64,000 nt of DNA, taken from an uncultured bacterium. Its GTDB lineage: Bacteria > Desulfobacterota_D > UBA1144 > Nemesobacterales > UBA2774. Location of the stretch: assembly GCA_963705505.1 (NCBI GenBank), contig CAVPJU010000001.1, forward strand, positions 224,001 to 288,000. Reading direction: 5' to 3'. Shown in pieces: positions 1 to 64,000 of the stretch. The position numbers were made by a program, and so were the translations under genes. Numbering within the stretch: position 1 is the first letter of the stretch; every line of letters begins with the position of its first letter. The notes under the pieces are model-generated. The model searched no databases and had not been told where the DNA came from. It saw only the letters and a program-made list of their open reading frames with translations.

Positions 1-3000
1 AGCCGGAAAATTTCTTAAAGCCCGGCGACTCACTCGGCGGGAAGACCGAGTTCGAGGTACGGACGGACAAATTCAAAATCGTGCAGGCTACTGTCGTGGA
101 AGAGCCCGTCCCGGATAAGAAAAATACAGTCACTCTCGTCGGGACAATCGATTTCAACTACGCCGTCGATCCGGGTGTCGTTGCCAGGAAAATAAGGCTC
201 ATCGAAGTCCCTTCCGCAAAGGGGGGAGAGGAATTGTCTATCCCCGTAAAGCTCATCACCGACTACTGGAATACGACGATCAAGTGGAGCAGTGACCCGA
301 TTGAAAAGATGGCTCAGGAAAGGGAGTTTAAGCTCGTAATAGTCGGAGACCTCACTCCTGCCGAAGGCAATGTGGAGCTCGGCAGCGATTACGTCGAAAA
401 GATATTACTCGGGTCAAAGGACAAGCTTGCCGTCAGGAGTGTGGAGCCCAAATCCGAATACCCCAAGTCCTCGATCGAAATGGGGTTTTCCTCTTCTGTG
501 AGCCCCGACATAGCGGCCGAATATATATCGGTCGACCCCAAGGTGAATTACACGGTTAAAAGGGTGCAGAACGATCTGATCCTCACGGGGGATTTCGTTC
601 CCGGAAGCAAGTATCAGCTCTCGATAGCCAAGGGGCTTCCCGCGCTCGATGACGCCGTGCTGAGGGAGGAATACAAGAAAGAGATCCAGTTTGCTGATTT
701 AGCTCCGAAAATAGAATTCGAGAGCCCGGGGATGTTCCTCGATGCAAAGGGCACTCAGGCAGTGGTGCTCAAATCCATAAATTTAGACAGTATCGACCTT
801 ACGGTTGACCGCGTATACCTCAACAACCTCTTTTTTCTCTTTCAGTCCTACGGATACTCGGTCTGGAGGGACGAGTTCTACCAGGGCACGGTCGGTGATT
901 ATCTGGGCGGCCGTATGGCGGAGGAGCTCGACTTTAAGATTGCGAACAAGCTCAACCAGCAGGTATCCACTGTGCTCAATCTTCAAAAGTACATCCCTCA
1001 GAACGAGCCCGGACTTTATCAGGTCGGGATACTGCCCAAGGGTGAGTATCAGGGGGTGCAGAAATGGGTGCTCATCACGGATATAGGGATCGTTGCCAAG
1101 AAGGGCAAAGACGATTTCCTAGTGTGGACTTCTTCGTTCTCGAACCTCGGGCCCGTAACGGGCGCGGACGTGAGGGTCATCAGCGACCAGAACCAGCTGA
1201 TCGCAAGGGGAAAGACCGATGCGAAGGGTATTTTCAGGGCGGCGGGGTTATCTGACAAATTCCTCAGCAACAAGCCTTATATGGTTACCGTGGAGAAGGG
1301 CGGGGATTTCAGCTTCCTTATCCTCGACAACATGGCGATAGACACGTCGGGACTCGATGTCGGGGGAGCGGTTCCGTCGACACAGGGATACACCGCATAC
1401 GTTTACGGCGAGAGGGACATATACCGCCCCGGCGAGACTGTCGAGGGTGTCGCGGTGGTCAGGGACTCCAACCTGAATACGCCTTCCCCGATGCCCGTCG
1501 TACTCAAGCAGAAAGACGCGAGAGGACGCGTCGTCAAAACGATAAAGGAAACGATAAACGAAGAAGGTCTCGTGTCTTTCTCGATCCCGATACCCGAGTT
1601 TGCCCCAACGGGGAACAATACGCTCGAAGTGCTCGCGGGAGATGAGCTTATCGGACAGTACCTCTTCCAGGTCGAGGAGTTCATCCCCGACCGTATCAGG
1701 GTGAAGATCGAGACAGCGGAGGACAACGTCCCGTTAGGAAAAGAGCTGGCATACGAAGTAAGGGGTGCATATCTCTTCGGCCCTCCCGCTTCAGGCCTCT
1801 CCGTTCAGACCCTCGTTGACCTCGTCGAGCGTCCGTTCCTTCCCGAGGGTTACAAGGGTTACGTCTTCACGAACCCCGACAGGAAGTATGACGCGAAGGA
1901 GATATTCAGGTCTGAGGGGAATCTCGATGCGGACGGTGTCAAGAAATTCACTGTCAATATACCGGAAGGGCTGAGACCGGCTTCGTCTCTTCAGGCCCAG
2001 GTCACCGCGCGCGTCCAGGAAGCCGGCGGACGCGGTGTGAACGCGCTCAGGAAGATCAACGTCGATCCCTATCCTTATTATCTCGGGCTAAAGCGGAAGA
2101 CACCGGATCAATATGCGGAGCCCGGCAAGGAAATAGAATTCGAATACGTCGCGCTGGCGCCTAAAGGCGAGGGTACGGAAGAGGTAAAAACCGGCGGGTT
2201 GAAGGCCGAGTTTTATAAGGACGTATGGAATACCGTTTTAAGGAGAACTTCTACAGGAAATTATAAATACGAATCGAAGCGCGATTCGGTCCTCATCAAT
2301 TCCATGACAATTGACAGCGGGGCTCCGAAGGGGAGCTTCGTCTTTACCGCACCCGAATTCGGGAGCTACAGGGTCGTGCTCACAGACCCGAAAGGAGGCG
2401 CCTCCACACAGGTCCAGTTCTACGCGAGCGGATGGGGGTTTTCACCGTGGGCGGTCGAGAACCCGGCCCGTATAGACCTAGACCTCGAAAAAAAGGAATA
2501 CATGCCCGGGGAAACCGCGAAGGTTCAGGTGCGCGCCCCCTTCTCGGGCAAACTCCTCATAACAGTCGAGAGGGACGGTGTTTATTACACGGAGACCCAT
2601 AGCCTCGACGGGAACACCGCCACGATCGAGGTGCCCGTGAGCGAGAAATACCGGCCGAACGCCTATATCACGGCTACATTGGTAAGGGGTGTCAAGGAGC
2701 TCGAGCCCGGCTCCGCAGGAAGGGCATTCGGTGCTATTCCGATAAACGTGGACAGGACTGCGAACGATATAGACGTCGAAATTACGGCGCCCGAGGAGAT
2801 AAGGCCCCTAACCCCGCTCGAAATCGGGGTCAAGACACTCCCGGGTGCGACAGTCACTATCGCAGCGGTCGATGAAGGCATATTACAGCTCATTGACCAG
2901 AAGACTCCTGACCCTTTCACATTTTTCTACAGAAAGCTCGCGCTCGAAGTGACGGCGTACGACACGTTCTCGCTCCTCCTCCCGGACGTATCACTCGGGT

Positions 3001-5138
3001 TATCGCCTCCCGGCGGCGGTTTCGGCGCTAAAAAGGAGATGCAGTTCCTGAGCACCCAGGGCATAAGGAGGGTAAAGCCGGTCGCTTTCTGGTCGGGCGT
3101 GTTGAAGACCGACGCTCAAGGAAAGGCGACGTTCAAGCTCGACATGCCGCAGTTTCAGGGAGCTGTCCGCATCATGGCGGTAGCAGTCAGGGGAGAGGAA
3201 TTCGGCTCCTCGGAAAAATTTACGCGGGTGAAATCACCCATTGTAATCCTGCCTACCGTCCCGAGGTTCTTCTCATTAAATGAGAGCGTCGTGATACCGG
3301 TCTCCGTCAGAAACGATACGAAAAAGGACGGAACAATAACAGTCGATACGGTCATAGAGGGACCCGCATCCGTCAGTGAAATGAAAGGCGGCTCGGACAA
3401 GCAGAAAACTCCGAGTACCGCAAAGGAAGCTAAAATGGAGGTCGAGATTCCGAACGGCGGAGAGAAAACGGTTTACTTCGTTATAGATACAGTCGACGAG
3501 ACGGGTGCGCTCGCAATCAAAACCACCGCGTCCGGAAATGGAGAATCCACGAGCTCTGATATCGACGTATCCATACTCCCCGATCTGCCCATTAGGAGGG
3601 AGGAGAAGTTGGGCAGCTTAAAAACAGCGGACACAGAGCTGCCCATAGAGAATGTCGACTCCTACCGTACGGGGACCATAAAGAGGGATCTCTATATAAG
3701 CAAGATTCCGCTCATTCAGTTCTCAGGCAAGCTCGAATACCTGCTCCAGTACCCGTACGGATGCCTGGAGCAGGTGACTTCCCGCGTTTTCCCTCTGATA
3801 TATCTATCGGACATAGCCAAGCAAGTCGACCCGGATGTGTTTAAGAAGGCCGACCCCGCAGCCATGGTGCAGGAGGGGATAAGACAGATGGGCACTATGC
3901 AGGTGGAGGGGGGTGGTTTTTCCCTTTGGCCGGGCGGCGTGGATGCTGAGCCGTGGGCGAGCATATACGCTGCGCATTTCCTCGTCGAGGCACGCAAAGC
4001 CGGCTACTTCGTCGACGATTCCCTTTACTCGGGGGCGATCGAGTATGTGAGGAATATCGTGAAGGCAAAGCCCGATTACAGCACCGGGGAGCTCGAGCGC
4101 GCGGTTTATGGGCTCTATGTCCTGAGCCGCGACGGGAAACCCGATTTGAGCACTATGGATTTCATAAGGGACCGTCATAAGGACGAGCTGACCGTGGAAT
4201 CGAGAGCGCTCCTCGGCGGGGCGTACGCCGCCTCAGGCAATGCGGCGGCGCTCGAGGAGCTTCTCAAGGGTCTTAACGACGTTGAAGAAGTCGCAAGGCA
4301 GACGGGCGGGAACTTTAACTCCACGATCAGGAACCGCGCTATACTCCTTCTCGCTATACTGGATGTGAACCCTGATGACCCGAGGGTCCCTGCCCTGGTA
4401 GAGCGGCTTTCGAGGGACGCCGAGCTCAACGAATGGTGGACGACCCAGGAGAGCTCTTTCGCGCTCCTAGCTATAGGACAGTTCGTCAAGAGGCAGAGCG
4501 AGGCCCCGCCCTACACGGGAAAGGTCTATGTAGGGGACGAAGAGAAGGCGACGTTCAGCAGCGAAGAGACACTTAGCCTCACGGACATCGCGGGCGATAA
4601 GCCGATCAGGATCAAGATGGACGAGGGATACAAGGAAGGGAGCGCCTTTTATTCCACGCTCACAAGCGGTTTCCCGACGCGTAAAGGGTTTCAGCCCGCT
4701 CAGGACGGTCTCCTCGTGCAGAGGGAATTCCTGACGAGGGACGGCGCTCCTGTCGATCCGGCCAACATAGTTCAGGGCGACCTGATCGTGGTCAGGACCA
4801 AGATGCAGAGCTCATCGGGCCCTCTTCAAAACGTCGTAATCGAAAATCTCCTGCCATCTGGGTTCGAGGTCGAAAACCCGAGGTTAAAGACGACCGAGAC
4901 GCTCTCATGGGCGACGGGGGATAGTGTCGAGCCCGCATACATGGACATACGCGACGACCGTATATTGATATTCACTGACCTTCCGGACGCCAAGTGGTAT
5001 AACTACTACGCGCTTCTTCGGGTCGTCAATCCGGGGACGTTTACGGTACCGCCCGTTCAGGCGGAGGCCATGTACTCGCCCAATGTAAGATTCACCGGGA
5101 AGCTAGAGGACCCGCTCGTCGTTAAATTGAGGCAATAA
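1..5138 (+). CDS. Bacterial alpha-2-macroglobulin (YfhM-like), 5'-truncated by the window edge
   Basis: Thioester motif YPYGCLEQ, MG-domain motifs (RDIYRPGE, VEEFIP, AAVDEGIL, GFSLW); frame is open back to the window start; followed by pbpC as is typical. Confidence 0.95.
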   Translation, partial: PENFLKPGDSLGGKTEFEVRTDKFKIVQATVVEEPVPDKKNTVTLVGTIDFNYAVDPGVVARKIRLIEVPSAKGGEELSIPVKLITDYWNTTIKWSSDPIEKMAQEREFKLVIVGDLTPAEGNVELGSDYVEKILLGSKDKLAVRSVEPKSEYPKSSIEMGFSSSVSPDIAAEYISVDPKVNYTVKRVQNDLILTGDFVPGSKYQLSIAKGLPALDDAVLREEYKKEIQFADLAPKIEFESPGMFLDAKGTQAVVLKSINLDSIDLTVDRVYLNNLFFLFQSYGYSVWRDEFYQGTVGDYLGGRMAEELDFKIANKLNQQVSTVLNLQKYIPQNEPGLYQVGILPKGEYQGVQKWVLITDIGIVAKKGKDDFLVWTSSFSNLGPVTGADVRVISDQNQLIARGKTDAKGIFRAAGLSDKFLSNKPYMVTVEKGGDFSFLILDNMAIDTSGLDVGGAVPSTQGYTAYVYGERDIYRPGETVEGVAVVRDSNLNTPSPMPVVLKQKDARGRVVKTIKETINEEGLVSFSIPIPEFAPTGNNTLEVLAGDELIGQYLFQVEEFIPDRIRVKIETAEDNVPLGKELAYEVRGAYLFGPPASGLSVQTLVDLVERPFLPEGYKGYVFTNPDRKYDAKEIFRSEGNLDADGVKKFTVNIPEGLRPASSLQAQVTARVQEAGGRGVNALRKINVDPYPYYLGLKRKTPDQYAEPGKEIEFEYVALAPKGEGTEEVKTGGLKAEFYKDVWNTVLRRTSTGNYKYESKRDSVLINSMTIDSGAPKGSFVFTAPEFGSYRVVLTDPKGGASTQVQFYASGWGFSPWAVENPARIDLDLEKKEYMPGETAKVQVRAPFSGKLLITVERDGVYYTETHSLDGNTATIEVPVSEKYRPNAYITATLVRGVKELEPGSAGRAFGAIPINVDRTANDIDVEITAPEEIRPLTPLEIGVKTLPGATVTIAAVDEGILQLIDQKTPDPFTFFYRKLALEVTAYDTFSLLLPDVSLGLSPPGGGFGAKKEMQFLSTQGIRRVKPVAFWSGVLKTDAQGKATFKLDMPQFQGAVRIMAVAVRGEEFGSSEKFTRVKSPIVILPTVPRFFSLNESVVIPVSVRNDTKKDGTITVDTVIEGPASVSEMKGGSDKQKTPSTAKEAKMEVEIPNGGEKTVYFVIDTVDETGALAIKTTASGNGESTSSDIDVSILPDLPIRREEKLGSLKTADTELPIENVDSYRTGTIKRDLYISKIPLIQFSGKLEYLLQYPYGCLEQVTSRVFPLIYLSDIAKQVDPDVFKKADPAAMVQEGIRQMGTMQVEGGGFSLWPGGVDAEPWASIYAAHFLVEARKAGYFVDDSLYSGAIEYVRNIVKAKPDYSTGELERAVYGLYVLSRDGKPDLSTMDFIRDRHKDELTVESRALLGGAYAASGNAAALEELLKGLNDVEEVARQTGGNFNSTIRNRAILLLAILDVNPDDPRVPALVERLSRDAELNEWWTTQESSFALLAIGQFVKRQSEAPPYTGKVYVGDEEKATFSSEETLSLTDIAGDKPIRIKMDEGYKEGSAFYSTLTSGFPTRKGFQPAQDGLLVQREFLTRDGAPVDPANIVQGDLIVVRTKMQSSSGPLQNVVIENLLPSGFEVENPRLKTTETLSWATGDSVEPAYMDIRDDRILIFTDLPDAKWYNYYALLRVVNPGTFTVPPVQAEAMYSPNVRFTGKLEDPLVVKLRQ

Positions 5139-5170
5139 ACAGGTCTCTCTTCATAGTAACAGAGGCGTAC

Positions 5171-7565
5171 ATGGAGCTGCTTAGAAAAATACCGGGAATT
5201 TTCACACCATTTAAAAAGACGGCGGCGGTATTTATTCTCGCATCGGTTACATTCGTTCTAAATGTATTCCTGCTTTTTTTCGTACTGGATTATCTATTCC
5301 CGTTCCCCGTCGAATCGCTTAAGAGAGACCCGACTGCGGTAATCACGGACAGAAACGGCAGGCCCCTGAGATTCTTTCTGCCCGAGGACAAGCGCTGGCG
5401 CTTCCCCGTGAAGCTCGCGGACGTTTCGCCTAAGCTCGTGGAAGCTGTCATTGCGTCCGAAGACAGGTGGTTTCACATTCATCCGGGGGTGAACCCGTTC
5501 GCTCTGGCGAGGGCTTTTTACACTAATATAAAAGAGGGCAGGGTCGTCTCGGGCGCATCCACCATACCGATGCAGATTGCGCGCATGTCGGAGCCTAAAT
5601 CGAGGACAATATTTTCCAAAGCGGTCGAGGCGTTCCGCGCCCTGCAGTTAAAGCGCATGTTCGATGACGACGAGCTTCTCGAAATCTATCTCAACATAGC
5701 CCCCTACGGCGGCAATATCGAAGGGGTGGGGGCCGCGTCCTATTTTTACTTCGGCAAAAGCCCGCGGGCGCTCACACCTGGGGAGATAGCATTACTCACC
5801 GCGCTTCCCCGTTCGCCCGCCGCATATGATCCGACACGCAACCCTAAAGCGTCTAAGGGCGAAAGGGATAAGGTTTTACGCCAGCTTGCCGGGAGAGGGG
5901 TTTTTACTGCCGGCGACGCAAAGGCCGGAACGGAAGAACCAGTCCCGCGGAGCAGGAAGCCCCAGCCCTTCGTCGCGCCGCATTTTTCTGAATTCGTATA
6001 TCACGACATCTCGGAAGGCGGCAGCTTGAAAACCACGCTCGATACCTCCATTCAGAAGGTCGCGGAAGAGGTCGCGAGAAGACACATAGGGTTATTGAAG
6101 AACGACGGTATAGACAACCTGGCGATCGTCGTTATTGAGAACGGCACGAGAAAGCTGAGGGCGATGGTGGGCTCCGCCGATTATTTCGACAAAGCGCATT
6201 CCGGGCAGGTCAATTATGCCCTCGCGAGACGCTCCCCCGGCTCCGCATTGAAACCGTTTCTCTATGCGATGGCTTTAGACGAGGGGATCGTGATACCCGA
6301 GACGTACGTGCTCGACATACCGACCGACTTCTCAGGCTACGTCGCAGAGAATTACGACAGCAAATACAGGGGCAGGATCACGCTCGAGAACGCCCTGATA
6401 CTATCGCTTAACGCCCCCGCCGTGAGGCTCCTATCGCAGGTGGGTCTCAAGGACTTTCACAACCTCCTGTTAAAAGGCGGGCTTTCCACTCTCGACAGGC
6501 CGTCCGAGAAATACGGGCTCCCCCTCATACTCGGGGCAGGAGAGGTGAGGCTCCTTGACCTCGTCAACCTTTATACGACGCTCGCAAATGGAGGGGAGCA
6601 CGGTCAGGTGAACGTTTCGGAAGACAGAGGGCAGGATAAGGCCGATACGAGGCTCTTGTCGCGTGAGGCTTCTTATCTCATTACTGAAATACTTACGGGG
6701 CTCAAGCGCCCCGATATGCCCGCAAACACATGGGCACTTACCGAAGACGTCCCCGAAGTAGCCTGGAAGACGGGCACGTCCTACGGCCACAGGGACGCCT
6801 GGTCTCTCGGATACTCGAGCAAATACACGATAGGCGTCTGGGTGGGTAACCCGGACGGGAGAGGGCAGAAAGGCATCTCGGGCTCCGAGCACGCCGCGCC
6901 CATTCTCTTCGACCTGTTCCGCGGTATCGAGGGAGACGGAGCGAGGATCGTGAGGCCCGAAGGGCTCAACCTGGGCACGATCGAGGTATGCAGGGAGAGC
7001 CATCTGCTGCCCACGCCCTACTGCGGTGAAAGGGACAAGGTCACGTATATAAAAGGCGTGTCCCGGATACCCAGGGACAATTATTCGAGAAGGATCTTCG
7101 TCGATTCCGAAACGGGTGATTTGCTCCTCGGCGACTGTATCGGAGAGCGCCCCCACGAACCGCGCGTTATCACCACTTATCCGCCCGAGCTCGTCGCCTG
7201 GTGGATGGCGGACGGGAAGCCGGTTGACGGTGTCCCGCCGCTCAGTCCTTATTGTAATGACGTGTCTTCGGAGCGCCCGCCCAGAATTTTGTCTCCCGAT
7301 AAAGCGACCCCTTACCGTGTCTTAAAGGGCATGCCCTGCCGAATATCAGAGGGTCGAGCTCATCGCCGGGGTAAGCGAAGAAGTGGATATGCTTTACTGG
7401 TACCAGGACGGGAAGCTCGTGACCACGACGCGGCCTTATAAGAAAACATTTATCCCCCTCGAGGCTGGGACTCATCATCTGGCAGTCGTTGATTCTTCCG
7501 GACGGTCGGACAGTATCACGTACAAGGTCGAAAGCAGGGACAAGGTCGAAGTCGTAGTGAGATAA
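5171..7565 (+). CDS. pbpC: Penicillin-binding protein 1C (transglycosylase/transpeptidase) with an apparent single-base insertion near 7334-7337
   Basis: EDRWF and GASTIPMQ glycosyltransferase motifs, SxxK (GSALKP), SLN, KTGT; the C-terminal domain (LYWYQDG...G.HHLAVVD) continues in another frame (ORF 7383-7565). Confidence 0.9.
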
Positions 7566-7585
7566 GAGCCTCGTATGGGGGGAAT

Positions 7586-8431
7586 TTGAGAAAACCGGTC
7601 GGAAAGGGATTATGTTTTCAGATATTTTGCATATGCGCATGTCTCTTTTTATTTTTGAGTTTCGTTAAGGATTCGCATCCCGCGGAAAATAATCCCGGTT
7701 TGAAATTTCTCGTGTCGGGCAAGGTCGTCAAGGAAATAACTCTTGAGGGCCTCGAGTCCAAGCTAAAAACATACCGTATCGAGCTTTATGATACGGAGTA
7801 CAAGAAGGTAAAGAGGTACGAGGGGTTCAAGGTCGAAGACGTGCTCAGGCTCGGCTTAGGAGATAAATTAGACAGCCCCGATTTCACGGATATAGCGTTC
7901 ACCGCGCTTGACGGTTATGAGAGCGTGTCGTCTCTTCCGAAGATGAAGGAGGCGGGAGGGTATATAGTATTCGCCGATCTCGGTTCCGATGACTGGGAGC
8001 CCGTCGGCAGGATGGGGGCGAATCCCGGCCCTTTCTATCTCGTCTGGACGGGGAAAGAGCAGACTCCCGAAAAAGAATACCCCTGGCCCTGGCAGATAGC
8101 TTCTATAAATATCATGCGCTTTCAGGACCAGTACCCGCTCGTCTATCCGAGAGGGGGGGCGAAGGATTCTCCCGCATATAAAGGATACGAGATATTCAAG
8201 GGCAGGTGCGTGAGGTGTCATTCGATGAATCAGCAGGGCGGGAAGGTGGGTCCCGACCTGAACGCTCCTCAAAGTATCGTGACTTACCGGCCCGAGCAAA
8301 TGATAAAGGAGTTCATCAGTCACCCGTCCGTATACCGCTATACACAGATGCCCGACCATCCGGATTTAACAGATCAGGACCTGGATAATCTGATCGCGTA
8401 CTTCAAGTATATGAATCAACTTAGGAAATAG
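7586..8431 (+). CDS. Exported c-type cytochrome with an N-terminal molybdopterin-oxidoreductase-like domain
   Basis: N-terminal hydrophobic segment; ALDGY, GPFYLVW and WPWQ motifs; CVRCH heme-binding motif with distal Met (TQMP). Confidence 0.7.
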   Translation: MRKPVGKGLCFQIFCICACLFLFLSFVKDSHPAENNPGLKFLVSGKVVKEITLEGLESKLKTYRIELYDTEYKKVKRYEGFKVEDVLRLGLGDKLDSPDFTDIAFTALDGYESVSSLPKMKEAGGYIVFADLGSDDWEPVGRMGANPGPFYLVWTGKEQTPEKEYPWPWQIASINIMRFQDQYPLVYPRGGAKDSPAYKGYEIFKGRCVRCHSMNQQGGKVGPDLNAPQSIVTYRPEQMIKEFISHPSVYRYTQMPDHPDLTDQDLDNLIAYFKYMNQLRK

Positions 8432-8434
8432 AAG

Positions 8435-9802
8435 TCAACGCTTTTCGACCATCATCTTCATCCCGTATTTGGGGCGGATTGTGATTAGAGGGTCTGGCTC
8501 GACCTTGTGATTCGGAGCGAGGCGCATCTTCCATCGGGAGGCTATGGCGGCGATGAGCAGCACACCCTCCATCCAGGCGAACGGCTCACCGATACAGCGC
8601 CTCGGTCCCCCGCCGAAAGGGAAATAGGCGAATTTGGGCAGGGACGAATCGTCCTCCGCGCCCCACCTGTCGGGGTCGTATTTAAGCGGGTCGGGATAAA
8701 AGCGCGGGTCGCGGTGCATGACGTACTGGCTCATGAAAATATCCGTCCCCGAGGGAACTGTGTAACCCCCGACCTGATAATCGTTTATTACGCGCCGCGC
8801 GAGTGTCCACGCCGCCGGATAGAGCCTGAGCGTTTCCTTGAAGACATTATGCGTGTATGGGAGCCTGCCGAGGTCGTCAACCGACGGCGGGCGTCCGCCC
8901 AGGACCGTATCTATCTCCTCGTGCAGCTTCTTTTCCGCTTCAGGGTTCTGAGATAACAGGTACCATGTCCAAGTGAGTGTGTTGGCCATCGTTTCCTGCC
9001 CGGCGAGGAAGAGAGTAATTGCCTCGTCCCTCACCTGGCGGTCGCTCATACCCTTGCCGTCCCCTTCTTCGTCCTGGGCTTCGAGAAGCATCGTAAGCAG
9101 GTCGTCTTTGGCTCCCATGTCGGACCGTCTTTCTTCTATGAGTCTGTAGATGATGGTGTCGAGGCGTTTTATTGCTTCAATACCCCTTTTGTTTCCGGGG
9201 AGGGGCAGATAGTCGAGGATTTCCGAGAATGGAAAAACAAACCGGGTGAACAGGCCCACAAGGTCGGCCAGGGATTTTACGATCTCGTCTGATTCCGATT
9301 CCACGTCCGCGTCGAAGATCGTTTTGCTCACGACCGCGAGCGTGAGCTTAGTCATTTCCGTGTGTATATCGACTGTTTCTCCGCTCTGCCAGTCCCGGCC
9401 CGCGCGTGAGCCGTAGTCCGCCATCACATGACCGTATGTTTTAATCCTCTTGTGATGGAACACTGGCTGAATGATTCTTCTCTGTCTCAGGTGCGACTCC
9501 CCTTCGTTCGTGAGGAGCCCCTCTCCGAGTACGATCCTCGCGCGGTCGAGCGCGCGGCTCTTCGTGAAATTGCGGTTATGCGTCACGAGGACGTCTTTTA
9601 TGTGGTCGGGGTTATTTAAGAGGTAAACCCTCCGCGAGCCTACAGTGTAATAGACTATGTCCCCGTACTCCCGAGAGATTCTTGTGAGGAACCCGAGGGG
9701 GTCTCTGAAGTAGTCGATAAGCGAGCCGATATACGGCAGCCCTTTCGGTCCCGGGGGCAGCAATGGTCTCTTAATCCGGTACTCTTTATTCACGGCTTCC
9801 AT
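8435..9802 (-). CDS. Cytochrome P450
   Basis: PPGP start, I-helix AGQET, ExxR (ETLR), heme motif FGGGPRRCIG; ATG at 9802 preferred. Confidence 0.95.
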   Translation of the reverse strand: MEAVNKEYRIKRPLLPPGPKGLPYIGSLIDYFRDPLGFLTRISREYGDIVYYTVGSRRVYLLNNPDHIKDVLVTHNRNFTKSRALDRARIVLGEGLLTNEGESHLRQRRIIQPVFHHKRIKTYGHVMADYGSRAGRDWQSGETVDIHTEMTKLTLAVVSKTIFDADVESESDEIVKSLADLVGLFTRFVFPFSEILDYLPLPGNKRGIEAIKRLDTIIYRLIEERRSDMGAKDDLLTMLLEAQDEEGDGKGMSDRQVRDEAITLFLAGQETMANTLTWTWYLLSQNPEAEKKLHEEIDTVLGGRPPSVDDLGRLPYTHNVFKETLRLYPAAWTLARRVINDYQVGGYTVPSGTDIFMSQYVMHRDPRFYPDPLKYDPDRWGAEDDSSLPKFAYFPFGGGPRRCIGEPFAWMEGVLLIAAIASRWKMRLAPNHKVEPDPLITIRPKYGMKMMVEKR

Positions 9803-9947
9803 ACTTGAATCAAGAATATGGAATCGCGTATGGGGTGTCAACAATGTCAGGGGTTAGAATCTCGAAAATGAGAAGTAATTATAGAACTCTATTGTCTTGT
9901 AATCAATCTGCTATCTAGTGTAAATTAGTCAGGAAGAGGAGACGGTT

Positions 9948-10415
9948 ATGGAAGACATACAGACTCTGCGACGGATATTGATGGAAAATAAAACCATAGC
10001 GGTCGTGGGACTATCGGACAAATGGCACCGGCCGAGCTACTTCGCGGCGAAATACCTTCAGGACCACGGCTACAGGATAATCCCGGTGAACCCCGGGCAT
10101 AAAGAGATTTTAGGTGAGAAATGTTACGCAAGTCTCCTGGATATCCCGGAAAAAGTGGATGTCGTCGATATATTCAGGAAGTCGGAGGACGTCCCGCCGA
10201 TAGTCGAGGACGCGATTAAGATAGGGGCGAAGGTCGTATGGATGCAGCTCGGAATCATAAACGAAGAGGCGGCGAAGCGAGCGAGGGAAGCGGGACTCGA
10301 GGTCGTCATGAACAGGTGCATGAAGATAGAGCACGGGCGGCTTTTCGGAGGGATTAATTTTCTTGGCGTGAACAGGGGGCTTATTTCTTCAAAGAGATCA
10401 AAGTGGGTGCCCTAA
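9948..10415 (+). CDS. CoA-binding protein (YccU family)
   Basis: IAVVGLS...RPS, GYRIIPVNP, VDVVDIFR, VWMQLG, RCMKIEH motifs. Confidence 0.9.
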   Translation: MEDIQTLRRILMENKTIAVVGLSDKWHRPSYFAAKYLQDHGYRIIPVNPGHKEILGEKCYASLLDIPEKVDVVDIFRKSEDVPPIVEDAIKIGAKVVWMQLGIINEEAAKRAREAGLEVVMNRCMKIEHGRLFGGINFLGVNRGLISSKRSKWVP

Positions 10416-10422
10416 AAGATCA

Positions 10423-12972
<2,550 letters not shown>

Positions 12973-13028
12973 TGAGTGGGCATGATTTCTCAACCGGCAC
13001 GCAGGCGGAATAAATTTACGCGGGATAA

Positions 13029-13919
13029 GTGATGAAAATCGGGATCGCGCTAGGAGGGGGAGGGGCAAAAGGGTTTGCGCATATAGGCGTGCTCAGGGCT
13101 CTCGGGGAAGCAGGCATTGATTTCGACGTCGTCGCCGGCACCAGCATAGGCGCGCTCGTAGGCGCGGTATATGCTTCGGGGAAGCTCCCCGAGCTCGAGC
13201 GCATCTCGAGACGGTACGGAGTAAAGGACCTCCCCTTTCTGCTCGGCCCCACCTGGCCCCGGAAGGGTCTTTTCAGCGGGAATTATATAGAGCGCCTGTT
13301 GAACGATATCGTTCATGTGGAAAATATAGAAGATTTAGGGAAACCCTTCGCTGCGCTCGCGGTCGACCTGAATAAAGCTGAGGTTGTTACTTTTACGCGC
13401 GGGAATCTTTACAGAGCCGTACACGCCAGCATGTCTATTCCGGGTTTGTTCAAGCCCGTGATAGACGGGGATAAGATACTCGTAGACGGCGGTGTCCTGG
13501 AGCCGGTACCGGTGAACGCTCTCAGGCGTCTCGGCGCCGGCGTTGTCGTGGCGGTCGATCTCCTGAGCAATCTGTCCCCGATGAGCGGCGCGAGGACCAG
13601 GCCGGTGTTCGTTGACTATATCCGCTCCCTGGCCGAGAAGTTCTACATGGAGGATCTGATCGAGGTGAAGGATAGGGAAAGGGAAATCGCCGTATCCCTC
13701 GTCGATATCATACAGAGGAGTTCTATCGTCGCTCAGAGGAGGCTTACTGAATATAATTTCAGGGACAATCCCCCGGACATCGTCATTGACCCTCCGCTCT
13801 CCGATATTAAAGTCCTCGATTTCCATCGGGGCGAATCAATAATCGAGACGGGCAGGCAGGCTGCGGAGAAGGTCATTCCCGAGCTGCGGAGCCTTCTCAC
13901 AAGAACCTGCTCCCGATAA
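13029..13919 (+). CDS. Patatin-like phospholipase (RssA-like)
   Basis: GGGGAKG, GTSIG and DGG motifs. Confidence 0.9.
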   Translation: MMKIGIALGGGGAKGFAHIGVLRALGEAGIDFDVVAGTSIGALVGAVYASGKLPELERISRRYGVKDLPFLLGPTWPRKGLFSGNYIERLLNDIVHVENIEDLGKPFAALAVDLNKAEVVTFTRGNLYRAVHASMSIPGLFKPVIDGDKILVDGGVLEPVPVNALRRLGAGVVVAVDLLSNLSPMSGARTRPVFVDYIRSLAEKFYMEDLIEVKDREREIAVSLVDIIQRSSIVAQRRLTEYNFRDNPPDIVIDPPLSDIKVLDFHRGESIIETGRQAAEKVIPELRSLLTRTCSR

Positions 13920-15348
13920 ACTCTCTTCTCCCCGTCTTCCATTCGAGAAACAGCAGTATCCAGACAGGTGCGAATTCGAGCCACACGATTACATCACTGA
14001 ATACTCTCGATTCTCCCCGAGGCTCGAAATAATACCTCAGATAGTAGAGCGGGAGTAACGCCGTGAGCATGAGGAGCGGGAATCTCGGCTGAAGGGTTAA
14101 AAAGGGGAGGAGCCACACGTAGTACCACGGGAACTCGGTCGGGCTGACGAGGAACACGAATGCGATTATGAATAGGCTTTTTTTGAAGAGGTCGCTTTCG
14201 GTGGGCTTCCTGTACGTCGTATACGCAACCCATAGAACCGTAAGAGAGGCTGCGATCACACGCGCCAGAGCGTACTTGTTATACGTTTGGAATCCGAGAG
14301 TGCCGAGAGAGAAATCCGAGATGAAAATTAAAATGCGGAAAATCGAATCGTTGTTTTCCCAGCTCCTGCCGTAAGCGATGAGGCCTGAAGACTGGTCGGG
14401 CCCCGAGAGATATAGCGGCAGGAAGAGGACGCACAGGAGGGGTATCAACAGGATCAGCGCGCGCAGTATCCTTCCGGGGTTTGAAGCTATGGGGCGCAAG
14501 ACAAGGGGTATCAGGAATGCGGGCCAGAGCTTTATGCCGATGCCCGCCGCAAGGCTCGTGAGAGAACCCAAGTACTTAGCTCTCAACGCGAGCAGCAAAC
14601 CTCCAAATGCGAAAGGAAGGACAAGGACGTCCAGATGGCCGGAGTTATATATTTCCTTGACGAGGAGGGGATTCCACCAGTAAATCATAGAGTAGATCAG
14701 GGGCAGCCGCATGAGGTTGAGGGAATACAGGATGAGAGCTAGTGTCGCGATGTCGAAAACGAGCAGTATCGCTCTCCACGGTAAGAGGCTCCACGGCTTT
14801 ATGAGGTATGAGAGTGCAAAGAGCGCCTGGGTGACCGGAGGGTATATAGTGCGTATGCGGGGGTGGTTGATGCGGTGTATTATATCGCCTGAGTTATAAG
14901 CGAGCCTGCTTAGTTCCTCGGGGACAGCTCGGTTTTGAATAACTTCTTCCGGCGAATACTTGTAGGGGTTTATGCCGTTCGCGGTCACTGCCCCGTCCCA
15001 TAGGTATCTGAAATAATCGTCTTCGAGTATCGGGGTTGAGAAAAACATCACTACCCTGAGCGCGAGGCCGATAAATAAGACAAAGCCCAGCATTGTGCCG
15101 GCGTTAACCGACTTGAGCGCTCTGGAAACGGTAAATATGTAAAGAGCGCCCGAGAAAGTGAGTATCAGGACAAGCAGGAGCACGGGCCTGTCTATGAGCT
15201 GTGTCTCCTCAGAGAAATAATCCGAGAGGAAGGACAATATGAGGAAGAGACCCGTAAGCATCAAACCGCTCCATACGATCAGCCTCTTCGTATTTAACGT
15301 ACGTTCGCGCTTCCTCTCCTGATCCGCTCCGAAGAGCAAGTTCATCAT
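13897..15348 (-). CDS. Polytopic membrane glycosyltransferase (GT87/DUF2029-like, GT-C fold)
   Basis: Many TM segments; EDDYFRYLWDG, TIYPP, WNPL...GHLD, PWY motifs. Confidence 0.7.
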   Translation of the reverse strand: MMNLLFGADQERKRERTLNTKRLIVWSGLMLTGLFLILSFLSDYFSEETQLIDRPVLLLVLILTFSGALYIFTVSRALKSVNAGTMLGFVLFIGLALRVVMFFSTPILEDDYFRYLWDGAVTANGINPYKYSPEEVIQNRAVPEELSRLAYNSGDIIHRINHPRIRTIYPPVTQALFALSYLIKPWSLLPWRAILLVFDIATLALILYSLNLMRLPLIYSMIYWWNPLLVKEIYNSGHLDVLVLPFAFGGLLLALRAKYLGSLTSLAAGIGIKLWPAFLIPLVLRPIASNPGRILRALILLIPLLCVLFLPLYLSGPDQSSGLIAYGRSWENNDSIFRILIFISDFSLGTLGFQTYNKYALARVIAASLTVLWVAYTTYRKPTESDLFKKSLFIIAFVFLVSPTEFPWYYVWLLPFLTLQPRFPLLMLTALLPLYYLRYYFEPRGESRVFSDVIVWLEFAPVWILLFLEWKTGRREFIGSRFL

Positions 15349-15462
15349 GACGCTCCGGTGTATTCGGCTCCTGGTATCAATATACGCTCTTGCCGCAGTG
15401 CCCGGAAGGAGTAATCTGATTGTGGAAAGAATGGAATCAGGCGGAGGTTGATGAATACAATC

Positions 15463-16422
15463 TCATGCGTGCTCGGCGTGTTCTTCGAGAAATCTCTCGG
15501 CGTCGATTGCCGCCATACACCCCGACCCCGCTGCGGTGATGGCCTGCCTGTATTTGTTGTCCCTCACGTCACCCGCAGCGAATACTCCGGGGATGCTCGT
15601 CTCGGTGCTTCCGTTCTTTGTAATTAAGTATCCGAGTCCGTCCATTTCGAGCTTTCCCTTGAAGAGCGCCGTGTTCGGGTTATGCCCTATCGCGATAAAA
15701 ATGCCCTGAATCCCTTTTTCGGAAACCTCGCCTGTCTTCGTGTTCCTGAGCCTGACCCCTCTTACGCCGCCCTCCCTGTCACCCAATATTTCTTCCACCT
15801 CTGAATTCCAGATGAAACCTACCTTCGGATTTTTTTGCGCCCTGTCCTGCAGTATTTTCGATGCCCGCAGCTGTTCTCTCCTGTGCACGATGTCCACCTT
15901 CGACGCGAACTTCGTGAGGAACGTGGCTTCCTCGAGAGCGCTGTCCCCGCCGCCTACGACTACGAGTTCCTTACCCTTGAAGAAGAACCCGTCGCACGTG
16001 GCGCATGTCGATACACCGTGCCCGAGAAGGAGCTTCTCCGATTCTATACCCAGCATCTTCGCTGAGGCTCCGGATGCGATAATAAAGGAATCCGCTTCGA
16101 GGACGGTATCTCCGGCGGTGATCTTAAAAGGCCTCTTCGAGAAATCGACCGAGGTAATGGTGCTTAGCACGCACTTTGCCCCGAATCTCTCGGCCTGCTT
16201 CCTCATCGAATCCATAAGCGCGGGCCCCATTATCCCATCCGGGAAACCGGGGAAATTTTCCACCTCTGTCGTCAATGTCAGCTGGCCGCCTGCTTCCTTC
16301 CCCTCGAATACAACCGGTTCAAGGTTTGCCCTGGCTGTATAGAGAGCGGCTGTCAGTCCCGCCGGGCCCGAGCCCATTATGACGACCTTGTGCCTGCCTT
16401 TTACGTCCTTTGTGTCAGTCAT
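15463..16422 (-). CDS. trxB: Thioredoxin-disulfide reductase
   Basis: GSGPAG, CATC redox motif, GGGDSA, AAGDV, QAITAAG. Confidence 0.96.
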
Positions 16423-16638
16423 TTTCACTCCCGATATATATGCTTATTCTGTAAACTCCGCTTTATACTACATCTCGGAAGCGGATTTTCAAGTTAAGCT
16501 TACGCATGCAAAGTTCCGATTTATTTTAGATAGCGGGGGACAGGCATAGGATTCAAACGGGGCTTTCACCGGGCTGCTCGATGCTTCTGGTAGAATAATT
16601 ATGTCGCACGGTAATTCCAAGGGGCATAAAGGGATCGT

Positions 16639-17751
16639 ATGAGTATCAATAGATTGCCGTTACATGATGTACACGAGTCGTTAGGCGCGGTCTTTCGCGA
16701 GAGAGGAGAATGGCTCGTGCCGTATACCTACGGTGACACGCGGGCTGAGTATGAAGCGGTAAGAAAGCGCGTCGGTCTGGCGGATTTGTCTGACCGCGGG
16801 AAGCTCTGTCTCGGAGGTAAGGAGCATCTGAAATTTCTTCAGGGCATGCTCACGAACGACGTCATGAAGCTCGGGGAAGGTAGGGGGATGTACGCCGCGG
16901 TTCTCACCGTAAAGGGCAGGATGATTTCCGATATGAGGGTTTACCGTGAAAAGGAATCCGTGTTACTGGACCTCGAGCCCGGACTCAACATCAAGGTGGG
17001 GGAGCTCCTTAAAAAATTCAGGCTCTCTTACAAGGCGAGCATAGACGATTTGACCGAGAGCCTCGGTCTCATATCCATACAGGGTCCTGATGCGCCGCGT
17101 CTTCTTGCCGACATTATCGGTATAGAGAATCCTTTGCTGAACGAATACGAGCATGCGAGGCGGACTGTGGACGGGACGGAGATCATGGTTGTAAAAGCCG
17201 GCAGGACGGGAGAGGAAGGTTATGATGTTTACGTCGAGGCAGGTCTGCTCTCGTCTATTTGGGAACTGTTGGCGGAGAAAGGAAAGGAGTACGGGATAAG
17301 ACCTGTCGGCTCCGGGGCCCTAGAAATGCTCAGAATTGAAGCCGGTATACCTGCATACGGAATTGACATGGATGAAGATACGATTCCGATAGAGGCGGGA
17401 CTCTGGAACGCGCTCAATTTCGAAAAGGGATGCTACGTCGGTCAGGAGGTTATAGCCAGAATAAAGTGGAGGGGTCATGTTAACTGGCATCTTGCGGGTT
17501 TGGTTTTGAGCGGGGAGAGGACTCCCGATAAGGATGACGAGGTGATTCAAGGGGAAAAAAAGATAGGCCGCGTCACGTGCGGGGCTTTGTCCCCAGCACT
17601 GGGAAGGCCCATAGCGCTCGGGTACATAAGAAGGGAATTCATAGAGCCCGGCACGGGGGTTCAAATTCGGTTCAGCGACGGGGCAGAGGAGCAGGCGGAG
17701 GTCTCCCCCCTGCCGTTCACAAGGGGCTCGATCAGTCGAAATATGGAATAA
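16639..17751 (+). CDS. YgfZ/GcvT-family folate-binding aminomethyltransferase-like protein
   Basis: YgfZ signature KGCYVGQE; RIEAG; GcvT-like N-terminus. Confidence 0.85.
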   Translation: MSINRLPLHDVHESLGAVFRERGEWLVPYTYGDTRAEYEAVRKRVGLADLSDRGKLCLGGKEHLKFLQGMLTNDVMKLGEGRGMYAAVLTVKGRMISDMRVYREKESVLLDLEPGLNIKVGELLKKFRLSYKASIDDLTESLGLISIQGPDAPRLLADIIGIENPLLNEYEHARRTVDGTEIMVVKAGRTGEEGYDVYVEAGLLSSIWELLAEKGKEYGIRPVGSGALEMLRIEAGIPAYGIDMDEDTIPIEAGLWNALNFEKGCYVGQEVIARIKWRGHVNWHLAGLVLSGERTPDKDDEVIQGEKKIGRVTCGALSPALGRPIALGYIRREFIEPGTGVQIRFSDGAEEQAEVSPLPFTRGSISRNME

Positions 17752-17890
17752 TTGTCAAATTACTCACTCTAATCCTTGATTTTATCTCCCTCTCTATTAT
17801 AGTATCAGTCGGGTGTTTTCTTTCGGGTTAAAAGCTAGTTAATAAACAGGGTTGGGAATCTTTTATAAATCACTATTAACATTTTATTAA

Positions 17891-18970
<1,080 letters not shown>

Positions 18971-19023
18971 AAAGCGGTTACTATGTCGGTGTATTACGGT
19001 CCTTTTACTGATATGATATACAC

Positions 19024-19851
19024 ATGGGCTTCTTCAAGCGTCGCACCATAATTGTCATCCTGATTCTCTTCTTTATCGCGATACAGCTTTTTTCGCTCGA
19101 TCTCAGGGAAAGGAACAGCAAGAACCCGGTATCTAAATTCGTCCTGACCCTGACTTATTACCCCCAGAAATTCGTTTTTACGATCACGGAGAAGGTCGTA
19201 GGCACATGGCGGGATTATATCGACCTCGTGCATGTGAAAGAGGAGAATAAGAGTCTCCGGGAAGAGCTTAACAGCCTTCGTCAGGAAAAGTTCGAGCTTG
19301 CCGAAATCAAGGCGCAGAACTCGAGACTAAAAAAACTTTTGCAGTTCAAAGATGAATCTGTTTACCCTGTGGTATCCGCGAACGTGATAGGGGCAAGTCC
19401 CTCCATGCTGCGCTCTCAGGTCGTCATAGTCGACAAGGGCAGTACGGACGGGATAACCGAGGGGATGCCCGTAGCCTCTTACGACGGGATCGTCGGGAGG
19501 ATCCTGCTTACGGGCGATAAGAGCTCGGAAGTGCTTTTGATCACGGACCCAGTGAGCGCCGTAGACGCTTACATCCACAGGACCCGCGCGAGAGGCATTG
19601 TAAAGGGGGTCGGGAACGGCTGTGAGATGGAATATATCGAAAACAAATCCGATGTCAGCGTCGGGGACAAGGTCATCTCGTCCGGGAAAGACGGTTTTTT
19701 CCCTAAAGGGGTTATAATCGGGACCGTTACCGGTATAAGCGCAAGCGGGAGTTTCATCAGCGCCGGGATTTCTCCGCACGTCGATCTTAACTCGCTTGAG
19801 GAGGTAGTAATAATACAAAAACCCGTAAACAATATGGTTTTAAATGAATAA
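19024..19851 (+). CDS. mreC: Rod shape-determining protein MreC
   Basis: N-terminal TM plus coiled coil, DKGSTDG, SG.DGFFPKG; operon position. Confidence 0.93.
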   Translation: MGFFKRRTIIVILILFFIAIQLFSLDLRERNSKNPVSKFVLTLTYYPQKFVFTITEKVVGTWRDYIDLVHVKEENKSLREELNSLRQEKFELAEIKAQNSRLKKLLQFKDESVYPVVSANVIGASPSMLRSQVVIVDKGSTDGITEGMPVASYDGIVGRILLTGDKSSEVLLITDPVSAVDAYIHRTRARGIVKGVGNGCEMEYIENKSDVSVGDKVISSGKDGFFPKGVIIGTVTGISASGSFISAGISPHVDLNSLEEVVIIQKPVNNMVLNE

Positions 19852-20335
19852 GACTATTACGTACATCTCTTTGCTTGTTGTCTCGATCGTTCTTATTACG
19901 GTGCAGTCGACGATCCTGTCACCGAGAAAAGTCGGGTTCCTGTTTCCCGATCTGAATTTGATCTTTATAGTTTTTCTCGCCGTTTATTCGGAAGCGAGAG
20001 GGAGCTTCCTCATAGCCGCGGGCAACGGATATATGATGGATGTCCTCTCGGGGAATCTCCCCGGGACTTTTACTATATCCCGCGTGAGCGCGTACCTGCT
20101 CGTACGCACCAGCTCCAATCATGTCTATCTCAAGAAAGTAATCGTCCAGGGGCTCGTAATATTCATAACGACTATTTTTACGTGGACTTTTATTTTAACT
20201 ATAATTAGAATAAAGAGTGACGCGGGCTTTGCGCTTTCAATCAACGAAATACTTACTCAGGGGCTTATAAATTCGGTAGTTGGCGTGCCGCTTTTCTGGG
20301 CAGCGGGCAGGATACATGCAAGATTTCAGAAATAG
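19844..20335 (+). CDS. mreD: Rod shape-determining protein MreD
   Basis: Small polytopic membrane protein (PDLNLI, G..MD) between mreC and mrdA. Confidence 0.85.
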   Translation: MNKTITYISLLVVSIVLITVQSTILSPRKVGFLFPDLNLIFIVFLAVYSEARGSFLIAAGNGYMMDVLSGNLPGTFTISRVSAYLLVRTSSNHVYLKKVIVQGLVIFITTIFTWTFILTIIRIKSDAGFALSINEILTQGLINSVVGVPLFWAAGRIHARFQK

Positions 20336-22124
20336 ACTCGTAATTGCGACTATAATTCTCGGCATAGCGTTCCTGGGGCTGGTATCGAGACTCTGGTTCT
20401 TACAGGTGTTAAAGGGGGACGAGTTTGAGGCTTTTTCCCGCGATAACAGGATAAGGATCGAGAGAGTTCCCGCTTCGAGAGGGAGGATCCTCGACAGGTA
20501 CGGACGCGAGCTTGTAGTAAACAGACCATCCTTTGACATTTATGTTCTGCCCAAGGACGTTGAGGACTTCTCCTCGCTCAGTGTAAACCTGTCCAGGGTG
20601 CTCCGCGAGGACCCTAACAAGATCGAGCAGAAAATAGTCCAGGCATCTAAGAAGAACCGCTTCAAATCCGTCCTTGTCGCGCAGGATATAGACCGCGATC
20701 AGCTGGCTTACATAGAGGCGCGAAGGACGTCGCTCCCGGGCCTCATCATAGAGGTCAACAATTTGAGACAGTACCCTCACGGAGTGCTCGGCGCATCGTT
20801 CCTGGGATATATAGGCAAGGTGAACGAAGACGAGCTCCAGGCAAACCCTGAGCTCAACAGCAACGGTCTTGTGGGAAAAACCGGGGTCGAAAAGACCTGG
20901 GAAGATTCCCTCCGCGGGGATGACGGGTTCGTTCAGAAAGTTACCGACGCACTGGGAAGGGAAGTTACTTCGAACCTCTTCCAGAAAGACCTCGTCAACA
21001 AGGACAGCGTCCCCGGCAACGACGTCATGCTGTCCGTGGATATCGATCTCCAGAAGGCCGCCGAAGACGCCCTCGGTGAGGAGTTCGGTGCGATTGTGGC
21101 GGTGAACGTCAGGAACGGGGAGGTGCTCGCTCTTGCCAGCAGGCCCTCGTTCGATCCGGCCGATTTTGTGAAGGGTATCGACCCGAAGACCTGGTCCGAG
21201 CTTGTTAAAGACAAGAATTTCCCCCTTGTGAACCGCGCTACACAGGGTCTTTACGCTCCCGGCTCCGTTTTTAAGATGATATCGAGCGCAGCCGCATTGA
21301 GTGAGGGAATAATCAACCCGGATACGCTACTGAATTGTCCGGGATTTCACAAAGTGGGATCGCATACTTACAAGTGCTGGAAAACGGGAGGCCACGGCTG
21401 GATGAACTTGAGGTCGGCAATAGTCCATTCGTGCGATGTTTATTTTTACCAACTCGGGGATAGACTGGGAATTGACAGGCTCTCCAAGTATATGAAGTTG
21501 TTCGGTTTCGGGTCTCTCACCGGAATTGGAATCGAAGAACGTGCCGGAATCGCTCCAAGCAAGGAGTGGAAACTGGAGAAGTTTAAAAAGCCGTGGTACA
21601 AAGGCGAGACGACCGTTACCGCAATCGGACAGGGTTTTGTAAGCGTAACTCCGCTTCAGGTTGCCATGATGACGGCCGCCATAGCGGATGACGGAACCCT
21701 CCTTACTCCCAAACTGGTTATAAAAGAGGTAGCATTCAACGGGGATACTACAATGAACGATGTTCCGCCGAAGGCGCATCTCCCCATTAGTCATGAAGTA
21801 CTATCCCTCATCAGAGATGCCATGACGGGCGTTGTCAACGAGCCCGGCGGCACAGGTCACGGAGCAAGAATCGAGAATATAACGGTTGCGGGAAAGACAG
21901 GCACGGCTCAAGTGATCGCACTCGACTCACAAACTAACGATAAGGCGCACCAGGATCATGCCTGGTTTACCTCGTTTGCTCCGGCCGAGGCTCCCGAAAT
22001 CGTCGTGACGGTGCTTATTGAGCACGGAGGACATGGCGGAGCGGTTGCCGCCCCTATAGCCAAGAAAATAATTGAGATGTATTTCAATCTGAAGAAAGAG
22101 AGAAAAACAAATGATAATGTTTGA
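20316..22124 (+). CDS. mrdA: Penicillin-binding protein 2
   Basis: RGRILDR, GSVFK (SxxK), SCD, KTGT. Confidence 0.95.
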   Translation: MQDFRNRLVIATIILGIAFLGLVSRLWFLQVLKGDEFEAFSRDNRIRIERVPASRGRILDRYGRELVVNRPSFDIYVLPKDVEDFSSLSVNLSRVLREDPNKIEQKIVQASKKNRFKSVLVAQDIDRDQLAYIEARRTSLPGLIIEVNNLRQYPHGVLGASFLGYIGKVNEDELQANPELNSNGLVGKTGVEKTWEDSLRGDDGFVQKVTDALGREVTSNLFQKDLVNKDSVPGNDVMLSVDIDLQKAAEDALGEEFGAIVAVNVRNGEVLALASRPSFDPADFVKGIDPKTWSELVKDKNFPLVNRATQGLYAPGSVFKMISSAAALSEGIINPDTLLNCPGFHKVGSHTYKCWKTGGHGWMNLRSAIVHSCDVYFYQLGDRLGIDRLSKYMKLFGFGSLTGIGIEERAGIAPSKEWKLEKFKKPWYKGETTVTAIGQGFVSVTPLQVAMMTAAIADDGTLLTPKLVIKEVAFNGDTTMNDVPPKAHLPISHEVLSLIRDAMTGVVNEPGGTGHGARIENITVAGKTGTAQVIALDSQTNDKAHQDHAWFTSFAPAEAPEIVVTVLIEHGGHGGAVAAPIAKKIIEMYFNLKKERKTNDNV

Positions 22125-23235
22125 CAGGAGGCTCCTCCAGAGTTTCGGGTGGTCTCTTTTCCTTATGACCCTGGCGTTCTCTGCGCTTTCCCTCATGAAC
22201 CTCTACAGCGCGTCTTACCAGACCGGGCTCGGCTATTTCAAAAAACAGGCCGTATGGGTATGTATCGGCATTTTTTCCATGATAGTGGTTTCTTTTATAA
22301 ATAATAAGATCATAAAGCAGTACGCCCTTTATATTTACGGCTTCTCTATACTGCTCCTTCTCTCCGTCCTGGTGTTCGGCAAGGAAGTTTCAGGATCGAA
22401 AAGCTGGATCACTATAGGCTCTTTCGCGACAATACAGCCTTCGGAGCTTGCAAAAATCCCGATAATACTCGCAATAGCCAGATTCTACGACAACGATTAC
22501 GAAGGTATGCCGTACAGCTTGCTCGAACTGATAAAGCCCGTGGTGCTCATCGCTCTGCCGCTCGCGCTCGTCATGCTCCAGCCCGACCTCGGCACCGCCC
22601 TTACAATAATACTTATATCCGGGAGCATGATTTTATTTATGGGAGTGGAGAAAAAATCGATCGCATTGATTCTGGCGGTGGTCATCGGGTTTTCTTATCC
22701 CGCATGGCATTTCTTCCTTAGACCGTACCAGAAGGAGAGGATAAAAACGTTTCTCGAGCCTTCAAAAGACCCTCTCGATTCCGGCTATAACGCTATACAG
22801 TCTCAGATCGCCGTAGGTTCCGGGAGGTTCACGGGAAAGGGGTTTATGTCGGGCTCGCAGACACAGCTGAGGTTTATACCGGCGCAGCAGACCGACTTCG
22901 CTTTCTCCGTGTTTGCGGAGGAATGGGGATTTCTGGGCGGGTTCATGGCGCTGCTCCTCTATTTTATGATTATTCTCTGGATACTCGACACGGCGAGCAG
23001 GGCGAAAGATAAATTTTCCGTGATCACGTGTTTCGGGATTGCGGCCATGTACTTCTGGCATATCGTCGTCAATGTGGGAATGGTCATAGGGCTTCTCCCG
23101 ATTGCCGGTGTACCGCTCTTGCTTATGAGCTACGGCGGGTCTTCGACTCTGACCGCGCTCATCGGTATCGGTGTTGTGCTCGGCATCAGGATGAGGAAGT
23201 TCCCCATACAGGGGCCGGCGGTCGAGCTCAGGTAA
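22111..23235 (+). CDS. rodA: Rod shape-determining protein RodA (SEDS family)
   Basis: QPSELAK, QPDLGT, TDFAFS..AEEWG, SYGGSS. Confidence 0.95.
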   Translation: MIMFDRRLLQSFGWSLFLMTLAFSALSLMNLYSASYQTGLGYFKKQAVWVCIGIFSMIVVSFINNKIIKQYALYIYGFSILLLLSVLVFGKEVSGSKSWITIGSFATIQPSELAKIPIILAIARFYDNDYEGMPYSLLELIKPVVLIALPLALVMLQPDLGTALTIILISGSMILFMGVEKKSIALILAVVIGFSYPAWHFFLRPYQKERIKTFLEPSKDPLDSGYNAIQSQIAVGSGRFTGKGFMSGSQTQLRFIPAQQTDFAFSVFAEEWGFLGGFMALLLYFMIILWILDTASRAKDKFSVITCFGIAAMYFWHIVVNVGMVIGLLPIAGVPLLLMSYGGSSTLTALIGIGVVLGIRMRKFPIQGPAVELR

Positions 23236-24205
23236 TCTCCTCCCCCTTGATATCGCTGGGACTCGGTATCCCGCCCAGGCTTTTGGACCGGTGAAGGGCG
23301 CGCAGAATCGCGTTTCCCGTGAGTTCTGCGGCTATTATTCCGACGAGGTTGGCGTCTCCCTCAATCTCCCCGCATGATACGGCGATCACCACGTCCCCGT
23401 CGGCTATCGTATGCACGGGGGATATTACCCTCGCAAGCCCGGTCTGGGCAATATTGGCGATCCTGCCGAGCTCGGATTTTGAGAATTTTGCATTGGTTGC
23501 CACGACTGCCAGCGTCGTGTTTTGAGATTTATCCTCTTTGAAAGTAACTCCTTTTTTAAACAGGTTCACGGTACCGGCGAATCTGCTCCCGCCGGGCGTC
23601 GTCCTTACGCCGGCGAGGATCTCCCCGGTCTTCGGAGATACGACGTCGCCGAATGCGTTAACGACGACGAGAGCCGCTACTATTGGGCCGTTTTCGAATT
23701 TGTAACCGGCCGTTCCGATACCCCCTTTGGTCGCATATTCAAGGCCGAGGAGCTTGCCGATCGTAGCGCCTGTTCCTACCCCAATGCTCCCCTCCTCCAC
23801 CCTCGATGAATCTGCGTTGAGGCACGCCTCGTAACCCATGCGGGCGTCGGGCCTTACCTTTCCGTTCCCTATGCCGAGATCGAATATTACGGCTGTAGGC
23901 ACGGACGGCACTACCATCCCGTACCCTACGCTGAGCCCCGTGTTCCTTTCTTCGAGGTATTTCATCACGCCGCCCGCCGCATCGAGCCCGTAGGCGCTCC
24001 CCCCGGTGAGGAGGATTGCGTGGATCTTGCCGAAAGTATTGTGCGAGAGCAGCGAATCGATCTGCCTCGTGCTTGTACCTCCGCCCCTCAAATCGATTGC
24101 GCCCATCGCCGGTTTATCAAATAGGATTACCGTACATCCGGTCACCGCGTCGAAATCAGACGCGTGGCCGACCCTTATGCCTTCAATGTCTGTGATTGAG
24201 ATCAT
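23228..24205 (-). CDS. P1/S58 (DmpA-like) peptidase
   Basis: ITDIEGIRVGH, TGGSAYGL, VNAFGD, NTTL, H...DGD. Confidence 0.88.
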   Translation of the reverse strand: MISITDIEGIRVGHASDFDAVTGCTVILFDKPAMGAIDLRGGGTSTRQIDSLLSHNTFGKIHAILLTGGSAYGLDAAGGVMKYLEERNTGLSVGYGMVVPSVPTAVIFDLGIGNGKVRPDARMGYEACLNADSSRVEEGSIGVGTGATIGKLLGLEYATKGGIGTAGYKFENGPIVAALVVVNAFGDVVSPKTGEILAGVRTTPGGSRFAGTVNLFKKGVTFKEDKSQNTTLAVVATNAKFSKSELGRIANIAQTGLARVISPVHTIADGDVVIAVSCGEIEGDANLVGIIAAELTGNAILRALHRSKSLGGIPSPSDIKGEEIT

Positions 24206-24272
24206 GGTGATTATTCTAAAATCAATATTGTTTATTTCAAAGTCGGCCCCTTCTCCGCGCCCCCGCCTTTAC

Positions 24273-24300
24273 TTGACAGGATACGATAATCAGATAAAAT
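24273..24300 (+). promoter_or_regulatory. Putative sigma70 promoter of the cox operon
   Basis: TTGACA-16 bp-TAAAAT upstream of the SCO gene. Confidence 0.5.
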
Positions 24301-24462
24301 CTTCCACGTTTTTAGGTTATTAGGGTTAAGGTATTTTCGGATAGATAACCCGTTTTGTTTTCATTATAATATCCTGTATTCACCCCAAATTATGATTGAA
24401 CGCCTGACACGTGTTGATAGACGAAACAAATGGTATTGTGTAACGGGTTTGGGTAACCGGGC

Positions 24463-25299
24463 GTGAAGGGAATCAGGCTTGAAAATATGTATAATCCGAA
24501 AGCGATAATAAGGATATCCGTTATTTTTTTAATTTTCTCTGCGAATTATGCGTTTGCCATAACCGACGCGAGGGACGTGAAAAACATCGGGTTTGACGAA
24601 AAGCTCGGTGCCCTAGTGCCCGGCGACATAACGTTCCGTGATGAAAACAACGAGCCGGTAAAAATTAAGGATTTATTCACACCCGGTAAGCCCGTAATAT
24701 TGAACCTCGCTTATTTCGGGTGCCCGAGGCTTTGCAGTATTACGGCGGACGGTCTTATTCAGGTCATGAACGAGCAGAAATCACTCGAACTCGGAAAGGA
24801 TTTTAAAATTCTGACTGTCAGTTTCGACCCCAAAGATACCCCGGAATCGGCCGGAGCTAAGGCTGCCCGATACCGTGAGAGGGTACAGCAAGGGGAATCT
24901 CTCAAGGAGAATTGGTTATTTTTAACTTCCGACCGGGAAGATATAAAAAAGCTGACGGACGCAGTCGGGTTTAAATTCAAACCTGACGGTGATCAATTCG
25001 CCCATCCTTCCGGTGTGATTATTCTTACCCCGGAGGGAAAAATTTCCAGATATCTAGAGGGCATTCAATACGACCCCACTGACTTCAGGCTTGCCCTGCT
25101 CGAAGCGTCCAGGGGGAAAATCGGTTCCTCCGAAGTTATAAATAAGGTTCTCCTTTTCTGTTACGAATTCGACCCTATAGGCAAGAGATACGCACTCAAG
25201 GCTTTGAACATCGTCAAGGCGGCGGGAGTCGTTACGTTGCTGTCCGTTTGCGGGGTGTTGACATATTTCTGGAGAAGAGAGAGGAAGGAGCCCGAATAG
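24463..25299 (+). CDS. SCO1/SenC-family protein (start may be ATG 24487)
   Basis: CxxxC (CPRLC), TVSFDP, FAHP, C-terminal TM; first gene of the cox operon. Confidence 0.9.
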   Translation: MKGIRLENMYNPKAIIRISVIFLIFSANYAFAITDARDVKNIGFDEKLGALVPGDITFRDENNEPVKIKDLFTPGKPVILNLAYFGCPRLCSITADGLIQVMNEQKSLELGKDFKILTVSFDPKDTPESAGAKAARYRERVQQGESLKENWLFLTSDREDIKKLTDAVGFKFKPDGDQFAHPSGVIILTPEGKISRYLEGIQYDPTDFRLALLEASRGKIGSSEVINKVLLFCYEFDPIGKRYALKALNIVKAAGVVTLLSVCGVLTYFWRRERKEPE

Positions 25300-25323
25300 G
25301 AGAATGGAGGTTTAAAGAGACAA

Positions 25324-26262
25324 ATGACTTGGATTCCAGAGGCCGCATCGAATCTAGCAAACAAGGTGGACGGAGTAATCCTGCTGATTACTCTGATGTC
25401 GCTTGTATTTTTCATACTCATAACGGTGGTTCTCGTATATTTTGCCATCAAATACAGAAGAAGAAGTGAGGACGAGGAAACACCCTATATAACGGGGAAC
25501 GAGCCTCTCGAGATAATCTGGACCGTCATACCGTCCATTCTGCTGATAGTGCTCTTTATATACGGTTATGTCGTTTTTAAGGAAATGAGGACGCCTCCCA
25601 AGGACGCTGTGGATATAGAGGTTCAGGCAAAGCAGTGGCTGTGGACGTTTGATTATTATAACGGCAAGAAAACGATTAATGAGTTGTACGTCCAGCAGAA
25701 CAGGCCGGTGCGGCTCGTCATGCAGTCGGAGGACGTACTTCACGACTTGTTTGTCCCGGCATTCCGCATGAAGCAGGACGTAGTTCCCGGCAGATACGTT
25801 CAGGAGTGGTTTACGCCTACCAAGATCGGCACATTCGATATTTTTTGCGCGGAGTACTGCGGTACGGGACATTCTGCTATGCGTGCTAAGGTCATAGTGC
25901 TGAGTCCGGAGGCTTACGACATATGGGAGCACGGGGCAAAGGCCGGGGAGGGTGCGGGCGTTGCGTCACTCCCGCCCGCCGAGCTCGGGCAGAAAATATA
26001 CAAGGAAAAAGGATGTAATGCCTGTCACAGCATTGACGGGTCGGTGATTGTCGGTCCCTCGTTCAAGGGTATATACGGCCATACGGTGGATTTACAGGAC
26101 GGCTCAAAAGTTGATGTGGATGAGAATTATATCAGGCAATCTATATTAGAGCCTCAATCACAGATGGTAAAGGGTTTTCCGCCTGTAATGCCTTCGTTTA
26201 AGGGCATACTGAGTGATGACGATATTACTGGGGTAATAGCTTACATTAAGACGTTAAAATAG
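25324..26262 (+). CDS. coxB: Cytochrome c oxidase subunit II with fused cytochrome c (caa3 type)
   Basis: CuA motif [19 protein letters not shown]-terminal CNACH. Confidence 0.95.
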
Positions 26263-26291
26263 GTGTTTTGATATTAAGGAGGCTAGGTTTT

Positions 26292-27893
26292 ATGGCAAAT
26301 CATACGATTGCCCACAATGCGTATGTTCCCTTCCTCGAAAAGAAGGGGATACTCTCCTGGATTCTTTCTACCGACCATAAACGCATCGGGATAATGTATC
26401 TCGTATCAATTTCTTTTTTCTTCCTTCTGGCTGGAGTACTCGCTCTTCTGATGAGGTACGAGCTGCTCACGCCTCAATCTGATTTCGTTCAGCCCCATAC
26501 GTATAATGTGCTCTTTACGCTGCACGGATCGATAATGGTTTTCTTCTTTATCGTTCCGGGACTCGCCGCGAGCTTCGGCAATTTCCTCATACCGCTTATG
26601 ATAGGCGCTCCCGATGTAGCGTTTCCGAAGCTCAACCTCGGCAGTTATTGGATCTACCTGCTGGGAACGCTGATAATGATTCTTGCGCTTTCGAAACCGG
26701 CGGACACGGGATGGACTTTTTATACTCCTTACAGCGCACAAACCCAAACGGACGTGGTTTTACTTACACTAGGAGTTTTCGTTCTCGGGTTCTCGTCGAT
26801 TCTAACGGGACTCAACTTCATAGTCACAATTCACAAGATGAGAGCGCCCGGTATGACCTGGCACAGGCTTCCGCTTTTTATCTGGGCCTCTTACGCTACG
26901 GCGATTTTGCAGCTCCTGGCTACTCCGGTCGTCGGCATTACGCTTTTGCTTCTGATTGCCGAGAGGACGCTGGGTGTCGGATTTTTCGATCCGGCGAAAG
27001 GAGGGGATCCGGTTTTGTTCCAGAATTTTTTCTGGTTCTACTCCCATCCGGCGGTTTACATTATGATCATTCCCGCGATGGGCGTAATTTCGGAGATTAT
27101 TCCGGTATTCGCAAGGAAGCCCATATTCGGTTATAAAGCGATAGCTTATTCGAGTCTCGGTATCGCGTTTATAAGCTTTCTCGTATGGGCCCACCACATG
27201 TTTGTGGCCGGCATTTCCGAAACCGCAGCGACGATTTTCTCATTCCTGACATTCCTTGTCGCAATACCCACGGCTATTAAAGTATTTAACTGGACGGCGA
27301 CTCTCTACAAAGGCTCTATCCAGCTGCACTCCGCCATGCTCTACGCCCTGTCCTTTATATTCCTCTTTACCATAGGCGGGCTTACCGGACTTTTCCTGGG
27401 AGCGCTTGCGGCCGATGTGCATCTCCACGACACATACTTTGTAGTCGCCCATATGCACTATGTAATGATAGGCGGAACGGTGATGGGGTTCTTCGGCGGC
27501 CTTCATTTCTGGTATGCCAAGTGGTTCGGCAGGATGTTTAACGAAACGGTCGCTAAGATCGCGTGGTTTTTCATATTCATCGGCTTCAACGTTACGTTCT
27601 TCCCGCAGTTTTTCCTGGGAATACAGGGTATGCCGAGAAGATATGCCACTTATCCCGCCGAATTCCAGCCCCTCATGTCGCTTTCCACTTACGGGTCATG
27701 GATACTGGGGGTCGGTATATTCATAATGACTGTTAATCTCATAGTCGGCCTGATAAGAGGAGAAAAGGCCCCTCAGAACCCTTACGGTTCGCTTTCTTTA
27801 GAATGGCAGGTGCCTTCACCCCCGCCGCATGAGAATTTTGAAGAAATACCACACGTGACGGATTGGTCTTACGGGTACGGAAAAAAGAAATAA
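26292..27893 (+). CDS. coxA: Cytochrome c oxidase subunit I, A2 type
   Basis: [16 protein letters not shown] (A2 YS motif), [19 protein letters not shown]. Confidence 0.97.
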
Positions 27894-27905
27894 TCGGAGG
27901 CGTAA

Positions 27906-28511
27906 ATGGGTGACGCTAGCGCAGAACATACACACGGACACCAGGTGGACCCTGCTGTAGAGTACAGCTCGTCAAAGCTGGGCATGTGGCTCTTTCTCGG
28001 GACTGAAATACTGCTTTTCGGAGGGCTTTTTGCGGCTTATGCAATTTTTCGCGCCAAATATCCGGAAATGTTTTTCGAGCAGCATCTAGAGTTGAATAAG
28101 AAGATGGGTGCGATAAACACATGCATCCTGATATTCAGCAGTTTAACCATGGCTATGGGTGTTTCCGCAATTCAGCGCGGCAAACAAAAGACTACTGCAA
28201 TATTGATTCTGATTACGATACTGTGCGGGCTCGGGTTCGGTGTAGTAAAATATTTCGAGTACAGTGCAAAGTTCCATCACCACTTATACCCGAGTACGAG
28301 TATTTTCTTTTCCCTTTATTTCATGATGACCGGGCTGCACATGCTTCACGTTTTCATAGGATTATTGATACTCAGTACTTTATTCGTCCTGACTCTCAAA
28401 GGTAAGTTTTCTGCAAAATACAGTACCCCTGTGGAGGTGGGAGGGCTTTACTGGCACCTGGTGGACTTGATATGGATATATTTATTTCCGTTACTTTATC
28501 TTATCGGCTGA
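27906..28511 (+). CDS. coxC: Cytochrome c oxidase subunit III
   Basis: GMWLFL..E, TGLHMLHV, YWHLVD. Confidence 0.94.
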   Translation: MGDASAEHTHGHQVDPAVEYSSSKLGMWLFLGTEILLFGGLFAAYAIFRAKYPEMFFEQHLELNKKMGAINTCILIFSSLTMAMGVSAIQRGKQKTTAILILITILCGLGFGVVKYFEYSAKFHHHLYPSTSIFFSLYFMMTGLHMLHVFIGLLILSTLFVLTLKGKFSAKYSTPVEVGGLYWHLVDLIWIYLFPLLYLIG

Positions 28512-28528
28512 ACGGAGGTTAAATTGAA

Positions 28529-28837
28529 ATGGCAACAAATGCACATGCTGAAGAACATCATATAACAACCAACAAGACCTACATCGTTGTGTGGATCGCA
28601 CTCATGGTTCTGACCGCAACCACGGTCTATGTTTCATATATAAATTTCGGGATGCTCAACATTGTCATAGCGTTGACGATCGCTTCCATAAAAGCGACTA
28701 TAGTGGCTCTATATTTCATGCATCTCAAGTTTGAGGATTCGATCACATGGGTGTTCGCGCTCTTCCCTCTGAGCCTGCTGGCTCTTCTGATTGCCATGAC
28801 AATTACCGATACATTCACGAGGGTGGTTGTCCCTTAG
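28529..28837 (+). CDS. coxD: Cytochrome c oxidase subunit IV family protein
   Basis: Three TM segments, KA..VALYFMHLK. Confidence 0.9.
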   Translation: MATNAHAEEHHITTNKTYIVVWIALMVLTATTVYVSYINFGMLNIVIALTIASIKATIVALYFMHLKFEDSITWVFALFPLSLLALLIAMTITDTFTRVVVP

Positions 28838-28846
28838 CTCGGACAA

Positions 28847-29704
28847 TTGATGATAGCAAAAATTACCCTTTTTCTTCTATTTCTTCTCTTAGTTTGGGGT
28901 AATCTGGTTGCCGGTCTTAAAGCGGGACTGGCCTGTCCGGATTGGCCGCTCTGTCACGGGACGGTGCTCCCCCCTTTCAGGTGGGATATTTACATGGAGT
29001 ACATGCACAGGGTCATAGGAGGTGTGACCTCCGTCTTCCTTATTATCCTCACGTATCAGAGGTTCCGCAGCTATAGCAGCTCCGTAAAATTGGTCCCCGT
29101 AATCATAGTGCTCCTGCTTCTGATACAGATAGTCCTGGGCGGCATAGTCGTACTGCTTGAAATCCCGGTCGATCTTACCACGTATCACTTCGCAAACGCA
29201 ATTGTGATTTTTTCATTGGCTCTGTATATCGCTTTTTATGACGGCAGGGAAAGGAAGCCGCATTTCAGTATAAGCGGTTATAAGGGAATTTTTTTCCTTC
29301 TTGGTTTTCTCATCTTCATTCAGGCGGTGCTCGGCGCCTATGTGAGGCATTCGGGATCGGGTCTCGCGTGCCCCGATTTCCCCAAGTGTCTGGGTTACTG
29401 GATACCTCCTCAGCTGACGGGAATTATTCTCAACCACTTCGTTCACAGAGCGGTGGCTTATATAATTGCTGTTACCGTGCTCATGCTTCTGGTGTTCTCA
29501 TATATGGTTAAGGGTCTAAAAATTTTTCGTAAGGAATTATTGATAATATTCTGTCTGATCCTCGTTCAAATCGCGCTTGGAGTCGGCGTGGTTCAAACGA
29601 AGCTTTACTTTGCCGTGACCGCCCTTCATTTGTCTTTTGCCCTGTTAATACTCTCTCTTACGCTTTATACTTGGTTCCGGGGAATGGAGGAAAGTTATTC
29701 GTAA
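28847..29704 (+). CDS. ctaA: Heme A synthase (COX15/CtaA)
   Basis: Two GLACPD motifs, EYMHR, conserved His residues in TM helices. Confidence 0.9.
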   Translation: MMIAKITLFLLFLLLVWGNLVAGLKAGLACPDWPLCHGTVLPPFRWDIYMEYMHRVIGGVTSVFLIILTYQRFRSYSSSVKLVPVIIVLLLLIQIVLGGIVVLLEIPVDLTTYHFANAIVIFSLALYIAFYDGRERKPHFSISGYKGIFFLLGFLIFIQAVLGAYVRHSGSGLACPDFPKCLGYWIPPQLTGIILNHFVHRAVAYIIAVTVLMLLVFSYMVKGLKIFRKELLIIFCLILVQIALGVGVVQTKLYFAVTALHLSFALLILSLTLYTWFRGMEESYS

Positions 29705-29733
29705 TTTTAGAATCTTGTGACTGAATCCGTGAA

Positions 29734-30648
29734 ATGAATACGATCGAGCATATCGACAGGGCGCCCGCAAAGATAGTCGTCTCGACTATACTGCTTTCGA
29801 AGCCGGGGATAATTCTGAGCGTGGCGTTTACGGGTTTTGCCGGAATGGTTCTGGCTAACCGCGGAATTCCGCCTCTCGGGCTGACCGTGAAGGCCGTGCT
29901 TTCCCTGCTCCTGAGCGCCGCGGGCTCCGCGATACTGAACAACGTGCTCGACAAGCAGCTGGACATACTCATGAGCAGGCTCAGCAAGCGTGTGGACGCG
30001 CTTGAAGTCGTCGGTGAAAAGACAGCCGTGCTAATCTCTCTCATCTTCATTACGGTCTCGCTTTTTATCTCCTTTTATTATCTCAACACGGTGAACGCCG
30101 CCCTGATAATCGCCGCGATCCTGAGCTATACGCTGCTTTATACACTTTACCTCAAACGGAGCTCCCCTTACGGGACGATTCTCGGCGGGCTCCCGGGAGC
30201 GCTTCCCATACTCGTCGGATATTCCGCCGTGAACCCGCACATCGGCGTCGACGGTATAATACTTTTCGTATTCATGATGCTCTGGCAGCCCCCTCATTTC
30301 TGGGCCCTCGCCCAGAAATATAAGCTCGATTATAAAAAAGCCGGGGTGCCCGTCATGCCTGTCGCCCTGGGCACGAAATTCACGAATATAATGATACTTC
30401 TTTATTCGATCTCGCTCCTGCCACTTTCGCTTTCGCTCTGGTTCCTGAATTACTGCTCGGATTATTATGCTGTATTCGCGATCATCTCGGGCATCTATTT
30501 CGAATACGTGATGATCCGGAGCGCATTAACGAATACGGGTTACGGAAAGGCGTTCGGCGCATCCATCGTATACATGCTTGTCATTATGGCGTCACTGATA
30601 TTGGATCTGTCTTTCGGCTCCGCAAACGCGGTAATCGGTAATTTCTAA
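29734..30648 (+). CDS. ctaB: Protoheme IX farnesyltransferase (heme O synthase)
   Basis: KP.I, N...D...D..M.R, YT..LKR, WQPPHF, DY..AGVP. Confidence 0.92.
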   Translation: MNTIEHIDRAPAKIVVSTILLSKPGIILSVAFTGFAGMVLANRGIPPLGLTVKAVLSLLLSAAGSAILNNVLDKQLDILMSRLSKRVDALEVVGEKTAVLISLIFITVSLFISFYYLNTVNAALIIAAILSYTLLYTLYLKRSSPYGTILGGLPGALPILVGYSAVNPHIGVDGIILFVFMMLWQPPHFWALAQKYKLDYKKAGVPVMPVALGTKFTNIMILLYSISLLPLSLSLWFLNYCSDYYAVFAIISGIYFEYVMIRSALTNTGYGKAFGASIVYMLVIMASLILDLSFGSANAVIGNF

Positions 30649-30714
30649 GCTCATATTGTGCAATCCGAGTATGGCCTGGGGGCGTGTGGATACGTAACGT
30701 GCTTGCCCGGGGGA

Positions 30715-32535
30715 CTAAACCGCCAGATTCTTCAGAAGCCCCTTCAGTTTGGTAAGCGGCTCATTCAGAGAGTTTATGGAATCCACCCAGAAACCGGGTG
30801 ATTCGAGGTCCCTGCCTATGCTCCTCTTTGCCACGTTCTCAGCCGTGTCGGAGCCCGAGAGCCTGAGGAATTCCTCGTATTTCGGAAGGAATTCATTTCC
30901 TTCCCTTTTGAACATCGAGAACAGGCCGCGGCTCAGAAGGTAGCCGAACGTATACGGGAAGTTGTAGAAGGTTATGCCCGTTATATAGAAATGCAGCTTC
31001 GATGCCCAGAAATAGGGGTCTTCCCCTCCCTCCTCCAGCACGTCGCCGAATATTCTCCGCTGGGTTTCGGCCATCAGCTCTTTGAGCCTGCTGACGCTTA
31101 CCTCGCCCTTTCGTCTTTCTTCGTAGAAAGCCTTTTCAAACTCGTAACGGACCGGTATGTCCATCATATATATCGCTCCGTGGTTGATTTCCATGTCCAG
31201 CATCAGGGCTTTCTCCGCATCGTTTATGGACGGGTCATCCAGGACGCCCGCGGCCAATATCATCTCCCCGAAGGTGGACGCCGATTCGGCGAGGGTCATG
31301 GGGTAGAAATGCGAGTATGGGCGTATGTCGCTCATGACGTGGCTGTGAAAGGCGTGTCCCGCTTCATGGGCGAGCGTGAGCACGTCCCCCAGTGTCTCGT
31401 TGTACGTCATGAAGATTCTGGACTCTTTGGTGAGGAGGGACCCCGTACAGAAACCGCCTGGACGTTTACCATCGCGCGGCTCCCAATCGATCCACTTCTT
31501 TCTGTAAGCACCTTCCACGAACTTGCCGAGCCTGGGGTAAGAGGCGGAGAACGAGTTTTTAACCATCTTCTTCGCATCGCTCCACGTCAGTCTCTGCTTG
31601 GTCCTGAGGTCGAGAGGCGCGCCGAGGTCATACCATGCAATGCCGCCGCGGTTCATAGTCTCGGCCTTTAACCGGAGTATGCTTCTCGGAAGCTCGAGCT
31701 CTGAGTAAATAGCCTCGAACATTGCGTCGAGCGTTTTTCTGCTTATCGATGACTGAAAAAGTGCGACGTCGAGGAAATGGTCTATCCCCCTGTATCTGTT
31801 AAGGGTGAGACGGGTGCCAGCGATTGCATTTAACGCGGCGGCTGCCGTGTCTTCTATTCTCCGCCATGCCCTGTTTCCCCCCTCGAAGGCGGCTTTTCTT
31901 ATGTGTCTCTCGGGTTTTTCCATAAGCGACCGTCTCTGGGAGATCGGCAGAGTCTTGACCGTGCCGTCCGGATACTCCATTTCGAACTCGAGCTTGCTCG
32001 ATACCGTATCGTAGAGCCGTCCCCAGGCGCCGATACCGTCTACACCGAGGTCAGCCGCGAGTATTTCGTTCTCGGTATTCATTCTTTTCTGCGATTCGTG
32101 TCTTAGCCTGCCGAGGTAATATTTAGAGCTATTTAACGCCTTCCGTTCCGTGAACGATTCGAAGTCTTCCTCTGAGGCGTCTTTTACAGCTCTCATAAGC
32201 TCCACTTTCAGTTTTGAGAACTCGGCTCCCACGATGGACATTTCGGCCTCTTCCCTCAGGTATTCTTCGTTAAGCCCGTCAGCTGAGGACAGACAGCCGA
32301 TGTAAGAACTAAGGTGGGAATAGCGCGTCACCAGGTCCTCGTTACTGAGGAATATTTCTTCCCAGTCTCTTTGATTTTGATTATCGAGCGCTTGAAGGGA
32401 TGAGGCCCTTTCTTTTGTGTTCTGTATGTCTCTCTTGAGGTTTTCCTTGAACTCCTTCATTTCGGGACCGTCGAACTCGGGGAAATAGCTCGTTAAGTCC
32501 CAGTTCATTTTAGCAGTCGAATTCTTGTTCGGCAT
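30715..32535 (-). CDS. pepF: M3 family oligoendopeptidase F
   Basis: WDL, GKRPGGFC, HEAGH zinc motif, LAESAS, FYNFPY. Confidence 0.9.
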   Translation of the reverse strand: MPNKNSTAKMNWDLTSYFPEFDGPEMKEFKENLKRDIQNTKERASSLQALDNQNQRDWEEIFLSNEDLVTRYSHLSSYIGCLSSADGLNEEYLREEAEMSIVGAEFSKLKVELMRAVKDASEEDFESFTERKALNSSKYYLGRLRHESQKRMNTENEILAADLGVDGIGAWGRLYDTVSSKLEFEMEYPDGTVKTLPISQRRSLMEKPERHIRKAAFEGGNRAWRRIEDTAAAALNAIAGTRLTLNRYRGIDHFLDVALFQSSISRKTLDAMFEAIYSELELPRSILRLKAETMNRGGIAWYDLGAPLDLRTKQRLTWSDAKKMVKNSFSASYPRLGKFVEGAYRKKWIDWEPRDGKRPGGFCTGSLLTKESRIFMTYNETLGDVLTLAHEAGHAFHSHVMSDIRPYSHFYPMTLAESASTFGEMILAAGVLDDPSINDAEKALMLDMEINHGAIYMMDIPVRYEFEKAFYEERRKGEVSVSRLKELMAETQRRIFGDVLEEGGEDPYFWASKLHFYITGITFYNFPYTFGYLLSRGLFSMFKREGNEFLPKYEEFLRLSGSDTAENVAKRSIGRDLESPGFWVDSINSLNEPLTKLKGLLKNLAV

Positions 32536-32720
32536 TATTCCTCCAAATGGTTTAGGCAGTTATGAGGGCCGTTATGAAAATTACCCTGAAATATATCATA
32601 AGACAGCCGGGCATGTATTTTTTGTACCGGATTTTTGACGGGTTACTTTTTCTCTCTTTTCTTGACGCTCTTGGGATGATTCGGTTTTTAATCCGGATGC
32701 GCTGAATAAAAAATCCCGGG

Positions 32721-33542
32721 CTAAGAGAAAGCGCGGTCGAGCAGGTCTATTTGTTCAGCGGACAAGCTCCACCCCGAAGCCCCGCAGTTCTCTATAGTTC
32801 TGGCCACGCTGTCCGATTTGGGAATGGCAATGACGTTTTCGCGCGAGGTGCACCAGTTAAGCGCGACCTGCGCAGTCGTTCTTCCCGTCTCACGGGATAT
32901 GTCTTCGAGGACTCTGATTTTTTTAGACGCCATGAAGCGCGGTCTCGAGGCCAGATTGCCGTCATCGAGCGGCGTATATGCAAGGACGGTGATACGGTTC
33001 CTCTCACAGTAGGGGAGTAAATCCCTTTCGATCCCCCTCTCGTTGAGATTGTAAAGGACCTGATTCGAAGCTATGGGCGTGTTTCTGAGCGCCGCTTCCG
33101 CCTCCTCTAATTCGTCCAGATCGAAATTACTCAAGCCTATGAATCTCACGAGTCCCCTTTGGACGAGGGTCTCCATCGCGCGCATGGTTTCCCTTATCGG
33201 GTAAGATGAATTCGGCCAGTGGATTTGATAGAGGTCGATGTAGTCTGTGCCGAGCCTGGAGAGGCTTTCTTCCGCGGCTCGGAGCACGTCGTCGTAACCG
33301 AGATGCCTGCCCGATACTTTCGTCGCGATGAATACACGGTCCCTCGTCCCCTCGACAGCTTTACCGACTACTTCTTCAGTATTGTAACCCTCGGCGGTGT
33401 CTATCAGGCTCGCCCCGAGCGCTATCCCCTTGCGAAGAGGCTCTATGCCGCCCCTGTACCTCCAGGTCCCGAGCCCTATCTCAGGGATCATGACACCCGT
33501 ATTCCCAAGCTCTTTTAATTCCATCGGTTTCGTCTCACTCAA
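32721..33542 (-). CDS. Aldo/keto reductase
   Basis: GLGTW, IDTAEGY, IATKV, DLYQIHWP, GLSNF, IPKS. Confidence 0.93.
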   Translation of the reverse strand: MSETKPMELKELGNTGVMIPEIGLGTWRYRGGIEPLRKGIALGASLIDTAEGYNTEEVVGKAVEGTRDRVFIATKVSGRHLGYDDVLRAAEESLSRLGTDYIDLYQIHWPNSSYPIRETMRAMETLVQRGLVRFIGLSNFDLDELEEAEAALRNTPIASNQVLYNLNERGIERDLLPYCERNRITVLAYTPLDDGNLASRPRFMASKKIRVLEDISRETGRTTAQVALNWCTSRENVIAIPKSDSVARTIENCGASGWSLSAEQIDLLDRAFS

Positions 33543-33716
33543 GTTTAAAAGTGATGTAAAAGATTTATGAATAAGATAACAGATTTTGTAGCTTCATCAC
33601 CCCCCGGCGATTTCTTATTATCAAGCGGATGAAGGCTGAAAACGGAGTCTCATGAACTGCTTAACGGTTTCGGTAAAAGGAAAATCGGAGGACCTATACT
33701 TTATTCTCAAATAACC

Positions 33717-33744
33717 TTGCAACAATTTCAAAATATTGTAGATT
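33717..33744 (+). promoter_or_regulatory. Putative sigma70 tRNA promoter (second copy at 43970-43997)
   Basis: TTGCAA-16 bp-TAGATT, ending about 10 bp before the tRNA 5' end. Confidence 0.55.
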
Positions 33745-33753
33745 TAAATACCG

Positions 33754-33797
33754 CGGGGTGTAGCTCAGATTGGCTAGAGCGTTGCGTTCGGGACGCA
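33754..33797 (+). pseudogene. 5' half fragment of tRNA-Pro(CGG)
   Basis: Acceptor 5' strand, D arm and anticodon arm present; T arm and 3' end absent. Confidence 0.9.
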
Positions 33798-33865
33798 AAT
33801 TGTGAATTAGAAAAACTTCATTGTTATAGTATTTTAAGAAGATTTTTCAACCATATTTTCCTTCT

Positions 33866-33884
33866 TTCTAACCATATTCTAACC
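33866..33884 (+). repeat. Putative integrase arm-type site (left)
   Basis: TTCTAACCATATTCTAACC, near-identical to 43866-43884; partial third copy at 33846-33857. Confidence 0.7.
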
Positions 33885-33933
33885 CAAGACACTAGCTATA
33901 TGTCCAAATACTTCAAATCTTTGGAGGCGACAT

Positions 33934-35022
33934 ATGGCGAGTTTACAGCGTAAGAACGGGACGTATTGGGCGGTCTTTGCTGAAGGGGGTAAGCGAAAGT
34001 GGCTTAAGATCGGCGATGTTTCCAAGTCAAAGGCAAAAGCGATATTAAAAGAACTGGAAGCTGAACGGGCAAGAGATAGGCTGGACCTTCTTTATCTAAA
34101 AAAGATAAATTTTTACGAATTCGCGGAAATTTATTTGAGATACGTAAAAACGAACAAATCCGAAAGTTCCTATAAAAGGGAGGCTTACACCGTTAGAAAG
34201 TTGAAAGAGTTTTATGGAGATATTCCATTAAGAAAATTCGATACTCAGCTAGTTGAAAGTTATAAAACCAAGAGAGTTGAAGATGGGCTAAAAAATAAAA
34301 CAATCAACCGGGAACTTGAGATATTCAGACATCTGATGACAATTGCAAAAGATTCAGGGTATCTGTCAAAAGTACCGAAATTCAAAATGCTACCAGTAAA
34401 GGTGCCTCCGGTTAGATTTCTCTCAATTGACGAAGTCCATAAATTATTGGAGAACAGTACTCCCTGGTTGGAGCCTATGATAATTATTATGTTGAATTCT
34501 GGTATGCGTTTTTCCGAAGTTAAAAACCTGAAATTTGAGGATGTTGATTTTGATAAGAATATAATCTGCGTCAGATCCGCCAAGAACAGCAGCAACAGAT
34601 TAAGCTCTTTTACGGACTTCAGGGTAATACCCATGAATGAGGTTCTTAGGGATACATTGATATGGGCTAAGTCTTTTTATGTAGATCCTAAAACCCTGAT
34701 TATTAATAAACGGGATTCTCACCGGTTGAATTATGTTTTTTGTAAGCCTGATGGCAGACCAATTGGCAGTATAAGAACGAGCTTCACAAAAGCTTGCCGT
34801 AAGTCAGGCATTACAAATACCGATACATATATTCTCAGGCACACTTTTGCATCCCATCTGTTAATGAATGGCATTGATTTAGTTACGATTCAGAAACTTC
34901 TCGGCCATTCCTCAATTTCAACGACTATGATTTATTCTCATATTTCTGATAAACATAGGGCAGAGAGCGTAAAAGTACTTCCATGGAACAATTGTGTAAA
35001 AAATGTAGAGGAAAAGCTATAA
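33934..35022 (+). CDS. Tyrosine recombinase / phage-type integrase
   Basis: N-terminal arm-binding-like segment, TINRE core-binding motif, SGMR.SE, LRHTFASH, LLGHS, catalytic Tyr in TTMIY. Confidence 0.95.
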   Translation: MASLQRKNGTYWAVFAEGGKRKWLKIGDVSKSKAKAILKELEAERARDRLDLLYLKKINFYEFAEIYLRYVKTNKSESSYKREAYTVRKLKEFYGDIPLRKFDTQLVESYKTKRVEDGLKNKTINRELEIFRHLMTIAKDSGYLSKVPKFKMLPVKVPPVRFLSIDEVHKLLENSTPWLEPMIIIMLNSGMRFSEVKNLKFEDVDFDKNIICVRSAKNSSNRLSSFTDFRVIPMNEVLRDTLIWAKSFYVDPKTLIINKRDSHRLNYVFCKPDGRPIGSIRTSFTKACRKSGITNTDTYILRHTFASHLLMNGIDLVTIQKLLGHSSISTTMIYSHISDKHRAESVKVLPWNNCVKNVEEKL

Positions 35023-35137
35023 AGAACAACTAGTTGGCTTAATCTTCATATTCGAAAAATCCTTCCTATCAGTCGGTAATCAGGCTAACTTTCTGGAGAA
35101 ACCTCAAAGTACGGATAACAAAGTCTGAACTAAGAAT

Positions 35138-35168
35138 ATTGTCATAATTGAATGACAATTTTTGTCAT
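35138..35168. promoter_or_regulatory. Overlapping TGTCA/TGACA palindromes, putative enhancer-binding-protein site
   Basis: attgtcat-N6-atgacaat overlapping atgacaa-ttt-ttgtcat, about 120-150 bp upstream of a sigma54-like element. Confidence 0.5.
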
Positions 35169-35285
35169 TTCCGTCGTTACTCAAATAGCATTAAGTCGTG
35201 CTACTTTTCTAGTAATTTGAAGGAGTTAAATAATTGTTAACGATAATTCCGACTAGTATAGTTTATTATTGGCTTATAAATAAGA

Positions 35286-35301
35286 TGGCATGAATTTTGA
35301 T
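35286..35301 (+). promoter_or_regulatory. Sigma54-like promoter of the TPR gene
   Basis: TGGCATG-AATT-TTGAT; -24 GG is correct, -12 reads GA instead of GC. Confidence 0.45.
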
Positions 35302-35363
35302 ACTAAGTAAGAATACAATAAAATTCGTAAACTATCTGACAAATCATTCTTTGGAGTAAGTAT

Positions 35364-38300
35364 ATGTTTGAGACTCTCGATTCTGAGTTAAATGCTGTCA
35401 GTAGAAATAAAAGATTATTGCTTTCTGATCATGTGTTCTCATGCGTTGTAATACCTGGTGTTGATACATCTATAGAATTCATTAATTTATGTAATACAAT
35501 AAAACAGCATCTGTACCAAACGCGAATACAAGTTAATTTTTTGCCAGAAATAGATAAGCAAGCTGGATCATACGAGCAGCTATTCGATCAATTAGTTGAT
35601 AACTGCATTTTTGTTATTGCGATGAAAGGGGACTTTGAAAAGAGTTTATCATACGAGTATGGATATTTGAGAGGCATAAGAAAGCCAATTATTGTAATAA
35701 ATACCACATATAATCCAACACCTGCCGATACAAAACATGATAGAGTCAATCATGATAATTATGAATCTACTCATAAAGAGGTCTTGAATAAATTCATCTA
35801 TTACATTGACTTAGGTTCAGAATCTCAACATGATCTTCCGGATCAATTTATAAACAAATTCGATCAAATCCTCTTAGAACTAGTGGAAGGGTCTTTAATT
35901 AACTTCGATAAGATCATTAAAGGAAACCAAGAAGTACAGTTTAATGATATCAAATATCTGATAAGTCGTATTATAGACTATTATATATTGCGGAATGGAT
36001 ACGGTTTACATGAGATCGATGAGATATTTAAATCGATTGATAAATTAGATGCAAATCAACATAAGAATCTCCCTTCGTTCGTACTAAACTGCTTACTTGC
36101 TCTATCAATTGATTTATTGAGAGCACAAAATGATAAGAATCAAGTTCATGATATAGCAGAAAAGTGCATATCTATGTGTCAAAAAATATTGGATAATGAA
36201 AAAGATTTAGCATTTAAAGCAGTTATAGAGAAAAAGTTGGCTGATTTGCTGTTAATTTCCCCAGACCCGGATAATGAGGTTGGGAATCTTGAAAGAGCTG
36301 TAGATCTTTATAAAAAATCTAAAGAGTATTTAACAATAGATGACTATCCTCATTATTTAGTTTCAATAAATAATAATCTTGGTGTGGCGTTGAATGATTT
36401 ATTCCAAATTGTAGGAGAATCAAAGTATCTGAATGAAGCGAATGATTATCTTTCTAACCTGGTGGCAGATCAAATCTCTTCAAATTCCAATTCTAATTAT
36501 GCGTTAGTTAAATATAATCTTGGTATTACCAGGTTGGGGTTTGCTTCAGTGGTTAGTGCTCAATATGATTATTATGATGCACTTGAATGCTTCAATAGCT
36601 TTCTAATGGATTCTTTTTACCTCGATAATAGTGAAGAATTTTTGGATATTGCAATCAACATTGGGTCTATATATTTTACAATTGCTCAAGAGCAAAACGA
36701 TCAACTATGTTGCGAGAGATCAATAGGAGTATTTCAAAAAGTTCTAGGTTTATGCTCTACTCAAATTCATGAAATGGAGTACGGAATTATTAACCGCAGT
36801 CTCGGTGATATTTATAGCTTTCTTGACACATTAAGACCAGATAATATTGAAACGAAGCTGAATATTATTGGATTTTATGAAGAAGCTTTAAAAATATATA
36901 CACTAGATAAATTCCCAGATGAATATTGTTGTATAAGGTTCAAATTAGCAGATGCACTAAGTACACTTAAGCGTCGACACGATTTGGAAAGTGCGTCAGA
37001 AATCTTCAATCAACTTTTGAGTACTCCAATTCTTGAGTCTTACAACTACAATTATGCTCTTATTCAAAAGAAACTTGCCATCTTATACTTAAGGTTAGCC
37101 AAAATGGATATGAGTAAGAATTATCACTCTATGGCTATAGAGAGTTACGAAGGCGCATTGTCTCAATTCTCTTCAATGAAAGACGAATACGAGATTGCAG
37201 ATCTAAAAAAGTATTTGGGAGATTTGTACATTCTCGATGCGAAGAAGAAAAGTGATTTCTCTTTATATCTAAAAGCTACAGAGGCTTATCAAGATGCACT
37301 TAGTTATTTTACAAGAGATAAGTTCCCATTGGTTTTTGCCTCACTCAAGATGAAACTCGGTGATCTAAATATAATGATCGCAGAAAATCAGAATTCTATC
37401 GATGATTATAATGATGCTATTCGTGCTTATGAGGAATCTCTCAATATTTATAATTCTTATGAATTTCAAAAAGAATCATGGGAAGTGCATAAAAAGATTA
37501 GCGATACATATATGACCTTGGGAGACATCAAATCAAATTCACAATATCCAGATGATGCGATCAATTATTATACTGAGGCTCTAAAATTTCTAACAAATCA
37601 AAGCTCACCGATTGAAAAGGGGAATGTTCTGAGAAAACTAGGTAATGAGCATGTTCAATTTTCTAGAATTGTATACCGTACTCAAAATTTAAAACATGCT
37701 CTCGAATATTATGAGAAAGCCCTAATGTATTACAATCCTGACGAGTATCCATCCGAATATGAAGAGATAAGAATTAATATGGGAATGAATTTCAGGATAT
37801 TAGCAGTTCTTGAAAAAGAGAGGGGCAACTTGAAAAATGCAATCTCATTTTATGAGAGAGCTGCTGAGTTTATTTCAATTAACAACAATCCAAATAAATA
37901 CGCTTCACTGATGGTCGCAATTGGATCCATATACAAGCAATTATCGCAGATTGAAAATGAAGTAGTTAATAGCAAAAAAGCTATCGAGTATTATATCAAT
38001 GGATTAGTTGTTTATAATCCACAAGATCATCCTCTTGAGCATGGTTCTTTACAAAAATATCTAGGGTTAGCATATATAGATATAGCCGAGAAAGAGAATT
38101 ATCTCGAAAATATAAGAAATGCATATAAAGCATTTGAAGCATCTCAAAAAATATATTCAGTCGAAGACAATCCCGAAGATTTGTTATTTGTGGAGAGTAA
38201 ATTGTCGGAACTGAGTAGAAAGATTTCAAATGGAGATAACAGCACTTCAAATCAAAATGTGCTTCAGGATGCAAGCTATGATAATTTTATGACGCTTGAT

Positions 38301-40085
38301 CCAATCAATTCTACTCTCAACAATCAAGAAATTGCTGAACAAATAATGACACTTGACCAACCGGCTGAATTTGAAGATATAGACTCCAATAGAGAGGGCT
38401 TGAAAGAAGTAAGAGTTGAAACAGACGAATTCGGTCCATTAAATTTGGAAATAGACTTTACTAATAACGAATTAAATGACGATTCAGAATCTATTGAACG
38501 TCTAGATCAGCTCATCAGCGAGACATCTCCAGTGGAATCGCCAAAGCTTCATGCATACCTAAATTATAAGATTGGCAATGCCTATCATAATATTGGCAAA
38601 TCTCACGGTTCCTCACAAAATTACAAAGAAGCAATAAGATATTATGCTCAAGCCTTAAAATATTATACATATGAGGAATACCCATATGAATATGCTTGTG
38701 TAAATGGCGAACTTGCAACTACTTATAAATATCTAGGTGACTCATCTGGCGATTTAATGAACTATGAGGTTGCAATAGAATTATACAAGGAGTCATTAGG
38801 AGTAATTAAGATTGATGAGCATCCCATTGAATTCGGGAATTATAACCTAAATATGGGACTCATTTTTAGTGAATTTAGCAGAATTCTTCAACTTAAAAAG
38901 TATCATGATAATGCGATACATGCATATAATGAAGCATTAAAGGTTTTTGAATCGAGCGAAAATCCTTCTGAGTATGGATTAATTCAGATGAAGCTAGGTT
39001 CCGTTTATAGCATGCTTGCTGATTATGAAAGTTACTCCTATAACTGTCTAAAATCTGCTGAAGCTTACAAGCAAGCACTAACCGTATACGGATTCGAGAA
39101 TTTCCCGAATGAATTTGCAGAGATTCAAAAAAAACTGGGCATCTTATATTTGGACTCTGGTTTAAATGATCTGGACAATAATAATTTCTTGTTATCTGTA
39201 AAATCATTCGAAGAAGCACTAAAACACTATAACTTAGAAAATTACCCGGCGGATTATGGATTAATAAAAATAAAAGAAGCTAAATCTTATGAATATTTAT
39301 CCAAAGCTTCCGAGGAATCATTTTATTTGAGACAAAGTATCGATGCTTATAAAGAGGCAATTAAATATTATACCCATGAGACTTATCCAGATGTATTTGC
39401 TTCGATAGCATTAAGTTTAGGCGATGTTTATCAGAATCACGGTAAACTAGAAAACACAGACATAGATCGAAGAATTGCAATTGAATACTATAAGCAGGCT
39501 CTTATGGTTTATAATTCAATTGAGTTTCCTCTAGAGTATGCAACTACAGAATATAACATAGGAATGGCATACTTAATGCTTGCAGATTCTGAGCAACTAA
39601 AAGATAATATCATTAAGGCGATAAATTCCTTCAAAGCATCATCAAAAGTCTATTCGAAAATAGGGCTATCTGATCAGTATGGAAGTTGTGAGAATAATCT
39701 TGGCATAGCGTATATGAAAATTGCAAATGAACGGGAAAGTAGTACTTATCTGTTGTTAGCTCAAGAATGTTTTGAGAAGGCGATTAAAGTCAGGACTTGT
39801 GAAAAACAGCCGCTCGAATTTGCCAATACGCAGTTTAATTTAGGGGCCTTATTCATGATACTCTATAAGAACGAGAAAAAAACAGAATATGCCGAAAGGT
39901 CTGTACAAGCTTATGAAAAGGCTCTGCAAATCTACATCGAGGATAAATTTCCGGTTGAATACAACTCAATACAAAATAATCTTTCTTGGATGAATCAAAC
40001 ACTTGCTAAAGAAAAAGATGAAAACAAGTCTTATGATAATAGCTGGGCTTACCTACGAAAGTCTACTCCGAATAATTTAAATTAA
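35364..40085 (+). CDS. Large TPR-repeat protein with N-terminal nucleoside deoxyribosyltransferase/TIR-like domain
   Basis: Many long TPR-like units (AI.YY..AL..Y....FP..YA..Q.NLG.AY) in two blocks split by an acidic linker; N-terminal CIFVIA...SYEYGYLRGIRKPIIVI. Confidence 0.75.
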   Translation: MFETLDSELNAVSRNKRLLLSDHVFSCVVIPGVDTSIEFINLCNTIKQHLYQTRIQVNFLPEIDKQAGSYEQLFDQLVDNCIFVIAMKGDFEKSLSYEYGYLRGIRKPIIVINTTYNPTPADTKHDRVNHDNYESTHKEVLNKFIYYIDLGSESQHDLPDQFINKFDQILLELVEGSLINFDKIIKGNQEVQFNDIKYLISRIIDYYILRNGYGLHEIDEIFKSIDKLDANQHKNLPSFVLNCLLALSIDLLRAQNDKNQVHDIAEKCISMCQKILDNEKDLAFKAVIEKKLADLLLISPDPDNEVGNLERAVDLYKKSKEYLTIDDYPHYLVSINNNLGVALNDLFQIVGESKYLNEANDYLSNLVADQISSNSNSNYALVKYNLGITRLGFASVVSAQYDYYDALECFNSFLMDSFYLDNSEEFLDIAINIGSIYFTIAQEQNDQLCCERSIGVFQKVLGLCSTQIHEMEYGIINRSLGDIYSFLDTLRPDNIETKLNIIGFYEEALKIYTLDKFPDEYCCIRFKLADALSTLKRRHDLESASEIFNQLLSTPILESYNYNYALIQKKLAILYLRLAKMDMSKNYHSMAIESYEGALSQFSSMKDEYEIADLKKYLGDLYILDAKKKSDFSLYLKATEAYQDALSYFTRDKFPLVFASLKMKLGDLNIMIAENQNSIDDYNDAIRAYEESLNIYNSYEFQKESWEVHKKISDTYMTLGDIKSNSQYPDDAINYYTEALKFLTNQSSPIEKGNVLRKLGNEHVQFSRIVYRTQNLKHALEYYEKALMYYNPDEYPSEYEEIRINMGMNFRILAVLEKERGNLKNAISFYERAAEFISINNNPNKYASLMVAIGSIYKQLSQIENEVVNSKKAIEYYINGLVVYNPQDHPLEHGSLQKYLGLAYIDIAEKENYLENIRNAYKAFEASQKIYSVEDNPEDLLFVESKLSELSRKISNGDNSTSNQNVLQDASYDNFMTLDPINSTLNNQEIAEQIMTLDQPAEFEDIDSNREGLKEVRVETDEFGPLNLEIDFTNNELNDDSESIERLDQLISETSPVESPKLHAYLNYKIGNAYHNIGKSHGSSQNYKEAIRYYAQALKYYTYEEYPYEYACVNGELATTYKYLGDSSGDLMNYEVAIELYKESLGVIKIDEHPIEFGNYNLNMGLIFSEFSRILQLKKYHDNAIHAYNEALKVFESSENPSEYGLIQMKLGSVYSMLADYESYSYNCLKSAEAYKQALTVYGFENFPNEFAEIQKKLGILYLDSGLNDLDNNNFLLSVKSFEEALKHYNLENYPADYGLIKIKEAKSYEYLSKASEESFYLRQSIDAYKEAIKYYTHETYPDVFASIALSLGDVYQNHGKLENTDIDRRIAIEYYKQALMVYNSIEFPLEYATTEYNIGMAYLMLADSEQLKDNIIKAINSFKASSKVYSKIGLSDQYGSCENNLGIAYMKIANERESSTYLLLAQECFEKAIKVRTCEKQPLEFANTQFNLGALFMILYKNEKKTEYAERSVQAYEKALQIYIEDKFPVEYNSIQNNLSWMNQTLAKEKDENKSYDNSWAYLRKSTPNNLN

Positions 40086-40225
40086 CTTATATAGACGTCG
40101 AGTCTCTGAATCTCGCTGATCGGTTATGTGTTTGCCGCAGTTGACTCCTATACATAAAGGAGAAGCCTCTTCAGCTTCATTGGAATTTTCAAAGGCGACA
40201 CAGGTTTTCTATGTCTTCTCTATAT

Positions 40226-40287
40226 CTACATTTGCTACACCATCTACACCAAGCACTTAAAGCATGTAGAAGATGTAGGAAATGTAG
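40226..40287. repeat. Inverted iteron-like array
   Basis: CTACA at 40226, 40235, 40244 facing TGTAG at 40265, 40274, 40283 (9-bp period on each side). Confidence 0.65.
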
Positions 40288-40371
40288 GAAAAGAGCAAGA
40301 CCGTCAAAGATATGTGGGACGAATTGTTGTGAATCAGGGGGTAGGAGAATAACATTCTAGACCGACCAGCT

Positions 40372-41580
40372 TTAATTGTTGACCCCACTGATATTTGTTT
40401 TATCGTAGGGGTGTTTCAAGTAGTTGCCGGTTTTAAGGAGATTGTAGATGGCCTCTGTAGCAACCTTATGACCGTAAGCGTTCCAGTGCATTCCCTTACG
40501 GTAGTATGTTCTTCGCCAAGTTCCTTTGAAAGCAGATGCCATGTCATAACAAGTAATGTCGAGTTTCATGCAAATCGGTTTAATTTTCTCCTGATATGGT
40601 GTGGAGTCGTATAGATGTTCAATTTCAATTTTGGAAGGGATGAAAAAAATAACTAGTTTGGCTCCCTTCATTTCGACGGCTTTATCAAGCTCTTCAAAAA
40701 TTCTAGACGTTAACTTCAAGTCTTGCTGAGCTTCAGGATATGAATCGGGATCATTCTGAGTATTGAAGTCTTCGACCACGTTTTGGTGATAATCGTAGAG
40801 TTCAGAATACTTGGTTTTTAACCGTGTATACATATCGTGTAGAAAGTATGATTTAAATAAGACCTTTTTAACGTACTCTTTCCAGTCGTTTACCGGGGTG
40901 GCGGGTCTATTGGTTTCGTTCCATGCGGGTGTTTTAGGAACAGGCACACCCGTGAGGATGATCTTGTTCCCGGCAATTTCGAATTTTGGCTTCGGTTTCT
41001 GATAAGGATTCTTGCCGTCGTACTCATATGAATTATTTTCCTCGACATCATTTTCACAAATCATCAATACTACCAGCTTGATTTGTCCCTGATATCGCCA
41101 GTTTTCAAAAGCTAATAGTTCCTGGTCATTACCATAACCGCTCATAGAAAGATTGAATATTTCATAATCTGGCAGCTTGTCCCTAAGTAGATTAATGAAC
41201 ATTTCATCGAACTCAACCTCATAACCATATGTGAAAGAATCTCCGAGGAATAGAATTGCAGGTTTGCTACTTATACCTTTATGTTCTATATCTCTGAAAC
41301 CGTAGGTGTTGTGCTCGACCAGGAAGCTGTTGTTTTCAGTAGTCATCCTGGCTTTACCGCCCGGTACTCCCTTCCAACCTAGTACGGGGTCGTATTCAGA
41401 CAAATTTCCGTGCAGCCTCATATTGATCTCGTATGCGCTGAAGTACGGGAATGGGCTGAATATGCGGTAACCAATCTCGATAACTAGGAACGTTAGTATT
41501 AATGAACATAGAAAAAGTATTATTTTCAGAGGTAAGAGGCGTTGATTCAGATCCGAGGATTGTCGGTTGTGATTTTTCAT
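40372..41580 (-). CDS. Membrane-anchored SGNH/GDSL hydrolase-family protein
   Basis: N-terminal TM (EIGYR), DPVLGW, N..GFRD, LGDSFTYG, NLSMSGYG, END, HWNAYGH. Confidence 0.85.
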   Translation of the reverse strand: MKNHNRQSSDLNQRLLPLKIILFLCSLILTFLVIEIGYRIFSPFPYFSAYEINMRLHGNLSEYDPVLGWKGVPGGKARMTTENNSFLVEHNTYGFRDIEHKGISSKPAILFLGDSFTYGYEVEFDEMFINLLRDKLPDYEIFNLSMSGYGNDQELLAFENWRYQGQIKLVVLMICENDVEENNSYEYDGKNPYQKPKPKFEIAGNKIILTGVPVPKTPAWNETNRPATPVNDWKEYVKKVLFKSYFLHDMYTRLKTKYSELYDYHQNVVEDFNTQNDPDSYPEAQQDLKLTSRIFEELDKAVEMKGAKLVIFFIPSKIEIEHLYDSTPYQEKIKPICMKLDITCYDMASAFKGTWRRTYYRKGMHWNAYGHKVATEAIYNLLKTGNYLKHPYDKTNISGVNN

Positions 41581-41870
41581 ACGAATTCTCGATGGGTAAA
41601 GATACTTAATAATGAAGAGCGCAACCAATTTCCAGAATATAAAAAAACAATTCTGAAGACATAACAGTTCAGCTATAAATCAGAATTTCAAGAATTATTA
41701 AAATATGCTTAATATTGTATTTGTATTTTAATTTGATTGTCCTAACTATCTATGTTCAATGCTCTTTTTATATCGATTTTAGAGATATAAAGCCTTATTA
41801 TTCAAGAATTTGATAGATTTGCATATACAAAGCACTTTTTTCTATATAATTATTCTTACTTATAAGAATT

Positions 41871-43082
41871 ATGAAGAAGCCACCTGCAGTAGTTATTAAG
41901 CTGGATTGCAGAACAGGATTACAAACTGCAAGAATATTATCCAGATATCAAATCCCCGTAATAGGAATTGTAGATGATCCTGCGAATTTTTGCGGTAGAA
42001 CCAATTCATGTAAGGAAATTTTAGTTACTAACACATCAGATGAAAGGCTTGTTGATACATTATTGAGTTTAGCTTTAAAAATACAAGACAAAGCCGTACT
42101 TTTTCCTATCAGCGATCAAAGTGTTCAGGTTGTATCAGATAACAGGGAGAGGCTCGGGGAATTTTATCATTTTGTAATACCTGATGGTAATATTCTCACG
42201 CTTTTCATGAACAAGACAAATTTTTACAAATATGCACAAAAGAAAAGTCTCTCGATACCCAACACTTATTTCCCTAGAACGAAAGCGGAACTTGATGAAG
42301 TAGCAGACAGAATTCAATTTCCTTGTATAGTTAAGCCAGCGATAAGAACTGGAACGGATATTTGGTTCGATCATTTTAGTAACAAGGTAATTAAAATAAA
42401 CAACCCGCAAGAATTATATGATGTATTCGATAGATGCTTGATCGCTTCCGAGAATATAATTGTTCAGGATTGGATAAAAGGAAATGACTCTAACTTGTTA
42501 TCTAGTATTTTTTACTATGATTCAAACTATAATCCCGTAATAACTTTTACTTCACGCAAACTAAGGCAGTGGCCCATAGAAAATGGTGATGCATCTTTGG
42601 CTATAGAATGCAGAAATGATGAAGTCTTGAATCAAACCACTGAAGTACTTAGCAGCGTTAAGTTTAAAGGACTAGGCTCGATAGAATTTAAAATGGACGA
42701 TTCGAGCGGTAGATATTTTATTATAGAACCGAACATTGGAAGACCCGTCACTAGAATCGGTTTGGTAGAAAAAGCAGGAGTCGAAATTCTCTATACGATG
42801 TATTGTGATGCATTGGGCCTGGCGTTGCCTTCTAAAACAAAACAGCAATTTAAAGGCATAAAATGGATTTCAATTAATAACGATATTCGAGCAGCTATGG
42901 CTTATTACAAAAATGGCGAGCTAACTATTTGGGAGTGGTTTAAATCGATTCAGGGTGTTAAGGCATTTGCGGATTTATCCGTTCGGGATCCCATGCCCTT
43001 TTTAATTGAAACATTGTATCCTTTGAAAAAATTTCTCTGGCTATTAAGGCAAAAATTAGCAAGGGCCATATTTAGAATCTAA
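41871..43082 (+). CDS. ATP-grasp carboxylate-amine ligase (D-aspartate ligase-like)
   Basis: NK..FY, FPCIVKP, IVQDWI.G, RKLRQWP, IEFKMD, IEPNIGR. Confidence 0.8.
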   Translation: MKKPPAVVIKLDCRTGLQTARILSRYQIPVIGIVDDPANFCGRTNSCKEILVTNTSDERLVDTLLSLALKIQDKAVLFPISDQSVQVVSDNRERLGEFYHFVIPDGNILTLFMNKTNFYKYAQKKSLSIPNTYFPRTKAELDEVADRIQFPCIVKPAIRTGTDIWFDHFSNKVIKINNPQELYDVFDRCLIASENIIVQDWIKGNDSNLLSSIFYYDSNYNPVITFTSRKLRQWPIENGDASLAIECRNDEVLNQTTEVLSSVKFKGLGSIEFKMDDSSGRYFIIEPNIGRPVTRIGLVEKAGVEILYTMYCDALGLALPSKTKQQFKGIKWISINNDIRAAMAYYKNGELTIWEWFKSIQGVKAFADLSVRDPMPFLIETLYPLKKFLWLLRQKLARAIFRI

Positions 43083-43448
43083 AATAAATATGTGTTAAGC
43101 TCGAATAAATATTCCACCCCACCAGAACCTGAGATATGAAAACTTATTATCTCTGTTATATCAATATTGCAACAATTCCTACACCATCTACACTGCATCA
43201 ACGTTAGTCAGAGATTGAGTTTTCATGTTTTAACAGTTTCTCAAAAGTCTTCCCGGTCTCAATATAGGTTCGTGACAATTGATTGATTACCCAAAATTGT
43301 AATTGCATTTTATGAACCTTCATGCTCACTTCGATGTCAACATCTAATATCGCTTGATCCCGCCTACTTAGAAGAATGTATGTTTTGTTTACTTAAAGTC
43401 ATACGAGTTGAAAACATACAAAATCATGTACTTTTCTATACTTTTTCA

Positions 43449-43495
43449 TTGACATTTGAGGTAGTAAGCGGTACCGTATCTAACAGTGTTAGATA
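43449..43495 (+). promoter_or_regulatory. Putative sigma70 promoter with a perfect palindrome over the start codon
   Basis: TTGACA-17 bp-TACCGT, then TATCTAACA-G-TGTTAGATA (43477-43495) spanning the GTG at 43486. Confidence 0.55.
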
Positions 43496-43776
43496 AATCA
43501 CTTTTAAAGCAAATTAAATCTCTCAATCTAAAAGAACTACGAGAGCTTCATGGCTACATCCAATCTCATCTACCTCCGTCTGTTGTCTACCAGCAAAAAC
43601 CAGTAAAATGCGGATGTAAACTATGCAAAGAAGGTGGAAAAGGTCACGGTCTTTATTGGTATGCCTACTTCACTTATCAGAATAAAACTCACTGTATTTA
43701 TGTTGGAAAAGAAAAGAGAGAAATAGATCCGTTAGAAGAGCTTGAGAAAAAGAAAACTAGACGGAGGTCTAAATAA
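43486..43776 (+). CDS. Small basic Cys/His protein (DUF6788-like), probably zinc- and DNA-binding
   Basis: KCGCKLCKEGGKGHGLYWY...K....YVGK pattern, Lys/Arg-rich tail. Confidence 0.65.
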   Translation: MLDKSLLKQIKSLNLKELRELHGYIQSHLPPSVVYQQKPVKCGCKLCKEGGKGHGLYWYAYFTYQNKTHCIYVGKEKREIDPLEELEKKKTRRRSK

Positions 43777-43865
43777 TGGGAGTCTTTAAATGGAACAATA
43801 GAGTCAAACTTTACATATTGCACTGATCTGATTATAATTTTTCATGAGAATAGACATATAGTTAG

Positions 43866-43884
43866 TTCTAACCATGTTCTAACG
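43866..43884 (+). repeat. Putative integrase arm-type site (right)
   Basis: TTCTAACCATGTTCTAACG, 17/19 identical to 33866-33884. Confidence 0.7.
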
Positions 43885-43952
43885 GATATGTAAGAATTAA
43901 GGGAAAAACCAGTGTCCTTAACGAACTTACAAGAATGCCAATTTGAGTTCTT

Positions 43953-44051
43953 TTTATTCTCAAATAACCTTGCAACAATTTCAAAATATTGTAGATTTAA
44001 ATACCTGCGGGGTGTAGCTCAGATTGGCTAGAGCGTTGCGTTCGGGACGCA
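43953..44051 (+). repeat. attR: duplicated promoter plus 5' half that rebuilds the intact tRNA
   Basis: Direct repeat of 33700-33797. Confidence 0.93.
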
Positions 44052-44085
44052 GAGGCCGCCGGTTCAAGTCCGGCCACCCCGACCA
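44008..44085 (+). tRNA. tRNA-Pro (anticodon CGG)
   Basis: CGGGGTG/CACCCCG acceptor stem, anticodon loop TT-CGG-GA, GGTTCAAGTCC T arm, encoded CCA. Confidence 0.97.
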
Positions 44086-44108
44086 TTAATTTCAAGTGCT
44101 CTCGCCTT

Positions 44109-45200
44109 TTAGCGGGAGAATACGACCATAAGGATTTCCGCCAGGATCAAAATAATAATGACCAGTTCCAGAGTTTGGCTTTGGGTCGTTCGCACCCGGT
44201 CGGTTAGCAACTGATATAGGCTGGCGATAATGTCGAGTTTGCGCGAAATGGCGCTCTCCCAATCTTGCAGATAGAGTCTTCGAGCGGCGACGGCATGAAC
44301 TCGGGCCAGATAGAGATCCCCAATCAGCTTGAGGGCATTATCAACCCTTTCGGCTAGCAACAGCGATTCGAGTCGTAGTTCGGCCAGTGCTTGAATCGCT
44401 TTCCGATTTGGCGTGCGCAACGGCACTAACCAATCTCTGTGTTTGAACGAGAGTCCTTGATAATCGCCGATGCGCCGATCCAGTTGCTCGTCCATATAGC
44501 GCGCTTCTAATAACTCCACGTTGAGTAATTCTAAGACATTGACGGTGTCTTGATAATCACGATCATAGACAAGCGCCGCATTCCAATCCACAATGACTAG
44601 ATCGTTCTTGTAGTAAGAGAGCCTTTGATTCAGCGCCTCCTCTTGCTGCTCTAAACTGAACGGCTGAGTTTCAAACCGCAGCACCTGTGCGATGAGTGAG
44701 CTGTGCTGCGCCAGCAAATCGGCGGCGGACCAGGGTTGGTCAAATTCCTCTATGACGAACAAATAATAATCTTCTACCAGAGGCGACAATTCAGGCCGGA
44801 TTACTGCCGAGCGAATTTCTTCCAGAAATACTTGAATCTGTTCCTTCGCCTGAGCTTCCAGATTACGGTCATGAAGCGTTCGACTGAGCGGTTGCAAATC
44901 TGCCAATGACAGGGCTTGCTGGCCGGTGGGCAGTGACCATTGATAAGCTATGCTGGCAGCGCCGAAATCAAAGACTGTGACCTGCGCTCGCCCTGCTTCA
45001 GAAAGAATGGGTCTTATCTCTCCCAAATTCACGACGAGAGGCGGCTTTGAATACTGTATGAAAGTGGGGGTCTGTTTTTTGGGCGAGAGCGGCTGCACAG
45101 GTGCTGATGAAGGCAACTTGCTAAGCTGCTCGAGCGACACCTCAAAGCCAATGTCAAAGGCAAAAAGAGCTATTACTCTGCCGTTCAAGATCTTCGTCAT
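44109..45200 (-). CDS. DUF155/RMD1-like membrane protein
   Basis: NVELLEARY.D, GDLYLAR, helical C-terminal region ending in LELVIIILILAEI. Confidence 0.6.
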   Translation of the reverse strand: MTKILNGRVIALFAFDIGFEVSLEQLSKLPSSAPVQPLSPKKQTPTFIQYSKPPLVVNLGEIRPILSEAGRAQVTVFDFGAASIAYQWSLPTGQQALSLADLQPLSRTLHDRNLEAQAKEQIQVFLEEIRSAVIRPELSPLVEDYYLFVIEEFDQPWSAADLLAQHSSLIAQVLRFETQPFSLEQQEEALNQRLSYYKNDLVIVDWNAALVYDRDYQDTVNVLELLNVELLEARYMDEQLDRRIGDYQGLSFKHRDWLVPLRTPNRKAIQALAELRLESLLLAERVDNALKLIGDLYLARVHAVAARRLYLQDWESAISRKLDIIASLYQLLTDRVRTTQSQTLELVIIILILAEILMVVFSR

Positions 45201-45278
45201 GCGATTAAGTCTACAGTCGGCAATGGGGTTTTTCTATAAAGCGATTTTTGGGTATATTTTCATTACTTTTCTCGGTCT

Positions 45279-45640
45279 AACCGGATGGTATATGGTCAGC
45301 GTTGGGAGAGATACATCCGGAGGGGGATGAGCAGAGGTGCTGGAACCACAAGATAACTAATGTTCTTGATGCAATGCCCAGGAGAGTAAGGGATGAGGCA
45401 GGGGAATATCTTAAGAGGATTCCCTACGCACAGACCCGGAAGGAATGTGAGAGGCTGAGGGATGAATTTGTTAACCGATTACAAGAGAGATTATCTAAAG
45501 GCAGCAGAGAAGCTTCTTACAGACTGGGAACGGATGGTTACTTTTTATTCTTATCCTCAAGAGCACTGGGTGCACATAAGGACAACCAATGTCGTTGAAT
45601 CGCCCTTTAGTTCAATAAGACTGAGGACCGATGCGCAAAA
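45279..45640 (+). pseudogene. IS256-family transposase fragment, frameshifted
   Basis: GIWSAL.EIHP...QRCWNHK in one frame and EHWVHIRTTNVVESPFS in another; N-terminus missing. Confidence 0.85.
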
Positions 45641-45683
45641 GGTTCAAGAAGGGGAGTTGATTCAAGCTTCAGGAACTTTGAGC

Positions 45684-45712
45684 AAAAAAAAGGGGAGCGG
45701 TTGCTCCCCTTT
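45684..45712 (-). terminator. Rho-independent terminator
   Basis: On the minus strand aaaggggagc-aacc-gctcccc followed by a T8 run, just downstream of the 45735 stop. Confidence 0.85.
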
Positions 45713-45734
45713 CGATATTTAGAGATTGCATTCC

Positions 45735-46055
45735 TTATTTAGCAGCATCATCCGGCATATCGCCACCGGGCGCTTCACCTTCTGTGGACTTATCCGTCGT
45801 TCCGGTATCGGCACCAGAACCGTTTGTAGCTTCGTCCGTCATCTCACCGCCGGGCTGCTCGCCTGGGGTAGCTTTATCGGCCGTGCCGGTGTCTGCACCA
45901 GAACCGTTTGTAGCTTCGTCCTTCATCTCGCCGCCGGGCTGCTCGCCAGCCGGCTGGTCCTGCGCTATTGAGGACACACTACCGAAAAAGGAATTTCCAC
46001 CGAGGGAAAGTCCAGTTATTAACAGCAAGCCAAACAAAACAGCAATTACTCTCAT
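45735..46055 (-). CDS. Small secreted acidic low-complexity protein with 28-aa tandem repeats
   Basis: Signal-like N-terminus; about 2.5 copies of GEQPGGEMxDEATNGSGADTGTxDKxTx; AGGAGG RBS, own promoter and terminator. Confidence 0.8.
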   Translation of the reverse strand: MRVIAVLFGLLLITGLSLGGNSFFGSVSSIAQDQPAGEQPGGEMKDEATNGSGADTGTADKATPGEQPGGEMTDEATNGSGADTGTTDKSTEGEAPGGDMPDDAAK

Positions 46056-46120
46056 GTCTTCAAACCCTCCTGATTTTTTTTTACCGACCGTATTTCCCCG
46101 GGCGGCTTTACTAATTATAG

Positions 46121-46136
46121 TGCAATTGTTGTACCA
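46121..46136 (-). promoter_or_regulatory. Sigma54 promoter
   Basis: Minus strand TGGTACA-ACAA-TTGCA, exact GG-N10-GC spacing. Confidence 0.7.
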
Positions 46137-46302
46137 GAAAACAACTACACGAAAAATCTAATTATTACAGATGGTTAAATTTACAAATAAAGATAACGGC
46201 CTTAAAGCTTACTTCGTTTGCGTTATAAACCACAATAAATTGTGCAATTTCACACATTTTGTTCACTCTTCTGGATTTCTCCGTATGATTAATGAGACGG
46301 TG

Positions 46303-47454
46303 CTAAGCACGGAAGTTTTTCAGGGCTTCCTTCATTTTAGAAACTGAAAGTTTTCGGAGTGCTTTCTTTTCGATCTGTCTTATCCTTTCCCTGGTGAGCT
46401 TGAATTTCCTGCCGATGTCGTCGAGCGTCACCACGTCGCTCCTGTCTATGCCGAAACGCATTCTCAGCACTTCTTCTTCTTTCGCACTGAGAAGCGCGAG
46501 GGAATTGCGTATGCTCTCTTTTAATTCGCAGTCCACGACAATGTGATCGGGCGAGATCGATTCTTCGTCCTCGATAAAGTCGTAAAGTGTCCTTCTCTCT
46601 CCATCGACCGGAGAATCGAGACTTACGGACTCATTCGTAATTTTCAGTATTCGCTTAACATACTTCAGCGGCACGCCTGAACGGTCTGAAATCTCCTCGG
46701 AGGTAGGGTTTTTGCCGGACTCTTTTAAAAGGAGCGACTTCGTGCGGTACACGCGGCTCGTTACCTCTAGCAGATACACGGGGACTCTTACCGCTCCCCT
46801 GTGAACCAGGATCGCTCTCGTTATGGCCTGATATATCCACCAGGACGCATAGGTGGAAAATCTATACCCTTTGGAGTAGTCGTATCTTTCGATCGCCTTC
46901 ATGAGTCCGATATTCCCTTCCTGTATCAGGTCGAGGAAAGGAAGACCGTGGTTCACATACCTCTTTGCGATGCTTATGACTAATCTGAGGTTGGCGCTCG
47001 CAAACCTTTTCCTTAACTTTTCAGCTTTAAGGGAATAAGCTTTTAGTGAGGCGTTAAGCCTGTTCCTGTTTTGATTGTGGTTGATGTGCCCGTTTGCGGT
47101 ACCGCCGTTCTCGGAGCTGTCGGGGAACCTCTCGAGGTACGATGTGATTTGTTTTATTTTATATTCACATTTTTTTATTTTTGCCGGTATCTCAACTTCT
47201 TCTTTAAGAGAGAGTAGAGGTTCTTTTGAAATGTCCCTGAAGTAATCGTTCAATATCCTGAACTGCTCGTCTTGTTTATCGTAGATATCCTCTCGTTCCG
47301 CATCGTCGAGGGCAGCCCCGTCATAGTCCTCGCCGCTCTCTTCAACGCTGAATATCTCATCGTCTGCAAAAATTTCCTCCACCGCTGCTTCTTCGAAGTG
47401 CTCCGCGTAGCTTTCAGCCCCAATTTCCGATGCGCTAATTTCGTCGTATTTCAT
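46303..47454 (-). CDS. Alternative sigma70-family factor (RpoD/RpoS-like, no region 1.1)
   Basis: Region 1.2 (Y.RDI...PLL), ANLRLVISIAKRY, DLIQEGNIGLMKA, RFSTYA.WWI, TRERIRQIE; ATG 47454 has a GAGAGG RBS. Confidence 0.9.
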   Translation of the reverse strand: MKYDEISASEIGAESYAEHFEEAAVEEIFADDEIFSVEESGEDYDGAALDDAEREDIYDKQDEQFRILNDYFRDISKEPLLSLKEEVEIPAKIKKCEYKIKQITSYLERFPDSSENGGTANGHINHNQNRNRLNASLKAYSLKAEKLRKRFASANLRLVISIAKRYVNHGLPFLDLIQEGNIGLMKAIERYDYSKGYRFSTYASWWIYQAITRAILVHRGAVRVPVYLLEVTSRVYRTKSLLLKESGKNPTSEEISDRSGVPLKYVKRILKITNESVSLDSPVDGERRTLYDFIEDEESISPDHIVVDCELKESIRNSLALLSAKEEEVLRMRFGIDRSDVVTLDDIGRKFKLTRERIRQIEKKALRKLSVSKMKEALKNFRA

Positions 47455-47576
47455 ATTCTCGTTCCTCTCTGAAAATTTTCTGTTACTTCTGATCGACAAT
47501 CGGTAGAAAGCAAATCAAAGCCTGTTTGGGTTTTAGGCTCACGGGTTATTGCCTCCCTTCTCTATACATTCATAAG

Positions 47577-47592
47577 CGCAATATGTGTGCCA
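47577..47592 (-). promoter_or_regulatory. Sigma54 promoter upstream of the sigma factor gene
   Basis: Minus strand TGGCACA-CATA-TTGCG, near-consensus. Confidence 0.75.
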
Positions 47593-48007
47593 TATAGCTC
47601 ATTTTTGCATTTTATGTGTGATGTCAAAGTGTTATACAAATCGGATTTTTTGTTAATGGCTGAATATGAGATGCATTGTGTAAAAATACACTGTTTGCGG
47701 TGTACGAAATTAACACAATATAAAGAGCGGCCAAGGCTTCAGGCGGGGTTTTGGAAAGAACGGGATATTCTTCCGCTCCCGAAAAAAAATATGCGCGGGC
47801 TGTTTACTCATATTGTATCTGCATGTTTAAGTTACTTTGCGTCCCTGAAAGCGTTGATAAGGTTTACGGACTTCCGCGGTGGAAGCATCCGGGTGAAAGC
47901 CTCGCATCTTCTGAAAGGACCCCTTCTTGAGGTTAATTGTCTGCCGAAGCGGGGTTTCTGTGCGCGAAACTTGAATTCTCTCCTTAAGTACCTGTAGAAT
48001 CTTATTA

Positions 48008-50539
48008 ATGTCAAAGGAGCTGAATGAAATACTGGAGGCGCTCGAGAGGCCCCTAAGATTCGCATCCAGGAACGACTACTCGAATTTGGAAAAGGTCAAA
48101 GCGCTCGACCAGCTTGTCGGGGATTTGACGCTAAAGGCGCTCTCCCTCCCGCTCAGCGCCGAACAGGTAAGGGATTTGGAATCCCTCAGGGATTATTTTT
48201 CCGAATACGAGAGCCTGGCTTCTTCCGGGAGGAGGGAGCTGATTGAAAAATCGTTGTCCATCCTCACACAATTGAAAAACGATTACGCTTCACATGGACT
48301 TAAAAAGGCGGCTGATAAGATGCCGTTATCAACTGAAGAGCATGCTGAGAATGAGGGAGCTTCGGTTCAGGATAGTCGTGGGGCGTCTTTTTCAGACACG
48401 AGGGAACCCGGCCGGATTCCGATTCAATATGTTAAGGGAGTAGGTCCGAGGATAGCCTCGCTGCTCAGGAAAAAAGGGCTCGAAACGGTTGAGGACGCGC
48501 TTTATTACTTTCCGAGGACTTACGAAGACAGGAGGACCGTCAAGAGCATATCGAAGATAAAACCGGGTCACCGCGAGACCGTAATGGGAAAGATAGTGCT
48601 TGCGGGAAAGGTCCGCACCAGAAGCAGAAGCCTCTATCAGCTGGTGGTTTCTGACGGAACGGGAACGGTCACCCTGGTATGGTTCCAGTTCAATGAGAAG
48701 TACTTGAGTAGCGCATATAAAAAAGGGACATCAGTAATCCTGACCGGCGATGTGAGCGTCGGCTACCGGGACGTGCTCCAGATTGTTCACCCAAAGCCTG
48801 AGGACATAGAGGTAATCGAAGAGGGCGAGGAGCTCGATGAGGGCCACGTCCATTTTAACCGTATAGTGCCGATATATCCCCTCACCGAAGGCTTGAAGCA
48901 GAGGCGCATGAGGAGGATCATGAAGTCTGTCGTGGACTCCTACTCCGCTTCACTTTCGTCAAACGCTCCTCAATCGATAAAGAAAAAAAGAGGGATCATC
49001 GATTTGAGCGATGCGGTATCGCGGGTCCATTTCCCGTCGAACGACGAAAGCTTGGTGGAGCTTTCCGATGAGGGCTCCGTCTACAAGTCGCCTCCTCATA
49101 AGACTCTCTCGTATTATGAATTCTTCCTGATGGAGCTCGGCCTCGCGCTCAAAAAGCGGGATGTTTCCCGATTAGAAGGCATCTCATTTCATCCAACCGG
49201 GGAGCTCACCGGGAAGCTCTTGTCCGGGCTCTCGTTTCAGCTTACATCCGCTCAGGAGCGCGTGCTGTCCGAGATAGAGGCGGATATGCGGGCGGGCAGG
49301 CCTATGAACAGGCTGCTGCAGGGAGATGTGGGGAGCGGCAAGACCATCGTAGCTCTTTTATCCATGCTGAAGGCTGTAGAGAGCGGGTACCAGGCGGTCC
49401 TCATGGCTCCTACGGAGATACTGGCGGAGCAGCACCTGTCGTCCGTCCTGAATTATGTAAAGGGAATGGGTGTCCGGGTCGTCTTTCTCAAGAGCGGCCT
49501 CGGGAGGGGCGAGAAGAATGCATATTACAGGGCGATCGCGTCGGGAGAGGCTCAGATCGCCATAGGGACACACGCGCTCCTTCAGGAAAGAGTGGACTTT
49601 AAGAAGCTGGGCATGGTGATTATCGATGAGCAGCACAGGTTCGGTGTCATGCAGAGGGCGGAGCTCATGAGCAAGGGAATTAACCCGGATGTGCTTGTAA
49701 TGACGGCGACCCCTATACCGCGTACTCTCGCCCTTACGGTCTTCGGCGACCTCGATGTTTCTATACTCGATGAGCTCCCGCCAGGGAGGAAGGAAATCAG
49801 GACGAAAGTGTATTATGACCAGAAGGGCTCACGCGAAAGGGCGTACGAAGCAGTCAGAAAGGAGATAGAGAAGGGGAGACAGGCCTATGTCGTCTATCCG
49901 ATGATCGAGGAGTCCGAGAACCCTGATTTCAAGGATCTGAAGTATGCGACTCAGATGGCAGAGGAGCTTAAAAACGACATTTTCCCCGAATTCAGGGTGG
50001 GTCTTCTTCACGGGAGGATGAAAGCCGAGGAAAAAGAGGCCGTGATGAAGAGGTTCATATCTCGCCATATAGATATACTCGTCTCAACGACGGTCATCGA
50101 GGTAGGGGTCGATGTTCCGAACGCTACGGTGATGGTCGTGGAAAACGCGGAGAGGTTCGGGCTCACTCAGCTCCATCAGCTGAGGGGGAGGGTGGGGAGG
50201 GGAGGGCACGATTCGGCATGCATCCTTATCTCGAGCTTCAGGAGGTCTGAGGACGCGGAGAAGAGGCTCTCTATAATGGAAGAGACCACGGACGGGTTTA
50301 AGATAGCCGAAGCCGACCTTTTGATAAGGGGCCCGGGAGATTTTCTGGGGACGAAGCAGTCGGGACTGCCTGAATTCAGATTCGCCGACCTGATAAGGGA
50401 TGCGAGAATTCTCGCGGAAGCGAGAGAGGACGCTTTTCAGATTGTAAACGAAGACCCCAGGCTGAGCGGGTACCCGGAATTGATGTCAGAGGTGGAAAAG
50501 AGGTACGGAGCAGTTTTTGAGCTAGGCGGAATATCTTAA
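48008..50539 (+). CDS. recG: ATP-dependent DNA helicase RecG
   Basis: YFPR.YED, QGDVGSGKT, DEQH, TATPIP, HQLRGRVGRG, RGPGDFLG. Confidence 0.96.
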   Translation: MSKELNEILEALERPLRFASRNDYSNLEKVKALDQLVGDLTLKALSLPLSAEQVRDLESLRDYFSEYESLASSGRRELIEKSLSILTQLKNDYASHGLKKAADKMPLSTEEHAENEGASVQDSRGASFSDTREPGRIPIQYVKGVGPRIASLLRKKGLETVEDALYYFPRTYEDRRTVKSISKIKPGHRETVMGKIVLAGKVRTRSRSLYQLVVSDGTGTVTLVWFQFNEKYLSSAYKKGTSVILTGDVSVGYRDVLQIVHPKPEDIEVIEEGEELDEGHVHFNRIVPIYPLTEGLKQRRMRRIMKSVVDSYSASLSSNAPQSIKKKRGIIDLSDAVSRVHFPSNDESLVELSDEGSVYKSPPHKTLSYYEFFLMELGLALKKRDVSRLEGISFHPTGELTGKLLSGLSFQLTSAQERVLSEIEADMRAGRPMNRLLQGDVGSGKTIVALLSMLKAVESGYQAVLMAPTEILAEQHLSSVLNYVKGMGVRVVFLKSGLGRGEKNAYYRAIASGEAQIAIGTHALLQERVDFKKLGMVIIDEQHRFGVMQRAELMSKGINPDVLVMTATPIPRTLALTVFGDLDVSILDELPPGRKEIRTKVYYDQKGSRERAYEAVRKEIEKGRQAYVVYPMIEESENPDFKDLKYATQMAEELKNDIFPEFRVGLLHGRMKAEEKEAVMKRFISRHIDILVSTTVIEVGVDVPNATVMVVENAERFGLTQLHQLRGRVGRGGHDSACILISSFRRSEDAEKRLSIMEETTDGFKIAEADLLIRGPGDFLGTKQSGLPEFRFADLIRDARILAEAREDAFQIVNEDPRLSGYPELMSEVEKRYGAVFELGGIS

Positions 50540-50574
50540 AATCTTTTTTCTGTCGTTTCCGGGACGGACTTCCC

Positions 50575-51834
50575 TTATCCTTCGAGTAGGAGCGATTCAG
50601 GGTCCTCTATCAGCTCCTTGACCCTGACCAGGAACTGGACAGCTTCACGGCCGTCGACGATCCTGTGGTCGTAGCTCAATGCGACGTACATCATCGGGCG
50701 GATCACTACGGCGCCGTTAAGGGCAACCGCCCTGTCTTCGATCTTATGAAGCCCTAGAATCCCGGACTGGGGTGGGTTCAGAATGGGAGTGCTCATAAGC
50801 GAGCCGAATACCCCGCCGTTCGTAATCGTGAAAGTGCCGCCCATAATCTCTTCGAGGGTCAGTGAGTTGTCCTCGGCCCTCTGCGCGTAGTCTTTGATCG
50901 ATTTCTCGATCGCCGCAAACGACATACTGTCGGCGTTTCTCAGGACCGGGACGACGAGTCCTTCTGTCGCTCCTATCGCCACACCGATATCGTAGTAATG
51001 CTTGATAATCATATCGTCGCCGTCGATCTCCGCGTTTACCTGAGGGAATTCCTTGAGGGCCCCTATGGCGGCTTTGACAAAGAACGAATTCAGACCCAGA
51101 CTAACTCCGTATTTTTCCTTGAAAGATTCCTTCCTCCGCTTGCGGAGTTCCATTACAGCGCTCATGTCGATCTCATTGAACGTGGTGAGCATGGCGGTCG
51201 TTTGAGTAGCTTCGAGCATCCTCCGTGCGATCGTCCTCCTCCGCCTGGACATCTTGATTCGCTCTTCCCTGGCGTCCCTCGAAATGCGGAGCACAGGCGC
51301 CTCTTTCGCCTCCACCAGAGCAGGGGATTTGGTCCTGAGCGGCTCTGCCTTCGATATCTCCGGCTGAGCCGCTTGTTCTGCCTTTTTCTCTATATAGATT
51401 TCGACGTCTTCCTTGGTTATCCTGCTGCTCGGTCCCGTACCCTCCACTTTGCCGAGGTCGACCTGCTTTTCTTCGGCAATGCGTCTTGCGACAGGGGTCA
51501 CTCTTTCCGCAGCGGGTTCGGGTTTCACTTTGATTTCTGCTTTTGGTTCCTCGACCGGTCTCGGGGTTTCCTTCGGCTTCGCTGCCTCGCCGACTTTGCC
51601 TTCTTCGATCACTCCCAGGACGTCACCCACCTCTACGTCCTCACCGTCCTTTTTCCTGATGCCGGTCAGTGTCCCCTCTTTCTCCGCAGCGACCTCGAAG
51701 TTCGCCTTTTCCGTCTCGAGCTCTACGAGCGGCTCTCCGATCTTTACAGGGTCTCCTTCAGACTTGAACCATCTCACTACGGTCGCCTCTACGACGGATT
51801 CCCCTAATTCGGGTACGGTGATATTTATAGACAT
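50575..51834 (-). CDS. sucB: 2-oxoglutarate dehydrogenase E2 (dihydrolipoamide succinyltransferase)
   Basis: Lipoyl domain (ELETEK), E3-binding domain, [17 protein letters not shown]. Confidence 0.95.
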
Positions 51835-51850
51835 AGTATTTCTCCGGTAT

Positions 51851-54664
51851 TTAAACGTTTTTTACCCAGGTAATGCCTAATTCGTCGATGTTCGGGAGCT
51901 GCTTTCCGATCATGAAAACCTGTCTTACAAGCGCCTCCTGGTTGACTTTGTGCATCGAAGCGGTTCCTTCGGCCGGGCTCGAGTTCCGGCGCCTTCCCAT
52001 GAAATGAAGCGCGACTCGTCCCTTGATGAATTTCCTCAAGAACGGGTATATGAACATCCACGCCCCCATGTTCTCGGGTTCCTCCTGGAGCCAGACCACT
52101 TCCTTCAGCTTGGGGTATCTGTTCAATGCCTTCTGGAGCAGGGTCGTCGGGACCGGATAGAGCTGCTCCAGCCTCGCAATCGCAACATCCTTGGAATTTT
52201 GTTTTCTGAATTCACTGGCGATCAGGTCTATGTAGACTTTTCCGCTGCAGAGTATCAACCTTTTCACGGACTTGGCCCGTGTGTCGTTCATTTCGTCATC
52301 GATTACAGGCTGCCACGTTCCTTCCGAGAGGTCCCTTAATGAAGAGAAAATAAGCGGGTTCCGGAGAAGGCTCTTGGGTGTCATTATGATCAAAGGCAAC
52401 GGGTCTATGTCGAGCACCCCGGCCTGTCTTCTCAGGAGATGGAAATACTGCGCAGCTGTCGTGCAGTTCGCGATCCGCATATTCACTTCTCCGGCCGAAT
52501 CGAGGAATCTTCCCAGGCGGCCGCTTGAGTGATCCGGTCCCTGGCCCTCATAGGCGTGCGGCAGGAGGAGCACGAGGGACGGGGTCTGTCCCCATTTGGC
52601 CCTCGCCGAGACTACGTATTCGTCTATGATTGTCTGGGCGCCGTTTATGAAGTCCCCGTACTGAGCTTCCCAGATTACGAGCCGGTCGGGCGCCTGAATG
52701 TTGTATCCGTATTCGAACCCTATGCACGCGTTTTCTGTAAGCGGGCTGTTTAAGATTTCAAAAGCGGCTTTAGACTGCGGAATATTCTGAAGCGGGGTGT
52801 AGATTTTCCCCGTATTGAAATCGTGAAGCACCGCGTGCCTGTGGCTGAATGTGCCCCGCTCGGCGTCCTGTCCCGTAAAACGGATGGAGATTCCGTCCGA
52901 GAGTATCGACGCGAACGCCAGCTCCTCGGCCATAGACCAGTCCACTGTTCTGTCGTCCATGTTGGCGAGAGCGGTTTCCCTGCGCTCCCTCCCGCGCTTC
53001 AATTTCGAGTTGATTGTGAACCACTCGGGGAGTTTCAGGAGAGAGGCATTCAGCTCTCTCAATGTTTCCGCAGGCACTGAAGTAATCGTTTTTTGAGCCG
53101 CCCCTGCCGGGGGTTTACCGGACAGGGCCTCTTCGGGTATGTCCCGCGGTGTCAGGGATTCAAAATCGCTATGGAGTATTTCGTTGTATTTATTTACTAA
53201 TTCCTCGGACTCGTCCTTGTCCAATATCTTCCGTTCTACGAGTGTATCCGCCCAGACCTCCCTCACGGTCGGATGGTTATCGATTATCTTGTACATTTCG
53301 GGCTGGGTGAAAGCGGGCTCGTCGGCTTCGTTGTGCCCGTGCCGCCTGTAGCCCACGAGATCTATAAGGAAATCCTTCCTGAACCGCCTAAGGTATGCGA
53401 ATGCAAGGCGTGCGCATTCGATACATGCTTCTGGGTCGTCGGCGTTGACATGAACGATGGGGATCTCAAAACCCTTGGCGAGGTCGCTTGCGTAGAGCGT
53501 GCTGCGGCTCTCACTTGGCAAAGCCGTGTATCCAAGCTGGTTATTCGTGATGACGTGAATCGTGCCGCCCGTAAAGTAGCCGGGAAGTCTGCACATATTG
53601 AGAGTCTCGGAGACTATGCCCTGGCCGGGGAACGCCGCGTCCCCGTGGACGATGATCGGGAGAGAGAGTTCGGGGTTGAATTTAGGCGCTCCGACTCCGT
53701 TGACCGATGTACCGGCTGCTCGCGTCATCCCCTCTACTACCGGATTCACTGATTCCAGGTGACTCGGATTAGGGGCCAGGGTGATCTGCATTCCTATGGC
53801 TCTTCCGTTTTTAATTGCGTGCCGCGCCCCTTCGTGGTATTTGACGTCGCCTGTCCAGCCCATGTAGTCCCTGAAGTCCCTTTCCAGTATGGGGTCCTTG
53901 AACTTAATCAGTGTCCCTTTGTAAGCCTTGTTCATAACATGGTGCATCACATTGAGGCGGCCCCTGTGAGCCATACCTATAAGAATATGGTGCATGCCGG
54001 ACTCCGCGGACAAGCCGACTATTTCGTTCATGATCGGAACGAGCATATCCACGCCTTCTACGGAAAAACGGAATTTCCCTGGGAATATACGGTGGAGAAA
54101 CTTTTCCAGCACCTCCACTTTGGTAAGGCCTTCGAGAAGCAGTTTTTCATTAATCGGGTCCACGGGGGGTCTGAAGCTCCCTGTTTCCGCGGCCTCCCTG
54201 AGCCATTTCCTCTCTTCGAGCGAGTTTATGTGATAATAATCGTAACCCACCTTCGATGAATAGATTTTTCGGAGCTCCCCAATAGCTTCATAAGCGTTGG
54301 CCGTCTTCTCCGAGATGGGCTTGCCGATGAGGCTCGAAGGCAGCCGGGTGAGGTCTTCCGGCGTGAGGCCGTGAGTGGAGAGTTTGAGGGAAGGGTCTCC
54401 GGGCGGCGTACTGCCGAGCGGGTCTATATAGGCGTCGAGATGACCGAAAGCCCTTATCGCCTGAGCCAGGTTGACTGTCCCAACGATCTTTTCAACTTCA
54501 TGCTGGGTAATCTCGGCAGGTTCCTCTTCGTATATCTCCGGACGTATCTTGTCGAAGACCGCTCTTGTTGCGGAGTCGACCGAGTTCGGGTCCCTGAGAT
54601 AACGCTCGTACAGCTCAAGCACATAACCTGAGTTAGGTCCGTGAAAAATATGCGAAATATCCAT
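51851..54664 (-). CDS. sucA: 2-oxoglutarate dehydrogenase E1
   Basis: [38 protein letters not shown]. Confidence 0.96.
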
Positions 54665-54738
54665 GTTTTCTTGCCCTTTTGATTCGAATCGTCAGTTTTC
54701 TGGACGGATTGGTATTAAAGTCTCAATTAATGAACATT

Positions 54739-54766
54739 ATATTAGCACAGGAATATTTTTGTGCAA
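54739..54766 (-). promoter_or_regulatory. Putative sigma70 promoter of sucAB
   Basis: Minus strand TTGCAC-16 bp-TAATAT with TGn extension. Confidence 0.45.
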
Positions 54767-54934
54767 TCCTGTTTTGCTTAAATATTCGCAATTACGATCG
54801 ATTTTGTTTCTATTCTCGGGATAGGACGATGGGAGGAATATACGGCCATAAAATAATTCAAAAAGCGTACGGAATAATTTGTTCGGGGTTATATCCCGTT
54901 TTTTGTTCTTTACCGTCCGATCACGGTCTCTAAG

Positions 54935-55813
54935 TTAACCCATGTACGAATCGATGAACTTCTCGTAATGCTCCCTGTGGCCATCGTGCCCGATTTTTTG
55001 CTGTGCGGGCGGGAGTTCCTTCTTGTTGAGAATGAGAGATTCGAGTGAAGCGTGTTCTCCCTTGAATATCCTGCCGATCGGTATCCGTCCTTCTTCTCTC
55101 AACTGGAGGGCTCTTTGAAAAGCCATCCCGCGGTTAGCCGGGTCGTAACCTTCCTCTTCATCGATATTGTAGACCTTGGCTCGCCATTCGCGGTGAGTAT
55201 CGTAATAGGTTACGCAGGGTGAGAGCACTTCGAGGAATGCAAATCCCCTGTTCGATTGAGTATGGTCGAGAGCCGCCTCCATCAATTTTTCCAGCTGCTC
55301 CGGGTTACCGCTGAATCCGCGTGCCAGGAAGGTTGCTGAAGGAAAGCTCAGGCCTAAAAGAATTGAGTCTAATCCTGATTCCGCGTTGTCGTGGTATCCG
55401 GTCGGGCTCGTAGGCGATGCCTGCCCCTTCGTGAGACCGTAATTGCAGTTGTTCATGACTATGTATGTAATGCTCGGATTGCTCTTGAAGGTATGTACGA
55501 GGTGGCCCGCTCCTATCGCGTAACCGTCGCCGTCACCGCCCGCCGCGATAACTGTCAGGTCCGGGTTTGCCAGCTTCGCCCCGGTGGCCGCAGGTAATAC
55601 CCTGCCGTGGAGCGCATGATACCCGTAGCAGGGCAGGTTATTCTGGATCGTGCCGGAGCACCCGATTCCTGCCAGCAGCATGAGCTTGTAGGGAGGTATA
55701 CCCATCTTATGCAGGGCTTTCTCAAGGACTCCCTGAACTGCGAAATCCCCGCACCCTGCACACCATATAGGTCTTGCAGGCGCAAAGGTTTTTGTATGCG
55801 GTTGAGTGCTCAT
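54935..55813 (-). CDS. korB: 2-oxoacid:ferredoxin oxidoreductase beta subunit
   Basis: WCAGCGD, GIGCS, HGR, TPP motif GDGD...NN, GLTKGQ.SPT. Confidence 0.9.
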   Translation of the reverse strand: MSTQPHTKTFAPARPIWCAGCGDFAVQGVLEKALHKMGIPPYKLMLLAGIGCSGTIQNNLPCYGYHALHGRVLPAATGAKLANPDLTVIAAGGDGDGYAIGAGHLVHTFKSNPSITYIVMNNCNYGLTKGQASPTSPTGYHDNAESGLDSILLGLSFPSATFLARGFSGNPEQLEKLMEAALDHTQSNRGFAFLEVLSPCVTYYDTHREWRAKVYNIDEEEGYDPANRGMAFQRALQLREEGRIPIGRIFKGEHASLESLILNKKELPPAQQKIGHDGHREHYEKFIDSYMG

Positions 55814-57627
55814 TGAAGCTTTGCCTCCTTTTTACCCTTTTTTATGACACGGCTCTTAACGATACGGCTTTCTTCCTCGAGGATCCGTTTTACCAGCTCT
55901 GCAGGCCTGAAAGGAATCCCGTCAAACCTCAATATGCTGATTAATTTGTCCGGGTCTGCTCCCTGATGGATCAATATGTGCGCGAGCTGCGCCTGTGCGT
56001 TCAGCTCCACGACGTAGACCCTGCTGCATGTGTCGATAAACTCGAGTATGTCTTCGAGCACGGGCCATACGGTCCTCGGCTGCAGGTACTGAGTCTTGAT
56101 CCCGTCCCTCTCCAGGTCTTCCAGAGCTTCAAGTATAACTCCGAATACGGAACCTATGCCTATGAATCCGATCTCCGCTTTACTATCGCCGAAATGGCGT
56201 GCCCTGGGTAATTCCTTTTTCGCAATTTCGATCTTACCCATGCGTTTGTTCATCATTTTCACACGGTTGACGGGGTCCGTGGATACGAGTCCCCATTCGT
56301 TATGCTCGTTTCCCGTGACGAGAGACAAACCTCCCGGCGTTCCCGGCGCCGCAAACGGCGAAACGTTGTCCTCCGTGAACTGGTAACGTTTATAGGCGTC
56401 CATATTTTCGAGGTCTTTTTCTCCTAGCCGTTTTCCGGGAACTGCGCTGACTTCCTCCAGATTAAACGGTTCGACCGTGGCGATATTTTGTGATAACGCC
56501 TGGTCCATCGCAAGGAAAACCGGGCATTGGTATTTGTCGGCCAGGTTCGTGGCATCGACAGTCAGGTGAAAACAGTCATCCGGATGTCCGGGGGTAAGCA
56601 CTATGCGGGGGAAGTCCCCGTGCCCGCCGAAGACCATGAGGTTGAGGTCGCTCTGCTCGGGCTTGGTCGGCATGCCGGTGCTCGGCCCCGAACGCTGGCA
56701 GTCCACGATCACAAGCGGTATTTCCCCGGAACCCGAGTGTCCGACCCCTTCCTGCATGAGGGAGAACCCGGGACCCGAAGTCGCTACCATCGCCCTCGTT
56801 CCTGTCAGGGCCGCTCCGAGCGCCATATTGATGCCGGCAAGCTCGTCTTCCGTCTGCCTCGCAACGCCTCCGACGCGCGGGAGCCACTCCTGGAGCGTCT
56901 CAAGTATTTCGGATGACGGCGTAATCGGATAGCCGCAGAAAAACCTGCCGCCTGCGACCATGAATCCGAAGGCGACGGATTCGTTGCCCGTGATTATAAG
57001 GCGTTCTTCAGGCTCTGTCTTTTTGATCTTATATAGTCCTTCACCCTCGTGTATGTTCATCTCGTCAGCGAGATGGAAACCCAGGCTGAGCGCCTCGAGG
57101 TTATATTCCAGAACGACCTGTCCCATCCTCTGAAAGCGTTTAATGAACGTCTCGCGGAGCGTTTCGTCTTCGAGTCCCAGGAGACGTCCCACGACGCCGA
57201 AGGCTATACTGTTCTTATAGAGCTCCCTCCGCATCGTGCGCATGGCGATCCTGTTAAACGGGGCGGAATATACCTTAGTCCCCTTCGGGAGTACGGAAGG
57301 GACAGGGCCTCCCGAGTCGTCATAGACTACAATGCTCTTAGGATCGAGCTGGCGCGCATTTTTTTCAACAGCCTCTTCATCGAGAGCTACGAGGAGGTTA
57401 ATATTGCTTCCTATACAGTATCTGTTTCCGGCAAAAGCTCTCATCGTGGCCGCCGCGTGTCCGCCCCTGATTCTCGATAGTACGTCCCTTTCCGTATAGA
57501 CGTTGAGCCCGTTCATTCGCAAAAGCTCTGCAAGCATGGTTATAACGGTAAGCGAGCCGTCTCCTCCCTGGCCCGCTACGATTACGTTCACGTCTTCTAA
57601 AATAGGCCGGTTGTTGTTGGAACTCAT
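55810..57627 (-). CDS. korA: 2-oxoacid:ferredoxin oxidoreductase alpha subunit (gamma-alpha fusion)
   Basis: G.GGDG, RIRGGH, GYPITP, EDE, TSGPG.SLM.E, QRSGPSTG.PT. Confidence 0.92.
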   Translation of the reverse strand: MSSNNNRPILEDVNVIVAGQGGDGSLTVITMLAELLRMNGLNVYTERDVLSRIRGGHAAATMRAFAGNRYCIGSNINLLVALDEEAVEKNARQLDPKSIVVYDDSGGPVPSVLPKGTKVYSAPFNRIAMRTMRRELYKNSIAFGVVGRLLGLEDETLRETFIKRFQRMGQVVLEYNLEALSLGFHLADEMNIHEGEGLYKIKKTEPEERLIITGNESVAFGFMVAGGRFFCGYPITPSSEILETLQEWLPRVGGVARQTEDELAGINMALGAALTGTRAMVATSGPGFSLMQEGVGHSGSGEIPLVIVDCQRSGPSTGMPTKPEQSDLNLMVFGGHGDFPRIVLTPGHPDDCFHLTVDATNLADKYQCPVFLAMDQALSQNIATVEPFNLEEVSAVPGKRLGEKDLENMDAYKRYQFTEDNVSPFAAPGTPGGLSLVTGNEHNEWGLVSTDPVNRVKMMNKRMGKIEIAKKELPRARHFGDSKAEIGFIGIGSVFGVILEALEDLERDGIKTQYLQPRTVWPVLEDILEFIDTCSRVYVVELNAQAQLAHILIHQGADPDKLISILRFDGIPFRPAELVKRILEEESRIVKSRVIKKGKKEAKLQ

Positions 57628-58904
57628 TTAGATGCTTTCCCTCCGTTAGTGGGGTTGTAATCTTTGTAGAGTGTTTTAGGGTTCGTGTTTCCCATCTCGA
57701 TTCTTTCCTGAAGCGTTGGCATCAGAGCCGGCAACGGTTTGTTTCTCTTCATGTTGCAGAGTTTTATCAACAGTTCTTTCGCGCGCGGTTCCGAATCGAC
57801 AGGTTTTACTTCGAAGAGCCCGTCGTCCATAGCCGCCTGAAAAGCCTTGTGTCCGGCCTCCGTTCTCACGGCGACGAATGTCCAGCCGTCAAGACCTATT
57901 CCCCCGACGCCTATATCGGAATGCTCGGCGGAGTAGTCGAGGCAGTACAGGCACGCGGGCCGCGCGAACGGGTGGAAGTCCTTTAATTTCATGATAATCT
58001 CGCGCCCGTCCCTGAGCGTGATTATTACCTTCCCCTTTACGTTCACATTCACTATATCTTTAGGCTCTACATTGAGACTGTCCGCAATGAATTTAATATG
58101 TTCGTGAGTAAAGCTCTCGGAGCAAAAAAGCCCTATTACGAGCGTAACGTTTTTTTGATACCATTTCGCCACTTCAAGACGTATGCTGCTGTACTGCTGC
58201 TGGCGGATTCCGTCGACCTGGCAGGGCACGCCCACAACCGCTATGGGGTGGATGTCCTTTCTCATCGCTTCCGTAAGGGCGACGGTATTTGGCGAATACG
58301 TATAACGGGAGCCGCTGCATGACAAAATTTCCTCAGGTGTAGTCGCGAGCTTCTGAACGCCTACCTGAGGGTTCTCCGGAAGCACGTCCCCCAGCACGGC
58401 GCCCTTTATCGTCCCTTTATTTAAGGCATGTACGAGGAGTGCGCTCGTGACCCCTCCGTCCTGGCCGCGCTTGAGAAAATCCTCCGCTTTCGCACGCGCA
58501 ATGACGGCATAGCTATAGGGTCCGAAGCCTTCATCTATGACGGGCTTTTTAAATCCGAGGAGGGTTTTCAGGTCTTTGTCTAAGGGTCTCAGCACCGGGC
58601 AGACATCAGCGCACAATTCACAGAAAACGCATGCGTCATTCCTCGTGTCGACCGGATGCTCGTCTTTGTAGTCGAAAACGTCTGTGGGGCATATGGTGAC
58701 ACAGGCGGCACAGCCAACGCATTTGCCCGTGTCCACTATCTCGCGCATTAAAAAGTCAACCGCTTTAAATCCGCCGCGGTTGATCTCGGACCGCCAAGCA
58801 TAGGCCCATTCATAAGGATCGACGTCCTGGTCCAGCATGTTGCGGTACCTCTCCTGAACGGCGCGTACCAGTTTCTCATCCCTGCTTAACTCTTCATTGC
58901 TCAT
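57624..58904 (-). CDS. FrhB/FdhB (F420 hydrogenase/dehydrogenase beta-subunit) family protein with N-terminal 2x[4Fe-4S] ferredoxin domain
   Basis: CVGCAACVTICP and CVFCELCADVCP; QDGG.TS, GSRY, VGVPCQ, IGLFC, CLYC. Confidence 0.88.
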   Translation of the reverse strand: MSNEELSRDEKLVRAVQERYRNMLDQDVDPYEWAYAWRSEINRGGFKAVDFLMREIVDTGKCVGCAACVTICPTDVFDYKDEHPVDTRNDACVFCELCADVCPVLRPLDKDLKTLLGFKKPVIDEGFGPYSYAVIARAKAEDFLKRGQDGGVTSALLVHALNKGTIKGAVLGDVLPENPQVGVQKLATTPEEILSCSGSRYTYSPNTVALTEAMRKDIHPIAVVGVPCQVDGIRQQQYSSIRLEVAKWYQKNVTLVIGLFCSESFTHEHIKFIADSLNVEPKDIVNVNVKGKVIITLRDGREIIMKLKDFHPFARPACLYCLDYSAEHSDIGVGGIGLDGWTFVAVRTEAGHKAFQAAMDDGLFEVKPVDSEPRAKELLIKLCNMKRNKPLPALMPTLQERIEMGNTNPKTLYKDYNPTNGGKASK

Positions 58905-59150
58905 AATCCACACTCCCTGTTAGATTATTATGCAGACTTATGATCTTAGGTTATTAATTTTTATACGACTAAGCGGGTCCGGTCAAACTTAATTTTAGCT
59001 CAAAAGCTATATTCTAAATTTTAACTTAAAAGCCCTCGTCAGGAAAGCCTTTTATCATAAAAATTGACTGATATTGTTAAATAATTCCCATTACTTTACC
59101 TTAGCTGTTTATAGTATATCAGTTTTCTATGATTTTATAACAATTTATTG

Positions 59151-59166
59151 TGCATAATTTATGCCA
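59151..59166 (-). promoter_or_regulatory. Sigma54 promoter facing the frhB-like/korAB operon
   Basis: Minus strand TGGCATA-AATT-ATGCA, exact GG-N10-GC spacing. Confidence 0.6.
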
Positions 59167-59235
59167 CATTGCTATTACAATAACTACCTATCTGCACTAT
59201 CTATTTATTATTGAGCAAATTAAGGTCTATGTAAA

Positions 59236-59254
59236 GTGTCAGAAGTTATGACAC
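59236..59254. promoter_or_regulatory. Palindrome, putative enhancer-binding-protein site
   Basis: GTGTCA-N7-TGACAC, 70 bp upstream of the -24 element. Confidence 0.55.
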
Positions 59255-59430
59255 ATTAATATTAATATATTAGGTCGATGTAAAAATGCAACCACTTTAT
59301 GTATGGCGTGACAGGCAGGTTTCCCGGGGTTCTCGGCAAATCGTTTGGATTAGAATTGCCAGACGGTTATTCTATTGCTTAAATTCGGCTCGCCGGGTTG
59401 AAGTTATGGAGACGCCCGGACAATTTTAAT

Positions 59431-60357
59431 ATGATACACGTCCACAATCTTACGAAGCGGTACGGGAACCTTGTCGCAGTAGAAAATCTGTCGTTCCGGC
59501 TCGACAGGGGGGACGTGCTGGGTTTTCTCGGTCCGAACGGAGCCGGAAAGACGACTACCATGCGTATTATCACAGGCTACATGCCCCCTACGAGGGGCAC
59601 GGTTCATATTGAAGGAGTGGATATATTCGATAACCCTCTCCATGCCAAGAAGCTGATCGGCTATCTTCCTGAAAACCCGCCTCTTTATAACGATATGACA
59701 GTGGCCGAATACCTCGATTTCGTAGCCGACATCAAGCAGGTAAAAAAGAAAGAGAAAAAGAGCAAGATATTTTACGTGCTCGAGAAGTGCGGGCTCACCG
59801 AAGTAAGGAGGCGTATCATAGGCCACCTTTCCAAGGGGTACAGACAGCGTGTGGGAATAGCGCAGGCTCTCGTCAACAACCCCCCTGTCCTGATTCTGGA
59901 TGAGCCGACTATCGGGCTCGACCCGGTGCAGATAATAGAGATCAGGGACCTGATAAAGAGCCTCTCGGGCGAGCGCACGGTGATACTGAGCACTCATATA
60001 CTCCCCGAGGTCACGATGATATGCAGTAAGGTCGTTATAATCAACGAAGGAAAGATAGTGCTCGAGGAGTCGCTTCAGTATCTGTCCGAGAGCTTAAGAA
60101 ATTCCCAGAATCTTTTACTCAGGGTTAGGCAGAACGGCGACGGTGTGAAAGAAAAAATCCTTTCCGTCAAAGGTGTGGCGGGCGTGAAATCGGGATCCTC
60201 GGGGGAATTCATCATTACACCCTCGGACGGCATGGAAATAAGGGAAGAGCTTGTCAGGCTCGTCGTGGAAAACGATCTGGGTCTTCTCGAATTGAGACCG
60301 CTTGTGAATACGCTCGAAGAGATTTTTCTGAAAGTTATATCCTCTGAAGGGAATTAG
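59431..60357 (+). CDS. ABC transporter ATP-binding protein (GldA-like)
   Basis: GPNGAGKTT, LSKGYRQR, ILDEP, STH. Confidence 0.93.
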   Translation: MIHVHNLTKRYGNLVAVENLSFRLDRGDVLGFLGPNGAGKTTTMRIITGYMPPTRGTVHIEGVDIFDNPLHAKKLIGYLPENPPLYNDMTVAEYLDFVADIKQVKKKEKKSKIFYVLEKCGLTEVRRRIIGHLSKGYRQRVGIAQALVNNPPVLILDEPTIGLDPVQIIEIRDLIKSLSGERTVILSTHILPEVTMICSKVVIINEGKIVLEESLQYLSESLRNSQNLLLRVRQNGDGVKEKILSVKGVAGVKSGSSGEFIITPSDGMEIREELVRLVVENDLGLLELRPLVNTLEEIFLKVISSEGN

Positions 60358-61110
60358 ATGAAGGCGCTTTATACTATTATTAAAAGGGAATTGAGGTCTT
60401 ATTTTGCTTCCCCGCTCGCATACATAATTCTCGTTGTATTTCAGGTCATCTCGGCGAGGTTCTTTTTCCTCTATCTCCAGGGGTTCCTCCAGTTCCAATT
60501 CGATCCGAGCTATCAGCTGCAAACGGGCGAACTGAATCTGAATAACCTGGTCGTGCTTCCGTACTTTGGGACCATAAGCATCGTACTTCTCCTTATAGTG
60601 CCGCTCATAACCATGAGACTGATCGCCGATGAGAAAAAGAATTATACGGCGGAGCTGCTCTTCACATCTCCCATCAGGATACGCACGATAGTCCTAGGGA
60701 AGTTTATCTCTGCTCTGATTCTTCTCTTGATAATGCTGGTTTTGTCATCGATCAATATTTTCGTGCTTATGGTTCACGGCAACCCCGATCTCGGGGCTGT
60801 CTTTTCGGGTTACATAGGGCTGTTTTTATTAGGGGCTTCATTCCTGTCAGTCGGGATTTTCGCCTCGTCGCTTACGGAGAATCAATTAATAGCGGCCGTG
60901 ATCAGTTTCGGCGTCCTGCTCCTCCTATGGCTCGTGGGCGCTTTATCGGACGCCGAGAGCTCGGTCATGGGCTACATCTCGGTAATCAATCATTACGAAG
61001 ACTTCAGCAAGGGATTGATAGAGTTGAAGGACGTGGTCTATTATCTGTCCCTCATATTCCTGGGCCTGTTTCTCACCTACACTTCGCTTGAATCGGAGAG
61101 GTGGAGATGA
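60358..61110 (+). CDS. ABC-2 permease (GldF-like)
   Basis: KREL..YF.SP, TMRL.A.E, GKF, S.LTENQ, six TM segments. Confidence 0.88.
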   Translation: MKALYTIIKRELRSYFASPLAYIILVVFQVISARFFFLYLQGFLQFQFDPSYQLQTGELNLNNLVVLPYFGTISIVLLLIVPLITMRLIADEKKNYTAELLFTSPIRIRTIVLGKFISALILLLIMLVLSSINIFVLMVHGNPDLGAVFSGYIGLFLLGASFLSVGIFASSLTENQLIAAVISFGVLLLLWLVGALSDAESSVMGYISVINHYEDFSKGLIELKDVVYYLSLIFLGLFLTYTSLESERWR

Positions 61111-62468
61111 AGAGAAGGAGGCTTATTTACGGTACGAACGCTCTGATTTCCGTTTTGAGCGTCTGCGGTATCCTCATCGTGCTGAATTACATTTTTTTCA
61201 AATCCGACATCCGGATCGATATGACCGAAGGTCGGCTCTACACGGTCTCAGAGCATACTGTCGGGGTGATCGAGAATATAAGCGGCGATGTCGAGATTCT
61301 TGCGTTTTTTAAAGATGTGGGGATGGACAGGAGCGAATTTCAGGACCTTATAAAGGAATATTCGAGAAGGTCCGGAAAGATAAAAATCAGGTATGTAAAT
61401 CCGGACAAAGAGCCCGGTATCGCGAAGAAGTACGATATCAAGGAGTACGGCACCGTCGTGCTCGTGGACGGGGATCAGACGATTAAGCTGAGGCTCGCGG
61501 ACCACATATCGGGAGGGATCCTCAAAAACGCGGAAGAGGAGATTACGAACGCCCTTTTCAAGCTAAACAGGGTAGTCCACAAAACGGTTTATTTCCTTAC
61601 GGGACACGGGGAGCGGGACATGGGGGACGACCTTGAGCCGGAGGGCCTGGGGGTATTGAAGGGCGCTCTCAAAGACGAAGGCTATGATGTGAAGGAGTTC
61701 CTCTTTCTGAGGGGGGACCCGCTTCCTAAAAAAGACACGGTGCTTATGGTGGCGGCTCCGAAGCAGGCTTTATCCCTCAAGGAGATAAGCGATATCAAGG
61801 ACTATCTCGACCATGGCGGGAAAGCGATATTTCTGATAGAGCCCAGATCAGGGGGAGAGCTCGCCTCCGTTTTAAAGAACTACGGCTTCGTCATAGCGAA
61901 TGATATTATCGTCGATCCAAGCTCCAAGCTCGAAGGGGGAGGGGATATTGCTCCGATTGTCGCCCAGTACGCTCATCACGACATCACCGAAGGGTTCAGG
62001 TACGCGACTATATTCCCCTATTCAAGGAGCATCGAAGTTGCCGACCTGGACGGATTCGATTCGACCGTGCTCGCCCACACAGGTGAATACAGCTGGTCCG
62101 AAACCAATTTCGAGCTCTTCGACCAGGGCGTCGCGCAGCAGGAACCGGGCGAAAAGAAAGGCCCTCTCGGAGTAGCCGCAGTCGTCGAGGACGGGCACAA
62201 TTCCAGAATAGCCGTATTCGGAAGTGTAGACTTCGTCTCGAATATATTTATCGACTTTTCCGGCAACAGGGACCTGTTTCTCAACACTGTCAACTGGGTC
62301 GCTGGCGATGAGAACCTGATTTCGATACGGCCGAGAGCGGCTAAAGAGGGGAAATTAACGATAACGAAAAAACAGACTAATATAATATTTTTCTTTACTG
62401 TAGTATTAATGCCGGCGGTAATCTTTTTTTCGGGTATGGGTATTTGGTGGAAGAGGAGAAGGCTTTGA
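61107..62468 (+). CDS. GldG-family ABC auxiliary component
   Basis: RIDMT...YT.S, YFLTGHGE, N.DLF.N.VNW, N- and C-terminal TM; ATGA overlap with the permease. Confidence 0.85.
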   Translation: MKRRRLIYGTNALISVLSVCGILIVLNYIFFKSDIRIDMTEGRLYTVSEHTVGVIENISGDVEILAFFKDVGMDRSEFQDLIKEYSRRSGKIKIRYVNPDKEPGIAKKYDIKEYGTVVLVDGDQTIKLRLADHISGGILKNAEEEITNALFKLNRVVHKTVYFLTGHGERDMGDDLEPEGLGVLKGALKDEGYDVKEFLFLRGDPLPKKDTVLMVAAPKQALSLKEISDIKDYLDHGGKAIFLIEPRSGGELASVLKNYGFVIANDIIVDPSSKLEGGGDIAPIVAQYAHHDITEGFRYATIFPYSRSIEVADLDGFDSTVLAHTGEYSWSETNFELFDQGVAQQEPGEKKGPLGVAAVVEDGHNSRIAVFGSVDFVSNIFIDFSGNRDLFLNTVNWVAGDENLISIRPRAAKEGKLTITKKQTNIIFFFTVVLMPAVIFFSGMGIWWKRRRL

Positions 62469-62527
62469 TGTTCATTCTCTTCCCGGATTTTGCGAGCCGC
62501 AGTTAATGAAGTAACTGAGCCTATAAA

Positions 62528-63478
62528 TTGAGCAGCTATCTGAAAAGGTTTGCCGGCACCATAATCGCATTCGTCATATTCGTTCTTCTTCTCGCGTCTG
62601 TCCTGTTGTTCGACAGAGAAAAACATACTGAGCCTAAACTGGATAAAGTTTTCCCCGGTATAAATACTGAGGAGATCCGGTCTATCAGGGTGAAATCCGC
62701 CGGCAGAGAGTTCGTCCTCGAAAAAGGAGACGACGGCTGGTTCGTCGTAAGCGGTTCAGAAAAGCTCAAAGCCGATAAGGGCGCTGTGGACGACCTGATC
62801 AAGAATGTGAAGGAGATGGAGGTCGAGAAGGTGGTTTCGAGGGATTCCGCGAAACTGGACGACTACGGGATCGTCAAATCCGATACGGAGTTTTCGGTAA
62901 AGACTTCGGTAAAGACTAAGGATGACGAGTACCCTTTGATAATCGGGGATAAGACTCCCGTCGGCCCGGATGTATACGTTTACGACCTCGGCGAGGGGAG
63001 AGTCCTCATCGTTAAAGATAAGTACCTTGCGGGGTTCATGAATAAGAGCCCCGAAGACTTGAGAGATAAGACAATCCTGACGTTCGATAAGGAGAGCATC
63101 AACAGCATAACTTTCAAGGTCGGCGGCTTCTCTGCAGACCTCATGAAGGAGAACGGCAAGTGGGTCGAAGTGATAAATCTGGACCGCCATACGGCGGATC
63201 AGAAAAAGATACACGAGATTATCGATGCGTTTGCGGAAATGAAGGCGGACGGGTTTCCGGACGACGAGCCTCTGGATTTGAGTAAGTACGGCCTGGCCGA
63301 GCCCACTGCCGAAATCAAATTCTATATCGAAGGAAAAGGAGTTGCCGTATTATTCGGGAAAAGGAAGGACGAAGAAAACTATTACGTACAATTGAGTGAT
63401 GGAGCCCCTGTTTATTCCGTCTCGAAAAATTATTTCAAGATTCTGCCTAAGAACAATGAAGAGCTCCTGAGTCGATGA
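62528..63478 (+). CDS. DUF4340-domain protein
   Basis: N-terminal anchor, two repeats with L..YG motifs, LRDK; usual position after GldG. Confidence 0.75.
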   Translation: MSSYLKRFAGTIIAFVIFVLLLASVLLFDREKHTEPKLDKVFPGINTEEIRSIRVKSAGREFVLEKGDDGWFVVSGSEKLKADKGAVDDLIKNVKEMEVEKVVSRDSAKLDDYGIVKSDTEFSVKTSVKTKDDEYPLIIGDKTPVGPDVYVYDLGEGRVLIVKDKYLAGFMNKSPEDLRDKTILTFDKESINSITFKVGGFSADLMKENGKWVEVINLDRHTADQKKIHEIIDAFAEMKADGFPDDEPLDLSKYGLAEPTAEIKFYIEGKGVAVLFGKRKDEENYYVQLSDGAPVYSVSKNYFKILPKNNEELLSR

Positions 63479-63604
63479 CCCTACCGGATATGAAATCACA
63501 CCTCTGGATCCCGCCTTTATAAGCATGACTTCCCGATCGCAGGAATAACTGTGATTCCCGGTTTTAATTGAATTACCGTGCGGCGCGAGGGTGATAAACG
63601 TGCC

Positions 63605-64000
<396 letters not shown>

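Follow-up and report, generated by a model that had tools for sequence, protein, structure and literature searches.

A probable integrative island at tRNA-Pro(CGG) carrying the upstream region and 5' half of its target gene in an uncultured bacterial lineage

The window analysed here, a stretch of 64,000 nt of DNA, holds an intact tRNA-Pro(CGG) and, well upstream of it, a second copy of its 5' half adjoining the gene of a tyrosine integrase. This arrangement raises the question of which process left a tRNA sequence at both ends of a block of DNA. The original prediction was that an integrative element had restored the tRNA by supplying its promoter and 5' half, as a mirror image of the usual tRNA island. 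The reading favoured here, regarded as highly probable, is a site-specific integrative island whose integrase uses the anticodon stem-loop of tRNA-Pro(CGG) as its recombination site, with the rarer polarity. Under such a mechanism, attP would carry the upstream promoter region of the tRNA and its nt 1-44, instead of the 3' part. Integration would consequently strand the native upstream region and 5' half at the left end (attL), right before the integrase gene, while at the right end the element-borne copy would be joined to the native 3' half (attR), completing the working gene. This particular copy may be mobile at present.

The direct repeat and the bounds of the island

The features of the locus are as follows (coordinates in the window, strand, description and basis).

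32721..33542, minus: host flank, aldo/keto reductase gene (PF00248, E 4.1e-54)
33700..33797, plus: attL, displaced tRNA-Pro upstream region (54 nt) and tRNA nt 1-44 (repeat search, sequence)
33787..33793, plus: anticodon-loop heptamer TTCGGGA, left copy, candidate crossover (overlap) region
33798..33933, plus: P' arm of the element, with the paired arm-type repeat TTCTAACCATATTCTAAC at 33866-33883
33934..35022, plus: tyrosine integrase, 362 aa (PF00589, E 1.1e-29; PF13102; phrog_1 integrase, E 1.7e-66)
35364..40085, plus: TPR-repeat protein, 1573 aa, main cargo (TPR families only)
40372..41628, minus: SGNH/GDSL-type hydrolase, cargo (PF13472, PF16822)
41871..43082, plus: ATP-grasp-like enzyme, cargo (PF02786, E 1.7e-5)
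43486..43776, plus: 96-aa ORF with a CxxC...GHGLYWY motif (sub-threshold DUF6788, E 0.032)
43809..43952, plus: P arm of the element; promoter-like site at 43810-43838, arm-type repeat TTCTAACCATGTTCTAAC at 43866-43883
43953..44051, plus: attR, element-side copy of the upstream region and tRNA nt 1-44 (repeat search, sequence)
44008..44085, plus: intact tRNA-Pro(CGG) (ARAGORN)
44109..45200, minus: host flank, 363-aa ORF without family (family searches)

The integrase and the cargo are enclosed by a near-perfect direct repeat of 98 nt, whose sole mismatch is an extra T at 44006. This T shifts the register between two segments of 100% identity, one of 53 nt found by a repeat search of the window (33700-33752 and 43953-44005) and one of 45 nt (33753-33797 and 44007-44051). 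The repeat comprises upstream DNA, 54 nt in the left copy and 55 nt in the right one, followed by tRNA nt 1-44, and a repeat of this kind is far beyond what chance would produce. The intact tRNA is the only one that ARAGORN reports in the window, and the sole Pro CGG among the 44 tRNAs of this genome, which holds one each of Pro CGG, GGG, and UGG. The fragment (33754-33797) lies upstream of it in the same orientation and ends 136 nt ahead of the integrase ORF. Both the repeat first described and the placement of the broken copy on the left beside the integrase, with the intact tRNA on the right, are confirmed by the repeat search and ARAGORN.

Repeat identity ends 4 nt past the anticodon loop (TTCGGGA, 33787-33793 and 44041-44047), and the left copy reads TTGCG-TTCGGGA-CGCAA, with the inverted repeat originally described around the heptamer. 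The island length, 44041 minus 33787, is 10,254 bp and agrees with the size predicted for the excised circle. The composition of the island is foreign, with a GC content of 30-41% between the repeats against 46-56% outside them, and attL is contiguous with host DNA that can be aligned to two relatives (G004 and G009). Downstream of the tRNA nothing has inserted in this genome ahead of the 363-aa ORF, whereas in G009, G002, G003, G004, and G007 the gene of this ORF is separated from the tRNA by 0.5-2.7 kb with a 3' tRNA fragment.

Integrase, element arms and cargo

The integrase is full length, with an intact ORF. Its alignment contains the R, xxR, and H positions and the Tyr nucleophile, and Tyr takes the place of the His that the family normally has in HxxR, a point against the favoured reading; substitutions of this kind can be tolerated. 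The motif TTCTAACCATATTCTAAC/TTCTAACCATGTTCTAAC occurs twice in the 64 kb, once per arm and perfectly repeated, where zero occurrences are expected. Paired repeats with 11-bp spacing are also found 42-102 nt ahead of the integrase gene in most of the 24 members of its clade. The paired TCTAAC repeats are probably arm-type integrase sites. The P arm has a counterpart of 87.6% identity in G006 C100, likewise next to the repeat, and its promoter-like site (TTTACA-17-TATAAT) scores 11/12. Profile searches, including PHROGs, recognised no excisionase in the island, which weighs against the favoured reading.

Family searches including PADLOC and PHROGs assigned the TPR protein to no clear defence or phage family, and protein-atlas scores for its N-terminal 580 aa are at most 0.88. 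PADLOC, NCBIfam, and PHROGs gave no match above their cut-offs for this protein, nor for the hydrolase, the ATP-grasp-like enzyme, or the 96-aa ORF; the ATP-grasp-like enzyme matches a carbamoyl-phosphate-synthase-like family (NF009406, E 6.6e-15) below its cut-off. G007 has the TPR gene at 96.1% identity, and contigs from four metagenome runs contain it too. The block 40170-43706, with the hydrolase and the ATP-grasp region, is missing from G007 and was unseen in the other genomes and runs compared, which is a point against the favoured reading.

Relatives, crossover point and upstream region

In three of the eight same-genus loci compared (G009, G002, and G004), the reductase gene, the upstream region, and the tRNA are contiguous, and window positions 31000-33797 and 43953-44094 map to a single unbroken stretch. 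The empty site that had been predicted, with the reductase followed directly by tRNA-Pro, is therefore present in relatives. In a run-X2 contig, from a relative about 85% identical, reductase and tRNA are joined as well, but 183 nt of other sequence intervene.

Sister elements occupy the same tRNA in four further genomes (G014, G055, G006, and G007), in the order 5' fragment, integrase, cargo, and intact tRNA. The element of G014 spans 6.1 kb, with a 48-nt 5' repeat and an integrase 45% identical, and that of G055 spans 23.2 kb, with the fragment at 108342-108381, the integrase at 108538, and the intact tRNA at 131544; in G006 there is a tandem array at a contig end. The integrase thus follows the 5' fragment in four of the five genomes, and its start survives in the fifth, G007, where the gene is deleted save for its first 23 nt. 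Relatives with the duplication and without the integrase and cargo had been named as evidence against an island. G007 is formally a duplication without an integrase, yet it does not refute the island, because the start of the integrase gene and the cargo gene for the TPR protein (96% identical) are kept, as in a deletion derivative. In contigs of four metagenome runs from four studies, an integrase and TPR module 90-99% identical is also found. A scan of contigs from named genomes for closer integrase relatives returned only three loci, with 30-40% identity.

The last tRNA position covered by the 5'-type repeats is nt 41 in G055, 44 in this genome and G007, 47 in G014, and 49 in G006, and 3' fragments of the same tRNA begin at nt 31 (G009, G003, and twice in G014), 37 (G004 and G007), and 46 (G002). 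The boundaries of these five 5'-type elements and seven 3'-type fragments overlap solely at the anticodon stem-loop, which supports a crossover there. A crossover inside the 7-nt loop TTCGGGA, which would place the site in Islander class A, would fit every repeat boundary, as judged from the sequences.

For the upstream region, the original prediction had pointed to a -35/-10 pair. The candidate boxes, TTGCAA (33717-33722) and TAGATT (33739-33744) with a 16-nt spacer, score 8/12 and fall below the 9/12 threshold of the promoter scan, which left them unreported; their bases, however, are invariant in all 11 aligned copies (nine genomes, three genera), and a promoter function of the conserved boxes is plausible. 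In G014 and G055, the upstream sequence differs between the displaced copy and the intact tRNA, and that of the intact tRNA runs on into an element arm, which holds a single pair of TCTAAC-type repeats in G014 and a whole series in G055. This continuity supports the proposal that the element bears its own copy of the host tRNA promoter region. G014 tells less clearly which copy is the native one, since its displaced copy is separated from the host flank by 6.3 kb of unplaced DNA.

Alternative origins and the polarity of integration

A further point against the favoured reading is that, in this genome as in G007, the two copies of the repeat have lineage-specific variants in common, even though the TPR genes of the two elements are 96% identical and the host flanks only about 80%. 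Had the element simply arrived of late with a foreign attP, this would not be expected; the pattern calls for a donor of the same species, for gene conversion, or for a long stay followed by cargo exchange. A possible, though not the expected, explanation is an old immobile relic, which would have entered by the same mechanism in the ancestor of both genomes and been inherited vertically, with gene conversion keeping the repeats identical and the TPR gene alone exchanged recently by homologous recombination. The variants present in both copies of each genome agree with it, as do the identities to G007, which are roughly alike for the element arms (P' arm 83.6%, P arm 73-75%) and the host flanks (80-88%) but reach 96.1% for the TPR gene, and the decayed remnants common at this site (G006, G007, and G018). 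The intact integrase ORF, the perfect arm repeats, the clean empty sites of G009, G002, and G004, and the closely similar integrase and TPR module in the metagenome contigs argue against such a relic. Evidence of movement was also sought in public metagenomes, where the best run holds at most 0.37 of the sampled words. The assembled contigs of four public runs, which cover 33753-40169 and the flanks and not 40170-43800, contained no excision, back-joint, or junction-spanning sequence, and neither an excised circle nor a strain-level empty site was seen in them, which weighs against the favoured reading.

Campbell-type insertion, in which the homologous recombination of the host acted on the 98-nt repeat and the integrase is incidental, would account for identity spanning the full repeat, non-conserved positions included. 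This origin is improbable, since in five genomes the end of the repeat stays close to the anticodon loop, to within a few nt, while its reach on the upstream side ranges from 1 to about 55 nt, the integrase or its start recurs after the fragment in all five, and the arm-type repeats are conserved. A misjoin of the metagenome-assembled contig through the repeated tRNA segment is less probable still: the genome is a 10-contig draft, and the junctions are unspanned by the contigs of the four runs, but the attL-type junction recurs in the independent assemblies of G007, G055, and the single-contig genome G014, and the attR-type junction in those of G007, G006, G014, and G055. A transposase-like target-site duplication was rejected, since a 98-nt repeat is much longer than such a mechanism would leave and every element has its right boundary fixed to the anticodon loop.

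The site-specific island favoured here does not represent a new class, contrary to the novelty first attributed to its mirror-image layout. According to Table 1 of Hudson, Lau and Williams (2015, PMC4383910), the Islander islands include a minority, 159 of 3919, with a 5' fragment. Like this locus, they combine a tyrosine integrase with an intact tDNA at one end and, upstream at the other, a 5' fragment in the same orientation, and the site is probably anticodon-centred here too; the passages on this class reveal no difference in kind, and the integrase position in the 159 islands is unstated in them. PMC6563490 attributes the 5'-side polarity to Zhao and Williams (2002). Judging by that account and by the title of the 2002 paper, its element likewise recombines with the 5'-distal portion of its tRNA target. 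The reversed target orientation that the title implies is absent here, where the fragment, the intact tRNA, and the integrase all lie on the plus strand; the integrase of this island runs in the same direction as the tRNA and adjoins the displaced fragment. A literature phrase search for 5'-side tRNA integration gave no match, probably because prime signs are unsearchable. Integration through the 5' half is, thus, a real but rare and already catalogued mode, of which this is a further example from an uncultured lineage.

Ordinary islands at tRNA-Thr, Arg, Glu, Leu, and Met (L039-L043, L070, and others) have integrases of the same clade, 37-48% identical. They hold a co-directional integrase gene 100-200 nt from tRNA sequence, paired arm-type repeats ahead of it, and repeats that begin at the anticodon stem-loop. 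However, what they bring along is the 3' part of the tRNA, and the intact gene consequently stands beside the integrase, with the island downstream. As to whether the islands of homologous integrases also duplicate 5' halves, those of G014, G055, G006, and G007 do and these ordinary ones do not. In five of the 24 clade loci, the tRNA is divergent from the integrase, G011b alone being verified, by a 126-nt repeat; one integrase clade therefore has three different layouts.

It is conceivable, though doubtful, that the order 5' fragment, co-directional integrase, cargo, and intact tRNA is a configuration of its own that arose or was passed on several times at tRNA-Pro(CGG). The core site would keep its usual orientation to the integrase, only the tRNA half in attP being swapped, and the configuration would have spread within one clade through the exchange of att modules sharing arm-type sites. 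If so, the integrase gene would lie directly behind the tRNA promoter, integrated and excised alike, and a strong host-type promoter would drive its expression. Decay of the element would also make the tRNA depend for good on a promoter derived from the element; G018, G003, and G008 may be cases of this.

The known picture of tRNA integration is unchanged, its 5'-fragment class being already catalogued. The locus adds a well-delimited case and four sister elements of the minority polarity, from a poorly studied uncultured lineage. The three layouts among close integrase relatives bear on the evolution of att-site polarity and on island-finding software that expects 3' fragments.

The direct repeat and the inserted island

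The only tRNA gene found by ARAGORN within the window is tRNA-Pro(CGG), at 44008-44085 (+). A direct-repeat search matched its surroundings to a truncated left copy in two segments, both 100% identical: 33700-33752 with 43953-44005 (53 nt) and 33753-33797 with 44007-44051 (45 nt), the one-base register shift between them corresponding to an extra T at 44006. Within the repeat, tRNA nt 1-44 are preceded by approximately 54 nt of upstream DNA; the right end lies 4 nt past the anticodon loop TTCGGGA. The truncated left copy reads TTGCG-TTCGGGA-CGCAA and is separated by 136 nt from a downstream ORF of 362 aa, while equivalent loop positions in both copies are 10,254 nt apart. All coordinates of the original prediction are correct, with the broken copy on the left beside the integrase and the intact tRNA on the right. 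The segment between the repeats, with a GC content of 30-41% versus 46-56% outside, is an inserted island, organized as follows.

Features of the island and its flanks
33700-33797, displaced left copy of the repeat (attL)
33798-33933, P' arm, between attL and the integrase gene (int)
int, tyrosine integrase of 362 aa (PF00589, E 1.1e-29)
35364-40085, TPR protein of 1573 aa
SGNH hydrolase, island gene
ATP-grasp-like enzyme, island gene
43486-43776 (+), 96-aa ORF adjoining the P arm; CxxC...GHGLYWY motif; DUF6788 match below threshold (E 0.032)
43809-43952, P arm, abutting attR
43953-44051, right copy of the repeat (attR)
Flanking genes: aldo/keto reductase; 363-aa ORF without family

In an alignment of the integrase with related proteins, the catalytic Arg, xxR, His, and Tyr all line up, but a Tyr takes the place of the HxxR His. 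The 96-aa ORF occupies a position that would suit a recombination directionality factor, although nothing supports that role. No family match was obtained for the N-terminal ~580 aa of the TPR protein, where protein-atlas leads (TIR, DUF4062) reach scores of 0.88 or less.

The original prediction also placed a -35/-10 pair in the repeat. TTGCAA and TAGATT, with a 16-nt spacer, fall one match below the threshold of the promoter scan, so they are absent from its list. However, these bases are invariant in all 11 aligned copies (nine genomes, three genera), and it is this conservation, rather than the scan score, that makes the pair the probable tRNA promoter. The upstream boxes CCTTGC and ATATTGTAGATTTA (33717-33744) are unchanged across three genera (alignment A1), which suggests that the tRNA-Pro promoter is unusually constrained within the family. 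A further, strong promoter-like site in the P arm (43810-43838, +; TTTACA, 17 nt, TATAAT; 11/12) faces attR and the tRNA, and in an excised circle would face int as well.

The tRNA-Pro locus in relatives

The tRNA-Pro locus was fetched from eight same-genus genomes, leaving out those of G001 and G005, where the search matched other tRNA genes only (E ~1e-10). The empty 5' site anticipated by the original prediction is present in G009, G002, and G004, where the reductase runs directly through the upstream block into the intact tRNA. The same gap holds other DNA in G003 (1.6 kb) and G008 (0.5 kb), while G007 bears a related element and G006 a tandem remnant. On the 3' side of the tRNA, which is empty in this genome, a 3' tRNA fragment lies 0.5-2.7 kb away in G009, G002, G003, G004, and G007, which is the usual polarity. 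The tRNA-Pro gene is a hotspot on both sides.

In relatives (L026-L030, G014), this 3' side is taken up by islands or relics of usual polarity, whose 3' fragments start at nt 31, 37, or 46; in G014 (C1:77160-109880), a 30%-identical integrase lies there along with two of these fragments. A segment of 430-500 bp that is absent here is common to the reductase-tRNA gaps of G003, G008, and G007 (L027 4560-4994, L031 4813-5317, L030 4543-5042); its versions are 79-80% identical to each other, and over their final 40-70 nt they are similar to the P arms of the elements. This segment may represent either what is left of an old element or the origin of the captured upstream DNA.

Elements with this layout were found in four other genomes. 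In the single-contig genome G014, a 48-nt repeat spans -1 to tRNA nt 47, and int (45% identical) begins 183 nt past the fragment; the intact tRNA follows 6.1 kb further on, with a usual-type island on its opposite side. G055, from another family of the order, holds a 23.2-kb element (fragment 108342-108381, int 108538, intact tRNA 131544). Contig C100 of G006 is a tandem array, in which a decayed copy of our element (P arm 87.6% identical) comes first, then the repeat, and then the P' arm and integrase belonging to a second, G014-type element. In G007, attL and the P' arm (83.6%) are kept, but int is cut off after its initial 23 nt; next comes the TPR gene (96.1% identical over 5145 nt; L030 5320-10458), and the element closes with a P arm (73-75%), followed by the intact tRNA.

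The best public run holds 0.37 of the sampled words of the island. Contigs of four metagenome runs (four studies) cover 33753-40169 plus flanks, with int ~90% and the TPR gene 96-99% identical; neither 40170-43800 nor an attL/attR-bridging contig or back-joint was seen among them. Because the TPR gene is 96-99% identical whereas host flanks reach only ~80%, the int and TPR module seems to be recently spreading. Both junction types are reproduced in independent assemblies of relatives, and in one contig of a public run (X2) the reductase and the tRNA are separated by 183 other letters; this relative shows 21 differences over 141 nt.

The probable crossover site and the proposed element-borne copy

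Judged by BLAST boundaries, the last tRNA position covered by the 5'-type repeats is nt 41 in G055, 44 in both this genome (G000) and G007, 47 in G014, and 49 in G006, and 3' fragments at tRNA-Pro(CGG) begin at nt 31 (G009, G003, two in G014), 37 (G004, G007), and 46 (G002). The anticodon loop covers nt 34-40. If all elements share a common site, these boundaries fit only an exchange in or next to the loop, where we infer the crossover; the TTCGGGA proposed by the original prediction agrees with this. Such a site would fall in the anticodon-centred class, to which Islander assigns 2083 of 3919 islands (PMC4383910).

If exchange takes place at the loop, all sequence left of it in the intact copy would derive from the element. 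The copies in G055 agree from -26 to +41 with one mismatch and diverge further upstream, where the region of the intact tRNA leads into an arm bearing successive TCTAAC repeats. In G014 they agree from -1 only: the displaced copy has the family-type upstream region (TTGCAA...TAAATT, also in G021), and the intact gene has a different one, continuous with an arm-type motif. The displaced copy of G014 is probably, though not certainly, native, since 6.3 kb of unplaced DNA lies between it and the host flank. The upstream regions in both genomes support the element-borne promoter copy originally proposed.

Within G000 and within G007, by contrast, the two copies match each other exactly; between these genomes the copies differ at non-conserved positions, even though the TPR genes are 96% and the host flanks ~80% identical. 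The final 40-70 nt of our P arm also resemble what lies upstream of the tRNA in G003, G008, and G007, rather than the upstream DNA of this genome. Candidate explanations of this host-matched repeat are gene conversion between copies, a conspecific donor, and long residence with later exchange of the cargo gene.

The integrase clade and the known class

Among 120 genomes of the class, 24 loci hold an integrase relative (E <= 1e-60), and the region before int was typed by ARAGORN and by BLAST against the 44 tRNAs of G000. The usual layout, with co-directional tRNA sequence, occurs in 13, where the tRNA is intact in 11 and a 3' part in two (L042, a tandem array, and L081, cut by a contig end). 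Five loci show a divergent tRNA or 5' fragment, three a co-directional 5' fragment (all tRNA-Pro(CGG)), and three no recognisable tRNA sequence. Far-end fragments were checked in L058, L060, and L062 (usual layout) and in L064 of G011 (C1:271400-291300; divergent). L064 is a literally reversed layout, with a perfect 126-nt repeat (8502-8627 and 19025-19150, 10.5 kb apart) of 87 upstream nt plus tRNA-Arg(CCT) nt 1-39, ending at the last anticodon-loop base. Its integrase, 38% identical, lies divergent upstream of this tRNA, and a second integrase lies on the 3' side.

A maximum-likelihood tree was built from these 24 integrases together with the partial G006 protein and a 30%-identical long-branch outgroup (26 in all). 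In it, G014a and G006 fall inside the tRNA-Thr usual-layout clade (support 100/99), and G000 and G055 elsewhere; the co-directional 5'-fragment layout is therefore not a trait of a single integrase lineage. Most members hold two short direct repeats, 11 bp apart and 42-102 nt before int, reading TCTAAC, GCCTAAC, TTCTAG, or CAAAGAAT depending on the lineage. TTCTAACCATRTTCTAAC appears exactly twice within the window (33866 and 43866, one per arm; 0 expected). By analogy with lambda-type integrases, the paired repeats are read as putative arm-type sites.

Islander lists 3760 islands with a 3' fragment versus 159 with a 5' fragment (PMC4383910, Table 1), and its filter expects 5' fragments upstream; for this polarity, PMC6563490 refers to Zhao and Williams 2002 along with four archaeal studies. 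The interpretation as an integrative island supplying the 5' half is supported, with crossover point and present mobility inferred, but the "mirror image" belongs to a known minority class of tRNA islands, not to a new kind of system. Particular to this case are the position of int beside the displaced fragment and co-directional with it, and the coexistence of three layouts in one integrase clade; the host-matched repeat is a third particular, and together these add slightly to its interest. In G018 (L068, C58 ~5214-5400), the second upstream type of G014 and ~90 nt of P-arm-like sequence abut the host flank directly, as if deletion had reduced an element to its promoter end. This locus may be a fossil of an element whose deletion left the tRNA with a promoter derived from it.
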